NCBI GenBank assembly: GCA_016177765.1
Contig: JACOUP010000008.1
Location: 1,025,165 to 1,089,164 of the forward strand
DNA from: Deltaproteobacteria bacterium
Lineage (GTDB): Bacteria; UBA10199; JACPAL01; JACOUP01
Reading direction: 5' to 3'
Length of the DNA stretch: 64,000 nt
Shown piece by piece: positions 1 to 64,000 of the stretch. Position numbers and translations under genes: made by a program. Numbering within the stretch: the stretch's first letter is position 1; each line of letters starts with the position of its first letter. The notes beneath the pieces were generated by a model. The model was not told where the DNA came from. It saw only the letters and a program-made list of their open reading frames with translations, and made no database searches.

Positions 1-77
1 TCAGTCAGGCGGTTCGTCCCGCCCTCCTTTTGGAACGGCCGATTTTCGATGTTGAACTGTCGCGTGGCGCAGAACGC

Positions 78-122
78 CGCCCAGAAGTTTTACGCCCAGA
101 AGTTTTACGCCCAGAAGTTTTC
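78..122. repeat. Three tandem 15-bp direct repeats CGCCCAGAAGTTTTA immediately upstream of a -35 box
   Basis: Read directly: copies at 78-92, 93-107 and 108-122 (last base differs in the third copy). Possible iteron-like regulator site. Confidence 0.6.
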
Positions 123-123
123 G

Positions 124-153
124 TTGACATCCTCCGTTAACAAACTCTAGAGT
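124..153 (+). promoter_or_regulatory. Sigma70-like promoter: -35 TTGACA (124-129), 18-nt spacer, -10 TAGAGT (148-153)
   Basis: Consensus -35 hexamer, plausible -10, about 27 nt before the citrate synthase start. Confidence 0.4.
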
Positions 154-179
154 CCCGCCTGTTTCTTGAAAAAACGGTT

Positions 180-1319
180 ATGCTTAAAACTCCGGAATCT
201 CCTGACATCAAACTGGGTCTTGAAGGGATCATCGCCGCCCCCAGCCAGATCTGCGACATCGACGGCGAAAAAGGGGAGCTGATCTACGCCGGTTACAACA
301 TCCATGAGCTGGCGGAAAAATCGACCTTTGAAGAAGTCGCCTTTCTCCTCTGGCACCTCCGTCTCCCGACACGGCAAGAGTTGCAGAGATTGATGCTGGA
401 TCTGGAGGAAAATTCCGAGATCCCGCACGAGATTATTGGTTTTCTAGAAAAAATCGCGCCACGTCTCTCCGCGATGGGGATGCTCCGGACCTTTGTTTCG
501 ATGCTGGCCCACTTTGACCCGGAGGCGGGGGAACGATCCCCGGCGGCCAACGAAAATAAAGCGCTCAGGATTGTCGCCAAGATCCCGACACTGATCGCCG
601 CCTTTGACCGGTTCCGCAAGGGGGAGCATTTTGTTCCTCCGAAGAAGGGGCAGAATCTGGCGACCCGGTTTCTCTACCAGCTTTTCGGCAAGGAGCCTCT
701 GCCGGAGGCGGCCAAGGCGATGGATGTGGCGTTGGTCCTCCATGCGGAACACAGTTTTAACGCCTCCACCTTTGCCGCCCGTGTCGCGGCCGGCACGCTG
801 ACCGATATCTATTCAGCAACCACCGCGGCGATTGCCACCTTAAAGGGACCATTGCATGGCGGGGCGAATGAAGAGGTGATCAAGATGCTTCGTCAGATCG
901 GGTCTGTTTCTAACGCCAAAGGTTTTATTGAGGAGGAGTTGGCGGAAAAACGGCGGATTTTTGGTTTTGGCCACCGGGTCTACAAGACGATCGATCCCCG
1001 GGCGGTCCATCTGATGAAGATGTCCGAGGCGCTGGGCAAGGCCTCCGGTCATACCAAGTGGTATGAGATCAGCGTGGAGATCCAGAAGATCATGGGTGAA
1101 CTGAAGGGGCTTAATGCCAACGTCGATTTTTACTCCGCCTCGCTCTATCAAACCATGGGGATCCCGGTCGATCTCTTCACCGCGATCTTCGGGATGTCCC
1201 GCGCCTCCGGCTGGACCGCCCATATTCTGGAACAATACCGGAACAACCGGCTGATCCGTCCGCTTGCCAAGTACACCGGTCCCCGGAATTTGAAGTACGT
1301 TCCGATTGACAATAGATAG
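180..1319 (+). CDS. gltA: Citrate synthase (short ~380-aa type)
   Basis: 379-aa ORF with citrate synthase motifs LHAEHSFNAST, GPLHGGANE and GFGHRVYK. Confidence 0.85.
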   Translation: MLKTPESPDIKLGLEGIIAAPSQICDIDGEKGELIYAGYNIHELAEKSTFEEVAFLLWHLRLPTRQELQRLMLDLEENSEIPHEIIGFLEKIAPRLSAMGMLRTFVSMLAHFDPEAGERSPAANENKALRIVAKIPTLIAAFDRFRKGEHFVPPKKGQNLATRFLYQLFGKEPLPEAAKAMDVALVLHAEHSFNASTFAARVAAGTLTDIYSATTAAIATLKGPLHGGANEEVIKMLRQIGSVSNAKGFIEEELAEKRRIFGFGHRVYKTIDPRAVHLMKMSEALGKASGHTKWYEISVEIQKIMGELKGLNANVDFYSASLYQTMGIPVDLFTAIFGMSRASGWTAHILEQYRNNRLIRPLAKYTGPRNLKYVPIDNR

Positions 1320-1347
1320 TTCCTGGCCTGATCTTAAACAGTTGAAG

Positions 1348-1406
1348 CACCCATTGGGTGAATCACCCTTGGGTGAACCACCCCTTGACACGAGGTGTCA
1401 CCCCCC
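1348..1406. repeat. Intergenic cluster of three overlapping copies of the GGGTGAAyCACCC palindrome family
   Basis: gggtgaatcaccc at 1356-1368, gggtgaaccaccc at 1371-1383, ggtgtcacccc at 1394-1404. Confidence 0.7.
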
Positions 1407-1424
1407 GTAAAAGGGCTCGACCTC

Positions 1425-3673
<2,249 letters not shown>

Positions 3674-3708
3674 GGATGGTTCGACTAAGCTCACCATGTC
3701 CGTGAATC

Positions 3709-4347
3709 ATGGACATCCTGAGCCAAGTCGAAGGGTCAACTTTTATGTCTGATTTTGTCGTCAAAAGGATTCACTCGCTCCTCGGGATTTTTCCGATCGG
3801 CGCTTTTTTGCTCCAACATTTCTTTTCCAATTCTTACGTCTTTATTTCCGCGCAGGCGTACAATGAACATTCGGAATTTCTGACCAGTCTGCCGATGGTG
3901 GAGCTGATTGAACTTTCCACGATTTACCTCCCGATTTTTTTGCACATTGTCCTGGGGCTGGCGATTGTTTACCGAGGGCGAAACAATGTCACTTCCTACA
4001 ACTATTTCCGTAACTGGATGTTCTTTCTGCAGCGGGCAACCGGGGTGATCGCCGTTGTTTTCATTGCGACCCACAGTTACACCACCCGGATTGCCACCTG
4101 GCTCGCCCACGAGGAGATGACCTTTCAGAAGATGAGCGACACGCTTCACCAGCCGTTCTGGTTCTGGTTTTATGCGATCGGGATCACGTCGGTCACCTTT
4201 CATTTTTGCAACGGGGTCTGGAGTTTCCTCGTGACCTGGGGGATTACCGTCGGCCCGAAGGCTCAGAAGGTTTCTTCCGCTGTCTCGATGTTTGGTTTTG
4301 TCCTGATGACGGCGTTAGGATTCGCAATTTTATTGAGGTTCGTTTAA
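3709..4347 (+). CDS. sdhC: Succinate dehydrogenase / fumarate reductase cytochrome b subunit
   Basis: Polytopic membrane protein directly upstream of sdhA with conserved His residues. Alternative start at 3745. Confidence 0.65.
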   Translation: MDILSQVEGSTFMSDFVVKRIHSLLGIFPIGAFLLQHFFSNSYVFISAQAYNEHSEFLTSLPMVELIELSTIYLPIFLHIVLGLAIVYRGRNNVTSYNYFRNWMFFLQRATGVIAVVFIATHSYTTRIATWLAHEEMTFQKMSDTLHQPFWFWFYAIGITSVTFHFCNGVWSFLVTWGITVGPKAQKVSSAVSMFGFVLMTALGFAILLRFV

Positions 4348-6096
4348 ATGGCACCAAAAATAATTATTGTCGGCGGCGGTTTGGCCGGTCTCTCGGCAAC
4401 GATCAAGGCCTGTGAGGCCGGGGCGACGGTCGATCTCTTTTCCATTGTCCCGGTTCGTCGTTCCCATTCGGTTTGCGCCCAAGGGGGGATCAATGCCGCC
4501 GTGAATACGAAGGGGGAAGGGGATTCCCCGGCGCAGCATTTTGATGACACGATCTATGGCGGCGACTTTCTGGCCAACCAGACTCCTGTCAAAAACATGT
4601 GTGAAGCGGGTCCCGGGATTGTTTTTATGTTGGACCGGATGGGGGTTATGTTCAACCGGACGCCGGAGGGGCTGATCGACTTCCGCCGGTTTGGCGGGAC
4701 TCTCTACAACCGGACCGCCTTTGCCGGGGCGACGACAGGCCAACAGATGATGTATGCCCTGGATGAACAGGTCCGCCGTTTTGAATCGGAGGGAAAGGTC
4801 CGAAAGTACGAAGGGTGGGAGATGCTTTCCCTCGTTTTGGATAACGAGCCGGCCTGTCGCGGGATCACGGCGATCAACATCGCCACGATGGCAACAGAGA
4901 GTTTCAGGGCGGATGCGGTTATTCTGGCGACCGGCGGGGTCGGTCTCATCTACGGGAAGAGCACCAATTCGATGGTTTGCACCGGGACGGCAACCTCGAT
5001 GGCGTACCAGCAGGGGGCCTTTTACGGCAATGGGGAGTTTATCCAGGTTCACCCGACCGCCGTTCCGGGCGAAGACAAACTTCGTTTGATTTCTGAATCG
5101 GTCCGCGGTGAGGGGGGACGGGTCTGGGTTTACAAGGAAGGAAAGGGTGGTTCACCCGAACCATGGTACTTTTTGGAAGAATGGTATCCGAAGTATGGCA
5201 ACCTTGTCCCGCGCGATGTGGCGACCCGGGCGATCTTTAAGGTGGTCTACGAACTCAAGCTCGGGATCGATGGCCAGCCGAAGGTTTACCTGGATGTCTC
5301 CCACCTCGACCCAAAAATTTTGAGGGCCAAGCTGGGCGGCGTTCTGGAAATTTATGAAAAATTTGTCGGTGAAGACCCGACGAAGGTCCCGATGATGATC
5401 TTCCCCGCGGTTCACTACACGATGGGGGGGCTTTGGGTCGACTTTAACCAGATGACCAATATCCCGGGACTCTTTGCTGCGGGGGAATGTGAATACCAAT
5501 ATCATGGGGCGAACCGGCTCGGGGCTAATTCCCTCTTGTCCTGTATCTACGCCGGTATTGTCACGGGCGGTTCTGTCGTCCGGTATGCCCAGGGGATGAA
5601 GAAGGGGTCGGATGCTGCCCCGGGGCGCTTCTTTGAAGAGGAATTGAAAAAACAAAAAGAGGCTAGTAACCGGCTGATGACGGCCGACGGTTCTGAAAAC
5701 CCGCACCTTCTGCATAAAACTTTGGGGGAATGGATGACGGAGAATGTGACTGTCATCCGTTATAACGAAAAACTGGCCAAGGCTGATGACAAAATTCAGG
5801 AACTGATGGAACGGTACAAAAACATCGGACTCCCGGACAAAACCGGTTGGGCGAATAATGAATTGATTTTTGCGCGTGAACTCTACAACATGCTGGTCTT
5901 GGCGCGCGTCATCACGCAAGGGGCCTTCCGCCGGAATGAGTCCCGCGGCGCCCACTACAAGCCGGAGTTTCCGGACAGGGATGATGCCCATTGGCTGAAG
6001 ACCACCAAGGCCCGCCATACGCCGAACGGTCCGGAGTTTACGTATGAGGAAGTGGACACTCAGTATATTAAACCAAGGCCGAGGAAGTACGACTAA
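4348..6096 (+). CDS. sdhA: Succinate dehydrogenase flavoprotein subunit
   Basis: N-terminal FAD fold IIIVGGGLAGL, HYTMGGL and RLGANSL motifs; 582 aa. Confidence 0.92.
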   Translation: MAPKIIIVGGGLAGLSATIKACEAGATVDLFSIVPVRRSHSVCAQGGINAAVNTKGEGDSPAQHFDDTIYGGDFLANQTPVKNMCEAGPGIVFMLDRMGVMFNRTPEGLIDFRRFGGTLYNRTAFAGATTGQQMMYALDEQVRRFESEGKVRKYEGWEMLSLVLDNEPACRGITAINIATMATESFRADAVILATGGVGLIYGKSTNSMVCTGTATSMAYQQGAFYGNGEFIQVHPTAVPGEDKLRLISESVRGEGGRVWVYKEGKGGSPEPWYFLEEWYPKYGNLVPRDVATRAIFKVVYELKLGIDGQPKVYLDVSHLDPKILRAKLGGVLEIYEKFVGEDPTKVPMMIFPAVHYTMGGLWVDFNQMTNIPGLFAAGECEYQYHGANRLGANSLLSCIYAGIVTGGSVVRYAQGMKKGSDAAPGRFFEEELKKQKEASNRLMTADGSENPHLLHKTLGEWMTENVTVIRYNEKLAKADDKIQELMERYKNIGLPDKTGWANNELIFARELYNMLVLARVITQGAFRRNESRGAHYKPEFPDRDDAHWLKTTKARHTPNGPEFTYEEVDTQYIKPRPRKYD

Positions 6097-6839
6097 TGAA
6101 AATGGTCTATTTCAAAATTAAAAGGCGTGAAGAGCCGAAGGCGGAGGCCCACTGGGAGGAGTTTCAGGTGGAGTACAAGCCGGGGATGAATGTGATCTCC
6201 GCCTTGATGGAGATTCAGAGGAATCCGGTCAACGCCAAGGGGCAAAAGACCGCGCCGGTCGTTTGGGACTCCAACTGTCTGGAGGAGGTCTGCGGCGCCT
6301 GTTCGATGTTGATCAACGGAAAAGTCCGTCAGGCCTGTTCCACACTGGTTGCCAAACTTTCCCAACCGATCACGCTCGAACCGATGAGCAAGTTTCCCTG
6401 CGTTCGGGATCTTCGTGTCGATCGCTCCGTGATGTTCGAGAGTTTGAAGAGGGTCAAGGCCTGGGTGCCGATCGATGGGACTTACAACCTTGGCCCCGGT
6501 CCGAGGATGAGTCCAAAAGACCAGGAAGTGGCCTATGAACTCTCCCGTTGTATGACCTGTGGCTGTTGCCTCGAGGCCTGCCCTCAGGTCAACGACAAGT
6601 CCGATTTCATCGGGGCGGCGCCGATTTCGCAAGTTCGGCTCTTCAATATGCACCCGACCGGGAGGATGTACAAGGATGACCGGCTCGATGCCCTGATGGG
6701 CAAAGGGGGGATCGGCGATTGCGGCAACGCGCAAAACTGTGTGCGGGCCTGTCCAAAGGAGATCCCGCTCACCGTTTCCATCGCCGATGTGGAACGGCAG
6801 ATGACCGGACGGATCTTCAAAAAGATTTTAGGGGATTAA
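6096..6839 (+). CDS. sdhB: Succinate dehydrogenase iron-sulfur subunit
   Basis: Cys clusters CGACSM, CMTCGCCLEACP and CVRACP; translationally coupled to sdhA. Confidence 0.9.
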   Translation: MKMVYFKIKRREEPKAEAHWEEFQVEYKPGMNVISALMEIQRNPVNAKGQKTAPVVWDSNCLEEVCGACSMLINGKVRQACSTLVAKLSQPITLEPMSKFPCVRDLRVDRSVMFESLKRVKAWVPIDGTYNLGPGPRMSPKDQEVAYELSRCMTCGCCLEACPQVNDKSDFIGAAPISQVRLFNMHPTGRMYKDDRLDALMGKGGIGDCGNAQNCVRACPKEIPLTVSIADVERQMTGRIFKKILGD

Positions 6840-6858
6840 AGAAAAGAAAAATAAGGAA

Positions 6859-6893
6859 GGGGCGGAAGGGGGATCCCGCCCCTTAACTTTTGG
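6859..6893 (+). terminator. Rho-independent terminator after sdhB
   Basis: Stem GGGGCGG / CCGCCCC with a 10-nt loop, followed by TTAACTTTTGG. Confidence 0.55.
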
Positions 6894-6905
6894 TAACTTG
6901 CTCTT

Positions 6906-8063
6906 ATGAAGATTCACGAATACCAGGGTAAAGAGATTTTGAAAAAGTACGGCGTCCCGGTGTCACCGGGCGGCGTCGCCTTTTCCTTGGGTGAGGCGGT
7001 CAAGATTGCCGAAGGTTTGGGGATGCCGGTGGTGGTCAAGGCCCAGATTCATGCTGGTGGCCGAGGCAAAGGGGGCGGGGTCAAGCTGGCCAAGACCCTG
7101 GAGGAGGCGAAGGGATACGCCAAGGCGATTTTAGGGATGAAACTGGTGACTCCCCAGACCGGGCCTGAAGGGAAGATTGTCAAAAAACTCCTGATTGAAA
7201 AGGGGTGCGCGATTGCGCGTGAACTCTACCTCGGTCTGGTGCTGGACAGGACCAACTCCCGCGTTACGATCATGGCCTCCGCCGAAGGGGGGATGGAGAT
7301 TGAAGAGGTTGCCTCCAAACATCCAGAAAAAATTTTTAGGATGCCTGTCGATCCTGTTGTTGGAGTCAATCCCGGCGAGGCGGAAGAGGTCGCTCGCAAA
7401 CTGGGTCTGGATCGAAAACTAACCCCCAAATTTGTCTCTTTCGTGGGGTCTCTCTATGAGTCTTATCTGAAGGCCGATTGTTCGCTCGCTGAGATTAATC
7501 CGTTGGCTGTCACCCAAGAGGGGGATCTGCTGGCGCTCGATGCCAAGATTAATTTCGATGACAACGCCCTCTTCCGTCACCCGGACTATGAGTCCTTGCG
7601 GGACCTGGATGAAGAGGACCCGGCCGAGATAGAGGCCAAAAAACAGGATCTCTCTTACATCAGTCTTTCCGGAAAAATCGGTTGCCTGGTGAATGGGGCG
7701 GGGCTTGCGATGGCAACGATGGATATCATCAAACTCCATGGTGGCGAACCGGCCAACTTTTTGGACGTTGGCGGCGGGGCGACGGAGGAAAAAGTGGCGG
7801 CCGCCTTCAAGATTATTCTGGCCGACCCGAAGGTGAAAGGGGTTTTGGTCAATATCTTTGGCGGGATCATGAAGTGCGATACCATTGCCGGTGGGGTTGT
7901 CGCCGCGGCAAAAGGGGTCACCCTCAGGGTGCCGGTCGTTGTCCGCCTGCAAGGGACCAACGTGGACCAAGGTAAAAAGATTTTGAATGAGTCAGGCCTA
8001 AATCTGATTTCAATTGATAATCTGGATCAGGCGGCGGAGAAAATTGTGAGGTTGGCACAATAG
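6906..8063 (+). CDS. sucC: Succinyl-CoA ligase (ADP-forming) beta subunit
   Basis: [13 protein letters not shown]-terminus, ATP-grasp domain; 385 aa. Confidence 0.92.
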
Positions 8064-8966
8064 ATGTCGATACTCGTCAACAAAAACACGAAGGTCATGA
8101 CCCAGGGGATCACCGGTTCGACCGGACAGTTTCATACGCGGCAGTGCGTTGCCTATGGGACAAAGATGGTGGCCGGGGTGACGCCGGGCAAGGGGGGACA
8201 GGAGTTTGAAGGAATCCCGATCTTTAATTCCGTCAAGGAGGCCTCGATGCAAACCGGGGCGACGGTCTCTGTCGTTTATGTCCCTCCAAAGTTTGCGGCG
8301 GGGGCGATCAAGGAGGCGGTCGATGCCTCCTTGGATCTTGTTGTTTGCATCACCGAGGGGATCCCGATTCTGGACATGGTCTCTGTGAAGAGGCACATGG
8401 AAGGAAAAAAAACGCGTCTCATCGGACCAAACTGTCCCGGGATCATTACACCGGGGGAGTGCAAGATCGGGATCATGCCGGGGTCTATTCACCGGCCGGG
8501 ACGGATCGGGATCGTTTCCCGCTCCGGGACGCTCACCTATGAGGCGGTCGATCAGGTGACCAGGATCGGTTTGGGTCAGTCGACCTGTATCGGGATCGGC
8601 GGCGATCCGGTGAACGGCACCAATTTTGTTGATTGTCTCAAGCTCCTCAATGAAGACCCGGGGACCGACGCGATCGTGATGATCGGTGAGATCGGCGGGA
8701 CCGCGGAAGAAGAGGCGGCCGCCTTTATCAAAAAGAATCTGAAAAAACCGGTTGTCAGTTTCATCGCCGGGATTTCAGCCCCTCCCGGCAAGCGGATGGG
8801 ACATGCCGGGGCGATTATTACCGGCGGGGCCGGTCCCACCGGTAGGACCGGTCCCACCGGTGGCAAGGGAACGGCCAGGGAAAAGATTGCGGCGTTGGAA
8901 TCGGCTGGAGTCAAGGTGGCGCGGGCGGTGACAGAGATTGGGAAAGAATTGAAAGCCATTTTATAG
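8064..8966 (+). CDS. sucD: Succinyl-CoA ligase alpha subunit
   Basis: CoA-binding and phosphohistidine motifs (GHAGAI); contains an in-frame 18-bp tandem duplication at 8830-8861. Confidence 0.92.
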
Positions 8967-8974
8967 GAGGACAA

Positions 8975-9379
8975 ATGTCACTTGAACGTACACTCGCCAT
9001 CATCAAACCGGATGGCGTCCGGAAAAATTTGATCGGCCAGGTCCTGGCCCGCATCGAAAAATCGGGCCTGAAGGTTACGGCCCTCCAGATGCTCAAACTG
9101 GATCAGAAAAAGGCGGAAGGGTTTTATGCGGTTCACAGTAAGAGGCCTTTTTTTCAAAGTCTCATCCGGTTTATGACGTCGGGTCCTGTGGTGGTGGCCT
9201 GTCTGGAAGGAGAAGGAGCGATTAACCATTGGCGCGGCTTGATGGGGGCGACCGATCCCAAGAAGGCGGAGAAGGGGACGATCCGCGCCGATTTTGCCGA
9301 CAACATCGAACAAAATATCGTTCATGGTTCGGATGCGCCGGAAACGGCCAAGGTTGAAGTCGCTTACTTTTTCAAGTGA
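8975..9379 (+). CDS. ndk: Nucleoside diphosphate kinase
   Basis: [10 protein letters not shown] and NIVHGSD active-site motif; 134 aa. Confidence 0.92.
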
Positions 9380-11076
9380 ACCTTCAAAAAAAGAAACAGC
9401 CTCTCTTTCTCCCCAAACTGGTTTCGGCCTTGGGGAATTATTCCGTTTCCCTGTTTTGGGGGGATCTCTCCGCCGGCTTGATCGTCGGGATTGTGGCCCT
9501 TCCCCTGGCGATCGCCTTTGCCATCGCCTCCGGCGTTTCTCCTGACCGCGGTCTCACCACGGCGATTATTGCCGGCTTTTTGATCTCCGTTTTTGGGGGA
9601 TCCCGTGTCCAGATCGGTGGGCCGACCGGGGCCTTTGTGGTGATCGTTTACCAGATTGTCCAGTTCTACGGCGTTGACGGTTTGATGATCGCCACCGTAA
9701 TGGCCGGCGTCATCCTGATCTTAATGGGGTGTCTCCGGATGGGGGCGATTATACGGTTTATCCCGTACCCACTGACGGTCGGTTTTACCTCCGGGATTGC
9801 CGTCGTTATCTTTTCCTCGCAAATCGGCGACTTCTTCGGATTTAAGACCGGAACCCTTCCCGCTGATTTTATGGAAAAATGGCAGGTCTATCTTGAAACA
9901 TTTCGCTCTTTGAATCTGGTAACCCTGTCCCTCTCCCTTTTTTCAATAGCCCTCCTGGTTTTCTGGCCTCGCTTGAACCGGAAGATCCCAATCCCGGGGT
10001 CAATCATCGTCATTCTGGTCGTTACCGCCCTTGTGCAAGTTTTTCACCTTCCGGTGGAGACGATCGGTTCCCGTTTTTCGTCCCTCCCCGCGGCCTTGCC
10101 GTCGCCCCAGTGGCCGGCGTTTTCTTTTGTGCAGATGAAAAACCTGATCGGTCCCGCCTTTACTATCGCCTTGCTGGGGGCGGTCGAATCACTCCTTTCC
10201 GCGACGGTTTCCGATGGGATGATTGAGGGGAGACACCGTTCCAACACCGAGCTGATTGCTCAGGGGGTCGCCAATGTCGTAGTCCCGTTTTTTGGAGGGA
10301 TCCCGGCGACCGGTGCGATTGCGAGGACCGCGACCAACGTCAAAAACGGGGGGCGGACGCCGGTGGCAGGGATGATCCATGCGGCTACCTTGCTTGTGAT
10401 TGTCCTTTTGTTCGGCCACTGGGCCCGTCTGATCCCGCTCTGTGTGTTGGCCGCCATCCTTGTGATTGTTTCTTACCATATGAGTGAGTGGAGGGCGTTC
10501 AAGGCGCTCCTTCGCGGGCCGCGAATGGATCTCGCGGTTTTGCTCACCACATTTCTGCTGACCGTTTTTGTGGACTTAACCGTGGCGGTTGAGGTTGGGA
10601 TGCTCTTGTCCCTGATCCTCTTCATGAAGAGGATGACCGACGTGACCAGTGTTCGGGAAGTCAAAGAGGCGTTGGATGATGACCTTGATGAGACCGATCT
10701 TCGTGAGGCGGAAGATGCCACAAGCCAGCGGACCATCCCTGAAGGGGTCGATGTCTATGAGGCGGAGGGGGCCTTCTTTTTTGGGGTTTCCGAACTCTTT
10801 CGGGACATGATGGAGATTGGCAAGAACCCCTCGCCGGTGATGATCCTGCGGATGCGGCATGTTCTGCTGCTGGATGCGACCGGATTGCGTGCCTTGAAGG
10901 ATTTAAGGAAACAATGCCTCCGTTACAAAGTTCATCTGATCCTCTGCGGGATCCATGCCCAACCGCTGATGGCGATGGAACAGTCCGGGCTTCTGGCCGA
11001 GTTTGGAGAAAAAAATGTGTTGGGAAGCCTCGACGAGGCGCTTGAAGAAGCCTCGAAGGTTTCTTTGATTAAATGA
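9376..11076 (+). CDS. SulP-family anion (sulfate/bicarbonate) permease with C-terminal STAS domain
   Basis: 566 aa, polytopic. The STAS-like C-terminus overlaps the ndk stop by 4 nt. Confidence 0.85.
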
Positions 11077-11104
11077 AAGGCGTAGAAATTTCTTGTTGTC
11101 GACA

Positions 11105-11117
11105 CCCCCCCCTTTTT
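11105..11117. repeat. C8-T5 homopolymer tract in the promoter region
   Basis: cccccccc ttttt, 33 nt upstream of the ATG at 11150. Confidence 0.5.
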
Positions 11118-11149
11118 GTTAAAATGATCCTACCATCAAAGGAGGTTCT

Positions 11150-11641
11150 ATGGGAGCTCCACCAGCAGGGCCAAAAAAAGGGGAAGGCCTTTCTATAGAT
11201 CTGTCAGCCCTCACCCCACCGGATTTTCTTGATGGTGATCTGGCAACACGGGTGGGAAGGGAACTGGGAGTCAGCATCCCCCCGTTTTCCACAGTTGAGG
11301 CCACCCCCGATGGTGGGATCGAGGTCCACGCTGATTCATTAAGGAGGAAAGATACAGATCCTCCAGGGGTCCGGGTTGATGTTTATGTGAGACCGGATGG
11401 GAGTGTCACGAGCAAGACGACAACCGATTGTGCTGATCCAAGCAGTTTCCTGCAGGCAGACTTGAAGCCTGACTTCGGAATAAAAAGTATCCATGGATGC
11501 CCTGATAGGGAAACGAAAAGGGAAGGCCCCATCGATCCGGCAAAAGTTGTCCGGGCGCGGGAGGTGATTCTTGGGAAGGCCCAAGCGGAAACCACTCCAC
11601 CCCCGCCTCCAACACCACCAACCGGTCCTGCAAGAAAATAA
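11150..11641 (+). CDS. Hypothetical Pro-rich protein
   Basis: AAAGGAGG ribosome-binding site 6 nt upstream; no recognisable domain. Confidence 0.45.
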   Translation: MGAPPAGPKKGEGLSIDLSALTPPDFLDGDLATRVGRELGVSIPPFSTVEATPDGGIEVHADSLRRKDTDPPGVRVDVYVRPDGSVTSKTTTDCADPSSFLQADLKPDFGIKSIHGCPDRETKREGPIDPAKVVRAREVILGKAQAETTPPPPPTPPTGPARK

Positions 11642-11760
11642 TTGCCTCCAGTGGGGTTTTCGATTACAACGAGCTCCCGGTTGCGGGAGTCCTACAAAGC
11701 GAAAAGCAGGACCCCCGCCTGTAATCACAGAGTCTGCATGAAGTAGCCTTTGTTCAACAT

Positions 11761-11832
11761 GCGGGAGTAGCTCAGGGGTAGAGCATTAGCTTCCCAAGCT
11801 AAGGGTCGCGGGTTCAAATCCCGTCTCCCGCT
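11761..11832 (+). tRNA. tRNA-Gly (anticodon CCC)
   Basis: Cloverleaf read by eye: acceptor GCGGGAG/CTCCCGC, anticodon loop TTCCCAA, T-loop GGTTCAAAT; no encoded CCA. Confidence 0.85.
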
Positions 11833-11840
11833 TATTTTTT

Positions 11841-12485
11841 CTAGTCAAAAATCCGGCTTGCGATAATCATCGCTAGAACGAACAGCCCGGAGTAAAAAAG
11901 CTCCCTTTTGCCGATCTTCCTCAAATCCACCGGTTTTTCCCTCCGCTCGGCCACTTTCTTCCGGATCGCACCGATCCGCCAGCTGTAGTAGCCGATAAAG
12001 AGCACCCAGAGAATAATCGGTTGAAGACTCCAACGGAGAATGGAGGCATAGGCGGCCGCCGGGACCAGTGTGGAAAGGCCGACCATCGCCGACCACTCGA
12101 CAAAAAAGGTCCGTTCCTTTCTTTGAACGATCGCGACGAGGTGCCCCACGAAGGAGAGAAACGAAACCATCACCAGCGGGAGGAGCCAGAACCACCCGAG
12201 CGGGTAGAACAGGGGGATGGTAACAAGAAAGGTGAAAAGGGAGTAGAGGCAGAACCAGTTTTTCTCACGGGAAAGCGGGATCTGAAGGGACCGGGCGACC
12301 CTCTTTTTTTTGAAATAGATCCCCAAGGGGTAGCGGGCCAGAAAACCGCCGAGTGCGGCGGGAACGAGGAACCAGGGACGAAGTGAAAAATCGGGGGTGG
12401 CGAGCCAACCGATCAGAAAAGCAACGGTCAACATCCCCCAGGCGCCATGTTCATTGGGGAAAAGGATCTTCTTCATCTTCATCAT
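11841..12485 (-). CDS. Hypothetical polytopic membrane protein
   Basis: 214-aa hydrophobic ORF, divergent from aconitase. Confidence 0.5.
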
Positions 12486-12539
12486 CCAACCATTGAAACA
12501 GCCTTGAAATCAAGAATCATTCTGATAGGGTCGGCCGCG

Positions 12540-14831
12540 ATGCCGCCGATTGAAACCACCCAAGAGCTAGTGGCCCAGGCCTATGAGAGGATGGAGAAGA
12601 ACCTTGCAATAGTTCGCAAGCGGCTGGGGCGTCCTTTGAGCCTTGCCGAAAAAATTCTCTACGGTCATCTCGACAATCCGGAAAAAGAGGATTTGATTCC
12701 AGGGAAAAGTTTTCTCTCCCTCCGGCCGGATCGTGTGGCGATGCAGGATGCGACCGCCCAGATGGCGCTTTTGCAATTTATGTCGGCAGGGAGGCTCGAA
12801 ACCGCTGTCCCGACAACGGTCCACTGCGACCACCTGATTCGTGCGCATGCCGGGGCGGCGAGTGATCTCAAAACCGCCCTCACCGAAAACGAAGAAGTCT
12901 ATCATTTTCTCGAAAGTGCGTCTCAAAAACATGGGATCGGTTTTTGGAGGCCGGGATCCGGCATCATCCATCAGGTGGTTTTGGAAAACTACGCCTTTCC
13001 GGGGGGCCTCATGATCGGGACCGATTCCCACACGCCGAATGCGGGTGGGCTCGGAATGATCGCCTGCGGTGTCGGCGGGGCGGATGCGGTCGATGTGATG
13101 GCCGGCTTCCCCTGGGAGGTGCTTGCTCCGAAGAGAGTAGCGGTTCTCCTGACCGGCGAACTGAACGGCTGGACCTCCCCCAAGGATGTCATCCTCAAGG
13201 TCTGCGAAAAATTGACTGTCAAAGGGGGGACGAATAAAATTATTGAGTATATCGGGCTCGGTTGCGAATCGATCAGCTGTACGGGGAAGGGGACGATCAC
13301 CAACATGGGGGCGGAACTGGGGGCGACCACCTCCCTTTTTCCTTTTGACAAACGGATGGCCGACTATTTGAGGGCGACTGAGAGAAAAGAGATTGCGGGA
13401 CTGGCCGAAAAGCGAAAAACTCTCCTCCGGGCCGACCCGGAGGTGGAAAAGGACCCCGGAAAATATTTTGATGAACTGATCGAGATTGATCTGAATCGTC
13501 TGGAACCGCACGTTGTGGGACCCCATACGCCGGATCTGGCAAGACCGATCTCCGCACTGAGAGAGGAGGCCAAGGTCCAGGGGTATCCGTTGGCCCTCCG
13601 CTATTGTCTGATCGGGAGTTGCACCAATTCTTCCTATGAAGATATTGAGCGGTCGGCCGATATCGCCCGTCAGGCCGCGGCTCACGGGGCCAAGGTCAAA
13701 ACCCCCTTGCTGGTTACCCCCGGTTCGGAACAGGTCTTTGAAACGATCAAGCGGGACGGGCAGTTGGCGGCCCTCGAGGCGATTGGTGCGAAGGTCTTGG
13801 CCAATGCCTGCGGTCCCTGCATCGGTCAATGGAAGCGGGAGGATACCCAGGCCGGGGAGAAAAATTCCATTTTAACCTCTTATAATCGTAATTTTCCGAG
13901 ACGGAATGATGGGAATCCCGAAACTAACGCCTTTATCGGTTCCCCGGAACTGGTTGTCGCGATGGCACTCCAGGGGAGCCTTGATTTTAATCCCCTCACG
14001 GACGAATTGACGGCAGGGGCAAAAAAATGGCGGCTGATAGCCCCCGCCAAGGCAGACGATATCCCCAAAAAGGGGTTTGTTCGGGCCAGGTCCGGTTACC
14101 TCGCGCCGGCGAAGAATCCTTCATCAATTGAGGTCAAAATCAGGCCGGGGAGCGAGCGTTTGCAAAAGTTGGAGCCGTTTCCCGCCTGGGATGGGAAGGA
14201 TTTTGAAAAACTGCCGCTTCTTTTCAAGGCGAAGGGGAAATGCACGACGGATCATATCTCTCCGGCGGGGCCCTGGCTCAAATTCCGAGGGCATCTGGAT
14301 AACATCAGCAATAATATGTTTACCGGGGCGATCAGTGCCTTTACCGGCGAGGCGGGGAAGGGAAAAAATCTCCTGACGGGCGAAGGGGGAAAATCGTTTC
14401 CCGAGATTGCGCGCGACTACAAAAAGCGGGGAATCCGCTGGGTGGTGGTGGGGGACGAAAATTACGGGGAGGGGAGTTCCCGCGAACATGCCGCGATGAG
14501 CCCGCGGTTTCTGGGGTGTGCCACTGTCATCACCCGCAGTTTTGCCCGGATTCACGAAACAAACCTCAAAAAACAGGGGGTCCTGCCGCTCACTTTTGCG
14601 AATCCCGGTGATTACGACAAGGTCCAGGAAGAGGATCGGGTGAGTGTTATAGGGCTCTCTCAGTTAAAACCGGCCTGTCTGGTGACTGTTCTGTTGCATC
14701 ACAGGGATGGGAAAGAAGAAAAAATCGCCGCCCATCATTCCCTTTCTTTGGAACAGATCGCCTGGTTCAAGGCCGGTTCCGCTCTCAATCTCATTCGGAG
14801 TCGGCAGGGAGGGTGGTATGGCCGAGAATAA
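12540..14831 (+). CDS. acn: Aconitate hydratase (~760-aa mitochondrial-like type)
   Basis: N-terminus [29 protein letters not shown], Fe-S ligand cysteines, SRN swivel-domain motifs. ATG at 12540 avoids the overlap with the divergent gene. Confidence 0.85.
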
Positions 14832-16170
14832 GGCAAAACTGGAGCGGGTTTTAGGACCCGTCATGCTCTGGGGATTAGGCGTTGGTTACGTCATCTCCGG
14901 CATGTATTTCGGGTGGAACCTCGGGCTCCCCCAAGGGGGGACTTTAGGCCTCGCCATTGCGACGCTTTTTATCACCCTGATGTATGTTACCTTTACCTTC
15001 GGCTATGCGGAACTAGCCTGCGCCATCCCGCGGGCGGGTGGGGCGTTCGATTATGCCAAGAGGGCCTTGGGACCAACTTGGGGTTTCGTCGGCGGTCTGG
15101 CGCAGATCATTGAATTCGTCTTTGCCCCACCGGCGATCGCCGCGGCAATAGGCGCCTATTTTCACCTCTTCTTCCCGCAGATTCCGGTTATCGGGATCGC
15201 CCTTTTTGTCTATCTTGTTTTTACGGCCCTGAACATCTATGGTGTTAAGGCGGCCGCTTCATTTGAATTGTGGATTACGATTTTTGCCGTGATCGAACTT
15301 TTGATTTTCGCCTGTATTACATTACCCCATCTGGAATGGAGTCATCTGACCCAAAACTCCCTGCCATTCGGTTATAAAGGGGTTTTTGCCGCGATCCCGT
15401 TTGCAATCTGGTTTTTTCTGGCGATTGAAGGGGTGGCCAACGTGGCGGAGGAGACGGTGAACCCCCAGAGAAATATTGTGTTAGGGTTCAGTTCGGCGAT
15501 GGGAACGCTTGTTGTCCTTTGTATCCTGACCTTTCTGGGCTCTGTCGGTGTGGGGGGCTGGGAGAGGATCGTTTATGCCGTGCCCGGGGCGATCCCATCG
15601 GCGGGGCCGATCCCATCGGATTCCCCCTTGCCCTTGGCCTTGGCGCAGGTTGTTGGACAAAATCATTTCTTCTATCACTTGCTGATCACGATCGGTCTTT
15701 TCGGTCTGATCGCCTCTTTTCATGGGATCATCCTGGCGGCTGGCCGGGCGACGTTCGAGTTCGGTCGTGTCGGTTATACCTTCCGTTCGCTGGGGGAAAC
15801 CCACCCCCGTTTCAGGACGCCGGCCAAGGCGCTTTTGGCGAATATGGGGGTCGGTATCTTGGCCCTTTTGACGGGAAAAACCGGGGAAATCATCACCCTC
15901 TCCTGTTTCGGGGCGTTGACCCTTTATATTATTTCCATGGTTTCCCTCTTTCAGTTGAGAAAGAGGGAACCCCAGCTCGCGCGTCCCTTCCGGACACCGG
16001 GGTATCCGCTCTTCCCGTTCATTGCTTTTTTGATTGCCTCTGTTTCTCTTTTGGCGATGATCTTCTATAACGTCAAACTGGCGCTGATCTATTTTTCGAT
16101 CATGGGAATTTTGGTCGCCGGTTTTCAGCTTTTTCGAAAAAGCGGCATCCTTGTTGAGGAGAACGGATGA
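14818..16170 (+). CDS. APC-superfamily amino acid / amine permease
   Basis: About 12 predicted TM helices; start MAENKAK overlaps the aconitase stop (translational coupling). Confidence 0.8.
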
Positions 16171-17510
16171 AAACCAAAGAAGAGATTATTCGTGAACTTC
16201 GCGAGTATTCTTCCGGAAAGGTCAAACTGGCCATTGTTGATATCGACGGTGTCTTGAGGGGAAAGGTGATCCATCGGGACAAGGCCCTTTCAATCCTGGA
16301 AAAGAGTTTCGGTTTCTGCGATGTCGTCTTTGGGTGGGACATGCTGGATACCCTCTACGATAACGCCGATTTTACGGGGTGGCATACCGGTTACCCGGAT
16401 GCGAAGGCGAGGATCGATCTTTCGACCTATCGACGGGTCCCGTGGGATCATGAGATCCCATTTTTTCTGGCTGATTTCAGGAATGAGAAAGAGGAAGGGC
16501 TTGAAATCTGTCCCCGCAATCTTTTGAAAAAAATAATCCGGCAGGCGAGTGAGATCGGGTTTTCCCCAGTCTTCTCCCAGGAGTTTGAGTGGTTTAATTT
16601 CAAGTCGGGAGGGGCTGTCGGGGACCCGATCCCGATGACCGGTGGCATGTTTGGGTATTCGGTCCTCCGCGCTTCACAGAGGAGTCCTTTTTATAACGAC
16701 CTCTTTGATTTCATGGGGCGGTTTGGAATCCCGATTGAGGGGCTTCATACCGAGACCGGGCCCGGTGTCTATGAGGCGGCGATCCTTTACAGCGACGCCC
16801 TGGAGGCGGCCGATCGGGCGACCCTCTTCAAGACGGCTGTGAAAGAGATCGGGGCCCGTCACGGGATCACCCCCAGCTTTATGGCCAAGTGGAATGAAAC
16901 CCTCCCCGGTTGCGGCGGCCATCTTCACCAAAGCCTATGGGATGCCAAAAAGACGCAGAATGTTTTTTACGATGCCAGGGATCCGGACAGTATGAGTCCC
17001 TTGATGAAAAATTATCTCGCCGGGCAACTCCATTGCCTTCCTTACCTCATGCCAATGTTTGCCCCGGTCGTGAACAGTTACAAACGGCTTGTCGAAGGGG
17101 CCTGGGCCCCGACGACTGCGACCTGGGGGGTTGATAACCGGACGACCGCCGTTCGTGTCTTGAAAGGTTCCCCCGAGGCAACCCGGATTGAGTTTCGTGT
17201 CGTCGGTTCGGATGTGAACCCCTACCTCGCGATTGCGGCCTGTCTCGCCTCCGGTCTTTATGGGATCAGAAAGAAAATGGCTTTGACCATCCCGAAGACT
17301 GTTGGTAGTGGCTACTCCAACAAAGAGGCGGCGCCTTTGCCGAGGAATCTTCAAGAGGCGACCGTGGCGATGAAGAACTCGGAGATGGCCACCCAACTTT
17401 TTGGGGAAGTCTTTGTGAAACATTTCTGCCAGACCCGCGAGTGGGAGTGGCGGCAGTATTCCAAGGCGGTGACCGATTGGGAACTGAAGAGATACTTCGA
17501 GGTGATCTGA
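16167..17510 (+). CDS. Glutamine synthetase family protein (gamma-glutamyl-amine ligase, PuuA-like)
   Basis: 447 aa with a GS catalytic domain; 4-nt overlap with the permease stop. Confidence 0.8.
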   Translation: MKTKEEIIRELREYSSGKVKLAIVDIDGVLRGKVIHRDKALSILEKSFGFCDVVFGWDMLDTLYDNADFTGWHTGYPDAKARIDLSTYRRVPWDHEIPFFLADFRNEKEEGLEICPRNLLKKIIRQASEIGFSPVFSQEFEWFNFKSGGAVGDPIPMTGGMFGYSVLRASQRSPFYNDLFDFMGRFGIPIEGLHTETGPGVYEAAILYSDALEAADRATLFKTAVKEIGARHGITPSFMAKWNETLPGCGGHLHQSLWDAKKTQNVFYDARDPDSMSPLMKNYLAGQLHCLPYLMPMFAPVVNSYKRLVEGAWAPTTATWGVDNRTTAVRVLKGSPEATRIEFRVVGSDVNPYLAIAACLASGLYGIRKKMALTIPKTVGSGYSNKEAAPLPRNLQEATVAMKNSEMATQLFGEVFVKHFCQTREWEWRQYSKAVTDWELKRYFEVI

Positions 17511-18658
17511 TGGACTGGAACCAACGATACACGTTTAATTTTCCGACCCTCATCCGTTTTGGCAAAGGGGTGATTGAGGAGTTGGGACCGCACTTGAAAG
17601 AAAAGGGGGTTCGTCGTCCCCTCGTCGTGACTGATCCTGGTCTCGCCCTGCTTCCGCTGTTTCAAACAGTTATCGCCTCACTCAAAAAATCCGGTGTTGG
17701 GGTCGAAGTCTATTCCGGCATCCACAAGAACCCGGTCAAGAGCGATGTCCTGGGAGGGGTGGGTCAGTATAAAAAATCGGCTTGTGATGCCATCGTCGGG
17801 ATCGGCGGGGGGGCCTCGCTGGATGTGGCGCGGGCCATCGCCCTCAAGGTCAACCATGCGAGGGACCTTTTTGATTATGAAGACTCGCAAGGGGGAGAGC
17901 GGTTGGTCACCGGAGAGATCCCGTATTTTGTCGCCGTTCCGACGACCAGCGGCACCGGGAGCGAGGTCGGTCGGTCGACCGTCATTTCCGATGATGCCAC
18001 CCACGAGAAAAAGATCCTCTTTTCACCGAAACTGATGGCCAGAATAGTTTTTGCCGATCCGGGGCTCACGATGGAACTTCCCCCCGTCATCACGGCGGCG
18101 ACCGGAATGGATGCCCTGACCCATAACATGGAGTCTTACCTGGCCAGGGGGTTTCATCCAATCTGCGACGGAATCGCCCTGGAGGGGATCCGCCTGATTG
18201 GCGAGAGTTTTGTGAGGACGGTCAACAAGCCGGATCTGGAGTCCCGTAGCAAGATGATGGTGGCGGCTATGATGGGGGCTGTTGCCTTTCAGAAAGGGTT
18301 GGGGGTGGTGCATTCAACGGCCCACCCGCTCTCGACCCTTTTTGACCTCCATCATGGCCTGGCTAATGCCATCATGTTGCGCCATGGTGTTGCCTTCAAT
18401 GCCGATGTTTGTGAGGAGCGTCTGGCCAACATTGCCAAGGTCCTCAATCTTGCCGACCCGGGGAGCCAAACGCTCATCCGATACTTAGGAGAGTTGAACG
18501 AAAAGATTCATCTCCCGCTCCGCCTCTCTTCCCAGAAGGTGGGGGAGAAGGATGTCGGTCCTCTTTCACGGCTCGCTTTTCAGGATGTTTGCCATCAGTG
18601 CAATCCGAAACCGGTGACGGAGTCCGATTTTCAGAAAATCTACCGGGTGGCCCTATGA
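17510..18658 (+). CDS. Iron-containing (group III) alcohol dehydrogenase
   Basis: GGGSxxD and metal-binding His motifs; TGATG overlap with the upstream gene. Confidence 0.8.
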   Translation: MDWNQRYTFNFPTLIRFGKGVIEELGPHLKEKGVRRPLVVTDPGLALLPLFQTVIASLKKSGVGVEVYSGIHKNPVKSDVLGGVGQYKKSACDAIVGIGGGASLDVARAIALKVNHARDLFDYEDSQGGERLVTGEIPYFVAVPTTSGTGSEVGRSTVISDDATHEKKILFSPKLMARIVFADPGLTMELPPVITAATGMDALTHNMESYLARGFHPICDGIALEGIRLIGESFVRTVNKPDLESRSKMMVAAMMGAVAFQKGLGVVHSTAHPLSTLFDLHHGLANAIMLRHGVAFNADVCEERLANIAKVLNLADPGSQTLIRYLGELNEKIHLPLRLSSQKVGEKDVGPLSRLAFQDVCHQCNPKPVTESDFQKIYRVAL

Positions 18659-19425
18659 TTAAAATTGGTGTCTCCGCCTGTTTTCTCTACCCGGATCCCG
18701 GCCGGACGGTCTTCGGCCTGAAGACGCTGACCTATCTTGAAAGCGACATGGCCCGGTATCTCTCCAGACGCGGCATCTTGCCGATCCTGATCCCCAATCT
18801 GGCAGAGGAGAACCTGAAGGAATTTCTGGAGGCGATGGATGGTTTTGTCTTTCAGGGGGGGAGCGATATCGCCCCCCAGTCGTATGGTGAAGAGCCGATC
18901 AGGCAGGGAGGGGCCTCCAAGGGGCGGTGGCCCGGCGACCCGGAGAGAGATGCCTATGAACTGAAAATTTTAGACTATGCCGTCCGCCAGGACAAGCCGG
19001 TTCTGGGGATCTGCCGCGGTTGCCAGTTGATCAACGTCTATTTTGGCGGGACGCTTTATCAGGATATCGCTTCCCAAAAGGAAGGGGCCCTCGTTCATCG
19101 GGATGCGATGCGGTATGACCATGTCCACCACCGGATTGAGTGGAAGCCGGGAGGCCTTTTGGGCAAGGTTTACAAGGAGGACAAGGCGACGGAGGTCAAT
19201 TCGGTCCATCATCAGGGGATCAAGGATCTGGGCAAGGATCTTCTGGTGGAGGCGATCTCCCCGCAGGACCAGCTGGTGGAGGCGGTTTCCTACAAGAAGC
19301 CGGATGAAAAATTGGTGCTTGGCGTCCAGTGGCACCCGGAATTTTCGCATACCCTGAAGGATCAGGTGATCCGGCCGGAGCCTCTCTACGATTATTTTTT
19401 GAAAAAGGTGAAGGGTTCCGCTTAG
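18655..19425 (+). CDS. Class I glutamine amidotransferase-like gamma-glutamyl hydrolase (PuuD family)
   Basis: GICRGCQ nucleophile elbow and a His/Glu pair; ATGA overlap with the ADH stop. Confidence 0.8.
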   Translation: MIKIGVSACFLYPDPGRTVFGLKTLTYLESDMARYLSRRGILPILIPNLAEENLKEFLEAMDGFVFQGGSDIAPQSYGEEPIRQGGASKGRWPGDPERDAYELKILDYAVRQDKPVLGICRGCQLINVYFGGTLYQDIASQKEGALVHRDAMRYDHVHHRIEWKPGGLLGKVYKEDKATEVNSVHHQGIKDLGKDLLVEAISPQDQLVEAVSYKKPDEKLVLGVQWHPEFSHTLKDQVIRPEPLYDYFLKKVKGSA

Positions 19426-19430
19426 CGATC

Positions 19431-20813
19431 ATGAAGGTCTTTAATCCAGCCACAGAAGAGTTGATCCGGGAACTTTCCGAAGATTCCGCTGAAAGTTTGC
19501 GAAAAAAGGAATCAGTTTTACGGAGGGGGTGCTCCACCCAAGGTTTGGAGTCATGGCGGCAGGTTCCTTTGGAGGAGCGTATTCAGCGCCTGGCCCGATT
19601 TTCAGAAAAATTGGAAAAAAATAAAAAGGAACTGGCCCGCATTTTGACTAATGAGATGGGAAAGCCGATCCGGGAGTCTTTGAATGAGATTGCAGGGGCC
19701 AGGAGCCGCATCCAGTTTTTTCTGGACCACTCTGCAGAAATTCTAAAATCCAGGGTGGTGCATGAAGAGCCGGGGATGACCGAATCCCTTGAATTTGAAC
19801 CGTTGGGTGTTATCGCCAACATTTCCGCCTGGAACTATCCGTATCTTGTCGGTGTCAATGTTTTTGTCCCGGCGTTGATCGCCGGGAACGCTGTTCTCTA
19901 CAAGCCCTCTGAGTATGCCACATTAACCGGACTGGAAATCGCCCGGCTTTTGTGGGAATCGGGTGTGCCGGAATCGGCCTTTCAAATTGTGGTTGGAGGG
20001 GCTCCAGTCGGCCAGGCCCTTTTGGATCTCCCTCTGGATGGTTATTTCTTTACCGGTTCTTACCGGACCGGGCGGTTTATTGCCGGTGAAGTGGCGTCAA
20101 AGATGGTCCCCTTCGGGCTGGAGCTTGGCGGGAAGGACCCCCTCTATGTCGCCGAGGATGTCACGGATCTCGCCAAGGTTACCGCCGCGGCGGTCGAAGG
20201 GGTTTTTTACAACAACGGCCAGAGTTGTTGCGCCGTTGAAAGGATCTATGTCCACCAAAAAATTTATGATCGGTTTCTTGAAAATTTTTTAAAAGGGGTT
20301 GGCCGTCTCAAGGTTGGCAATCCGCTCGAGCCGGAGACGACCCAAGGGCCTCTGGCCCGCCCGGCCCATCTCCAGTTTCTCGAAAAACAGGTCCGGGAGG
20401 CGGTCGGCCAGGGGGCGAAGGTTTTGACCGGTGGCCGACGGTGGGGGAAGAAGGGGGGTTTTTTTGAACCGACTGTCTTGACTGAGGTGAATCACAAGAT
20501 GAGCCTCATGAAGGAAGAGACCTTTGGCCCTGTCATCGGGATCCAAAGAGTTTCGGGGGATGAAGAAGCGGTCCAACTCATGAATGATACCGAATATGGC
20601 CTCACCGCCTCCGTTTATTCCGGTAGTGAGGAGAGGGCCAAGAAGATTTTGAGACAGATCAATGCCGGGACCGGTTATTGGAATTGTTGCGATCGGGTTA
20701 GCCCCTACCTCCCGTGGTCCGGGCGGAAAAATTCAGGGATCGGTTCCACACTTTCATTCTTGGGGATACAGGCCTTTGTGAAACCCAAGGCGTACCACCT
20801 ACGTCTGCTCTAA
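19431..20813 (+). CDS. NAD(P)-dependent aldehyde dehydrogenase
   Basis: ALDH motifs ELGGKDP and catalytic Cys in NGQSCCAVE; 460 aa. Confidence 0.85.
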   Translation: MKVFNPATEELIRELSEDSAESLRKKESVLRRGCSTQGLESWRQVPLEERIQRLARFSEKLEKNKKELARILTNEMGKPIRESLNEIAGARSRIQFFLDHSAEILKSRVVHEEPGMTESLEFEPLGVIANISAWNYPYLVGVNVFVPALIAGNAVLYKPSEYATLTGLEIARLLWESGVPESAFQIVVGGAPVGQALLDLPLDGYFFTGSYRTGRFIAGEVASKMVPFGLELGGKDPLYVAEDVTDLAKVTAAAVEGVFYNNGQSCCAVERIYVHQKIYDRFLENFLKGVGRLKVGNPLEPETTQGPLARPAHLQFLEKQVREAVGQGAKVLTGGRRWGKKGGFFEPTVLTEVNHKMSLMKEETFGPVIGIQRVSGDEEAVQLMNDTEYGLTASVYSGSEERAKKILRQINAGTGYWNCCDRVSPYLPWSGRKNSGIGSTLSFLGIQAFVKPKAYHLRLL

Positions 20814-21803
20814 AAAATCCTTTTTATAAATTTTCACACAGGCGAGGAAAATGGCGACGATGATCGGGCCAACGAGCAGTCCCACCGGCCCCAAGGCCTG
20901 CAGGCCGCCGAAGATGGCGAGGAAGATCAAAAACGGGTGGATCCGCGTTTTCCCCTGGATGATGAGCGGCTTGATCAGGTTATCAATTCCCGAGATCAGC
21001 AGAGCCCCGTAGAGTCCGAGGAAAATCCCCATTCCCCACTGCTGGGTGAGAAGGAGATAGACCGTCACCGGGATCCAGATCCCGGCCGCCCCGATGATCG
21101 GGATGAAACTGGTGACGATCGTAGCCACCCCCAGGAGCGCGGCGATCGGGATCTTGGCGATTGTAAAGCCGATGCCGGCCAATATCCCCTGGGAGATGGC
21201 GGTCAGGATGTAGCCGTAAAGGCAGGCGTTCAGGGTGTTGCGGATCTCCCGGGAAAGGTGAGTCTCGTAGGATTCCTTGAGGGGGGAGAGGTGTAGCAAA
21301 TTTTCATAGAGTGCAGGTCCTTCAATAAACAGGAAAAAGACGAGGAGCAGTGTCAGGGCAAAATTGAGCAGGAACTGGGTGGTTTGCATCAGGAGTTTTG
21401 GCGAAAACTGGGAGACAAACTGGGCCCCCTGTTGCACCAGTTGGGGGAGGATCGCCTCCCACGAGATCGGAAGGTTGAACCGGTGGCTGTACTCCTTGAC
21501 GAGGGGGAGCCAGGCCTGCATCGTTTCCGGGAGGAAATGGGCGAGGGCGACCGCCTGTTCAATGACCAGGCTGATCACAAAGGCGACTGGAAAAATCAGG
21601 ACCAGCGCCAGAAACAGGGTGACGACGAATGAAGCGATCCAGCGGTGTCCCCGGAACAGCCGGTTGAGCGAGGCATAGAGCGGCCAGAGGCTGATGACGA
21701 ATGTTGCCGCCAGCAGGATGACGGAGAGAAAAGGGCGAAAGAGCCAGAGGACCGCCAGACAAAGGAAGGCGAGAAGGGTCAGAAACGAGATCCGTTCAGA
21801 CAT
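20799..21803 (-). CDS. AI-2E family (UPF0118) transporter / permease
   Basis: 334-aa polytopic protein with the characteristic TM pattern. Confidence 0.65.
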   Translation of the reverse strand: MSERISFLTLLAFLCLAVLWLFRPFLSVILLAATFVISLWPLYASLNRLFRGHRWIASFVVTLFLALVLIFPVAFVISLVIEQAVALAHFLPETMQAWLPLVKEYSHRFNLPISWEAILPQLVQQGAQFVSQFSPKLLMQTTQFLLNFALTLLLVFFLFIEGPALYENLLHLSPLKESYETHLSREIRNTLNACLYGYILTAISQGILAGIGFTIAKIPIAALLGVATIVTSFIPIIGAAGIWIPVTVYLLLTQQWGMGIFLGLYGALLISGIDNLIKPLIIQGKTRIHPFLIFLAIFGGLQALGPVGLLVGPIIVAIFLACVKIYKKDFLEQT

Positions 21804-21862
21804 TTAAGTTGCCATAACAATCAATATTCAGTATTGCAAGAAACAAGTGGCCTGATTCCCTT

Positions 21863-23860
21863 ATGCCCCAAGAACGGACCTTCTGGCAGAGTTGCAAGCG
21901 GCTCATCCTGGGGAGTGCCAGAAATCCCTACGACCATTCCGTCTTTCACAAGATGTCGCTCATCGCCTTTTTTGCCTGGGTTGGCCTCGGGGCGGACGGC
22001 CTCTCCTCTTCGGCGTACGGTCCCGAAGAGGCCTTCTTGGCCCTGCAAGGGCATCCCCATCTGGGGATTTTCGTCGCCCTTGCCTCGGCTATCACCATCT
22101 TTGTCATCAGCGCCAGTTATTCGCAGATCATCGAACTCTTCCCTTCCGGAGGCGGGGGCTATCTGGTTGCGAGCAAACTGCTCAATCCGACCTTGGGGAT
22201 GGTCTCCGGTTGCGCCCTGCTGATTGACTATGTCCTGACGATCTCGATTTCCGTGGCGAGCGGCGCGGACGCCCTGTTTAGCTTTCTGCCAGCGGCCTGG
22301 TATCCTTTCAAGCTGGAATTCGCCTTGGTTGCCCTTCTTGGAATGACCCTGCTCAATATGCGCGGTATTCGTGAATCGGTGGTGGTTTGGACCCCGATCT
22401 TTCTGATATTTGTCATCACTCATTTTTTTGCCATCGCCTACGCCATTGTGACGCATCTCTTTGATTTTCCCGGTGTCGTGCAGGCGACGGTGGAAACAAT
22501 CCAGAGGGGACAGGCCGAGATCGGCTTTTTGGGAATCCTGTTTCTGGTGATGAGGGCCTATAGCATGGGGGCCGGGACCTTCACCGGTATTGAGGCGGTC
22601 AGTAATGGTCTTCCGATCCTCCGCGAACCGAGGGTCCAGACTGGCAAGAAGACGATGAACTACATGGCGGTTTCACTCGCCCTGACCGTTGTCGGATTGA
22701 TGATTGCTTATCTCCTCTACAGTGTGGCTCCAGAACAGGGCAAGACCTTGAACGCCGTCCTTTTCAACAGGATCTCGGAGGCCTGGGGGGAAGGGATCGG
22801 CCGCACTTTTATTCTGACCGCTCTTGTTTCAGAGGCGTCGATCCTTTTTGTGGCGGCCCAGTCCGGTTTTCTGGATGGCCCGCGGGTTTTGTCCAACATG
22901 GCACTCGATCGCTGGTTTCCAACACGCTTTACGATGCTCTCCGACCGGTTGGTGACGCAAAACGGGATCCTTCTCATGGGGACTTCGGCCCTCGTGACGA
23001 TGGTCTTTACAGGGGGTTCAGTCAGGCTCCTGGTTGTCTTGTACAGTATTAACGTCTTTATTACCTTCGTCCTATCCCAATTGGGGATGGTTCGGCACTG
23101 GTGGCTCTTCCGTTCCAGGGAAAGGGTTTGGAAGAAGAAGATTCTGATTAGTGGTGTTGGGCTCGGGTTGACGGCGTTCATCCTCGTTTCGGTCACCCTG
23201 ATCAAGTTTTATGAAGGGGGCTGGATAACCCTGCTGGTGACGGGGGGATTGGTGACCTTGGTGGTTACTATCCGGCGCCATTATGATCAGGCGGGGAGGA
23301 TGCTCAAGAGGTTGGACAGTCTTGTTGAGGCGGCGGAGGCGACTACCACCAAGACAGACCCGACCCTAGCCCGAAAGAGGTCATCCGGGGAGACCCTCGA
23401 CCCGCAGGCCAAGACCGCCGTATTTCTGGTAAACGGCTTTAACGGACTGGGTCTTCATACCCTCTTTAGCGTGATCCGTCTCTTTGGAGAGGTTTTCAAG
23501 AATTATCTCTTTATCCAGGTGGGTGTCATCGATGCCGGTGTCTTCAAGGGGGAGGCGGAGATTGCCCAATTGGAGGCCAAGGTCAAGAGGGAGACGGAAC
23601 GGTATGTCGCCTTCATGAAGCGGCACGGATACAACGCGGAGGCGGTTTCGTCTCTGGGGACCGATGTGGTGGAACAGGTTGCCGGTCTGATGCCAAAGGT
23701 CATGGAGCGTTTTCCGGAGGCGGTCATCTTTGGGGGGCAGTTGGTCTTCCCGCACGATTCCTTCTTTTCCCGCTGGCTCCACAACTACACGATCTTTGCG
23801 GTCCAGCGACGGTTCTATAATCAGGGGATTCCGGTCGTGATCCTGCCGATTAGATTATAA
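21863..23860 (+). CDS. APC-family transporter with ~200-aa C-terminal cytoplasmic domain
   Basis: 12 TM N-terminal part plus a soluble tail. True start may be the later Met at 21953. Confidence 0.6.
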   Translation: MPQERTFWQSCKRLILGSARNPYDHSVFHKMSLIAFFAWVGLGADGLSSSAYGPEEAFLALQGHPHLGIFVALASAITIFVISASYSQIIELFPSGGGGYLVASKLLNPTLGMVSGCALLIDYVLTISISVASGADALFSFLPAAWYPFKLEFALVALLGMTLLNMRGIRESVVVWTPIFLIFVITHFFAIAYAIVTHLFDFPGVVQATVETIQRGQAEIGFLGILFLVMRAYSMGAGTFTGIEAVSNGLPILREPRVQTGKKTMNYMAVSLALTVVGLMIAYLLYSVAPEQGKTLNAVLFNRISEAWGEGIGRTFILTALVSEASILFVAAQSGFLDGPRVLSNMALDRWFPTRFTMLSDRLVTQNGILLMGTSALVTMVFTGGSVRLLVVLYSINVFITFVLSQLGMVRHWWLFRSRERVWKKKILISGVGLGLTAFILVSVTLIKFYEGGWITLLVTGGLVTLVVTIRRHYDQAGRMLKRLDSLVEAAEATTTKTDPTLARKRSSGETLDPQAKTAVFLVNGFNGLGLHTLFSVIRLFGEVFKNYLFIQVGVIDAGVFKGEAEIAQLEAKVKRETERYVAFMKRHGYNAEAVSSLGTDVVEQVAGLMPKVMERFPEAVIFGGQLVFPHDSFFSRWLHNYTIFAVQRRFYNQGIPVVILPIRL

Positions 23861-23949
23861 TGTTATTTATTCATGAGTTCGCCTGGTGCCTGGCACCAGA
23901 CCCCCCCTTTGGTGCCAGGCACGCGTGCAACTTGTTGATTTAGAAAATA

Positions 23950-23986
23950 AAAAACCCCCTCGGTCATCCCGAGGGGGTTTTAATTT
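23950..23986. terminator. Bidirectional rho-independent terminator between convergent genes
   Basis: CCCCCTCGG-tcatc-CCGAGGGGG stem-loop flanked by A-run and T-run. Confidence 0.7.
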
Positions 23987-24016
23987 GTAGGGGCGCCGCT
24001 TGAGGCGCCTCGGACA

Positions 24017-26101
24017 TTATCGTTTTCTCATCCTGCGGACTAGGGCAAGGCCCATACCGATCAGGATCATCCCGAAGCCCTGCATTCCAGGAGCGGCACT
24101 CCCGCCGATCGTGCAACCACAACCGCTATCCGCGGTCAGGGCTGGCAGACCGTCGCAGACGTCGCCGATCCCGTTCCCGTTGGCATCCGCCTGATCCGGA
24201 TTGGCGATGTTGCAGTTATCCGGTCCCTCCGTGCAGAGTCCTTCAATCGGGTCAACGCCGTCGCAGATGCCGTCGCCGTCGATATCCCCTTCACAGGCAT
24301 CGCCCAACCCTTCAATCCCGCCGGTATCCTCCTGCCCCTCGTTCTTGACGATGCGGCAGTTGTCCGGTCCCGTTTTACAGACGTTCGGGATCTCGGCCCC
24401 GCCGTCGCAGACCGCATCCAGATCGCAGTCGGAATTCAGGGCGCAGAGTCTTGGGTACAACGGAGAGGTGCACTCTTCATAATCATCCAGTCCGTCGCCG
24501 TCGGTATCGACCTTGTTCTTGTCGGTCCCGCAGAGGTCTTCATCAAAGTCGGTCAGGCCGTCGTTATCCAGGTCGGAAAGAGAAGTCGCCTGCACGCAGG
24601 CATCGCCGACGCCGTTTCCGTCCGTATCGGTCTGGTCCGGGTTCGGGACGTTGATACAGTTGTCCTGCCCGTTGTTCAAGCCGTCACCATCCGAGTCACA
24701 GGTCTCATCGTTCGGGAGACAGGCTGGGGCCCCGTTGCCCCCTCCACCACCGCCCCCCCCGGTGACAGCGATCGCCACAGGGAATGACTGGATATGGGAG
24801 ACGCCGTTGTCATCCTTCGTTTCGCACTCAATCGCCTGGTCTCCACCCGGTGTTGGGGCAAAACTGGTTTCAAAGATAATCGAACAGGTATCATCAGCCT
24901 GATTGGGGCAGACCGCCTCAACCGCTGTTGCCGAGCCGCCGCTTACCTTGATGCTGGAGGCAAACTGGGCGGTATAGGTGGCGCTGACAGCAATCCCTGT
25001 CTCTGTCGTGGTCACCGTCGGGGCACTGGAGACACAGTTCGGCACGTTGCTGCCACCCGGGTTAGTCCCTGTCGGGCAACCAGGTCGTGCTGGATCCGGT
25101 GTTGCTCCGGCCGCTTCGGCGGGGCATTGGTCTTCACAGTTCTTGACGCCGTCCCCATCGGTATCCCCCTGGTCGGCATCATCGGCCGCACAGCCGGTCC
25201 CGGGGGCCGCTATCGGGCAACCGGTCGCCGGATCAATCCGTTCCGTCGGGTTGGAACCGGGGCACTGGTCTACAGAATCCTCAACCCCATCTCCATCCGC
25301 ATCCGCAACACCTTCTTGCATAATAACAACGGAGGGGTCTAAAAACATCTTGGCACTCGTATATGGATTTCTTAAGCTGTCTACCGCCTGGGGTGCACCA
25401 TCCACGCAAACGATATGGTCTTTGACCCCATCTCCCTCTGGGACAAGAATCGTGAGGTAGGCCAAAGTATGGTAGTTTGAAGCCTCCCCCCGGATGTCAA
25501 AGACGCAACCCTCTGGGTTGGCGGTCAGGTACTCCATGGCATCAATCGTTGTCTTGGAGAGGAAACCGGAGATTGTCAACCCCGCTTTGGCGGTCCGACG
25601 ACAGTCCGCTGAAACACAGATATCATCCCCGACATTCTCCCCACTAATCACAAACGGTTCCGTAACAGTGACGGTGATCTCCTCATCCGTACAGTTGGGT
25701 GGAGTCCCGCCGGCCAATTCATCACGGGTAACAGTGTTTGGCTTTGTATCAAAAAAGACAACCGGCTTGACCGTGGTCAAGTCGGTATCTCCCTCAAAAC
25801 AATAGGTCTGGTTGTTGAAGTAGCCGATCGCTGTGGCCAGGTGATCCCCGTCAATGGCGCAGACATCCCTGGGGCCGCCGTCTTCACCGTCTCTGAAGAT
25901 GTTGGTTGCCCCATCGGCGCATTCGCCCTCTTCCAAGAAGGAGCTTACCTTTCCGACCGAGCTGAACTTCCCAATAAAGGAGTAGAGGCGGTTGAGAGGG
26001 GCCTTGATGAGATTAAACTCGAAGGCGTTCGCCTCTGGTTGCCCGATTAGTCCCAGCAGGATTGCCGAGATCATAATGACGCTAGATCGTTTAAGCTTCA
26101 T
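24017..26101 (-). CDS. Secreted calcium-binding thrombospondin type 3 repeat protein with C-terminal GCGC/TM/basic sorting tail
   Basis: Signal peptide MKLKRSSVIMISAILLGLIGQPEANA; multiple DxDxDGxxDxxD motifs; Gly8 run; C-terminus ...SGCGCTIGG...LIGMGLALVRRMRKR. Confidence 0.75.
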   Translation of the reverse strand: MKLKRSSVIMISAILLGLIGQPEANAFEFNLIKAPLNRLYSFIGKFSSVGKVSSFLEEGECADGATNIFRDGEDGGPRDVCAIDGDHLATAIGYFNNQTYCFEGDTDLTTVKPVVFFDTKPNTVTRDELAGGTPPNCTDEEITVTVTEPFVISGENVGDDICVSADCRRTAKAGLTISGFLSKTTIDAMEYLTANPEGCVFDIRGEASNYHTLAYLTILVPEGDGVKDHIVCVDGAPQAVDSLRNPYTSAKMFLDPSVVIMQEGVADADGDGVEDSVDQCPGSNPTERIDPATGCPIAAPGTGCAADDADQGDTDGDGVKNCEDQCPAEAAGATPDPARPGCPTGTNPGGSNVPNCVSSAPTVTTTETGIAVSATYTAQFASSIKVSGGSATAVEAVCPNQADDTCSIIFETSFAPTPGGDQAIECETKDDNGVSHIQSFPVAIAVTGGGGGGGGNGAPACLPNDETCDSDGDGLNNGQDNCINVPNPDQTDTDGNGVGDACVQATSLSDLDNDGLTDFDEDLCGTDKNKVDTDGDGLDDYEECTSPLYPRLCALNSDCDLDAVCDGGAEIPNVCKTGPDNCRIVKNEGQEDTGGIEGLGDACEGDIDGDGICDGVDPIEGLCTEGPDNCNIANPDQADANGNGIGDVCDGLPALTADSGCGCTIGGSAAPGMQGFGMILIGMGLALVRRMRKR

Positions 26102-26350
26102 GGTAGACTCCTTTGACAATGAATAGTTCATTGCTCTAACAGGATTATCGGAAAGGGCAGGGGAAGGTTGCTAAAAAAATTAAAGGACGAAGGCCGGATC
26201 GGCAGGGTCCTCTCCAGGACCTATTTAAGATGTATATAAAGGAGGGGGGGACATTTCTCCTAAAAACTAAAATTATTAGCAACTATGGTCCGGGGGGAAC
26301 GATAATAGGCATGAAACGGTTAAGCGGTCTTACTCTATAAGGAGGCAGTT

Positions 26351-27124
26351 ATGGCTGGTCCACAAGAATTGACGGTATCAACCTCGATGGTTCATGGAAC
26401 CGGTATGACCGGCTTTAACGATAGCCATGTGATGGGGACAACCGACCTGCCTCTTCAGACCTTGGCCATCGATCTGAATGTTGGCGAAGGTCCCTTAGGA
26501 GAAAATACTTTTGCAGGTCTGGAGTTTGGTAGATTCGGTTTGGTTGGTGATGGAGGGTTTGGCCTTTTTGAGGCCCGTTTTGGTGGTCAGCAGGCCAGAC
26601 CCAAAGGATGGGGTGCCCGGTTTTTAGGGTTTTTTGAAACCGGTTTCCGATACTACCCTGATGATTTAATCAAAACGACAACGGTTCCAGGGAAGACAAC
26701 TGTGGCACCGGCGGCTGAGGGGACTGTTACTGATCCCCAGGATGCCTCTTATGACATGGGTGCCAGGACTCAATCGGGTGGACGGGTACCGGCGCCCGGG
26801 GGACGCCAGCCGGCAGGAGCCGGTGCGGGGACAGCCCCAGAAACCCGGACCTATTCTCAGGCAACGACGGCTAAGGACAGATCAACGACAACGACTGATA
26901 CCGCAAAACCATGGAATTTGGGGGTGGTCGGTGCGGTCGATCTAGGGTTTTTTGGTGATGTTGTGTCAATTACCGTGAGGCCTGAGGTGGGTGGTGGTAT
27001 CGCCGCTGGCGGGAGCACCGGGTTCGAATTGCAAGGACAGTACGGAGCGATGTTAGTCCTTGGGTTTAACCTTGATGGCGGCTCTTCAGGGGGGGCGACA
27101 GGAGGGGGCACGCCCGACCTCTAG
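26351..27124 (+). CDS. Hypothetical Gly/Thr-rich protein
   Basis: AGGAGG ribosome-binding site; no recognisable domain. Confidence 0.4.
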   Translation: MAGPQELTVSTSMVHGTGMTGFNDSHVMGTTDLPLQTLAIDLNVGEGPLGENTFAGLEFGRFGLVGDGGFGLFEARFGGQQARPKGWGARFLGFFETGFRYYPDDLIKTTTVPGKTTVAPAAEGTVTDPQDASYDMGARTQSGGRVPAPGGRQPAGAGAGTAPETRTYSQATTAKDRSTTTTDTAKPWNLGVVGAVDLGFFGDVVSITVRPEVGGGIAAGGSTGFELQGQYGAMLVLGFNLDGGSSGGATGGGTPDL

Positions 27125-27181
27125 TCCTGCTGGACCTCCTGCAGGTACATTTGAATAAGCTCGTTAAAGTAGTTTGATCAA

Positions 27182-27221
27182 GGGCGGTCCTCCTTCAGGT
27201 GGACCGCCCTTTTTGGTTTTT
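27182..27221 (+). terminator. Rho-independent terminator
   Basis: GGGCGGTCC-loop-GGACCGCCC followed by TTTTTGGTTTTT. Confidence 0.7.
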
Positions 27222-27315
27222 AATTCATCAGAATTACAGAAGGAAATCTCGTCTGCGTCAAGTAGAAGAGTTCAATCACCTTGCCTAGAAATCTCTAGTA
27301 AGCATACCTCATGAT

Positions 27316-27337
27316 TTTATGAGATAGATCTCATAAA
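27316..27337. promoter_or_regulatory. Perfect 10-bp-arm AT-rich palindrome TTTATGAGAT-ag-ATCTCATAAA (candidate operator)
   Basis: Read directly; sits in an AT-rich promoter region about 115 nt upstream of the first paralog gene. Confidence 0.45.
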
Positions 27338-27450
27338 TCAATTGAGGAAATGGATGAAAGTAGCCCCTTTTTGAAAATGCCGCAACTTCCCCCCAGTTTT
27401 ACCGATAATCCCAACAGGGGGTAACCCCCCTGAAACGAAAGGGCTTTTGT

Positions 27451-28515
27451 ATGGCGACAGCGGCAGAAATTACAGGGCGTTTAAGGGGGACGATGGCCGA
27501 TGGTTACTTGAGCCAACCCGAGTGGAGTAGCTTCAAGGAAGGGATCAAGACCTCTTGGTCGGATGGGGGTCGGGAAGGGCTCAATGATTTTATTGGGGAG
27601 GTTGCGGGACAACCACACTGGGTGGTGGATCCTGCCATTTTGGAAAAATGGAACAAGGGGACAGGTCAGGGGATTGATAGTGATCCTGTTCGGGTTATTC
27701 AGGGACGGCAAGAACAGGCCTTGAGGATTAAGGGATTGTTGGAAGAAAAAGTGGGCGACAAGGTTTTGAGTGAGGCCGATTGGGATGGTTTAAAGAGTCA
27801 GATCGGTTCTGTTTGGGACAAGGGGGGGTTGGCGGGGATTATTTTATTCTTGGCAGATAACGGGGATCGATGGACGATTGAAGGAAGCTTAAAGACAAGG
27901 ATTGAAGAGAAGCTGGTCAGTAAGGGGTTTGTTCAGGCCTCTTTGTTGGGTGGGATCAAGGTGCATGAGGAGGCGGCACCGCCAGCCGCTCCGGCGCCTC
28001 CTCCCGCTCCTGCTGATGGGGGATATGATTTTGAGGTGCTTGATCTGAGTGATGATAGGGCCCCGGCAGAACCGGCACCTCCGGCAACGTCGAGAATGCG
28101 AGGAGGGGATCCTGAACCTCCTCCAGCGCCTCCATCACCCGCCGCCGGACGACCCGTGAGAGGGACAACCGCTTGTAGTGAGGCCGTCAAAGGGCGGGTG
28201 AATGATGCCCTGTCCCCCTTGTTGGGGCCCCATGGGTCGCTGAAGGATATCAAAGCCAAGTCTCAATTCCAACTCCTCCATGGAAAGATAGATATCGAGT
28301 TTCATATCCCGGAGGCGGAATCCGATGGGACAATGTCTATTGAGGTCGATGTGTCTCAGTTAAAAGGACCACAGGATCACACTTCCTTTGGGGAAGCGGT
28401 TCTGGGAAAGCTACGGGCCACTGCCAAGTTGACCTCTGTGGGGACTCCAGCGGGGGAAGGAACCTGTTTCTACAAAGTTCCGGTACCGGTTGAAGGGAGT
28501 ACTTCAGGGTATTAA
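27451..28515 (+). CDS. Paralog A of a tandem 4-gene family: novel ~170-aa N-terminal domain, Pro/Ala linker, unique C-terminal domain
   Basis: AAAGGG ribosome-binding site. Conserved MADGYLSQ...WSDGG...WDKGGLAGIILFL N-domain shared with the three downstream genes. Confidence 0.7.
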   Translation: MATAAEITGRLRGTMADGYLSQPEWSSFKEGIKTSWSDGGREGLNDFIGEVAGQPHWVVDPAILEKWNKGTGQGIDSDPVRVIQGRQEQALRIKGLLEEKVGDKVLSEADWDGLKSQIGSVWDKGGLAGIILFLADNGDRWTIEGSLKTRIEEKLVSKGFVQASLLGGIKVHEEAAPPAAPAPPPAPADGGYDFEVLDLSDDRAPAEPAPPATSRMRGGDPEPPPAPPSPAAGRPVRGTTACSEAVKGRVNDALSPLLGPHGSLKDIKAKSQFQLLHGKIDIEFHIPEAESDGTMSIEVDVSQLKGPQDHTSFGEAVLGKLRATAKLTSVGTPAGEGTCFYKVPVPVEGSTSGY

Positions 28516-30687
28516 ATGATGACCTCCATTAATGAAAAACTGACACAGGCAATGGCGGATGGTTATCTGAGCCAATCCGAGTGGGATAGCTTCAAAGAAG
28601 AGATCAAGTCCTCTTGGTCGGATGGGGGTCAGGAAGGGCTCAATAGTTTTATCAGTGATGTTGCCGATCGTCCGAATTGGGTAGTCGATCCTGCCATTTT
28701 GGAGAAGTGGGGCAAGGGGACAGGTCAAGGGATTGAGGGGGGACCTGTTTCGGAGATCCAGAAACGGCAGGACCAGGCCGCCCGTGTCAAGGCCTTGCTG
28801 GAAGAGAAGGTCGGGGACAAGGTTCTGAGTGAGACCGATTGGGACAGTTTAAAGGGAGAGATCGGTTCTGTTTGGGACAAAGGGGGGTTGGCCGGGATTA
28901 TTTTATTCTTGGCAGGTGATCATGATAATCACTGGGAGATTGAGGGGAATTTAAAGACAAGGATTCAAGAGAAGTTAGTCAAGCCTGGGTTTGTGAGTAT
29001 CGCACTTTTGAGTGGGATCAGGGTGCATGAGGAACCGGCCGCTCCACCACCACCGCCTGAACCTGCGGCGGAACCGGCACCAGAACCGATTCTTCCGCCT
29101 GCCGCAGGAACAGCGAGGCCAGACAGTCTTACTATTGATGAAGAAACCGGTCCGGGGGCGGGATCGCCTCCACCACCGGCCGCGCCACCTGCTCCTCCCG
29201 AGGCGGCCGCTCCACCACCTACTCCTCCTCCCCCTGCAACGGCTGAACGGCCCCTCAAAGCGGGCGAGGCGAGGGTCAAATGGCAGATTACCGACGGGGA
29301 TGGACACCCCCTGGCAGGGGTGACAATCACGTTGGGGGGGGAGGCCTCCGATGTTGAAGGAATGCCCCCTTATTCTGACCTTGTCGATGGAAATCCTCTC
29401 ACAACGGATAAAGACGGTTTCGCCTCCATCGACCTCCCCACAGGGCTCTTAAAATACACGACAGGGAAAAAGGGTTATCAGACCTATACCGTTGACGATG
29501 GGGCAGATGTAGATTTGGCGCCGGGCAAGATCTATACCCGTAATGTCCGGATGCCGCCGGTTGCCCATGTCCCGATTGATTGGAGGGTGACCGACCTCTT
29601 GAGGGAGACCTACCTGGAGGGGGCGACGGTTACCGTGGAAGGGACCTCCAGCGGCGACGGGGAAAGTTATGGTCCTGTTGTCTATCATACGGGTAAAGAG
29701 GGTCGGCTTCAGCGTGAGGAGGGTGGCAGAACAATCGCTCCGGCAACTATCCCTACCGGGGATTGTCGGGTCAAGGTCCACAAAGAGGGGTATCGGTCCT
29801 TTCCCGACGCGAGGATCACTATTGAAGGGGACAAGGTTGTCCGGCAATTTGCCCTGGTGGAGGAGGGACTCCCGTTACCGTCTGAGCTTGACGGGCAGAA
29901 CGTCTTTCGGTTGATTCGGGATACGGAGCTCCTTGTCCCGACAAATCGTGGATTCATCGGGAAAAAAAAGGACGATGACAAACGGAAGGCAATTAAGGAT
30001 CTGGAGAAGACAAGTAGCCTCCTGGGGATCGCCTTTGAAAAAACAGAGGCCCTAAGGCATGGAACGGTTGCCGCCGATCTTCTCCGGCTTGCCGAAGAGG
30101 TGGATTCCCTCCTTGTGGATCTCTACGATTCGATCCTGGATGCCGACGCGATTGTCCAGTGTCACCGGAGGCGCCTGAATCGGGAGGAGACGTCGTCGGA
30201 GCTGCAATACCTCCTCGCCTCGGCGCTGGATGTCTTGGGGGGACAACAGATATCAAGGGCCTCTATATTCCAGAAGTATGCCGAGGCGGTCCTTTATTAC
30301 AAAAAGTTGGGAGAAAAGGACCCTCATTACGACGAGGCCCAAAAGGCGTTAGGAAAGTTGGGGTATGTTGCCTTTCTGCCGAAGGTGACCTCCCTCTTTA
30401 ATCAGATCAATGCTGGAACATGGTCATCCATAAGGGAGACACTGCAGAGACAAGGCGGCCCTCAACAGGTAGAGGTGGGCCTTCGTGTGGATGATGATGG
30501 TTTTGTGGACGAGGTTGAGACCGATCCGAGGGCCTACCCTTTGGAAGCATTCTTCAGGGGGCGGAATATCGGGGTCTTCAGAAACCCTGAGAATGGAGGA
30601 AGGAAGGAAGAATCCTACCCCCTCGCCTTTGATATTGATTTTTCTGGGGATACCCCGAGGCTGATCTTGCCGGATATAGGGCCTTAG
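28516..30687 (+). CDS. Paralog B: same N-domain, Pro/Ala linker, carboxypeptidase-regulatory-like beta domains and a TPR-like helical tail
   Basis: About 85% DNA identity to paralog A across the N-domain. G8 tract at 29334-29341. Confidence 0.7.
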   Translation: MMTSINEKLTQAMADGYLSQSEWDSFKEEIKSSWSDGGQEGLNSFISDVADRPNWVVDPAILEKWGKGTGQGIEGGPVSEIQKRQDQAARVKALLEEKVGDKVLSETDWDSLKGEIGSVWDKGGLAGIILFLAGDHDNHWEIEGNLKTRIQEKLVKPGFVSIALLSGIRVHEEPAAPPPPPEPAAEPAPEPILPPAAGTARPDSLTIDEETGPGAGSPPPPAAPPAPPEAAAPPPTPPPPATAERPLKAGEARVKWQITDGDGHPLAGVTITLGGEASDVEGMPPYSDLVDGNPLTTDKDGFASIDLPTGLLKYTTGKKGYQTYTVDDGADVDLAPGKIYTRNVRMPPVAHVPIDWRVTDLLRETYLEGATVTVEGTSSGDGESYGPVVYHTGKEGRLQREEGGRTIAPATIPTGDCRVKVHKEGYRSFPDARITIEGDKVVRQFALVEEGLPLPSELDGQNVFRLIRDTELLVPTNRGFIGKKKDDDKRKAIKDLEKTSSLLGIAFEKTEALRHGTVAADLLRLAEEVDSLLVDLYDSILDADAIVQCHRRRLNREETSSELQYLLASALDVLGGQQISRASIFQKYAEAVLYYKKLGEKDPHYDEAQKALGKLGYVAFLPKVTSLFNQINAGTWSSIRETLQRQGGPQQVEVGLRVDDDGFVDEVETDPRAYPLEAFFRGRNIGVFRNPENGGRKEESYPLAFDIDFSGDTPRLILPDIGP

Positions 30688-30740
30688 TCCCCCTCACCCC
30701 AACCCTCTCCCGCAAGGGGAGAGGGGGAATTTGTCAATTT
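30688..30740 (+). terminator. GC-rich hairpin terminator after paralog B
   Basis: CCCTCTCCC-gcaa-GGGGAGAGGG with outer arms TCCCCCTC / GAGGGGGA and a T-rich tail. Confidence 0.55.
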
Positions 30741-30783
30741 TCTTGATCTCAGCGGTCTGATCTTATAGGGATCATCGTTAGCG

Positions 30784-32253
30784 ATGGCCCCCTCCGGTGT
30801 TTCTGCCACTGTTTATGACAGTCTATTCGAGAAGATGTCAGACAATCATTTTACCTCGTCTGAGTGGGATGGTTTGAAGAATTCAATCAAGGATCACTGG
30901 TCGGATGGGGGTCAAGAAGGTCTGGATCATTTCATCAGGGAGGCGGCTTCTCGGGCCGGTTGGGTGGTTGACCTTCCGGTGGTGGAGAAATGGAGGGGGG
31001 CAATCGGTTACGGTCTCGACGAGAAGTCTGTTCATACGGTCTGGGTGAGGAGTCTGCTGGAAGAGAAGGTCGGGGACAAGGGTGATTCACCTAAGGTTTT
31101 GAGTGAGGTGGACTGGGATGACCTGAAAGATGAGATCAGTTCGGTCTGGGACAAGGGGGGGTTGGCGGGGATCCGGTTATTTCTCTCCGGGTGTGGGGGA
31201 CGATGGACGATCGAGGGGAGTCTCAAGACAAGGATCCAGACCAAACTGGTTGATACAAATTTTATTGAAGCCGCTTTATTGAGTGGGATTGCGGTCTATA
31301 CACCACCCCCTCCACCGGTTCCTGAACCTGGGCCGCCAGAACCCCCGGCGGTAAGGCCTCCGGCACCACCCCTGCCCCCTGCTGGTCGCTTGGCCCCAGT
31401 CCTGCCCGGTGGGCCGTTGCCACGCAAACCGGTAGTCCGGTTATCCCTCCATCTGGTGGATAAATCCAACAAACCGATTTCAGGGGCGGAGGTCACCTTT
31501 GGCGGGACGGCGACGGATGGGACGGCGTATTCCCTCCTGGGGAAGGTCACGACGGACAGAAACGGACGCTTGAAGCGGGCCGAATTTCATCCCGGGAAGG
31601 TCACTCTGCATATTTCCAAAGAGGGGTACCAGCCGGTCGATCAGGAATTGGAGATTAGGCCGAAGATGACTCCGGAGATGACGATTGATCTCCAGAGACT
31701 GATCGACCTGGAGGGAGAGGCCCTTTTTGCCGAGGTGAAAGAGATCCTGGCCCAAGGGAAGAGGTCAGAGAGGGGTCCGCCGGCCGTTGTTGAGGAGGCG
31801 ATGGTGGCGTTGCGGGAAGGGGAGGAGAGGCTCAAGGCCTTTCTGGCAAAGGTGGCTCACCCAAAGACCGATTCGAGGCAGGATCGATCCCTCCGTGAAG
31901 AAGGGGAAGAACTCTTGAAACGTCTCCTTTTTGGTCTCGCCCAGCTCTATGAAAAGCAGGAAAAATACGACGAGGCGATCGCTATCTACCGGCAACGGTC
32001 AAAAGAGGGTTTCTTCCGTTATCTGATCGCGGGGGACCTTGAGGCCAAGGGGGATTTGGTTAAGGGGGACAAGCCGGCCGCTGTTGCCTCCCGTCGAAAG
32101 GCCTACACAGAGGCAATTGCCGAGTACCGGGCCTACGTCGACTGGCATGACCGGCAGGGGGCGAGACTGGAAGGGATCTCCGTGAGGGAGGAGGCGGAAG
32201 AGGCGATAGCCCGGCTCCAGAAGGCCCTTGCGGCAAAGAGGCCCAACGAATAA
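30784..32253 (+). CDS. Paralog C: same N-domain (with a 15-nt palindromic-element insertion), Pro-rich linker, carboxypeptidase-regulatory-like domain and TPR-like tail
   Basis: MSDNHFTSSEW... N-domain; GDSPK insertion at 31078-31092 relative to A, B and D. Confidence 0.7.
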   Translation: MAPSGVSATVYDSLFEKMSDNHFTSSEWDGLKNSIKDHWSDGGQEGLDHFIREAASRAGWVVDLPVVEKWRGAIGYGLDEKSVHTVWVRSLLEEKVGDKGDSPKVLSEVDWDDLKDEISSVWDKGGLAGIRLFLSGCGGRWTIEGSLKTRIQTKLVDTNFIEAALLSGIAVYTPPPPPVPEPGPPEPPAVRPPAPPLPPAGRLAPVLPGGPLPRKPVVRLSLHLVDKSNKPISGAEVTFGGTATDGTAYSLLGKVTTDRNGRLKRAEFHPGKVTLHISKEGYQPVDQELEIRPKMTPEMTIDLQRLIDLEGEALFAEVKEILAQGKRSERGPPAVVEEAMVALREGEERLKAFLAKVAHPKTDSRQDRSLREEGEELLKRLLFGLAQLYEKQEKYDEAIAIYRQRSKEGFFRYLIAGDLEAKGDLVKGDKPAAVASRRKAYTEAIAEYRAYVDWHDRQGARLEGISVREEAEEAIARLQKALAAKRPNE

Positions 32254-32453
32254 ATTCGTGGGCTAATTTAAAACAATTCCTCTGGAATTCCGGAAGGAAT
32301 TGTCATTGGATTAGCCGCCGAATTTATTCGGTCGGCCAATGGGAGTGGACACCCTGAGCTTGTCGAAGGGTCATTTTGAGTTTGTCAACAGACTGCTAGT
32401 CATTTCAGGCACAACTCCCCAGTTTTTCAGTCGATAATACTGATGAGGTTCTT

Positions 32454-33647
32454 ATGTCACTTCGAGACGTTGTCTCCTCTATCCCCCTTTCTGCGGTTGC
32501 CGGTCCACCGGCCCCAGGGACCGGCAGGGTTATCGGCCGTGTCCTGGATGCTGAGACCCGCAGGCCTGTCGGGGGGGCGGTTCTACAATTTAGGCGGGTG
32601 GGGCCTCCCCCCACTGAAGTAGCCGCTGCCGATTCCCCACCTCCTCAGACCTTTCACGATGCCTTAGTCGATAAGATGTCGTTCGATAATTATCTGAGCC
32701 AGATGGAGTGGGATGATCTGAGGGATAGAATCAGGGCCGATTGGGATAGTGGGGGTCGGGAGGGGCTGGATCTCTTTATCCGCGAGGCGGCTTCTCGGCC
32801 GAAATGGGTGGTTTCACTCCCGGTAGTGGAGAAATGGAAGAGGGCTGTGGGGTATGGTTTAGATGAAAAAGCGGTGAATACAGTCTGGGTGAGGAGTCTG
32901 CTGGAGTGGGAGGTTGCGGACGCTTTCCTGGGTGAGGCGGACTGGGATAACCTGAAAGATGAGATCGGTTCGGTCTGGGACAAAGGGGGGTTGGCGGGGA
33001 TCCGGATATTTTTAGCGGGGTGCGATGATCGGTGGGACATTCAGGAGAGTTTAAAGGCGAGGATTCAAGCAAGACTGGTGGCAACGGGGTTTATTGAGGC
33101 GGATTTATTGAAGGGGATCCGTACGTCGAAATCGGAACCACCGAGATCAATGCCGGCCGGTGGTGCCGCTGAGGCCGAAGAGGCGGCGGATGAGTTTTCT
33201 CGTGCCGGGAGTGACTTTGAGGATGGGCTGGCCGAGGCGGCAGAGGCGAGGAGGAGTGGAGCTCTCGAAGGACCGAGGGTCCTTGACTGTGACGCGCTGG
33301 CGGCGGAGGTGGGACGGATTATGGGGACTCTGGAAGGAGATTTTGGTGAGGCGATACGGGAGTTAAGGATGTCAGAGGCCACCATTGATGGGGAGATCAC
33401 GGTCCATATCCCCTTTTCGCCGATCTCGCCGCCCGTTCCGCCCCGCATGATCATCCGGCAGGCCCGTCTTTTTTCCCCAAAAAGGGTTGATGAGGCGGCG
33501 GTTCAAACATTTAAGGAGAGGGTGCGGGGGATTCTCAACAATGCCTTTGAATCCGAGGGGCTTCAGGCGAAAGACGAAAGAGGATGCCTTGTCGCTTGGA
33601 CGATCAAGCTTCCCGAACGGACGCGTGTTGATGGTGATTCGGAATAA
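32454..33647 (+). CDS. Paralog D: N-terminal leader carrying linker and carboxypeptidase-regulatory-like remnants, same conserved domain, acidic unique C-terminus
   Basis: The conserved domain starts at MSFDNYLSQMEW (Met at 32676). The upstream 74 codons resemble a shuffled cassette fragment. Confidence 0.6.
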   Translation: MSLRDVVSSIPLSAVAGPPAPGTGRVIGRVLDAETRRPVGGAVLQFRRVGPPPTEVAAADSPPPQTFHDALVDKMSFDNYLSQMEWDDLRDRIRADWDSGGREGLDLFIREAASRPKWVVSLPVVEKWKRAVGYGLDEKAVNTVWVRSLLEWEVADAFLGEADWDNLKDEIGSVWDKGGLAGIRIFLAGCDDRWDIQESLKARIQARLVATGFIEADLLKGIRTSKSEPPRSMPAGGAAEAEEAADEFSRAGSDFEDGLAEAAEARRSGALEGPRVLDCDALAAEVGRIMGTLEGDFGEAIRELRMSEATIDGEITVHIPFSPISPPVPPRMIIRQARLFSPKRVDEAAVQTFKERVRGILNNAFESEGLQAKDERGCLVAWTIKLPERTRVDGDSE

Positions 33648-34569
33648 ATCTTTTATAAAACAGTCCAAACCTTAAGCCCCGATCCGAAACCAAGACTTTC
33701 TCAATCCGGTATTGTTCCATCACCTTCTGAAGGATCATGGCACCAGCCAGTAGGGTATCGGCCCGTTCGGGGACCATCCCTGTGATTTTTTTGCGATCGA
33801 CGATTGTCTTTTGAGCCAATTCTTTTGTCATCCGGTCCAGTTCGGTTTTGGTGATGATTGACCCCTGAATTTTAGCAGGATCCCAGAGGGGAAGTTTCTG
33901 GTTGATCGCCGAGAGGGTTGTTGCGGTGCCGGCGAGGGCAACGAGGGTCAACTGAGAGCTGCCATCCGATCTTCCTCCCTTGCCGGCAAGACCATTTTCT
34001 ATAATGTCGTAAGCATATTTTATCTCTGTCGGCCGGACTGGATCCGACGTCAAGAACCGCTCCGTCAGCTCCACACAACCGAGTGGCAGGCTGACCGCCC
34101 CGTCGACCGAAATAATCTCCGTGCTCCCGCCGCCGATATCAAGGGCCATCAGGTTTTTGTGTCGATCCCCAAAATCTTTCAGGACTGAAGCGTACGAAAG
34201 ACAGGCCTCCTCCTCCCCGGAAATAATTTCAATCCGGATCCCGGTTTTTTCTAAAACCTCTTGGGTGAACTCTTCCGCATTCCGGGCCCGGCGAAAGGCG
34301 GCGGTACCGACGGCGGCGATCTCTTTCACTTGATGGTGATCGCAGAGGGTCTTGTATTCCTTTAAGGCGGCGAGCGTCCGTTTCATGGCGGCGGGCGGAA
34401 AGAGTTGCAAGGCATGGAGTTGTTGGCCAAGGCGGGTGATTCGCGCTTCATCCCGGATGATCCGTAAATCCCCATTTCTCCCCCTTTGCAAAAGGGGGGT
34501 TGGGGGGATTTTATAATCGGCAATCAGGAGGAGAACGGTATTCGTGCCGATATCAATCGCGGCGTTCAT
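33604..34569 (-). CDS. ppx: Exopolyphosphatase / guanosine pentaphosphate phosphohydrolase (Ppx/GppA family)
   Basis: MNAAIDIGTNTVLL N-terminus of the ASKHA fold; ATGA coupling with tolB. Confidence 0.8.
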   Translation of the reverse strand: MNAAIDIGTNTVLLLIADYKIPPTPLLQRGRNGDLRIIRDEARITRLGQQLHALQLFPPAAMKRTLAALKEYKTLCDHHQVKEIAAVGTAAFRRARNAEEFTQEVLEKTGIRIEIISGEEEACLSYASVLKDFGDRHKNLMALDIGGGSTEIISVDGAVSLPLGCVELTERFLTSDPVRPTEIKYAYDIIENGLAGKGGRSDGSSQLTLVALAGTATTLSAINQKLPLWDPAKIQGSIITKTELDRMTKELAQKTIVDRKKITGMVPERADTLLAGAMILQKVMEQYRIEKVLVSDRGLRFGLFYKRFIPNHHQHASVREA

Positions 34570-35858
34570 TTTGCGATCCAATTGGACCAGTCCGGATGGA
34601 TCCCGTTTCCTTTCGGCAGAATGGAGACCTGATTTCCTCCATCCGCCATCATCACCATGATCTGCGAACGGCCGGTCCGGGTCGAACTGAAGGCGATGTA
34701 GTGTCCATTCGGGGCCCAAGAGGGGCTTTCGTTGTTGCCGGAATCGGAGGTCAGCCGTTGGATCATCGAGCCATCGGTGTTCATGATGAAGAGATCAAAG
34801 ACCCCTTCATCCCGCCCCTGAAACACGATCTTGTCTCCCTTGGGGGACCAGTCCGGGTTGTCGTTGTGATGACCGACAAAGGTCAGGCGGTGGATATCCC
34901 CGCCATCGGCATCCGCCGTAAAAATATGGAGACGCCCCTCCCGCTCCGAGGCAAAGACCAGTTGACGGCCATCGGGCGACCAGGAGGGGTTGATGTCAAT
35001 CCCGAAGGCGCTGGTGAGTAAACGGATCTTCCCCCCCTGAAGGTTGTAGAGATGGAGGTCAATCTCGTCCCCCATCGCCGTGGCGGCGGCAATCCCCCTG
35101 CCGTTTGGCGCCCAGGCCGGGGTGAGGGTGACACTTTTGTTGTTGGTGATCTTCTGCGGTCTCCCGCCGCTGGCAGGAATGACGTGGAGTTCCGGAAAAC
35201 CGTTGACGTAGCCCGAATAAACCAGCCGTGTCCCGGAAGGGTCCCACGAGGGGGAGATGCTGATCGTCTTGGAGGCGGTGATTTGACGGAGATTGCCGCC
35301 ATCCACATCGGTGACAAAGATCTCCTTGTTCTTGCCGACGACGCTCGCAAAGGCGATCCGGCTGGAAAACGGCCCCCGAACGCCCGTCAAGACCTCCATC
35401 ACCTCATCCACAAAGTGGTGGGCGACAACACCCGCCTCATTCAGCTTGGCGGTGTACCGATGGCCGACCAGTTGTTTCCCGAGGGCCGGGTCGAAGAGGC
35501 GCATCTCCACCGAGATGACATCTTTTTTGTAGGAAAAGGCCCCCTTGATGAGCGCCTGCGTGCCGATCAGGTTCCAGGCGGCAAACCGGACTGTCTCCGC
35601 GGTAAAATTCTTTTCATCCTGACGGGGAAAGGAATCGGGATTCATCACCTCGAAGAGACCGGCGATTTGCAGGTCTTTCCGAATAATCTCCGGCAAGGTC
35701 TCGGCCCATTCCTCGGGATCACGGGAACCGGTGTTGATCAGGTCCGGGACCGCAATCGGGAACTTTTTTTCCAGAGGCTGATCGACCATGATGTAAATGC
35801 GGGCCTCCGCCACCGCTCCGAAGAGCAGGAAAAAAACGAGCCAGAATCGTTGCCTCAC
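34566..35858 (-). CDS. tolB: Tol-Pal system beta-propeller protein TolB
   Basis: Signal peptide plus repeated WSPDG beta-propeller blades; 430 aa. Confidence 0.88.
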   Translation of the reverse strand: MRQRFWLVFFLLFGAVAEARIYIMVDQPLEKKFPIAVPDLINTGSRDPEEWAETLPEIIRKDLQIAGLFEVMNPDSFPRQDEKNFTAETVRFAAWNLIGTQALIKGAFSYKKDVISVEMRLFDPALGKQLVGHRYTAKLNEAGVVAHHFVDEVMEVLTGVRGPFSSRIAFASVVGKNKEIFVTDVDGGNLRQITASKTISISPSWDPSGTRLVYSGYVNGFPELHVIPASGGRPQKITNNKSVTLTPAWAPNGRGIAAATAMGDEIDLHLYNLQGGKIRLLTSAFGIDINPSWSPDGRQLVFASEREGRLHIFTADADGGDIHRLTFVGHHNDNPDWSPKGDKIVFQGRDEGVFDLFIMNTDGSMIQRLTSDSGNNESPSWAPNGHYIAFSSTRTGRSQIMVMMADGGNQVSILPKGNGIHPDWSNWIAK

Positions 35859-36592
35859 ATTGATCCTTTCTGTCGTGTGTTAAATTCTACCAGAAACCCC
35901 TCGTTGATCGCCTCCGGTTTCAGACGATCCGGCGGGATATCGAGCGGGGAGGCCCGTTCGACCGCCCTCAAGACGGAGAGATCCAGCGCCTCGCTCCCTG
36001 ATTTTCTCTCCCATTCGGTTTGCAGGACCTCTCCCTTTTCGTTGATATGGACGACCAGCTGGCAGGAGAGGTCGAGCCCCTGAAGGGTAAGGGGAACAAG
36101 CCACTGGCTCATGATCTTCTCCCGGATCTTGGCCTGATAAAGGAGGTATTCTGGATCATTTCGGGAGACATAAACGGCTCCCGGCGAGCCAAACGGGACC
36201 CCGCCGGCCTTTCCGGCCGGGATCTGCCCCACCTCCGGCTGGATCACCTTGTTCTTTTTAACCTCCTCGCCGATTCGGGCCAACGCCTTTTTCATCAACT
36301 CATCCTGCTCTTTTTGTTTCTGGGCGGCGGGAGAGAGCGGGACTTCCTTTTTGACAGCAGGTTTTTTGTCCTTCTCCGGCAGTGTCTTGAAGGTCTTTTC
36401 CGGCAGGGTGACGGTTGGCGGGACGGAGAGAATCTTTTTTTGTTCCTGGATGGTGCTCTTCGGGAGGTCCCTCGCTTTGACGAAACCGGGTTCCAGTTTA
36501 TCGGTGGGTCCTAGAGGGAGATTGATCCAGGTCACCTTGTCCTGAAAGAGCGGCCGGCGAAACGACTGAAAAAATGGGGTCGTGCTCAACAC
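35855..36592 (-). CDS. tolA: TonB C-terminal-domain protein (TolA-like)
   Basis: Lys/Glu/Pro-rich linker and a TonB-C fold at the C-terminus; located between tolR and tolB. Confidence 0.6.
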   Translation of the reverse strand: MLSTTPFFQSFRRPLFQDKVTWINLPLGPTDKLEPGFVKARDLPKSTIQEQKKILSVPPTVTLPEKTFKTLPEKDKKPAVKKEVPLSPAAQKQKEQDELMKKALARIGEEVKKNKVIQPEVGQIPAGKAGGVPFGSPGAVYVSRNDPEYLLYQAKIREKIMSQWLVPLTLQGLDLSCQLVVHINEKGEVLQTEWERKSGSEALDLSVLRAVERASPLDIPPDRLKPEAINEGFLVEFNTRQKGSM

Positions 36593-36663
36593 CAGAACGA
36601 AGGCGGCATGGAACGCAACCGAGAAGTAGAGATATTTGCGTAGCGAGAATGGTTCAAGCAGAT

Positions 36664-37092
36664 TTAGGTTTCCTTCCCCGTTTTTTCCTGGGTAATCATC
36701 CCGACACGACCGATCCCGACCTTTTTCAGGAGACTGATCGTCGAAACGACGTACCCATAGGAGACCTCTTTATCCGCCCTCAGGTAGATCTCCTTTTTCT
36801 CGCGCTGGGCGTAGACGGACACCAATTTGCCTTCGAGGTCGGAAAGGGTGTACGGCTTTTTGTCATCCTGGAGAAAGATCTGTCCCTGTTTGTTGATGGT
36901 CAGGATAATATCGGCCTCGCTCCTTTCCAGGGCCGGGGCACCCGCCTGTGGGAGATCGACATCCAGACCCTGTTGCAGGAGTGGGGCGGTGACCATGAAG
37001 ATGATCAGGAGGACCAGAAAGACATCCACGAGAGGGGTGACGTTGATTTCGGAAAGATAGTGGCCGTCTTCCTTGTGATGCCCCGGGGTCAT
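36664..37092 (-). CDS. tolR: Biopolymer transport protein TolR/ExbD
   Basis: INVTPLVDVFLVLLIIFMV single-TM ExbD signature. Confidence 0.85.
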   Translation of the reverse strand: MTPGHHKEDGHYLSEINVTPLVDVFLVLLIIFMVTAPLLQQGLDVDLPQAGAPALERSEADIILTINKQGQIFLQDDKKPYTLSDLEGKLVSVYAQREKKEIYLRADKEVSYGYVVSTISLLKKVGIGRVGMITQEKTGKET

Positions 37093-37790
37093 CGAAAATA
37101 TTCCTTTTCGACACGGTAGAGGAGATCTTCCGAGAAGTTTTCCACCTGACGGATGTAGGTTCGTGTCTTGCGGACGAAGTAGTTGTAAAAAATGGCGGCC
37201 GGGATGGCGGCGGCCAACCCCATCGCTGTGGCGATCAGCGCCTCTGCGAGATAGGGTCCAACGACGGCGAGCGACGAAGAGCCGGCCCGGCCGATCTTCC
37301 AGAAGGCGGTCAAAATCCCCCAGACGGTGCCGAAGAGACCGATAAAAGGGGTAAAACTGCCGGTGGTGGCCAGAAACGGGAGGTAGCGTTCGATCCGTTC
37401 CACTTCATCTTCGGTGGCCCGTTCCACCTTCCGCCGGATTATTTCTGCCGTGGCCGTTCCGGATTCCTTGGATGAATCACCCTTGCGGCGAAAGAGATCG
37501 GAGACACCCCTCCGGAAGATATTGGAAAGCGGGTTGTCATCCCCTCCGCGCTTGATCAACTCCTCCAGGTTGGTGGTTCGCCAGAAGAGTTCGGCAAAAC
37601 GGAGGGAACCCAACTGCCACCGTTTCATCTCCTTGGATTTGTAGAAAATAATAGCCCAACAACCGATCGAAAAACCGACCAGGATCATGAATGTCAGTTT
37701 CACGACAGGGTCGGCACCCCAGAGGATCTGGAGGAGATGCCCGTTTTCACCGAGAGAACTGCTTGTTGCCGCAAACGCCTGAGAAGTCAT
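37089..37790 (-). CDS. tolQ: MotA/TolQ/ExbB proton channel
   Basis: Three TM helices and the conserved C-terminal TAMGLAAAIPA motif; overlaps tolR. Confidence 0.85.
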   Translation of the reverse strand: MTSQAFAATSSSLGENGHLLQILWGADPVVKLTFMILVGFSIGCWAIIFYKSKEMKRWQLGSLRFAELFWRTTNLEELIKRGGDDNPLSNIFRRGVSDLFRRKGDSSKESGTATAEIIRRKVERATEDEVERIERYLPFLATTGSFTPFIGLFGTVWGILTAFWKIGRAGSSSLAVVGPYLAEALIATAMGLAAAIPAAIFYNYFVRKTRTYIRQVENFSEDLLYRVEKEYFR

Positions 37791-37880
37791 AGGAATTTCC
37801 CCTCCTGAAGCAAAACAACTTTATTCATTTGGTCTCAAAAGTCAATTGCTAAGGGTGAATTACCCAAGGTTTATTTTTGA

Positions 37881-37910
37881 TTGACACCCCTCTTTGGGCT
37901 GAAGGATAAT
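37881..37910 (+). promoter_or_regulatory. Sigma70 promoter: -35 TTGACA, 18-nt spacer, -10 GATAAT
   Basis: Consensus hexamers 23 nt upstream of the CAGGAGG-ATG at 37933. Confidence 0.6.
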
Positions 37911-37932
37911 GCCCCCCGCACAGGAGGTCTTC

Positions 37933-38265
37933 ATGCTCAAAGAGGTTTTGGAGGATGCCCTGGAAAGGGGTGAGAAGTTAAAAAGGGATATCGTTGGTGA
38001 GGTTCTCAAGTCAGCGGTCTTTTCTGATCTGGTGAGCAGCCGTCGATTCATTGATGCGGTGACCAAGATCATCCATACCAAGGATGAGGTCGGTCGTTTC
38101 ATCCGTCACAATGTCCAGGATGTCTTGAAGGTGATGAGCATCCCTTCCAAACAGGATCTCGATTCCTGTGAAAAGCGGATCCATAAATTGGAAAGGGAGC
38201 TGGATCATGTGGGACGCCGGATGATGAAGCGCGGAAAAGGTTCAAGGAAAGGTCGTTCGCGATAG
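37933..38265 (+). CDS. Small coiled-coil, basic-tailed protein (phasin / PHA-granule-associated-like)
   Basis: 110 aa; AGGAGG ribosome-binding site; helical heptads; C-terminus KRGKGSRKGRSR. Confidence 0.35.
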   Translation: MLKEVLEDALERGEKLKRDIVGEVLKSAVFSDLVSSRRFIDAVTKIIHTKDEVGRFIRHNVQDVLKVMSIPSKQDLDSCEKRIHKLERELDHVGRRMMKRGKGSRKGRSR

Positions 38266-39068
38266 AAACCCCCATCGGCATTTTTGATTCCGGGATCGGA
38301 GGATTGACCGTCAGCCGCGAGGTGGCCCGTCTCCTTCCGAGGGAGGATCTCCTCTACTTGGGCGACACCGCCCGTGTTCCGTACGGCGCCAAATCCCCAG
38401 AGACCGTTACTCGTTACAGCCTGGAGAATGTCCGGTTCTTGGCCGGCAAAGGGGCCAAGGTGATTGTGGTCGCCTGCAATACCGCCTCGGCTTTTGCCCT
38501 TCCGACCTTGCGCGAAAAATTTTCCGTCCCTTTGCTTGGTGTGATCGAACCGGGCGTTCGCGGCGCGCTGGCGCGGACACGCAACGGAAAGGTAGGGGTG
38601 ATCGGGACCGAAGGGACGATCCGGAGCCAGGCGTATGCCACCCTTCTCAAAAAATTCAATCTCAAGGTGGAGGTCTATAGTGTCGCCTGCCCCCTCTTTG
38701 TCCCCTTGGTCGAGGAGGGGTGGCTTTCCGGGGAGGAGAGTGGCAAGGTCGCCGCACGATACCTCAATCCCCTGAAGGCGACCGGCATCGATACCCTCAT
38801 CCTGGGGTGCACCCATTACCCGCTCTTGAAGGGGGTGATTCGTGAACTGTTGGGACCATCGGTGGCGCTCATCGATTCTGCGGAAGAAACGGCCAAGGAG
38901 CTGGCCCGCCTTCTGAAAACCAAAAATCTTCTCAGTCAGGAAGATCGCACAGGGAAACAGTCTTTTTTTGTCACCGATTCGCCGGAGCGGTTCGCCCGGG
39001 TCGGGTCGCTCTTTCTGGACCAAAATCTGGAAGGGGTGGAACGGGTCAGCGTCGAATCACATCAGTAG
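38262..39068 (+). CDS. murI: Glutamate racemase
   Basis: The conserved PIGIFDSGIGGLTV N-motif lies upstream of the first canonical start (TTG at 38304). ATA at 38262 is preceded by a GGAAAGG ribosome-binding site. VVACNTAS active-site motif. Confidence 0.8.
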   Translation: METPIGIFDSGIGGLTVSREVARLLPREDLLYLGDTARVPYGAKSPETVTRYSLENVRFLAGKGAKVIVVACNTASAFALPTLREKFSVPLLGVIEPGVRGALARTRNGKVGVIGTEGTIRSQAYATLLKKFNLKVEVYSVACPLFVPLVEEGWLSGEESGKVAARYLNPLKATGIDTLILGCTHYPLLKGVIRELLGPSVALIDSAEETAKELARLLKTKNLLSQEDRTGKQSFFVTDSPERFARVGSLFLDQNLEGVERVSVESHQ

Positions 39069-40919
39069 TTTTTTGACCGCCTTGACGATATGCGGCGCCG
39101 AAATCCCGGCGGCGTCGACCAGCTCTTCAGGCTTTCCAGAAATTGGCATCTTGGTGACCGCCAGTTTCAGGATCGGGACGTTCCTTTCTCCGGCAAAGAC
39201 GTTTAAAACGGCATCTCCCAGCCCCCCCTCAAACCAGTGGTCTTCCACAACAACAATCCCCTTTGTCTCACGGCCGGCCTTCAGGAGCGTGGCGGCATCA
39301 ATCGGTTTGACGGAGTAACAGTCAATCACCCGGACCGGGATCCCTGCCTGGGCCAGTGTCTGTTCGGCGGTGAGGGCCTGATTCAGGGTGACCCCGGCGG
39401 CGACCACGGTGACGCGGTCATTCTTTGAAGAACGGATTGTCTTGGAACCACCGATCGGGAACTTTTCACCCGCCGGGTAGAGAACCAGCGTCGCCGGACG
39501 GTTGGTCCGGAGGTAGACAATCCCCTCCTTTTTGATCGCCTCTTCTACGAGTGCGAGCGTGGCGACTGCATCGGAGGGGTAGAGGATGGTGCTACCATGG
39601 ATCGCCCGGAACAAAGCGATATCCTCCAGTCCCATCTGTGAGGCGCCATCCTCACCAATGGAGACCCCGACGTGGGAACCGACAAATTTGACATTGGCCC
39701 TCGAGACGGCGGCCATCCGGATCTGGTCAAAACCGCGTGTCAAAAAGGCGGCAAAGGTGGAGGCAAACGGGATCTTTCCCCGTCCCGCCAGACCGACCGC
39801 GACACCGACCATATTTTGTTCGGCGATAAACATTTCCCAGTAACGGTCCGGCCACTTTTTGGCGAAGATTTCGGCAAAGGTCGAATTTTTGGTATCCCCG
39901 TCGAGACAGACCACCTCCGGGTACTGGACGGCCAGGGCGGTGATCGCCTCCCCATAAGCCTTGCGGGTGGCGATCTCTTGGCCCAGACTGTAAGAAGGGA
40001 GAGGGATCGGGTGGGTCCCCCTTTCCTGCTTCTCTCTTCTTTTTGGTTTAATTTTTTCAGGTTTTTCAACAATCCCGACAGAATTGGTATCAACCGGCCC
40101 CAAGGACTGGAGCGCCTTTTCAAGATCGGCCTTGGAGAGTGCCTTGCCGTGCCACCCCTCCTTGTCCTCCAGAAAGGAGACCCCCTTCCCCTTGAGGGTC
40201 CTGGCGACGATCATCTTGGGTGAACCACCCTTTGGGTTGCCCCGGATTGCCAGGGCCTCTTTGAAGGCGGCATCAATTTCAGGGAGGGAGTGGCCGTCCA
40301 CCGTGATAACATGCCACCCAAAGGAGGCGACCCTTTCGGCATAGGTCTTGACGTCATGGCCACACATCGTCTCACCGCTCTGCCCCATCCGGTTGACGTC
40401 AATAATCCCGACCAAGTTATCAAGATGATAGTGGGAGGCCAGCTGGATCGCCTCCCAGACCGATCCCTCCGCCATTTCCCCATCCCCCAAAAGGACGAAG
40501 GTACGGTAGGGGAGCTGATCGAGACGGGCATTGAGCGCCATCCCGACGCCGATGGATAACCCCTGTCCGAGACTGCCGGTGGCCGCTTCGGCATAGGGGA
40601 ATTGCGGGGTCGGGTGCCCCTCAAGAGGGCTTCCCAAACGGCGGAGCCGAAGGAGTTCTTCCTGTTTGATGACACCGGCGGCGCCATAAAGGGCATAGAA
40701 GAGCGGGGCGGCATGCCCCTTGGAAAAGATCAGACGGTCGTTGTTGGGATCTTTGTGATGGTCCAGATCCGCCTGGAGATATTTGAAGAAGAGCACTGTC
40801 ATCAGGTCGGTGGCTGAGAGCGAAGAGGAGGGATGGCCGGAACCGGCTTCTGAGGTGGAGATCAGGGTATAATAGCGAACCAACCGGGCGAGTGAGGAGA
40901 GATCATTGACGACAGACAT
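39057..40919 (-). CDS. tkt: Transketolase
   Basis: GSGHPSSSLS TPP motif; 620 aa from the Met at 40919; contains the palindromic element at 40218-40230. Confidence 0.88.
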   Translation of the reverse strand: MSVVNDLSSLARLVRYYTLISTSEAGSGHPSSSLSATDLMTVLFFKYLQADLDHHKDPNNDRLIFSKGHAAPLFYALYGAAGVIKQEELLRLRRLGSPLEGHPTPQFPYAEAATGSLGQGLSIGVGMALNARLDQLPYRTFVLLGDGEMAEGSVWEAIQLASHYHLDNLVGIIDVNRMGQSGETMCGHDVKTYAERVASFGWHVITVDGHSLPEIDAAFKEALAIRGNPKGGSPKMIVARTLKGKGVSFLEDKEGWHGKALSKADLEKALQSLGPVDTNSVGIVEKPEKIKPKRREKQERGTHPIPLPSYSLGQEIATRKAYGEAITALAVQYPEVVCLDGDTKNSTFAEIFAKKWPDRYWEMFIAEQNMVGVAVGLAGRGKIPFASTFAAFLTRGFDQIRMAAVSRANVKFVGSHVGVSIGEDGASQMGLEDIALFRAIHGSTILYPSDAVATLALVEEAIKKEGIVYLRTNRPATLVLYPAGEKFPIGGSKTIRSSKNDRVTVVAAGVTLNQALTAEQTLAQAGIPVRVIDCYSVKPIDAATLLKAGRETKGIVVVEDHWFEGGLGDAVLNVFAGERNVPILKLAVTKMPISGKPEELVDAAGISAPHIVKAVKKLLM

Positions 40920-40992
40920 CGGTTTTCTCCTAGCGGTGCTGGCAGAAAAAAGCAACTATACTTTTTTGCTTTTTCATGAAAGGGTGTCCCTC

Positions 40993-42369
40993 ATGAAACA
41001 GATTGCTGTCGCCCTTTTGCTGGGGATTTCTTTTTTCGCCATGCCGTCTCTGTCACCAGCGGCCGATAAGAAGGAAAAGACAATCACCAGGGAGCTGTAC
41101 CAGGACCTGGAGCTCTTTGCCAAGATTCTCCATCACGTCAAGAGTGATTACGTCGAGGATGTCAAGGACAAGGAACTGATTGAGGGGTCTATCCGTGGGA
41201 TGCTCACAGCGTTGGACCCCCACAGCCTCTTTATGCCGGCGGAGGTTTACAGGGAACTTCGTGTTGATACGGAGGGAAAGTTTGGCGGGATCGGGATCGA
41301 GGTGACCTCCAAAGACAATTTTCTGACGGTGGTGGCCCCCCTGGAAGGGACACCGGCGGACCGCGCCAGGATACGGGCGGGAGACAGGATCCTCAGGATC
41401 AACAAAACCCCCGCCAAGGGGATGTCACTCACCGATGCCGTCAAGATGATGCGGGGGGAGAGGGGGAGCCGGATAACCCTTGTCCTGCAAAGAGAGGGGA
41501 GCAAACCGTTTCAGGTCACCCTGGTGAGGGATCTGATCCGGATCCAGAGTGTCCGGAAGGAATTGGTGGATAAAAGATACGGCTATGTCCGGGTGACTTC
41601 CTTCCAGGAGGGGACGGCCAAAGAGCTGGATCGTGCCCTGCGGGAACTCGAAAAAAAGGTGCCCGGGGGACTGGCCGGTCTTGTCCTGGATCTTCGCAAT
41701 AACCCCGGTGGTCTCCTGGATGAGGCCGTTGAGGTGGCAGATCAGTTTCTGGAGAGCGGGACGATTGTCGTGACCAAGAGTCGCCATAACAAGGAGGTCG
41801 ACAAGAAAGAGGCCCGAAGGGAAAAGACGCATCCCGCTTATCCCCTCATTGTGATGGTGAACGGGGGGAGCGCCTCGGCGGCAGAGATTGTTGCCGGGGC
41901 CCTGCAGGATCATCGTCGAGGCATCCTTTTGGGAACGTCGACCTTTGGTAAAGGTTCCGTGCAAACGGTCTATGAGTTGGGGGATGGTTCGGCCCTCAAG
42001 CTGACAATTGCCAAATATTACACCCCCTCCGGCCGGTCGATCCAGGCCCAGGGGATCAAACCGGATATTGAGGTGGGTGAGGTGAAGCCGGAAATGATTG
42101 CCTCTACGGCGACTACTCCGCGGGAGCGGGTGGTTCGCGAGAAGGACCTCAAGGGGCACCTGGAGGGCGGTTCGCCCAAAGGGGAAGAAGAGGATTCCGA
42201 AAAAGAGGCAGAAACCTCACCCAAGGGTGGCTCACCCAAGGGTGGTTCACCCAAAGGCAAAAAGGGAAAAGCAACCCCGGAGCAAAAACCGGAAGACTAC
42301 CAGAAGGAAACCGCCCTCAATTACATCAAAAGCTGGGATACCTTTCAATCAAAAGGCCGGTTGCGTTAG
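40993..42369 (+). CDS. ctpA: Carboxyl-terminal processing protease (S41, PDZ domain)
   Basis: Signal peptide, PDZ domain, S41 motifs (GGSASAAEI); C-terminal GGSPKG repeats. Confidence 0.85.
   Translation: MKQIAVALLLGISFFAMPSLSPAADKKEKTITRELYQDLELFAKILHHVKSDYVEDVKDKELIEGSIRGMLTALDPHSLFMPAEVYRELRVDTEGKFGGIGIEVTSKDNFLTVVAPLEGTPADRARIRAGDRILRINKTPAKGMSLTDAVKMMRGERGSRITLVLQREGSKPFQVTLVRDLIRIQSVRKELVDKRYGYVRVTSFQEGTAKELDRALRELEKKVPGGLAGLVLDLRNNPGGLLDEAVEVADQFLESGTIVVTKSRHNKEVDKKEARREKTHPAYPLIVMVNGGSASAAEIVAGALQDHRRGILLGTSTFGKGSVQTVYELGDGSALKLTIAKYYTPSGRSIQAQGIKPDIEVGEVKPEMIASTATTPRERVVREKDLKGHLEGGSPKGEEEDSEKEAETSPKGGSPKGGSPKGKKGKATPEQKPEDYQKETALNYIKSWDTFQSKGRLR
42165..42252. repeat. Three copies of the palindromic element (one variant plus two in tandem) inside the ctpA 3' region
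   Basis: gggcggttcgccc at 42165-42177, gggtggctcaccc at 42225-42237, gggtggttcaccc at 42240-42252. Confidence 0.8.
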
Positions 42370-43149
42370 GGCAGAACTTTCTTCAGGTGAATTACTGATC
42401 TTTCCCTTGCCGGTTTTGTAGAGGTATTTCCGGATCGCCTTGATCACCCGCGGCATCACCTGTTGTGCCCCCCAAATCAGCAGGAATTTAGGAACGCGGT
42501 TGCCCGTAATGACGGTCGCCTTGTAATCCATCTTCGTCCGTGTGGGATCCCCCTCGAACGGCTCAAAGGTCACCGATCCGGCAAAATGTTTCACATTGCC
42601 GCCGACCAGTTCCCATTCCGAGGAAAAGACCCCTTCCTTTTCACGGGTCTCGTTGTTTTTGTTTTTGAGGATGAACCATTTATCGTTGGCCGGCCAGGGG
42701 ATGTCAAAACTCTGGAACGAATAGGAATCCCAACGCGCGCCGGCTTTCCGCCCCTGCTCCTGATCGAATTGTCGACCGTTCATCAATTGGTAAAATTCCT
42801 TGATCTCCTTTGTTTTCTTGACCAGGTATTCCTTGATGAAACCTTCGCTGAGGGCGCGGCAGTCATTCAAGGTGGGGACTTCATAGGCTGGCCAGTCGTT
42901 TGATCGCCGGTACATGTTCCAGACCTCGGCCGGTGGGGACTCAATGACGCCGACCATCTGGCCGACAATCCCGACCCCCTTGTCATAGTCGGCATGGGAA
43001 TAGATCCAGCCCCGGTCCAGACTCCTGACAAACGCCTCCTCCGGGGAGAGCTTTTTGACCGTATAGACAGCCTGGGCGGCAGTGGGGATGACCATCTGGA
43101 TGAAAACCAGAAGGGCCAGAAAAAGAGAGGCGAATCGCTTGAGGGCCAT
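42349..43149 (-). CDS. Hypothetical secreted protein
   Basis: Signal peptide MALKRFASLFLALLVFIQMVIPTAAQA; 266 aa. Confidence 0.5.
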   Translation of the reverse strand: MALKRFASLFLALLVFIQMVIPTAAQAVYTVKKLSPEEAFVRSLDRGWIYSHADYDKGVGIVGQMVGVIESPPAEVWNMYRRSNDWPAYEVPTLNDCRALSEGFIKEYLVKKTKEIKEFYQLMNGRQFDQEQGRKAGARWDSYSFQSFDIPWPANDKWFILKNKNNETREKEGVFSSEWELVGGNVKHFAGSVTFEPFEGDPTRTKMDYKATVITGNRVPKFLLIWGAQQVMPRVIKAIRKYLYKTGKGKISNSPEESSALTQPAF

Positions 43150-43175
43150 GGAACCTTACAAGTATAACTGAAAAA

Positions 43176-45575
43176 TCAGTTGGCCTCAAGGAGTACGTCG
43201 AAGGAACCGGAGATAGTTCCAGTGAGGGTCTGATCGCTTTCGACGCCGTTGGTGACGACACGTTTTTTACCGCTCATATTGGCCGTAAAGGTGCCGGTCA
43301 TCCGGCTCCCCCCCGTTTCGCCATAACTGGTCAGGGTAATCGTTCCCCCCGTTGAGCCGAAGACCACCTGTTCCCCGTTATCATCATGGGTGATCTTGGG
43401 AGAGTTGAAGATGATACTGGCAGAGCCGGTATTTTGCTCGAAGACGGTATCGGTTTCGTTCAGGTTGTAGGTATTGCCGGCATTGATATCGTCAGGGTCG
43501 GTAATGATATTGACCATTGTTTGAGTGAGATCTGTGGCTGAGGCCCCTTCGGAGGCGAAGGCGGTGGGGAGGTTAATCCGTTTGACATCCCCCGTAAAGG
43601 TGCCGAAGCCGCCAACGATCGTCTTGGGGTCGAACGAGATATTGGCGCCGTTGATCTTGATCGTGGCCGAAAAACTGTTTGCCGTCGTTGTCGTTTCCTC
43701 AGCAACCTTGGCCAGCTCAAAGTCGACATCAATCCGTCCGATGGTGGCGGCATTGGAAATGACCACGGTTAACACGTCGCCGGTTGAAACACCAAACCCC
43801 TTGATCCCGACCGAATTCCCGGACATTTCCGTCCCGACGGCGGCCCCGGCCCGGTAAACCGCGGCACGAACGGCATTACCGACGGCCCCGGCACTGGGGG
43901 AAAGGGTGAGGGTGACATCAACGCCGTTTTCGACCGCCTTGGTCGGGGTGATCTTCAAGACCTTGGTGGCAAATTCGTTGATCTTCTTCACGGCACCGGT
44001 CAGGCTGGAGTCTTTGAGTTCTTCCGGGTCGACTGTTTTGGCGACGATCGATTTGGCGGAAAAGAGGTTGGTGTTCAAGACACCGGCGGCTGTTTCTCCG
44101 GAGCGAAGGACGCTGTCGCTGGAATGTTCAATCGCCCGGTCTCTCGCGTATTTGGCATAGACGGTGGCGAGGTCCTTTTTAAATTTGCCCTGGAGGGTTG
44201 CGTCGAGGGCGTCGGTGACGGTGTCCCAGGGAGGGCCGAGTGGCGCCGACTTGGTCCCGTCCGCCACGAGCGCATCGATCCCTGCCTTGAGTTTGGCATA
44301 ATAGGTCTGGAGGTAGCTGAGACTTTTGTTGTTGTAGACACGGCCGACGTAGGCGAAGAAATCCTGATTGGAATAAGCCTCCGAACCGCCGGCGTTTGGA
44401 ACCAAAAGATAATTGGAGAGGATATGCGTTTCGGTTGCGGTAGCGGAGCGGACCTGCGGGGTGGTTGCCGCCGTGTCGATTGTTACTCCGTAGGTGGCAG
44501 CACTCCCCTCGGCGGAACCCTGAAGGGTATCCCCAAAACCGGTGTCGTAGCCATTTTGGACCGAATGGAACATCTCATGGGCCACCGAGGCGAAGACAGT
44601 CCCCAGGGCGTTGGTGGCGGTGGTGTCGGCGATTCGGGAAAAACCGACGTAGAGGATCCCGAAGCTGAAACCAAAATGATTGGCGCTTTCGTCAAGCCCT
44701 CCCGGTTCAAACTTACTTCCGCCATTGAAGAGAGAGATCGGCATATAATTCTTGCCGCCGACGGCAATAACCTGAAGGTTCGGTTGTCGGAAACCGGCGG
44801 CCTGGTAAATGGCGCCGGCGGCCACCCCGTTATTGCTGACCCTCTGGACAATCACCGTTTGGATCTGGGCATCGGTCAGGCTGGCGGCAGGGATGTTCAA
44901 GATACCGGAGATGACAGTCCTTAGATTGGGGTCCCTCGGGTTGTAATAGCTGATCCACAAATTGGTGCTCCACGGGGCCTCCGCCGTTGCCTCTTTGGAG
45001 GGGTCCAGGGTCATCGACGAGCCCTCGGACGATGTGGCGGTCTGCAGGTTGGGGTTGTAGACGACAGTGTAGATGGCGTCTTTGGGAAGTCCCTTTAGCT
45101 TGAGGGTGAGTTGGGAACCGCTCAAACTTCCAGGAACCCAGAGGGTCGTTTTGTTGTCCGGATCAAAGACCTTGATGTAAACCTTGATGGCGTTCTGGTC
45201 TGCCGCCGGGATGGAGGAGTTATCCAGCTGAACCGTCATCGTAACATCCTGGGTGGTGATAAAGTGCATGATGGAATCAAGATTTAAATCGTAGGAACTG
45301 GAAACGGTTTTTTCTCCCTCTTCCAGGAGATCGGAGGGGGTGTCGACGATTTCGATTTCCGGTTGGGCCCGGAGGGCGGCTGGCATGCTGTCATCGGCGA
45401 TAATGACCTGAAACTTACCATCCTCTGAGGTGAAGGTTCCGCCGGTGACACCATCTTCGGTATACTCCGGATCTTCCTTGTCCGGGGTGTCGTCATCGTC
45501 GTCATCCCCGCCACAGTAAGAAAGCGAGAAGACAAGGGAACAAATCAGCAGACCCAACAGGAAAAGCCGCCGCAT
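43176..45575 (-). CDS. Large lipoprotein with HExxH zincin-like motif and poly-Asp tract
   Basis: Lipobox LSYC followed by GGDDDDDD; VAHEMFHSVQ zinc-binding motif; 799 aa. Confidence 0.6.
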   Translation of the reverse strand: MRRLFLLGLLICSLVFSLSYCGGDDDDDDTPDKEDPEYTEDGVTGGTFTSEDGKFQVIIADDSMPAALRAQPEIEIVDTPSDLLEEGEKTVSSSYDLNLDSIMHFITTQDVTMTVQLDNSSIPAADQNAIKVYIKVFDPDNKTTLWVPGSLSGSQLTLKLKGLPKDAIYTVVYNPNLQTATSSEGSSMTLDPSKEATAEAPWSTNLWISYYNPRDPNLRTVISGILNIPAASLTDAQIQTVIVQRVSNNGVAAGAIYQAAGFRQPNLQVIAVGGKNYMPISLFNGGSKFEPGGLDESANHFGFSFGILYVGFSRIADTTATNALGTVFASVAHEMFHSVQNGYDTGFGDTLQGSAEGSAATYGVTIDTAATTPQVRSATATETHILSNYLLVPNAGGSEAYSNQDFFAYVGRVYNNKSLSYLQTYYAKLKAGIDALVADGTKSAPLGPPWDTVTDALDATLQGKFKKDLATVYAKYARDRAIEHSSDSVLRSGETAAGVLNTNLFSAKSIVAKTVDPEELKDSSLTGAVKKINEFATKVLKITPTKAVENGVDVTLTLSPSAGAVGNAVRAAVYRAGAAVGTEMSGNSVGIKGFGVSTGDVLTVVISNAATIGRIDVDFELAKVAEETTTTANSFSATIKINGANISFDPKTIVGGFGTFTGDVKRINLPTAFASEGASATDLTQTMVNIITDPDDINAGNTYNLNETDTVFEQNTGSASIIFNSPKITHDDNGEQVVFGSTGGTITLTSYGETGGSRMTGTFTANMSGKKRVVTNGVESDQTLTGTISGSFDVLLEAN

Positions 45576-45618
45576 TTTTAGGATTCTAATTCAAAAGAGG
45601 GCTGAAAGACAACGAAAA

Positions 45619-45636
45619 ATACTCGGGGACTAGGAT
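45619..45636. repeat. 18-bp direct repeat (17/18) of the tRNA-Gln 3' end: candidate distal att site
   Basis: atactcggggactaggat here versus atgctcggggactaggat at 46784-46801. Confidence 0.7.
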
Positions 45637-45701
45637 CAATGAATACAATATGTTATGGCCACGAAATAGGGCCTTGACAATACCTACCCCCTAAGCATAG
45701 A

Positions 45702-46100
45702 ATGTTCCGCATGAAGCCGGTTTCAACCAGGACTTTGCAGGTCTTTAAACAGTGGGGCAAGGAAGGGGGGAAGAGGCGGGCCAAAAACCTTTCCCCTTCG
45801 GCCCGTCAGGCTATTTCGAGGCATGCCGCTCAAACGCGTTGGGGTCTTCAAAAAACTCATGAGTCATCCATGTCCAGTGTGCGTCTTAGAGGAGCGCTTT
45901 GGGGAAATCCGGTCTATTTGGAAGAGGTTCTCTCGCATGGAAGCTTGAGAGACTGGAAAGAACTGCGCCGCAGAATTGCCGATCACCCCTTTGGCGCTGA
46001 AGCCGGTGCGCTCGAGAAAGTTCTTAATGCGATCAGTATCTACGGAACCATTTCTTTATGGAAAGGGATCCTTGGCAATTTACGGGGGAATTTTTTGTGA
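45702..46100 (+). CDS. Hypothetical small protein, candidate partner of the AbiEii toxin
   Basis: Overlaps the downstream AbiEii gene by 43 nt. Confidence 0.35.
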   Translation: MFRMKPVSTRTLQVFKQWGKEGGKRRAKNLSPSARQAISRHAAQTRWGLQKTHESSMSSVRLRGALWGNPVYLEEVLSHGSLRDWKELRRRIADHPFGAEAGALEKVLNAISIYGTISLWKGILGNLRGNFL

Positions 46101-46771
46101 AAAAAGAAGCCGATACATTTCCTGCATGGGAAAAATTACTTTCCGCACAAGCTCTCTTCCAATCCCATTTTCCGGAGTCTGTTCTTGTTGGCGGAACAGC
46201 CGCGGCACTTCATGCCGGTCATCGTGTCTCTATGGATGCCGATCACGTTTTGCCTGATCTTAAAAAACGATTCGCCGAAATTTTGGCTCAAGTGGAGAAA
46301 GAAGCCGGCTGGAAAACAAGCCGGATGGAACCTCCGGTTCTCATTTTGGGAAACTTTCAAGGGGTCCGGACCGGTATTCGCCAGTTGATCCGGAAAAAAC
46401 CACTGGAGACAACGATGGTGAAAGGACTTCGCGTCCCGACGGTTGCCGAAATTTTAAGAATCAAAGGCTACTTAATTACCAAGAGAAACACGACGCGGGA
46501 CTTTATTGATTTTGTCGCCCTTTTCGACCATTTCGGGGCTGAAAAATCTTTGAAGGCGCTGGCTTCATTGGATGATCTCTATCCGCAAGAGGGGGAGGAG
46601 TCTGTATTAAAACAACTCGCCACACAGCTGGCTGAACCCAAGCCCTGGGATCTGACAGAGACTGATTTAAGTCACTACAAATCACTCAAAGAACCTTACA
46701 CCGACTGGAATGAAATCAAACGGCGAGCAGGGGCGGCGGGTCTTCGAATTTTGGAATCACTTTTGGTTTAG
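46058..46771 (+). CDS. Nucleotidyltransferase AbiEii/AbiGii toxin family (DUF1814)
   Basis: Signature LVGGTAAALHAGHRVSMDADHV (GGTAL...HR.S.D.D); 237 aa. Confidence 0.7.
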   Translation: MERDPWQFTGEFFVKKEADTFPAWEKLLSAQALFQSHFPESVLVGGTAAALHAGHRVSMDADHVLPDLKKRFAEILAQVEKEAGWKTSRMEPPVLILGNFQGVRTGIRQLIRKKPLETTMVKGLRVPTVAEILRIKGYLITKRNTTRDFIDFVALFDHFGAEKSLKALASLDDLYPQEGEESVLKQLATQLAEPKPWDLTETDLSHYKSLKEPYTDWNEIKRRAGAAGLRILESLLV

Positions 46772-46786
46772 GGTATTTGTTTTATG

Positions 46787-46857
46787 CTCGGGGACTAGGA
46801 TTCGAACCTAGATTTACGGAGTCAGAGTCCGCAGTCCTGCCGTTAGACGATCCCCGA
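46787..46857 (-). tRNA. tRNA-Gln (anticodon CTG)
   Basis: Reverse complement folds as acceptor TCGGGGA/TCCCCGA, anticodon loop CTCTGAC, T-loop GGTTCGAATCC, discriminator G. Resembles E. coli tRNA-Gln. Confidence 0.75.
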
Positions 46858-46901
46858 ATAAGCGGCTTTTTAGTAGATGAGCGGTTGCTCAAAGTCAACT
46901 C

Positions 46902-47942
46902 TCAACCGAAGAAAACCTCTGCCAGCTTATAGAAAGCGGGATCCACCGTCTTGATCTTCTTGACCACCTGTTGGAGCGGGAGGGAAATTATTTTGTTCCC
47001 CTGGATCCCGACCATCCGGCCGAATTTTCCGCTATGGGCGAGATTAACCGCCTCCACGCCGAGGCGGGTGGCGAGGATCCGGTCATAGGCGGTTGGCGTT
47101 CCTCCCCTCTGAACATGCCCCAGTTCCGTCACCCGGATCTCAAACGAGGTCCTTTTCTGCAACTCCCTCGCGAGAAGCATCCCGATACCCCCCAGTTTGA
47201 TGTCGCCGTACTCGTCTTTTTTGGTGGGGGTCTTGAGGATCTTTTTCTTCCTCCCAACCCCTTCGTAGAGCCGGGCGTCTTCGGAAACGACGATGATGCT
47301 AAAATTCTTGCCGCGGCTGGCTCGTTGCTTCAGAAGCCTTATCAAGTGATTGAGTGAAAAAGGGACTTCCGGAATCAAGATGGCATCCCCCCCGCCGGCA
47401 ATGCCGGCACAGGCGGCGATCCAGCCGGTGTGACGTCCCATCACCTCCACGATCATCACGCGGTGGTGGGATTCTGCGGTGGTGTGGAGACGATCGATGG
47501 CGTCCGTCGCAATTTGCACCGCGGTATCAAAACCGATCGTGACATCGGTCCCCCAAAGATCGTTGTCGATCGTTTTGGGGATGCCGATCGTCGGGATGCC
47601 GGCCTTGTGGAAGGCATAGGAGACCCGCATCGTTCCCTCGCCGCCGATCGCCAATACGCCGTCCAGGGGGGAACGCCGGAAGTTTTCAATGACCTTTCTC
47701 TTCATCTCCGGTGTCTTCAAAGGGTTGATACGGGTCGTCCCGAGGATCGTTCCCCCCATCGGGAGGATGCCGGAGACCGAGGCGATATCGAGCGGACGGA
47801 AATGAGAAGTCAGAAGCCCTTTCCATCCTTCCAGGATGCCATCGATGCCAATGTTGAGGGAAACGGCCCGCCGGACAACCGCACGAATGGCGGCATTCAG
47901 ACCGGGGCAGTCACCCCCCCCTGTGAGCACTCCGAGTTTCAT
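46902..47942 (-). CDS. pfk: 6-phosphofructokinase
   Basis: MKLGVLTGGGDCPGLNAAIR N-terminus and the GGEGT / MGR motifs. Confidence 0.88.
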   Translation of the reverse strand: MKLGVLTGGGDCPGLNAAIRAVVRRAVSLNIGIDGILEGWKGLLTSHFRPLDIASVSGILPMGGTILGTTRINPLKTPEMKRKVIENFRRSPLDGVLAIGGEGTMRVSYAFHKAGIPTIGIPKTIDNDLWGTDVTIGFDTAVQIATDAIDRLHTTAESHHRVMIVEVMGRHTGWIAACAGIAGGGDAILIPEVPFSLNHLIRLLKQRASRGKNFSIIVVSEDARLYEGVGRKKKILKTPTKKDEYGDIKLGGIGMLLARELQKRTSFEIRVTELGHVQRGGTPTAYDRILATRLGVEAVNLAHSGKFGRMVGIQGNKIISLPLQQVVKKIKTVDPAFYKLAEVFFG

Positions 47943-48044
47943 CGGGAGGGATCTTATGGATTTTTCCCGCGCTTGCCAAGGGAAAATCAAAGGTCTAAAG
48001 TTGATAGAGTGAACACCATTGACTATGCCGGTCTGCTAGGTGCG

Positions 48045-49061
48045 ATGACCCAGGAAGGGACCCTCTATGAAAAACTGGAGGGGGAGAAGGTCCGCTGTTT
48101 TTCCTGCGGCCACCGGTGCGTGATTCCCGAAGGACGGATCGGGATTTGCAAGGTCCGCTTTAATAAAGGAGGGAAACTCCAGGTCCCCTTTGGTTATGTG
48201 GGGGCGCTCCAGTGCGACCCGATCGAAAAAAAACCGTTCTTTCATGCGATGCCAGGAACCGAGGCCTTCTCCTTCGGGATGCTGGGGTGTGATTATCACT
48301 GTCCGAATTGCCAAAATTGGCTGACCAGTCAGGCCCTGCGCGACCCAAAGGCGATAGCCCCTCCGCAGAAGGTGACGCCCAAAGAATTGGTGGCGATGGC
48401 CAGAGAAAGGGGGGCCTCGACACTCGCCTCCACTTACAATGAACCACTGATCACCAGCGAATGGGCCGTGGCTGTCTTTCAAGAGGCGAAGAGGGCGGGA
48501 TTCAAGACCGCCTATATCTCCAACGGCAACGGGACCCCACAAGTGATCAATTATCTAAGGCCTTGGGTTGATCTTTATAAAGTAGACCTCAAGGGTTTTA
48601 ACGACAAACATTATCGGGAACTGGGGGGGCTGTTGGATCCTGTCCTTGAAACGATCCAGGCTATTCACGAAAAACAGTTCTGGCTGGAGGTTGTTACCCT
48701 CATCATCCCCGGCTTTAATGATTCGGATGAAGAGTTGAGGCAGATCGCCCGGTTTCTCGCCAAGATTTCAAAAGAGATCCCATGGCATCTGACCGCCTTT
48801 CACAAGGATTACAAAATGAGGGGTCCGGCCAACACACCGGTGGAGACTCTTGTTCGCGCCGCGCGGATCGGTCAGGAGGCAGGGCTCCACTTTATCTACG
48901 CCGGTAATCTGCCGGGAAAGGTAGGGGATCTGGAAAACAGCTATTGTCCCTCTTGCAAGACCCTCCTGGTTGAAAGGGTTGGGTACACAATCTTGAAGAA
49001 CAACCTCCAGTCTGGCTGTTGTCCCCAATGCCTGCAAAAAATCCCGGGGGTTTGGGGCTAA
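48045..49061 (+). CDS. Radical SAM enzyme (AmmeMemoRadiSam-system-like) with N-terminal Cys-rich ribbon
   Basis: CFSCGHRC...C ribbon then CDYHCPNC (Cx3Cx2C) motif. The track ORF's 5' part is a shadow of pfk; start ATG 48045 (or GTG 48009). Confidence 0.75.
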   Translation: MTQEGTLYEKLEGEKVRCFSCGHRCVIPEGRIGICKVRFNKGGKLQVPFGYVGALQCDPIEKKPFFHAMPGTEAFSFGMLGCDYHCPNCQNWLTSQALRDPKAIAPPQKVTPKELVAMARERGASTLASTYNEPLITSEWAVAVFQEAKRAGFKTAYISNGNGTPQVINYLRPWVDLYKVDLKGFNDKHYRELGGLLDPVLETIQAIHEKQFWLEVVTLIIPGFNDSDEELRQIARFLAKISKEIPWHLTAFHKDYKMRGPANTPVETLVRAARIGQEAGLHFIYAGNLPGKVGDLENSYCPSCKTLLVERVGYTILKNNLQSGCCPQCLQKIPGVWG

Positions 49062-51274
49062 AGGGAGGAAACTACCTCAATCGTACTGCGGTTTGAAATA
49101 GAGGAATTTTCAGGGTCATCCAGGAGGTGGATGATCCGTTCAGAACGGGGCGGCATCGGGCAATCCAGCCTCGGACGCACCGCGATCTTCATCTCCGGGG
49201 GGAGCTGGTGTTCTTCCGTGTAGAGCGAAACGGTATCACCCCCGCAGACGAGGGTATGGGGGGGTGGTGTCAGAGAGATAATTCTACGGATATTGTCGGT
49301 GATACTCCAACCTTCGAGGGGGGAGAAGACCTCAATTTCTGGAAAATCCCGGACCTTGTTCACCAAGATAGACTGACGGGCGGCATGGGAGAGAATCGGT
49401 CCCTTGTGGGTTCGTGACCGGTTGACGGTGAAGACAACCAATCTTTTCAGGCCCAGCTGACGGACTGCCTGAAGCCAGAGAGAGAGATGCCCCTGGTGGG
49501 TCGGGCTCAAGGTCCCGCAGGCGATTCCTGTCCCGCCAAAGGGGAGATTGCCGGCCAGGAAATTGGCCCGCGCATTTTCGATTTCCTTCTGGAGCAACGG
49601 ATTGAGGACCTCCCGGATATTGACGAAGAAACGTTTCCGGGTGGCGATCCCCGGGTTTTGGACGCCGATACGACTCCGGTTCAGGAAAGGGGGAGGAAAA
49701 TGGGGGATCTTTTCAATCCCGCCGAATGGTTTGACGACCAGTTTCTCCATCTCTTCATCGGTCATCTCAATCATGAAGGTAGGGAAATAAAGGGGTCTTC
49801 TTTCTTTCTGAGAACGCCGCCAAACCTCCCCCATCCGGTGTTGCCCCTGGACATGAACCATCCCGTACGAAGGACTTTTGAAGGTGATTGGCGGTTGGGT
49901 CAGGGCCGTTTCTTCGATCTTGCCCGTCGGTTCATAAAGGAAATAGAACTTTACCAGATTCGGATTGTCGTTGTAGCCGGTGTATCGGTTGATCGTGGGC
50001 CAGGGGGCGCAGTCGGTATTCTTTAAACAGAGCCAAGTCAGCTCTGAATTGTTGAGTGTCTTGAAGTCGAGGCTCCCCCGGTTGATCCGGGCCCCGGCGG
50101 AAGTATTGGCCAAAAAAGAATTAGTCGCCCGCAAATTACCCGACTCGGCCTCTTCATTGACATTGATCCACTCCAGAGAGGTGCTGCGGAGAGAGGCGAC
50201 ATCTTCTTCCCCGTCCTCAAAAGAGGGGATTTTTCGGTCCGGAATCACCTGACCGTGAAGGGTAATCTCCACGTTGAGCGGTTTTCCATCCCAGTCCAGC
50301 CCCCGTTCAATAGGGTCTGTACCCTGTTTGGCGACCGGCCTGATTTTGGGGAGGGTAATGATGGAGAGGAGGCCGCCCAAGATGGAGCACAATCTTTGCG
50401 TACCATGGGCGAGACCCCACAACGGCGGCCCGGGGATCCCCTTCTCAAAGGCCATCAGACCGGCGAGCGAATAGTAGGTCAGGAACTTGTTAATCGGCCG
50501 GACGGCCCACCTTTTTAACCGTTCAGTTTTTTTAGGGTCTTCCATGAAGAGGTCGATCGGAAGGGTGAAGGCGATGGAGGCCAGTGCCTGGTCGCTTGAC
50601 TTGATGATGAGGGAGCTCCAGGAAAGACCGATCCCGGCGCAGGTATTGTAAAAAGAATTAGCCAACCAGTTTTCGAACGCCTGTTCGATCGGGGCATAAA
50701 TTTTTCCGAGGGAAGCGGCCCCCAGGCTGAAATGGTGTCCCCGGATCTGGAAGAATTCGATATGGTAGGGAAACCGTTTCTTGGCCCATTGGCCGACATC
50801 CGCCATGATCCCCTGCCTCACAATGGTTCGAAAACGGGCGATAAAACTGAGGACAAAGGAGCCTGCAAACTGCGACCAGTGCGGTCTTAAAGCAATGGCA
50901 CCGACAAAAAAACTGGCGGTGGCGGCAAGAATCGTAACAACGCCTCCGGCCATACCGATTTCAAAATCCCTGAGGAGGAGACGCCAGTCCTTGACAATCT
51001 GGTGAAAGCGACGGAAAGAGACCCGCGCAAAGTGACGACTGCCGACGGCCCACGACTCTGAGGCCTCCAGAAAACCTTGTTTGTAGAGATGGTAAAGCGC
51101 CGCGTTAGTCCGGTGACGAAGGAGGGGATGACCAGAAGAGAAAGAGATTGCTTCGCTGGATTCCTGAATAGTTTCCTTCAATGGCCGAAAAAATACTTTA
51201 GTGCTTCTCTCCGGAAAGGCTAGCGCCGTTTTGAGGGGACTGTCAAGGACGTTTGGTTGTTGCACTTTTATCAA
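49058..51274 (-). CDS. Large protein: unknown ~500-aa N-terminal region fused to a C-terminal cytidylyltransferase / NadD-like domain
   Basis: C-terminal FGGTGIACGTLSPTHQGH (HxGH motif); TTG start; 738 aa. Confidence 0.5.
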   Translation of the reverse strand: MIKVQQPNVLDSPLKTALAFPERSTKVFFRPLKETIQESSEAISFSSGHPLLRHRTNAALYHLYKQGFLEASESWAVGSRHFARVSFRRFHQIVKDWRLLLRDFEIGMAGGVVTILAATASFFVGAIALRPHWSQFAGSFVLSFIARFRTIVRQGIMADVGQWAKKRFPYHIEFFQIRGHHFSLGAASLGKIYAPIEQAFENWLANSFYNTCAGIGLSWSSLIIKSSDQALASIAFTLPIDLFMEDPKKTERLKRWAVRPINKFLTYYSLAGLMAFEKGIPGPPLWGLAHGTQRLCSILGGLLSIITLPKIRPVAKQGTDPIERGLDWDGKPLNVEITLHGQVIPDRKIPSFEDGEEDVASLRSTSLEWINVNEEAESGNLRATNSFLANTSAGARINRGSLDFKTLNNSELTWLCLKNTDCAPWPTINRYTGYNDNPNLVKFYFLYEPTGKIEETALTQPPITFKSPSYGMVHVQGQHRMGEVWRRSQKERRPLYFPTFMIEMTDEEMEKLVVKPFGGIEKIPHFPPPFLNRSRIGVQNPGIATRKRFFVNIREVLNPLLQKEIENARANFLAGNLPFGGTGIACGTLSPTHQGHLSLWLQAVRQLGLKRLVVFTVNRSRTHKGPILSHAARQSILVNKVRDFPEIEVFSPLEGWSITDNIRRIISLTPPPHTLVCGGDTVSLYTEEHQLPPEMKIAVRPRLDCPMPPRSERIIHLLDDPENSSISNRSTIEVVSSL

Positions 51275-51317
51275 TTATTTCCTAGGAATTTCTTGAGCCT
51301 TTGAGGAGGAAGTCCCC

Positions 51318-52472
51318 ATGCCTGATTTTGATCTGACGGCCGAGCAAGAGATGCTCCGGAAAACGATCCGTGACTTTGCCGAAAAAGAGATCCGGCCGGT
51401 CGCCCAAAAACTGGATGAAAAAGAGGAGTTTTCCTGCGCCCTGACCGCCCGAATGGCCGGCTTGGGACTCTTTGGAATGACGATTTCTCCTGATTATGGT
51501 GGACAAGGGGCAGACACCCTCTCCTATATCCTTTGCGTCGAGGAACTGGCCCGTGTCGATGGCTGTCAAGCGGCGACCGTGGCGGCGGCCAACTCTTTGG
51601 GGATCGGGCCGATTGTGGCCTTCGGGACTGAAAAACAGAAACGGAAATACCTTCCCGATCTTTGCACTGGCAAAAAACTATGGGCCTTTGGCCTGACCGA
51701 GCCGGAGGCGGGGAGCGATGCCGGCAGTTCCAAGACCCACGCCGAACTCAAAAATGGCAAATGGCTCATCAACGGCTCCAAGATTTTTATCACCAACGGT
51801 TCGACCGAGATCACGGCCGGTGTAACGGTGCAATGTGTGACCGGCGTTGAAAAACAGACCGGTAAGAAGGAAATCTCTTGCATCATTGTAGAAAAAGGGG
51901 CCGCCGGTTTTGTGGCGAAGACGATGCACCACAAGATGACCTGGCGTTCCTCCAACACGGCGGAGCTCTATTTTCAGGATGTGACGGTGCCGGAGGAAAA
52001 TCTTTTAGGCAAAAGGGGGGATGGTTTTCGTCAGATGTTGAAGACGCTCGACTCCGGCCGTCTGGGGATCGCCGCGATGGGGTTGGGTGGGGCCGAAGGG
52101 GCGTTTGAGGCGGCCTTGAAATATTCCCAGGAGAGAAAAACCTTTGGCGTGCCAATCGCCAAGCATCAGGCGATCGCCTTCAAGTTGGCCGATATGGCAA
52201 CCGAGATCGAGGCGGCCCGCGGCCTCCTTTACAGGGCCTGCTGGCTGAAAGACCAGGGGCGGCCGTTTGCCAAGGAGGCCTCGATGGCAAAACTTTATTG
52301 TTCCGAGGTGATGGGGAGGGTGGTCGATCATGCGGTGCAAATTTTTGGCGGGTACGGCCTGATGGAGGAATACCCGGTCGCCAAATTTTACCGGGACCAG
52401 CGTCTTTTGGAGATTGGGGAAGGAACGAGCGAGGTCCAACGGATCGTGATCTCACGACATTTGGGGTGCTAA
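51318..52472 (+). CDS. Acyl-CoA dehydrogenase (short/branched-chain type)
   Basis: GAGGAGG ribosome-binding site; ACAD motifs; C-terminus RIVISRHL; 384 aa. Confidence 0.88.
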   Translation: MPDFDLTAEQEMLRKTIRDFAEKEIRPVAQKLDEKEEFSCALTARMAGLGLFGMTISPDYGGQGADTLSYILCVEELARVDGCQAATVAAANSLGIGPIVAFGTEKQKRKYLPDLCTGKKLWAFGLTEPEAGSDAGSSKTHAELKNGKWLINGSKIFITNGSTEITAGVTVQCVTGVEKQTGKKEISCIIVEKGAAGFVAKTMHHKMTWRSSNTAELYFQDVTVPEENLLGKRGDGFRQMLKTLDSGRLGIAAMGLGGAEGAFEAALKYSQERKTFGVPIAKHQAIAFKLADMATEIEAARGLLYRACWLKDQGRPFAKEASMAKLYCSEVMGRVVDHAVQIFGGYGLMEEYPVAKFYRDQRLLEIGEGTSEVQRIVISRHLGC

Positions 52473-53039
52473 ATGCCTGTCAAACCTGACCACTGGATCT
52501 GCGAGATGGCTGAACAAAAAAAGATGATTGAGCCATTCGCCAAAGATCAGGTTCGAAAAGGGGTGATCTCCTACGGGGTTTCTTCGTACGGCTACGACAT
52601 GCGCCTCTCAGATCAGTTCAAGGTTTTGCGACCCGCTTCAGACAAACCGGAGGCAGAGATCCTCGACCCCAAGAATGTCGATCCCTCGCACTTCGAGGAA
52701 AAACGGGAGTCGGTCCGCATCATCCCTCCGCACAGTTTTGTCTTGGGCCAGAGTATCGAATATTTCCGGATCCCGCGGGATATTCTGGCGATCGCCTTCG
52801 GCAAGTCGACCTATGCCCGGTCCGGGGTTTTTGTAAACCTCACCCCCTTTGAACCGGAGTGGGAAGGGTTTGTCACCATTCAGATTGCCAACCTTTCCCC
52901 CTATTCTGCAAAAGTCTACGCCGGGGAGGGGATCGCCCAGGTCCTTTTTCTGGAGGCGACCGATCTCTGCCAAACCTCCTACAAGGATAAAAAGGGAAAA
53001 TATCAGGCCCAAAAAGAGATCACGACCTCGAAGATCTAG
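52473..53039 (+). CDS. dcd: dCTP deaminase
   Basis: 188 aa with a dUTPase-like fold and conserved dcd motifs. Confidence 0.85.
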   Translation: MPVKPDHWICEMAEQKKMIEPFAKDQVRKGVISYGVSSYGYDMRLSDQFKVLRPASDKPEAEILDPKNVDPSHFEEKRESVRIIPPHSFVLGQSIEYFRIPRDILAIAFGKSTYARSGVFVNLTPFEPEWEGFVTIQIANLSPYSAKVYAGEGIAQVLFLEATDLCQTSYKDKKGKYQAQKEITTSKI

Positions 53040-53780
53040 ATGTCACCCTCTATTATCTCAGCCCGGCAGATTGTTAAAAATTTTGGGGGCCTGGCTGCCG
53101 TCGACCGGGTTGACTTCGAGATCCGCAGTGGAGTCTGTTTTGGTTTTCTGGGCCCGAACGGGGCCGGCAAGACCACCTTGATGCGAATGATTGATGCCGC
53201 CTCGCCACGGAGTGGCGGGGATCTCCTGGTTTTTGGCGAAGACCCGGAGAAAAAGGCAAGAGAGATCAAAAAACGGATCGGTGTGGTCCCTCAAGAGGAC
53301 AGCCTTGATCCGGACCTGACCGTCATTCAAAATCTTCTCATGTACGGGCGCTACTTTGACCTCTCCTCCCGTTTGTCTCAGAAACGGGCCGGGGAGCTTC
53401 TCCAATTTTTTCAGTTGGAGGAAAAGCGAAAGGCCCCAATTGACAAACTCTCCGGCGGGATGAAGCGGCGCCTTTTGATCGCCCGGGCGTTGATCAACGA
53501 ACCGGAACTCCTTATCTTGGACGAACCGACGACCGGCCTCGACCCGCAGGCGCGTCACGCCATCTGGGACAAACTCAGAGAACTCAAGGGCCAGGGGGTG
53601 ACGCTGATCCTCACCACCCACTATATGGAAGAGGCGTCAGAGCTCTGCGACCGTTTGGTGATTATGGATCATGGCAAGATTATTCAGGAAGGGTCTCCCT
53701 CGGCCCTCATCCAAAACCAGGGGGTTGAAAATTTAGAACAGGTTTTCTTGAAACTGACCGGGAGGGACTTAAGGGAATGA
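53040..53780 (+). CDS. ABC transporter ATP-binding protein
   Basis: Walker A GPNGAGKTT, signature LSGGMKRR, Walker B LILDEPT. Confidence 0.9.
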   Translation: MSPSIISARQIVKNFGGLAAVDRVDFEIRSGVCFGFLGPNGAGKTTLMRMIDAASPRSGGDLLVFGEDPEKKAREIKKRIGVVPQEDSLDPDLTVIQNLLMYGRYFDLSSRLSQKRAGELLQFFQLEEKRKAPIDKLSGGMKRRLLIARALINEPELLILDEPTTGLDPQARHAIWDKLRELKGQGVTLILTTHYMEEASELCDRLVIMDHGKIIQEGSPSALIQNQGVENLEQVFLKLTGRDLRE

Positions 53781-54538
53781 ATCTGGGGAGACGTCTCTTC
53801 AAGGTTTGGCTCCGCGACTTAATCGTCTGGTCCAAATACTGGCACACCAGTCTCGTTGGGGCGTTGGGGGAACCGGTTCTCTACTTTGTCGGGATCGGTT
53901 ATGGTCTCGGTTCCTTTATCCCGCCGATTGAGGGGATCCCGTATGTTCAATACCTCGCCCCGGCGCTGATCGCCTCGTCGGTGATGAATAGCGCCTCCTT
54001 TGAAACCACTTTCAGTTCCTTTACCCGGATGGAGAAACAAAAGACCTATGCCTCCATTGCGGCGACACCGATCAGCATGGAAGAGGTGGTGGCGGGGGAG
54101 ATCCTCTGGGGGGCGACCAAGGCCTGTCTGGCCGGGCTCGTGATGTTGATCGCGATGGTGGTCGCCGGCCTCATCACTCCCTTGGGGGCGTTGTGGATTG
54201 CCCCGGTGATGGGGATTACGGCGGTTCTTTTTTCCGGGCTCGGGATGCTCGCGACTTCCTATGCCCCGGATTATGATTTCTTTACCTATTATTTTACCCT
54301 TTTTTTAGAACCGATGTTTCTTTTCTCCGGCACTTTTTTTCCACTCTCCGGGATGCCGGTCTTTTTACAGAAGATTGTCTGGATCCTCCCGCTCACCCCC
54401 GCCGTACACCTCTGCCGGACGCTTGCCCAAAAGGGATTCGATTGGAATCTTCTCCTCCCCTTTAGCTGGATTCTCCTGCTGGCCCTGTTTTTTTGCTGGT
54501 TCGCGATCCGGCGGATGGTCAAGAGGCTGGTGGTTTAA
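53777..54538 (+). CDS. ABC-2 type transporter permease
   Basis: 6 TM helices; overlaps the ATPase stop. Confidence 0.75.
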   Translation: MNLGRRLFKVWLRDLIVWSKYWHTSLVGALGEPVLYFVGIGYGLGSFIPPIEGIPYVQYLAPALIASSVMNSASFETTFSSFTRMEKQKTYASIAATPISMEEVVAGEILWGATKACLAGLVMLIAMVVAGLITPLGALWIAPVMGITAVLFSGLGMLATSYAPDYDFFTYYFTLFLEPMFLFSGTFFPLSGMPVFLQKIVWILPLTPAVHLCRTLAQKGFDWNLLLPFSWILLLALFFCWFAIRRMVKRLVV

Positions 54539-54595
54539 GGTTTTATTGACTATTTCTGTCTTGAATCCTGATGGAGAGGGTGCAATACTGTCCCT

Positions 54596-54823
54596 GTGAG
54601 GCACGATAACATTATCCAGCGTTCAAAAGAACTTTTGGGGGGGACACCCGTTTTTGCTGGCACAAGGGTTCCCATCCAGAATCTCTTAGACTATCTGGAA
54701 GAGGGTAAGTCCACCACTGATTTCTTGGAAGATTTTCCGACTGTCAGTCACGAACAGGTTCTCAATATCTTGGAAGTAGCCAAAGAAACTCTTGTGAGTG
54801 GGCCTCATGCGCGTATTGCTTGA
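54596..54823 (+). CDS. DUF433-family antitoxin-like protein
   Basis: 75 aa; overlaps the downstream gene by 26 nt. Confidence 0.55.
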   Translation: MRHDNIIQRSKELLGGTPVFAGTRVPIQNLLDYLEEGKSTTDFLEDFPTVSHEQVLNILEVAKETLVSGPHARIA

Positions 54824-55127
54824 CGAATGTCTCCCCAAAAAATTGAAAGGCGACCTCCTAGAGTATCACGAGGTTTTCACTGTTCCTGAAATGAGTTGGG
54901 CAGGAAAGAAAAACGGCGAATTGTTGAAATTGGCCGCCTCCAAATTCGACCTGTTTCTCACGGCGGACCAAAATCTTACTTATCAGCAAAATCTGGAATC
55001 GGCACAAATTGGCGTTATCATTTTGGTCACAAAAAATAATCGTTTGGAATCCTTCCAACGTCTAATGCCCAAAGTGAGGCAACTGTTACAACAGGGTCCC
55101 GTCAAGGGTATTGTTAAGGTGCTTTGA
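54798..55127 (+). CDS. DUF5615 (PIN-like) putative toxin
   Basis: 109 aa with a Mut7-C/PIN-like pattern. Confidence 0.55.
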   Translation: MGLMRVLLDECLPKKLKGDLLEYHEVFTVPEMSWAGKKNGELLKLAASKFDLFLTADQNLTYQQNLESAQIGVIILVTKNNRLESFQRLMPKVRQLLQQGPVKGIVKVL

Positions 55128-55147
55128 AAAAAACTTGGGTTGGTGGT

Positions 55148-56047
55148 TTAGCGGTAAAACCCCTTTGTTTTTTCAGTCAGTTCTCGCAATTTCCGGTTAT
55201 CGATCACCTTGCCGCGGCGGAGGACGAGGCGGTTGTTGCAGAACAGTTTGACTGCGCGGGCGAGGGTCTTTGCCTCCAGTTTTTTTCCGCGTTCGATAAT
55301 TTCTTCAAGTGGTGTCTTGGTCTTGTCAAACCGGAACGCCTCCTGGCAGATGATCGGTCCTTCGTCGAGATCGGTGGTGACAAAGTGGGCGGTGACGCCG
55401 GTCACCTCCACCCCCTTGTGGTACGCCTGTGAATAGGCCCGTGCGCCCGGAAAAGAGGGGAGGAGCGACGGGTGGACGTTGATGATTTTCCCTTCGTAAC
55501 GAAAACAGAACTCCGGGGAGAGGATCTGCATGTAACGGGCGAGGATGATCCCATCGACGTCAAAACCGGCCAGTTTTTTCAAAATTTTTTCCTCATGTTC
55601 CTTTTTACGGAGAGACGGGTTGTAGTAAAAGGGGACGTGATATCTGGCGGCGATCGGTCGAAGGTCGGTCCGGTTGGAAAGAACCATCACCGGTTTTCCC
55701 TTGATCTCTCCCCTCTTCATCTGTCTTAAGAGTTCTTCCAGACAGTGAGGCTCTTTGGTGGCGAGGATGGCGATCTCTTTTAATTTTTTTTCTTTTTCCG
55801 GATGAAAACTGATCTCCATCCGGATCTTTCGGGCCACCTCCCGGAGTCCTTTCAGGAAATGGGGGAGGGGGGTTCGCATCTCCTTAAAATCAACCACCAT
55901 GTTCATGACGAGAACCCCTTCTAAAATCCTCTGGTCGATATCCTCGATGTTGATATTATTTTGGGAGAGGTAGCCGGTGACCGCCGCAATAATCCCTTTG
56001 TGGTCCGGCCCGGCAACACGAATGCGAGCGATCTTTGGGTGAGACAT
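55148..56047 (-). CDS. purU: Formyltetrahydrofolate deformylase
   Basis: N-terminal ACT domain plus a formyltransferase domain. Confidence 0.85.
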   Translation of the reverse strand: MSHPKIARIRVAGPDHKGIIAAVTGYLSQNNINIEDIDQRILEGVLVMNMVVDFKEMRTPLPHFLKGLREVARKIRMEISFHPEKEKKLKEIAILATKEPHCLEELLRQMKRGEIKGKPVMVLSNRTDLRPIAARYHVPFYYNPSLRKKEHEEKILKKLAGFDVDGIILARYMQILSPEFCFRYEGKIINVHPSLLPSFPGARAYSQAYHKGVEVTGVTAHFVTTDLDEGPIICQEAFRFDKTKTPLEEIIERGKKLEAKTLARAVKLFCNNRLVLRRGKVIDNRKLRELTEKTKGFYR

Positions 56048-56154
56048 TAAGGGCTAATTTAGCATATTGGGCAGAAGAATCAAAGGCCTACATTGTCCCT
56101 TGACTTTGAAGGGCCAATTCCCTAGGCTCCCCCCGCTTTCATTAAGGAGAAAAA

Positions 56155-56394
56155 GTGGCGACACATATCCGGCTTTCGCGTGTTGGGGCAACAAAGAAAC
56201 CGTTTTACAGGATCGTTGTGGCGGACAAGTCTTTTCCCCGGGACGGGCGTTGTTTGGAAATCCTTGGGACCTACGACCCGGCCAAGGGGATTGAAAAATC
56301 AACGGTCAATAAGGAACGGACCCAATGGTGGCTCTCCAAAGGGGCCAAACCTTCGGAGACGGTCAATCATATCCTTAGATCCGTTCGTTCCTAA
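56155..56394 (+). CDS. rpsP: 30S ribosomal protein S16
   Basis: MATHIRLSRVGATKKPFYRIVVAD. Confidence 0.93.
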   Translation: MATHIRLSRVGATKKPFYRIVVADKSFPRDGRCLEILGTYDPAKGIEKSTVNKERTQWWLSKGAKPSETVNHILRSVRS

Positions 56395-56425
56395 AATCTC
56401 GAGTTATCCTTTGGCTGAAGCGCCC

Positions 56426-57115
56426 GTGCACTCTTTCGACATACTGACCCTCTTCCCCTCGTTTTTTGAAGGACCTCTCAAGGTCGCCCTGCTCCAGAAG
56501 GCGATTGTCTCCAAAAAGATTGGCGTTTCTCTTCACGATTTGAGGTCGTTTGCGACCGATCGTCACCGTACCATGGATGATACTCCCTACGGCGGCGGTC
56601 CGGGGATGTTGATGAAGGTGGAACCGGTCGTTGCGGCGATCGAAAAAATAACCCTGTGTCAAAAAGGGAAAAAGAGTCGAAGACTCCTTCTATCCCCTCA
56701 AGGGAATCTGTTGACGCAGTCCAAGGCGAAAGAATTGGCCGCCTATGACCAGCTTGTCCTGGTTTGCGGCCGCTATGAAGGGGTCGATGCCCGGGTTGTT
56801 GAAGGAGGCTGGATTGATGAAGAGATTTCGATTGGTGATTATGTGGTGATGGGGGGAGAGGCGGCGGCGCTCGTCTTGATCGAGGCGGTGGTGCGATGGA
56901 TCCCCGGGGTGGTGGGGGATCAGGGGTCGGTTGCGAAAGACACCCTCTCCGATGGCCAGTTAAAACACCCCCAGTACACACGGCCGGAAGATTTTCGGGG
57001 GCTCAAGGTTCCGGAGATTCTCCTCTCCGGGAATCACAAGGAGATTGAAAACTGGCGGCAAAGGATGGCAAAAGAAAAGACAGGTAAAAAGAGGCCGGAT
57101 CTGTTAAAAAAGTAG
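56426..57115 (+). CDS. trmD: tRNA (guanine37-N1)-methyltransferase
   Basis: GTG start giving MHSFDILTLFPSFFEG; SPOUT knot motifs. Confidence 0.85.
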   Translation: MHSFDILTLFPSFFEGPLKVALLQKAIVSKKIGVSLHDLRSFATDRHRTMDDTPYGGGPGMLMKVEPVVAAIEKITLCQKGKKSRRLLLSPQGNLLTQSKAKELAAYDQLVLVCGRYEGVDARVVEGGWIDEEISIGDYVVMGGEAAALVLIEAVVRWIPGVVGDQGSVAKDTLSDGQLKHPQYTRPEDFRGLKVPEILLSGNHKEIENWRQRMAKEKTGKKRPDLLKK

Positions 57116-57128
57116 GGTCTAGGGTGAG

Positions 57129-57701
57129 ATGAAAATAAAACTATTTTTTCTTCTGATATCTGTTTCTTTTTTCGCAATAGCGGGTGAGAAGCCGGTCCGG
57201 TTTCAGGTCGTTCCCGAGGAGAGTTCCGTTCAGTTCAGTTCAAAGGCCCCGTTGGAAGATTTTGTCGGGAAGACGAAAGAGATCTCCGGTTGGGTGGAAG
57301 GGAACGCCGGGCAGTTGACCAAGGTGCAGGGCACTTTTTCCGTCAATCCAGTCAGTCTGAAGACAGGCAACCGTCTGCGTGACAAAGATATGCGTGAATT
57401 TTTGGAGACCGACCAATTCCCTGAAATCCGTTTTACCTTGAAACAGATTGGCGGGATGAAGTTGCTAACGCCGGGGCAAAAAGGGGGCGTGACTGCCGAA
57501 GGGAGCTTTGACCTGCACGGCATCAAGAGGACTGAGACTATCCCGTTGGAAGTTTTGTACGACCCGACAAAACAGGAACTGCAGATCTCTTCAACATTCC
57601 CGATCCTTTTGGCCGACTACCAGATCGAGCGTCCGCAGGTGTTATGGGTGAAGCTAGCGGAGAAGGTGACGGTGACGCTTCAGCTGGTCTTGAGACCTTA
57701 A
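57129..57701 (+). CDS. YceI-like periplasmic protein
   Basis: Signal peptide plus YceI-like fold pattern. Confidence 0.7.
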   Translation: MKIKLFFLLISVSFFAIAGEKPVRFQVVPEESSVQFSSKAPLEDFVGKTKEISGWVEGNAGQLTKVQGTFSVNPVSLKTGNRLRDKDMREFLETDQFPEIRFTLKQIGGMKLLTPGQKGGVTAEGSFDLHGIKRTETIPLEVLYDPTKQELQISSTFPILLADYQIERPQVLWVKLAEKVTVTLQLVLRP

Positions 57702-58141
57702 TTATTTTTTGCGCCACTGTTGATCCAATCCTTGGTCGCCTGGATCTCGGCCTCGGTCAGGGCAGACCCTCCCAGCGGCATCCGTGAGCCGCTCCCGCCG
57801 GCACTACTTTGGGTCCCTTCCAGTTTGTGGATCAGGTAGCTTTTGGTAGTGTCGTTGGCAGTGACACGGTTCATACTGGGGAGTTCATTCGCGGCGGTCC
57901 CGACGAGAGAGCCGAATGATTCCCCCGCCGCGAGGGAAAGGGAACCAGACTGGGAACTGCTGGAATGACAGCCGGAGAGGGCGCAAGTCGGGGTAAAGAG
58001 ATTGGTTTGGAGACTGGTGAGTGTTCCGGTGATTGTGTCATCGGTGGCATCGGTCTCGGAGGAGCCCCCACAGGCGGAAAAAAGGGTCAAGAGAACAGCA
58101 AAAAAAAGAAAGGTTTGTTTCATGTAAAATATATCCATCAA
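57698..58141 (-). CDS. Lipoprotein monoheme c-type cytochrome with atypical CX4CH site
   Basis: Lipobox LFSAC; CALSGCH; distal RMPLGG (Met ligand) and EIQATKDWINSGA, resembling class I c551-like cytochromes. Confidence 0.55.
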   Translation of the reverse strand: MMDIFYMKQTFLFFAVLLTLFSACGGSSETDATDDTITGTLTSLQTNLFTPTCALSGCHSSSSQSGSLSLAAGESFGSLVGTAANELPSMNRVTANDTTKSYLIHKLEGTQSSAGGSGSRMPLGGSALTEAEIQATKDWINSGAKNN

Positions 58142-59223
58142 AAGAAAAAGTGCATCTTGAGCAGAATCTGGTCATCCCCCAAGGGACCGGTTCCCAGATT
58201 CGCCCGATAGAGTACCGAAATCTGCGAATAGGACAAGGGGTATAAATCGATACCGAACCCGATCCGGTGTTGAAGGTCGCCTCCGACCAGATAATTCGGG
58301 TCCAAATAATCGTAAACCGTTTTGAGAGAAAGACCGTCGATGACCTTCCAGTCCAGCTCGCTATAACCGGCAATGACCCAGGCGTTACTAGTCGTGGTAC
58401 TGTTGGGATGGTTCTGCTGGAGGTCCACTTCTCCCAGTCCGATCAGGGGCCCCAGGGTGAACCCGCCATGCAGGCCGGTGGAGATCAGCCGGGTCGTTGA
58501 TCGCTTATTGAATTGAAAGGAACTACCGACCCGTCCCCGTTTTCCAACCCACTGAACGGTTGTTGTGATCGCCTTGGCGGCATTTTCGTCGTTGGTGCCT
58601 CCGGGGACGCCGTTGGAGACGGCGGTAATGATCTCCAGGGGGCCCGGGGCGATGCCGATCTCACCACCGATATCCTGATTGGCAAAGGTGGCATTGAAAC
58701 TGGTCCGGATCGGGCTTGAGTCATCATCCACCCGAAGGCCGTAGGGAAGGTTGATCCGCCCCACCTTAAAGTAGAGGCCGGCGGGGAGCTGATGGACCAT
58801 CCCGAACAGTTCGCGGCTCGCGGTATTGGCGAGGTCATAATCGGCGTAGGCAGTCAGGTGCTGGCCGGCGTTCAGCTCCAAATAGAGGCTTCCTTGAGGG
58901 ATCTGGATATTGTTGGTGTTGACGGTTCCGAGGGTGGTGGTGTCATGGACCCGAAAATCGGCCCCGATCGCGGCAAATTTATTCAAGCGGCCGTTGGGTA
59001 AGTCCAGAGGGACAAGGTCTCCTGGGTGAATCACCCTTGTACTTTTCAACGAGAGTTTTCTGGCAAAGAGGAAACCCCCGGTATCGTTCCGTTTGCCGGC
59101 CCCGGTTGGATTGACGTGGCAGGAGACGCAACCGACCCCCTCCTGCACGGCATAACGGGGGAGGGCCCAGAGAGGGGGGGTGATTAGAAGGGTTGCCAAA
59201 AAGGCCGCTGGGAAAAGGCGCAT
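58138..59223 (-). CDS. Fused monoheme cytochrome c / outer-membrane beta-barrel (Cyc2-like)
   Basis: Signal peptide, CVSCH directly after it, alternating amphipathic strands, C-terminal ...KMHFFF; ATGA coupling with the downstream cytochrome. Confidence 0.55.
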   Translation of the reverse strand: MRLFPAAFLATLLITPPLWALPRYAVQEGVGCVSCHVNPTGAGKRNDTGGFLFARKLSLKSTRVIHPGDLVPLDLPNGRLNKFAAIGADFRVHDTTTLGTVNTNNIQIPQGSLYLELNAGQHLTAYADYDLANTASRELFGMVHQLPAGLYFKVGRINLPYGLRVDDDSSPIRTSFNATFANQDIGGEIGIAPGPLEIITAVSNGVPGGTNDENAAKAITTTVQWVGKRGRVGSSFQFNKRSTTRLISTGLHGGFTLGPLIGLGEVDLQQNHPNSTTTSNAWVIAGYSELDWKVIDGLSLKTVYDYLDPNYLVGGDLQHRIGFGIDLYPLSYSQISVLYRANLGTGPLGDDQILLKMHFFF

Positions 59224-59314
59224 TCTCACAGAGGACCTATCATTTTCCTCCCCTTTTTCCACTTAAAAAACCCTATTGCCTTAGAAAAATGGATTTGTTA
59301 GGTCTCCCCCCCTC

Positions 59315-59719
59315 ATGAATACCGTCCAGAAGATAGAAAGAGAGGGGCTCCGCAAGGATCTGCCCCAGTTCCAGCCGGGGGATACCGTCAAGGTTTCCAC
59401 CCGGGTTCGGGAAGGGGAAAAGGAGAGGATCCAGGTCTTTGAGGGGGTTGTGATCCGGATCGCCGGTAGCGGGATTCGCAAGAGTTTCACGGTTCGCAAG
59501 ATCTCTTATGGTGTTGGTGTTGAGAGGATTTTCCCGCTTTATTCCCCGACCGTGGCCAAGCTGGAGGTCGTTTCGCGCGGCAAGGTTCGTCGGTCCAAGC
59601 TTTACTACTTGAGAGACCTTTCCGGCAAGAAGGCGAGACTCGAAGGGGAAGAGGAATTTGCTGAAGCTAACCAAGCTCCGCCGGCGGCTACCAGCCAGCC
59701 AGAAGTCCGGTCAGCCTAG
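59315..59719 (+). CDS. rplS: 50S ribosomal protein L19 (with short C-terminal extension)
   Basis: Conserved L19 core. Confidence 0.9.
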
Positions 59720-60356
59720 AGATCTGTTCTTCTTTGAGGGGCAGTGTTACCGCCAGGGTTTTCGGTTTGTCGCGGGGTTAGATGAGGCAGGTCGTGGTTG
59801 TCTTGCCGGTCCTGTCGTTGCCGCCGCCGTTGTTTTTCCACCCTATTTAACGATTGCTGGCGTGGATGACTCCAAAAAATTAAGTCCGCAGAAGAGGGAA
59901 GAACTCTACCCCCAAATTCTGGAAAAGGCGATCGCCTGGGGGGTTGGGGTTGTGGGGCCGGATGAGATTGACCGGATGAATATCCTTGAGGCCTCCAAAA
60001 AGGCGATGGAGCTGGCACTCGGTTATTTAAAGGTTCCGCCGGATCACCTCCTGATCGACGGTAATTTCAGGATCACCTCGGCCTACCCGCAAACACAGAT
60101 TATCCGGGGGGATTCCCTTTCTTTTTCAATCGCCGCCGCGTCGATCATTGCCAAGGTCACCCGGGACAGGACAATGGTTGAGTGGCAGGAGAGATACCCG
60201 CAGTTCCAGTTTTCACGCCATAAAGGGTATGGGACAAAGATTCATTTGAAGGAGATTCGGACCTACGGCTTAACCGAACTTCACCGGAAGAGCTTCGCCC
60301 CCTGCCGTCAAATCTCCATGGGTGAATCACCCTTGCTGTCTATTTCAACTTTTTAA
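59658..60356 (+). CDS. rnhB: Ribonuclease HII
   Basis: [16 protein letters not shown] active-site motif. True start is probably near 59720 (non-ATG). Palindromic element at 60320-60332 encodes the C-terminal GESPL. Confidence 0.8.
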
Positions 60357-60690
60357 CTTCGGTAAAGAACGATTGGATTGTTTTGAGATACTGGTTCTGT
60401 TCGATGCCCAGGTAGTCATGAACGCCGAGGTTGCGATCCTCCAGAAAGGCGAGCCATTTTTCGACATTGTCAATAAGCCCCATGCGGCCGGCCAGCTTGA
60501 TCGCCTCTTTGGGGCTGTAGGCCTCAAACCCCTCATCATTGGCCTTTTGTTTAAAATGCTTCCAGGCGTATTCAAAACAGATCTCAAATTTTTTGGCGAT
60601 ACCCGAATAATAAAAATCGTCTTTTTCGGCCTTGTTCAGAAAGGAGAGGGCATGCTCCAGATCGTCAATGGCCTCTTTTAGCTTCTTCAT
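60340..60690 (-). CDS. HEPN-domain protein (nucleotidyltransferase substrate-binding, HI0074 family)
   Basis: 116 aa; overlaps the upstream MNT gene. Confidence 0.65.
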   Translation of the reverse strand: MKKLKEAIDDLEHALSFLNKAEKDDFYYSGIAKKFEICFEYAWKHFKQKANDEGFEAYSPKEAIKLAGRMGLIDNVEKWLAFLEDRNLGVHDYLGIEQNQYLKTIQSFFTEVKKLK

Positions 60691-61237
60691 GGCGACTCCT
60701 TTTGTTCAAGGCAATCCAGCTGGTGAGCGACCCTCCCAGAAAAACCGATCCCTTGGAGGCCTGTCGCAAAAAATCGTTGTCGGCCCGGTTGAGATTGACG
60801 AGGTCGATTTTATAGGGAGAAGATTCTTCAAAGTCCCCCTTCTTTTGAATCATACTCCGGTAAATTTCGTGGAAGAGCCCCTTTTCGGCATAGATACCGA
60901 TATCCCAATCCGCATATTTTTGCGCCTTCTGCCTGGCTCGTGAACCGAACAGAACAAAAGCTACGGAAGGAAACTCCTCTTGGAGTTGACTGATCAGGGG
61001 GGCGATCGGTTCGAGTGGGGATAAAGAGGACTCTTCACTCTGGATCAAAATTTCTGCCGGTTTCAGCCGGAGTCTTGAAAGGAGCTTTTCAAAGGCGGCC
61101 GGAAAAACGCCATGACCCGAAAGATAGTAGTGAATGGTGTTCCGATGGAGACCGAGATCCTTCGCCAAGGCGCCAATGGAGGGATAACCCTGCTCCTTCA
61201 AGGCCTCCTCAAATCGCCGGGCATCAATGATATGCAC
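60665..61237 (-). CDS. Minimal nucleotidyltransferase (MNT) with N-terminal HTH
   Basis: LFGSRARQ...DWDIGIY (GSx...DxD) motif; HTH LAKDLGLHRNTIHYYL. Confidence 0.65.
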   Translation of the reverse strand: MHIIDARRFEEALKEQGYPSIGALAKDLGLHRNTIHYYLSGHGVFPAAFEKLLSRLRLKPAEILIQSEESSLSPLEPIAPLISQLQEEFPSVAFVLFGSRARQKAQKYADWDIGIYAEKGLFHEIYRSMIQKKGDFEESSPYKIDLVNLNRADNDFLRQASKGSVFLGGSLTSWIALNKRSRHEEAKRGH

Positions 61238-61273
61238 AGTATTATTATACAGTATACAATAATATTGTCAATT

Positions 61274-62755
61274 CTAACCTTCCCTGAGTTTCAGTTCCCG
61301 TCCCCAGATCAGGTCGACCGCCTTGAGGGCGGAGAGGACCTTTCCTTCCGTGCCGAGCCAGGGGAGGAGGTTTGGCCCGACGGTCAGCATGTTATCGTAG
61401 GGAGAGGTGAGGGTCGGGAAGAAAAAAGAGGGGGTGTAGGCAACGCAGGCGCCGGCGCCCTTCCGGAAGGCGTTGTATTCCTCGGAGCTTTCCGGGAAGA
61501 GTCCATCCTCTTCCGGCAAAATCTTGGGGGAAACCCTTTTGAGCGAACTACCGGCAAACGGAATCAGTCTGTGGAGAAGACCGGTGATCTCTTCGTGGAG
61601 TTTTTCAAACTCTGGCACAGTCATTGACAGTTTTTCCGGCGGCAGAAAATAACTCACAGAAAGCAACGTGTCTCCTTCTTGCTTCATGTTTTTGGGAATC
61701 GGTTGCCGGTTCAGCTGCAGGTAGTTGCTACCGGATAAAGGGAGCGACGGGTCCTGGATCAAAAGAAGATTTTCCTTCATCGGGGTTGGCAGGACCTGAC
61801 TGTCAACAACATACAAAAGATTCATCCGGTGAGTGACCGGCGCCAGTCGGGACGCCTTCTTTTTAAATTGCATTGTGCGGAATCCTTGGGTGAGCCACCC
61901 TTTGGGGGTCATCTGGTAGATCTTCCGGTTCGGAATCATCTGGTAAATCTTTTGGATATTGGTATTCCCCAGCAGGTATCGGCACCGAGTCACAAAACCA
62001 CACTGGGGGAGTTTGACCCCTTTGACCTCTTTTTTCTGAATGACCAGATCGAAACCATCCGTTGCCCTCTGAACCGCTCCTCCAAAGTATTCAATCTTTT
62101 CGTAGAAGATTTTTTTCAGTTCCGTTAGCCCTCCCTTGACCGAGTAGGTGGCGAAGATTTCCGGAGAGAGAAGAAAACAGAGTTGAAAGAAAAGCGGATC
62201 CATGAGGACCCCCTGAGACAGAAACAGGAGTTGGGACCGGATGAAACTGGCTACCTCCACAGGCGTCTTCTCCACAAGGGAAGAGAGCCTTTGATAGGGA
62301 AGGGCCCGGGCCAGTTTGACAAACCTCTTTTTTTCCTTTTTGTCCGCGATGGGAAGTGAAGGGGCCAGCAGCTCCAGCGCCGTTTTGCGAAACCCTTCAG
62401 CCTCGTTGTAGAGGTTTTCAAAGAAACCGACAAGCTCCGGGAATTCGCGTTGAATCTCCTTGAAGAGGATGGAGGGATTGGGCGAAACATCCAGCCGATT
62501 CCGCGGAAAGACGACCTGGTAACTGACCCGATTTTTCTCAATGATCTGCAACCGCCCGTCCGGGATCATCAATTTGCCAAGGATACTTTTGAAAAGCCGG
62601 GATTCAAGGCCGGTCAAGACGTTCGGTTCAAAACCGCCATCGTCTTCCAACACAAGAACACTCATCCCCCGTTTGGCGAGCAGAGTCGCCGCCAGGATGC
62701 CGGAAAGGTCACTCCCGACAACGAGGAGGTCGCAAAAATTGGGGGTCATTGTCAT
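61274..62755 (-). CDS. FAD/NAD(P)-binding oxidoreductase (phytoene-desaturase-like)
   Basis: N-terminal DLLVVGSDLSGILAATLLAKRG dinucleotide fold; palindromic element at 61888-61900. Confidence 0.6.
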   Translation of the reverse strand: MTMTPNFCDLLVVGSDLSGILAATLLAKRGMSVLVLEDDGGFEPNVLTGLESRLFKSILGKLMIPDGRLQIIEKNRVSYQVVFPRNRLDVSPNPSILFKEIQREFPELVGFFENLYNEAEGFRKTALELLAPSLPIADKKEKKRFVKLARALPYQRLSSLVEKTPVEVASFIRSQLLFLSQGVLMDPLFFQLCFLLSPEIFATYSVKGGLTELKKIFYEKIEYFGGAVQRATDGFDLVIQKKEVKGVKLPQCGFVTRCRYLLGNTNIQKIYQMIPNRKIYQMTPKGWLTQGFRTMQFKKKASRLAPVTHRMNLLYVVDSQVLPTPMKENLLLIQDPSLPLSGSNYLQLNRQPIPKNMKQEGDTLLSVSYFLPPEKLSMTVPEFEKLHEEITGLLHRLIPFAGSSLKRVSPKILPEEDGLFPESSEEYNAFRKGAGACVAYTPSFFFPTLTSPYDNMLTVGPNLLPWLGTEGKVLSALKAVDLIWGRELKLREG

Positions 62756-63429
62756 AACTCGAAGGTTTCCCCAAACCCCATGATCTTTACTTTAGCCAGA
62801 TCCCCTACTTTGTCCATAAATTCTTCGGGGTCCTGTTCAATATCCGGAAAGGTCCGGTAATGCATCGGGATCGCCATTTTGGGTTTCAGAAACTCCACCG
62901 CCTTGGCCGCATCGGCGGGTCCCATCGTGTAATTGTCGCCAATCGGCAGGATGGCAACATCGATATTATGGAGTTCCCCCATCAGTGTCATTTCCAGAGA
63001 GAGCCCGGTATCCCCGGCATGGTAAATCGTTTTGTTGTCACAATGGATGATAAAACCGCAGGGGGAACCGGCGTAGGAACCATCAGCGGTTCCCGAACTG
63101 TGAAAGGCCGGTGCGACGTAAACTTCACCGAAATCAAAACGGCGACTACCGCCCAAGTTCATCCCATGCCCCTTCTCGGCCCCCTTGGCCAGACAGTACT
63201 GGACCAGTTCATAGACCCCGATGACCGGGGCGTGATTTCTCCTGGAGATCTCGACGGCGTCTCCGAGATGATCTTGATGGCCATGGGTGACCAGGATCGC
63301 ATCCACCGAGATCTCGTTCGGGTTGACCTTCACATGAGGGTTCCCTTTCAGGAATGGGTCGATGATAAACTTCCCCTTGCTTCCTTCGATGACGAAGCAG
63401 GAATGGCCGAAATAGGTTAATTTAACCAT
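62752..63429 (-). CDS. MBL-fold metal-dependent hydrolase (UPF0173 family)
   Basis: HGHQDH motif; 225 aa. Confidence 0.8.
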   Translation of the reverse strand: MVKLTYFGHSCFVIEGSKGKFIIDPFLKGNPHVKVNPNEISVDAILVTHGHQDHLGDAVEISRRNHAPVIGVYELVQYCLAKGAEKGHGMNLGGSRRFDFGEVYVAPAFHSSGTADGSYAGSPCGFIIHCDNKTIYHAGDTGLSLEMTLMGELHNIDVAILPIGDNYTMGPADAAKAVEFLKPKMAIPMHYRTFPDIEQDPEEFMDKVGDLAKVKIMGFGETFEL

Positions 63430-63446
63430 TGTTTCTATTCCTCCCG

Positions 63447-64000
63447 TTAAAAATGGAACGCCACATTCCCCTGCAACGAGTAAGGGAAGATCGCCGTGCT
63501 GGCGCTGGGGGTTCCGAAATTGGTAATCACCCCAACCGACCGGAAGGCCCCCTGAAACCCGAGCGAGATGAGGCTATTCAAATAATAGTCAAAACCGAGT
63601 GACACCTGGGCCCCGATTCCGGCCCCCCCCGTGGAATTGCTCACATTCCCTTCGGTCAGGATGTAGACACCGATCCCGGTGGAGGCGTACGGGTCCCATC
63701 TCGGCTCTCCGTCGCGGAAATAGAGCTTGATGTCAAAGGCCGGGATCCCCAGAAGAAGGATGTTCCCGTCCGCCTTGGAGACATTGTCGGCATCCTGGCT
63801 GGAGACAAAAAAGGAGGTCTCAAAGGCGACCTGCGGGTGGAACCGGTAGTCAAAATAGACATAACCGCCGATACCGGGATCCATGATCGGCAGGGTATCA
63901 ATGACGTAAATATTGCCGATCGGTCCGAAACCGACGGTAAAACCGCGCCGCCCGCCGTCGTAACCTTCCCCTTCATCAGCCTGGAGGCAGGGAGTGGCCA
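63447..64000 (-). CDS. Outer-membrane beta-barrel protein (N-terminus beyond window edge)
   Basis: C-terminal ...NVAFHF; the reading frame stays open to the window end. Confidence 0.5.
   Translation of the reverse strand, partial: ATPCLQADEGEGYDGGRRGFTVGFGPIGNIYVIDTLPIMDPGIGGYVYFDYRFHPQVAFETSFFVSSQDADNVSKADGNILLLGIPAFDIKLYFRDGEPRWDPYASTGIGVYILTEGNVSNSTGGAGIGAQVSLGFDYYLNSLISLGFQGAFRSVGVITNFGTPSASTAIFPYSLQGNVAFHF

Follow-up and report, generated by a model that had tools for sequence, protein, structure and literature searches.

A toxin–antitoxin-like operon bracketed by copies of a tRNA-Gln 3' end, a possible att-flanked remnant of integration

The tRNA-Gln gene, its displaced 3' end and the insert

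The stretch of deltaproteobacterial DNA analysed here, referred to as the window, is 64,000 nucleotides long and contains a short islet of two toxin–antitoxin (TA)-like genes lying between a tRNA-Gln gene and a displaced copy of its 3' end. The tRNA-Gln gene (anticodon CTG; 46786–46857, minus strand; CCA not encoded) is intact. It was called by ARAGORN, matches Rfam RF00005 at 59.2 bits (gathering score 29) and folds as a cloverleaf, which upholds the tRNA assignment made in an earlier note on this DNA. Its 3' end is spanned by the right, attL-like copy of an 18-bp direct repeat (ATGCTCGGGGACTAGGAT, 46784–46801), consisting of the last 16 tRNA bases and 2 bp of trailer. The left, attR-like copy (ATACTCGGGGACTAGGAT, 45619–45636) is a displaced tRNA-Gln 3' fragment, positioned on the 3' side (downstream) of the tRNA and in the same orientation. 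The copies agree at 17/18 positions, 15 of them consecutive, as the earlier note had reported. Read in the tRNA sense, the repeat starts two nucleotides before the end of the T-loop and takes in the 3' strands of the T-stem and acceptor, the discriminator G and 2–3 nt of trailer. The sole mismatch is the first base past the discriminator, and the mature tRNA part is therefore the same in both copies. The tRNA-Gln(CTG) gene is read as the regenerated target gene, and the left copy runs on into a T-rich trailer (minus strand) and a promoter-like site of the neighbouring lipoprotein gene (45612–45583, minus strand).

The repeat is not a random match, and its geometry is that expected for integration at a tRNA 3' end. 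Allowing up to three mismatches, the att-like 18-mer has two matches only in the 64-kb window, with 0.05 expected in shuffled sequence and two or more in 0/100 shuffles. A naive estimate puts the probability of an 18-mer match with one mismatch or none in 64 kb, counting both strands, at ~1e-4. Integration at tDNA requires the 3' fragment to lie downstream in the same orientation (the Islander principle, PMC4383910), as it does here. Reported repeats at tRNA sites span 15–221 bp with a mode of 20–25, so that 18 bp falls within the usual range. Most such repeats begin at the T-loop or in the 3' half; a crossover inside the T-loop is unsupported at this locus because the identity block holds just 2 nt of it.

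It is very unlikely that the 18-mer is a chance match, or the relic of an old local tRNA duplication, beside which a TA operon came to lie independently. Flanking repeats with an equally good BLAST E-value were found for 4/300 random 1.1-kb segments of the window, or ~1%, and an empty site is unseen in six same-strain contigs and in the closest relative fetched, both of which would suit coincidence. Against it, the match hits the precise tRNA 3' end, is correct in both side and orientation, and delimits both a low-GC segment and the cassette, with 1e-4 to 0.05 matches expected in the window. That the repeat falls precisely on a tRNA 3' end is a further coincidence beyond the 4/300 frequency. 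A remnant of a second tRNA-Gln gene was considered and rejected, as the fragment is 18 nt only and its edges are sharp.

The insert between the repeats (45637–46783) measures 1147 bp and has the two TA-like genes as its sole gene content. GC falls from ~0.55 in the flanks to 0.49 between the repeats, and the closest copies of the cassette reside in host genomes of GC 0.42–0.46; the composition of the insert is foreign. It corresponds almost exactly to one operon, the remainder being 36 bp that separate the displaced fragment from the cassette (45637–45672) and have no counterpart in any other cassette copy, and a 12-bp spacer from the toxin stop to the repeat (46772–46783). BLASTN homology to other cassettes begins at 45672/45673. 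The HxLRH motif of tyrosine recombinases, admittedly a crude test, is absent from all ORFs of at least 100 aa in the 64-kb window. The earlier description of an islet without an integrase therefore stands.

On the left, the islet is flanked by a gene for a 799-aa lipoprotein (43176–45575, minus strand) with a HEMFH motif, a weak NCBIfam MXAN_6640 HExxH match and the GC of the genome; this is the "protease" of the earlier note. On the right, directly upstream of tRNA-Gln and on the same strand, lies a 6-phosphofructokinase (PFK) gene (46902–47942, minus strand; Pfam PFK E 1e-105; P0141 100% identical). In the reconstructed empty site, with the junction GGTTCGAATCCTAGTCCCCGAGTATTTTTCGTTGTCTTTCAGCCC, the lipoprotein gene would be 46 nt downstream of the tRNA body. 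The corresponding circle junction would read ...CTTTTGGTTTAGGGTATTTGTTTTATGCTCGGGGACTAGGATCAATGAATACAATATG.

The antitoxin-like and toxin genes

The cassette begins with a sigma-70 promoter, TTGACA-18-TAGAAT (45674–45703, plus strand), which matches 11/12 consensus positions. Its spacer contains an imperfect palindrome, ATACCTA-CCCCC-TAAGCAT, that is perfect (ATGCTTA-CCCCC-TAAGCAT) in two other copies, L003 and L007, and is a probable operator. An alignment of seven cassettes shows little or no variation in the -35 box, in most of the spacer (palindrome included) or at the ATG that starts the first gene, while the sequence upstream is unrelated. This ATG lies only 7 nt past the -10 box, and the mRNA is therefore probably leaderless.

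The first gene encodes an antitoxin-like protein of 129 aa (45711–46100, plus strand). Its maximal ORF begins at 45702, the start given in the earlier note, but the ATG at 45711 is likelier since the resulting N-terminus, MKPVS..., is kept in homologues. The protein is made up of a basic N-terminal module of ~45 aa (WGxxGGKKRAxxLSxxxRxxIAxxAAxxRW) and a helical C-terminal module of ~70 aa (DWxxL..PFG..A..L..VL...YG...LW). It has no match in Pfam, NCBIfam or PADLOC, and a PDB profile search, in which AbiEi is present, came back empty. Seventeen homologues align over its full length, with a toxin homologue directly downstream wherever checked. Both modules are also found singly, the C-terminal module in addition fused to Xre-type HTH domains, and the relatives as a whole are 45–130-aa proteins of two unannotated modules. 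The AF2 model is all helical (pLDDT 71) and has no fold match. By these comparisons the partner is assigned to an unannotated two-module family and not to AbiEi.

The second gene encodes a toxin of 224 aa (46097–46771, plus strand) that, from motifs and modelling, is assigned to the DUF1814/AbiEii/MenT-type nucleotidyltransferases with a pol-beta-type fold. Its GTG start overlaps the antitoxin-like stop as GTGA, has a GGGGGA Shine-Dalgarno upstream and agrees with the NCBI call of 224 aa (P0001), making it likelier than the start at 46058 proposed earlier. Pfam AbiEii (PF08843) hits the N-terminal part alone with 27.3 bits (gathering score 22.5), and PADLOC AbiEii models match residues 108–190 of the 237-aa maximal ORF. 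Family motifs have been defined as hG[G/S]-x(9-15)-DhD for I/II with an Arg in II, K...R for III and +DxxD for IV. In the islet toxin, motifs I/II are represented by V31-G32-G33, x13 and D47-A-D49, with R43 four residues before D47 as for R63/D67 of AbiEii. Motif III is represented by K123 and R130, 7 apart like K173/R180, and motif IV by R134-D135-F-I-D138. All four are invariant across 34 toxin homologues. The AF2 model (pLDDT 75, pTM 0.76) finds its best PDB folds in JHP933 (E 7.8e-6), MenT1 (Foldseek E 2.6e-5, TM 0.52–0.61), ANT(2'')-Ia and MenT4 (7e-4). Toxin homologues number ~3000, those on plasmids carrying AbiEii/AbiGii annotation, and a scan of the viral collection returned no relative. 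The AbiEii toxin pair of the earlier note is thus borne out for the toxin by PF08843, PADLOC, motifs and fold; it is not a canonical AbiE pair, because its small ORF does not encode an AbiEi protein.

The cassette in other contexts

The cassette, from promoter to stop, recurs at six further chromosomal sites of related metagenomic genomes, with a DNA identity of 66–79%. A tRNA or integrase adjoins it in 0/6 of these, and across all seven contexts the gene calls within ~5 kb of the cassette include no integrase. Its presence at seven unrelated sites indicates that the TA-like operon is horizontally mobile. At one of them, L107, the cassette is bracketed by the duplicated 3' end of an adjacent TPR gene, comprising the last 22 codons and stop, in frame. 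This repeat of 54–66 bp has 81% identity, with 20/21 positions identical at the 5' edge and divergence beyond, and its sequence is unrelated to that of the window repeat; the spacers are 22 and 39 bp. At L109 a weak 14/15-bp repeat, a T-run of low complexity (E 0.19), covers the 3' half of the glnA terminator. At all three sites (window, L107 and L109) the repeat runs across the 3' end of a neighbouring transcription unit that is left intact, and the spacers of 12–39 bp are not conserved. No flanking repeat is present in 4/7 cassette contexts. Six other TA pairs in the fetched loci also have no flanking repeats. Another TA pair in the window has a 10-bp repeat, which could be chance.

These observations raise the possibility, on the doubtful side but not a slight one, that the TA cassette inserts with variable target duplication and no site-specific recombinase, with the tRNA 3' end being simply the gene end that was hit. 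The restriction-modification (RM) units studied by the Kobayashi group, which are addictive and lack a mobility gene, enter intergenic DNA or gene ends and duplicate tens of bp by an unknown mechanism. The flanking repeats of the cassette likewise differ in sequence and length (18 bp in the window, 54–66 bp at L107, and the weak 14/15 bp at L109). All three cover 3' ends that remain intact, behind short and unconserved spacers, and the absence of an integrase from all seven contexts would suit such a route, as would the literature pattern of RM-unit repeats, which often span start or stop codons. In particular, this route gains weight from L107, where the duplicated gene 3' end around the cassette is an unrelated one. 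It is weakened by the four contexts and six other TA pairs without repeats, and by the L109 T-run, which could be chance. In addition, the window repeat of 18 bp falls short of the threshold of >30 bp (Furuta) that separates this class from site-specific recombination, which the L107 repeat exceeds, and it lies at a classic integrase target. At L107 itself identity is high at the 5' edge only, which an element-borne replacement 3' end fits at least equally well. The fuller form of this account, in which the promoter-to-stop TA cassette is itself mobile, enters 3' ends of transcription units (tRNA, protein gene, terminator) with variable target duplication and no dedicated recombinase, and has left independent footprints in the window and at L107, is somewhat unlikely.

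The empty site was sought through both flanking genes. An exact look-up of PFK found six contigs (L008–L013) of the same strain, all 100% identical and all carrying the islet (6/6); the 118-aa toxin gene seen in two same-strain contigs is a gene-calling difference only. The strain is represented in the read sets SRR12113383, -84 and -85 and SRR12113401, -20 and -30. The closest relative among the PFK matches fetched, L100, has a 75% identical PFK and partly kept upstream synteny, and in the closest PFK relatives (L100–L103) no tRNA-Gln follows PFK. Among the matches listed, a PFK scan of genome contigs gave only distant PFK (at most 56% identity) from unrelated phyla. For the lipoprotein, an exact look-up gave no record, and a scan of metagenome contigs found relatives of at most 34% identity, none with a tRNA. 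A viral collection scan with the tRNA-Gln 3' end matched phage tRNA arrays only, which are irrelevant to att.

The strain-level contigs also bear on whether the islet is a functional non-autonomous mini-element of 1.15 kb, excised and re-integrated by an integrase encoded elsewhere in the genome, in the manner of island derivatives mobilised in cis or in trans. All six contain it and none is an empty-site variant, which argues against such movement, as does the lack of any known integrase for the islet. Furthermore, a circular form would have an att-containing junction of only 66 bp, which leaves no room for the arm-type sites of a lambda-like integrase, and each copy would need its own integrase because the repeats of the copies are unrelated. 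The mini-element would be consistent with the two intact att-like copies and their 15 consecutive identical bp, with the compactness of the islet (operon plus 48 bp), with L107 as a second att-flanked copy with equally short spacers, and with the ability of CIMEs to be mobilised by related elements. On balance it is unlikely.

Origin of the islet and related systems

The reading favoured here, tentatively and at a little under an even chance, is an integrase-type insertion at tRNA-Gln that has since been reduced to an att-flanked TA remnant. A foreign segment, of which 1147 bp are left, would have recombined into the 3' end of tRNA-Gln(CTG), regenerating the tRNA and displacing an 18-bp copy of its 3' end. 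The likeliest agent would be site-specific recombination of the tyrosine-integrase type, acting at the tRNA 3'-end sublocation. Both the integrase and the remainder of the original element would since have been lost; one deletion, with one end shortly before the cassette promoter and the other 36 bp away from the far att site, would suffice. The product would be an att-flanked integrase-less remnant of the cis-mobilizable element (CIME) type. Loss of integration genes with attL and attR kept is a described outcome (CIME), and AbiE-type modules stabilise carrier DNA; the remnant probably survived because its sole cargo is addictive. Support also comes from L107, where the duplication resembles what is left when an element integrates into a protein gene and supplies a replacement 3' end.

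Several observations sit less easily with an integrase remnant. No HxLRH ORF is found in the window and no integrase call near any of the seven cassettes. Only 36 + 12 bp of other sequence remain, which requires decay to have pared the element down to little more than the operon. Since L107 is similarly tight around an unrelated repeat, this trimming looks more like a property of the cassette than like independent decay. Nonetheless, an ordinary stripped-down island is the most likely origin, with a smaller chance for an undescribed TA insertion route. The attL/attR footprint of site-specific integration recognised in the earlier note is supported by geometry, orientation and a GC shift, but the agency of an integrase does not follow, none having been found. 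Its choice between a TA-only remnant and a decayed island agrees with the TA-only operon and the foreign composition, but variable target duplication fits the same picture as a second route. Transposon-type target-site duplication was rejected, as inverted repeats or conserved ends are missing and the repeats are variable in length and too long. An integron cassette was also rejected, since attC is missing and the cassette owns its promoter.

The islet shares with CIMEs its flanking tRNA 3'-end repeats, the retention of attL and attR, and the carriage of cargo only, with no integrase or transfer gene. It differs in that no parental ICE or IME sharing its att is known, no related full-length element having turned up in the 64-kb window and the short metagenomic contigs covered, in that its 1.15 kb is far below the size of described CIMEs, and in that mobilisation is putative. 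Islander islands (PMC4383910) have in common with it a regenerated tDNA, a displaced 3' fragment whose side and orientation are correct, and foreign DNA that ends there. Unlike them, the islet fails the integrase filter and, at 1147 bp, the 2-kb length filter, which is why island finders would never report it. If the integrase reading is true, the islet is a clean case of element shrinkage in which att sites and an addictive TA survive, and such relics are systematically missed by island finders, leaving tRNA fragments unexplained.

Insertions of RM units resemble the islet as addictive units with no mobility gene and a target duplication of varying length at a neighbouring gene end. However, these have been described for RM and not TA, with duplications typically of 46 to >400 bp vs. 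18 bp in the window and 54–66 bp at L107, and the class is defined by empty sites whereas the cassettes are known from filled sites alone. If the target-duplication reading is true, the cassette family offers several independent insertions for studying the movement of TA systems without mobility genes, an old question.

Analogy with MenT and AbiEii suggests a toxin that would arrest translation through nucleotide addition to tRNA acceptor ends. The strong promoter with its palindromic operator would drive the probably leaderless antitoxin and then the overlapping toxin, with the C-terminal module of the antitoxin neutralising the toxin and the basic N-terminal module repressing the promoter. 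Toxicity, neutralisation and autoregulation are all proposed on this analogy. With AbiE (PMC3985639) the operon shares an antitoxin-first bicistron, the gene overlap, motifs I–IV of a DUF1814 toxin and a promoter palindrome. The AbiE antitoxin is a COG5340 protein with a wHTH and a CTD, whereas the islet partner is not, and the islet toxin is short (224 aa). MenAT1 of M. tuberculosis (PMC10435456, PMC11375011) likewise combines a short DUF1814-type toxin with a small helical non-AbiEi antitoxin. With a short toxin of the MenT/AbiEii type, an antitoxin from an unannotated two-module family, a very conserved promoter-operator and a probably leaderless first gene, the operon is a compact biochemical candidate. 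Its antitoxin differs from MenA1, to which it has no detectable similarity in sequence or fold, by an extra basic N-terminal module.

The operon between the repeats

The islet next to tRNA-Gln (45637-46783, 1147 bp) holds a single operon, and GC drops to 0.47-0.49 between the repeats, compared with 0.55-0.58 in the flanks (0.491 for the cassette, from promoter to toxin stop codon, against 0.55 on either side). The near-consensus promoter, TTGACA-18-TAGAAT, lies at 45674-45703. The gene pair described in the earlier note is present, with starts moved from 45702 and 46058 to ATG 45711 and GTG 46097. The first start was chosen because homologues of 119-132 aa beginning MKP... are conserved over their full length. 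The second overlaps the stop of the first gene as GTGA, follows a GGGGGA and agrees with the 224-aa NCBI call (P0001, locus tag HYS22_07660, on a 1.355-Mb contig). As ATG 45711 lies seven bases past the -10 box, the mRNA would be leaderless or nearly so. A palindrome within the promoter spacer, perfect in loci L003 and L007 (ATGCTTA-CCCCC-TAAGCAT), is better conserved than any other DNA in the cassette. This suggests a putative operator for autorepression, by analogy with AbiEi and type II antitoxins. On Logan contigs identical in DNA (100%) to the window, gene callers give the toxin as 118 or 237 aa (L008 and L009 vs. L011) and the antitoxin as 76 aa. With calls on identical DNA differing in this way, the real 129-aa and 224-aa products are under-represented in protein catalogues.

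The second gene was correctly assigned as an AbiEii toxin and encodes a member of the DUF1814/AbiEii/MenT family. The 224-aa protein scores 27.3 bits against Pfam AbiEii/DUF1814, above the gathering score of 22.5, and matches the PADLOC AbiEii models. Four motifs define DUF1814 toxins (PMC3985639), and all four are present and invariant across an alignment of 34 homologues. An hGG at 31-33 is followed after 13 residues by D47-x-D49, with the family-specific arginine R43 four residues ahead of the first aspartate; K123 and R130 are spaced by seven residues, and R134-D135-x-x-D138 is also found. The top PDB matches of the AlphaFold model (pLDDT 75, pTM 0.76) are the H. pylori nucleotidyltransferase JHP933, MenT1, ANT(2'')-Ia and MenT4, and plasmid homologues (41-56% identity) carry AbiEii/AbiGii toxin annotations. 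MenT toxins extend tRNA acceptor ends (PMC7450476, PMC10435456). By analogy, the toxin is likely to act by nucleotide addition to tRNA.

The 129-aa partner is not AbiEi; sequence, profile and fold comparisons gave it no match in Pfam, NCBIfam, PADLOC or PDB. The pair is therefore not canonical AbiE, its toxin being of the DUF1814 family and its partner non-canonical. Only 209 relatives of the partner turned up in a profile search against 1.8 billion representatives, and two modules are visible in them. The basic N-terminal module, about 45 aa long, reads WGxxGGKKRAxxLSxxxRxxIAxxAAxxRW and occurs elsewhere in small proteins, either by itself or in tandem copies. Its core GGKKRAxxLSxxxRxxIAxxAAxxRW (window 45711-45860; also P0288, P0325 and other proteins) is found in free-standing proteins of 45-100 aa or as tandem repeats within one protein, and is covered by no Pfam family. 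The helical C-terminal module of about 70 aa is found alone in 75-85-aa proteins or joined to Xre-type HTH domains, and on plasmid pKF715A the toxin homologue is preceded by a 75-aa gene that matches this module weakly. Antitoxins are usually built from a neutralising module and interchangeable DNA-binding modules, so the C-terminal module may be the antitoxic part and the basic N-terminal module the DNA-binding part. In combining a short toxin with a small unrelated antitoxin the layout is closer to MenAT1 than to AbiE, from whose AbiEi the partner differs. Homology to MenA1 is not detectable. The operon thus joins a DUF1814 toxin to an antitoxin from a two-module family that is unannotated.

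The repeat at tRNA-Gln

The window contains two tRNA genes. The tRNA-Gln(CTG) gene (46786-46857, minus strand) scores 59.2 bits in Rfam against a gathering score of 29 and folds as a normal cloverleaf. The 18-mer at its 3' end, ATGCTCGGGGACTAGGAT (46784-46801), recurs as ATACTCGGGGACTAGGAT at 45619-45636. This repeat, read in the earlier note as att-like, is confirmed. At up to three mismatches it has just these two matches in the window, while 0.05 matches are expected in shuffled sequence and no shuffle reached two. By simple calculation, the chance that the window contains an 18-mer match with no more than one mismatch is ~1e-4. In an empirical control, 4 of 300 random 1.1-kb window segments were flanked by direct repeats of as good an E-value, most of them in a region of tandem paralogues. 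Coincidence is very improbable. The paralogues that probably account for most of these control repeats are three adjacent genes at 27451-32253 (354, 723 and 489 aa) with related N-termini, MADGYLSQxEWxSFKE..., the middle of which (723 aa) carries a CarboxypepD_reg domain.

In the tRNA sense, the repeat runs from the last two bases of the T-loop through the 3' strands of the T-stem and acceptor to the discriminator, ending three bases inside the trailer. The sole mismatch is the base directly after the discriminator. Relative to the intact gene, the partial copy is downstream and has the same orientation, the arrangement left by an element that integrates into a tRNA gene and supplies a replacement 3' end (PMC4383910). 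Repeats of tRNA-targeting integrases measure 15-221 bp with a mode of 20-25, and most span the T-loop, T-stem and acceptor 3' half; a 3'-end sublocation is also recognised (bioRxiv 10.1101/2020.11.02.365908). The repeat in the window is typical of these in length and position. A 22-nt 3' end is also common to this tRNA-Gln and a tRNA-Gln (anticodon TTG) in a phage array of 24 tRNA genes (IMG/VR contig L104, 714-7347), which has no bearing on att.

The absence of an integrase from the islet was borne out, with only the operon between the repeats and, by a crude test, no HxLRH tyrosine-recombinase signature in any window ORF of at least 100 aa. Six contigs from the same sequencing project have an identical 6-phosphofructokinase (PFK) gene, upstream of tRNA-Gln, and an islet region that is 100% identical. 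The next PFK, at 75% identity (contig L100), has partly syntenic upstream genes and no tRNA-Gln after it, and more distant relatives show no synteny. The matches listed in a genome-collection scan with PFK were dominated by distant homologues, and a metagenome scan with the lipoprotein on the other side (the earlier note's protease) gave remote relatives only. None of these comparisons showed an empty site. Near PFK, a 738-aa protein (49058-51274, minus strand) has a C-terminal cytidylyltransferase-like domain as its sole family match (21.7 bits). In L100, the closest relative, a 712-aa gene (3858-5996) takes the same place next to PFK, and the radical-SAM gene that separates the 738-aa gene from PFK in the window is missing.

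Other copies of the cassette and the origin of the islet

BLASTN of the region against loci encoding homologues found the cassette at 66-79% similarity in six other contexts. Similarity starts at the -35 box and stops at the toxin stop codon or about 50 bp from it at most. The cassette lies between a peptidase M19 gene and a small ORF (one site shared by L001 and L106), between PAP2 and ABC-F genes (L003-L006), 3' of a TPR gene (L107), 3' of glnA adjoining PemK and ParDE pairs (L109 and L110), and in separate contexts of their own in L007 and L108. No tRNA or called integrase was found at these six, and no toxin relatives were found in viral contigs. These alignments mark out the cassette as a discrete unit that moves horizontally. 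Its GC, 0.46-0.58, partly follows the host, so some copies are old.

The cassette at L107 (4577-5687, Logan SRR22388267 contig) has a 54-nt direct repeat on both sides with 81% identity (BLAST E 8e-7). The opening 21 nt match at 20/21, and the duplication extends over 54-66 nt (span 4488-5793) with spacers of 22 and 39 bp. Upstream, the repeat is formed by the end of the TPR gene itself; downstream, it holds the last 22 codons of that gene in frame with the same stop position (encoded ends WPLMSSSALLSEIDAAMAAGK vs. WPLLSSSALLAEIDEAMAVRP, each before the stop). Because the 5' edge is highly identical and the remainder diverged yet an in-frame replacement of the gene end, this pattern is, at the sequence level, the product expected of integration into a protein gene by an element bearing its own 3' end. 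The window is thus not unique, as in at least this one other genome a duplicated neighbour 3' end of unrelated sequence flanks the cassette without a recombinase. Directly downstream (5841-7204) lies a canonical-looking AbiE-type pair of 202 aa and 252 aa, the latter with a Pfam AbiEii match. At L109 (GCA_005240075.1), two copies of CGCCTTTTTT(T)GTCC, which forms the 3' half of the glnA terminator, bracket the cassette at distances of 12 bp upstream and 15 bp downstream, the downstream one lacking a matching 5' half. This repeat is of low complexity, weak, and may be chance. The cassette there (4546-5716) directly follows glnA and forms a small TA cluster with the PemK and ParDE pairs. The remaining four contexts have no flanking repeat above chance.

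The islet is tentatively read as a decayed site-specific insertion. Integrase-type recombination would have inserted an element at the tRNA-Gln 3' end, supplying a replacement 3' end, and a single deletion, starting just 5' of the promoter and stopping 36 bp short of the far att, would leave the present structure. The addictive module would be the part least prone to loss, in keeping with AbiE stabilising plasmids (PMC3985639). An integrated remnant had been proposed in the earlier note, and its repeat, geometry and TA-only content stand; the window repeat and L107 also fit target duplication. It is rather unlikely, though worth weighing, that this family of TA cassettes needs no recombinase and duplicates a variable length of its target on insertion, like the restriction-modification units whose repeats often cover the start or stop of a neighbouring gene and whose mechanism is unknown (PMC3874152, PMC2853133). 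One cassette at different targets, unrelated repeats of differing length, spacers that are very short and unconserved at either end in every case, and an integrase absent from all seven contexts would all suit such duplication. The window repeat, however, is just 18 bp and sits on a classic integrase target, most cassette copies lack a repeat, and other TA pairs have none around them. A still-mobilisable mini-element of the same origin as the site-specific insertion is improbable.

The islet passes the positional tests of Islander for a tDNA island and fails its integrase and 2-kb filters (PMC4383910). As an att-flanked unit without integration genes, it fits the descriptive definition of CIMEs, which keep attL and attR (PMC5704250). 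The finding is real and was mostly read correctly, and nothing in it is categorically new; so small an att-flanked insert with a TA module alone is unusual.

Other toxin-antitoxin and TA-like pairs in the window

A second pair (54528-55150) comprises a 75-aa gene (54596-54823), presumably DUF433-like, and a DUF5615/PIN_10 gene (54798-55127). Its neighbours are an ABC-2 permease gene and, on the minus strand, a convergent gene of 299 aa (55148-56047). On one side of the pair the 10-bp direct repeat TGGTGGTTTA covers the stop codon of the permease, and on the other that of the convergent gene. Its position is suggestive, but the repeat is statistically weak (E 0.13). A third TA-like pair (60340-61237, minus strand), with no flanking repeat, consists of a 190-aa HTH and Pol-beta nucleotidyltransferase protein (Pfam Polbeta, NTP_transf_2) followed by an overlapping 116-aa ORF, which we take to resemble an HI0074-type nucleotidyltransferase substrate-binding protein.
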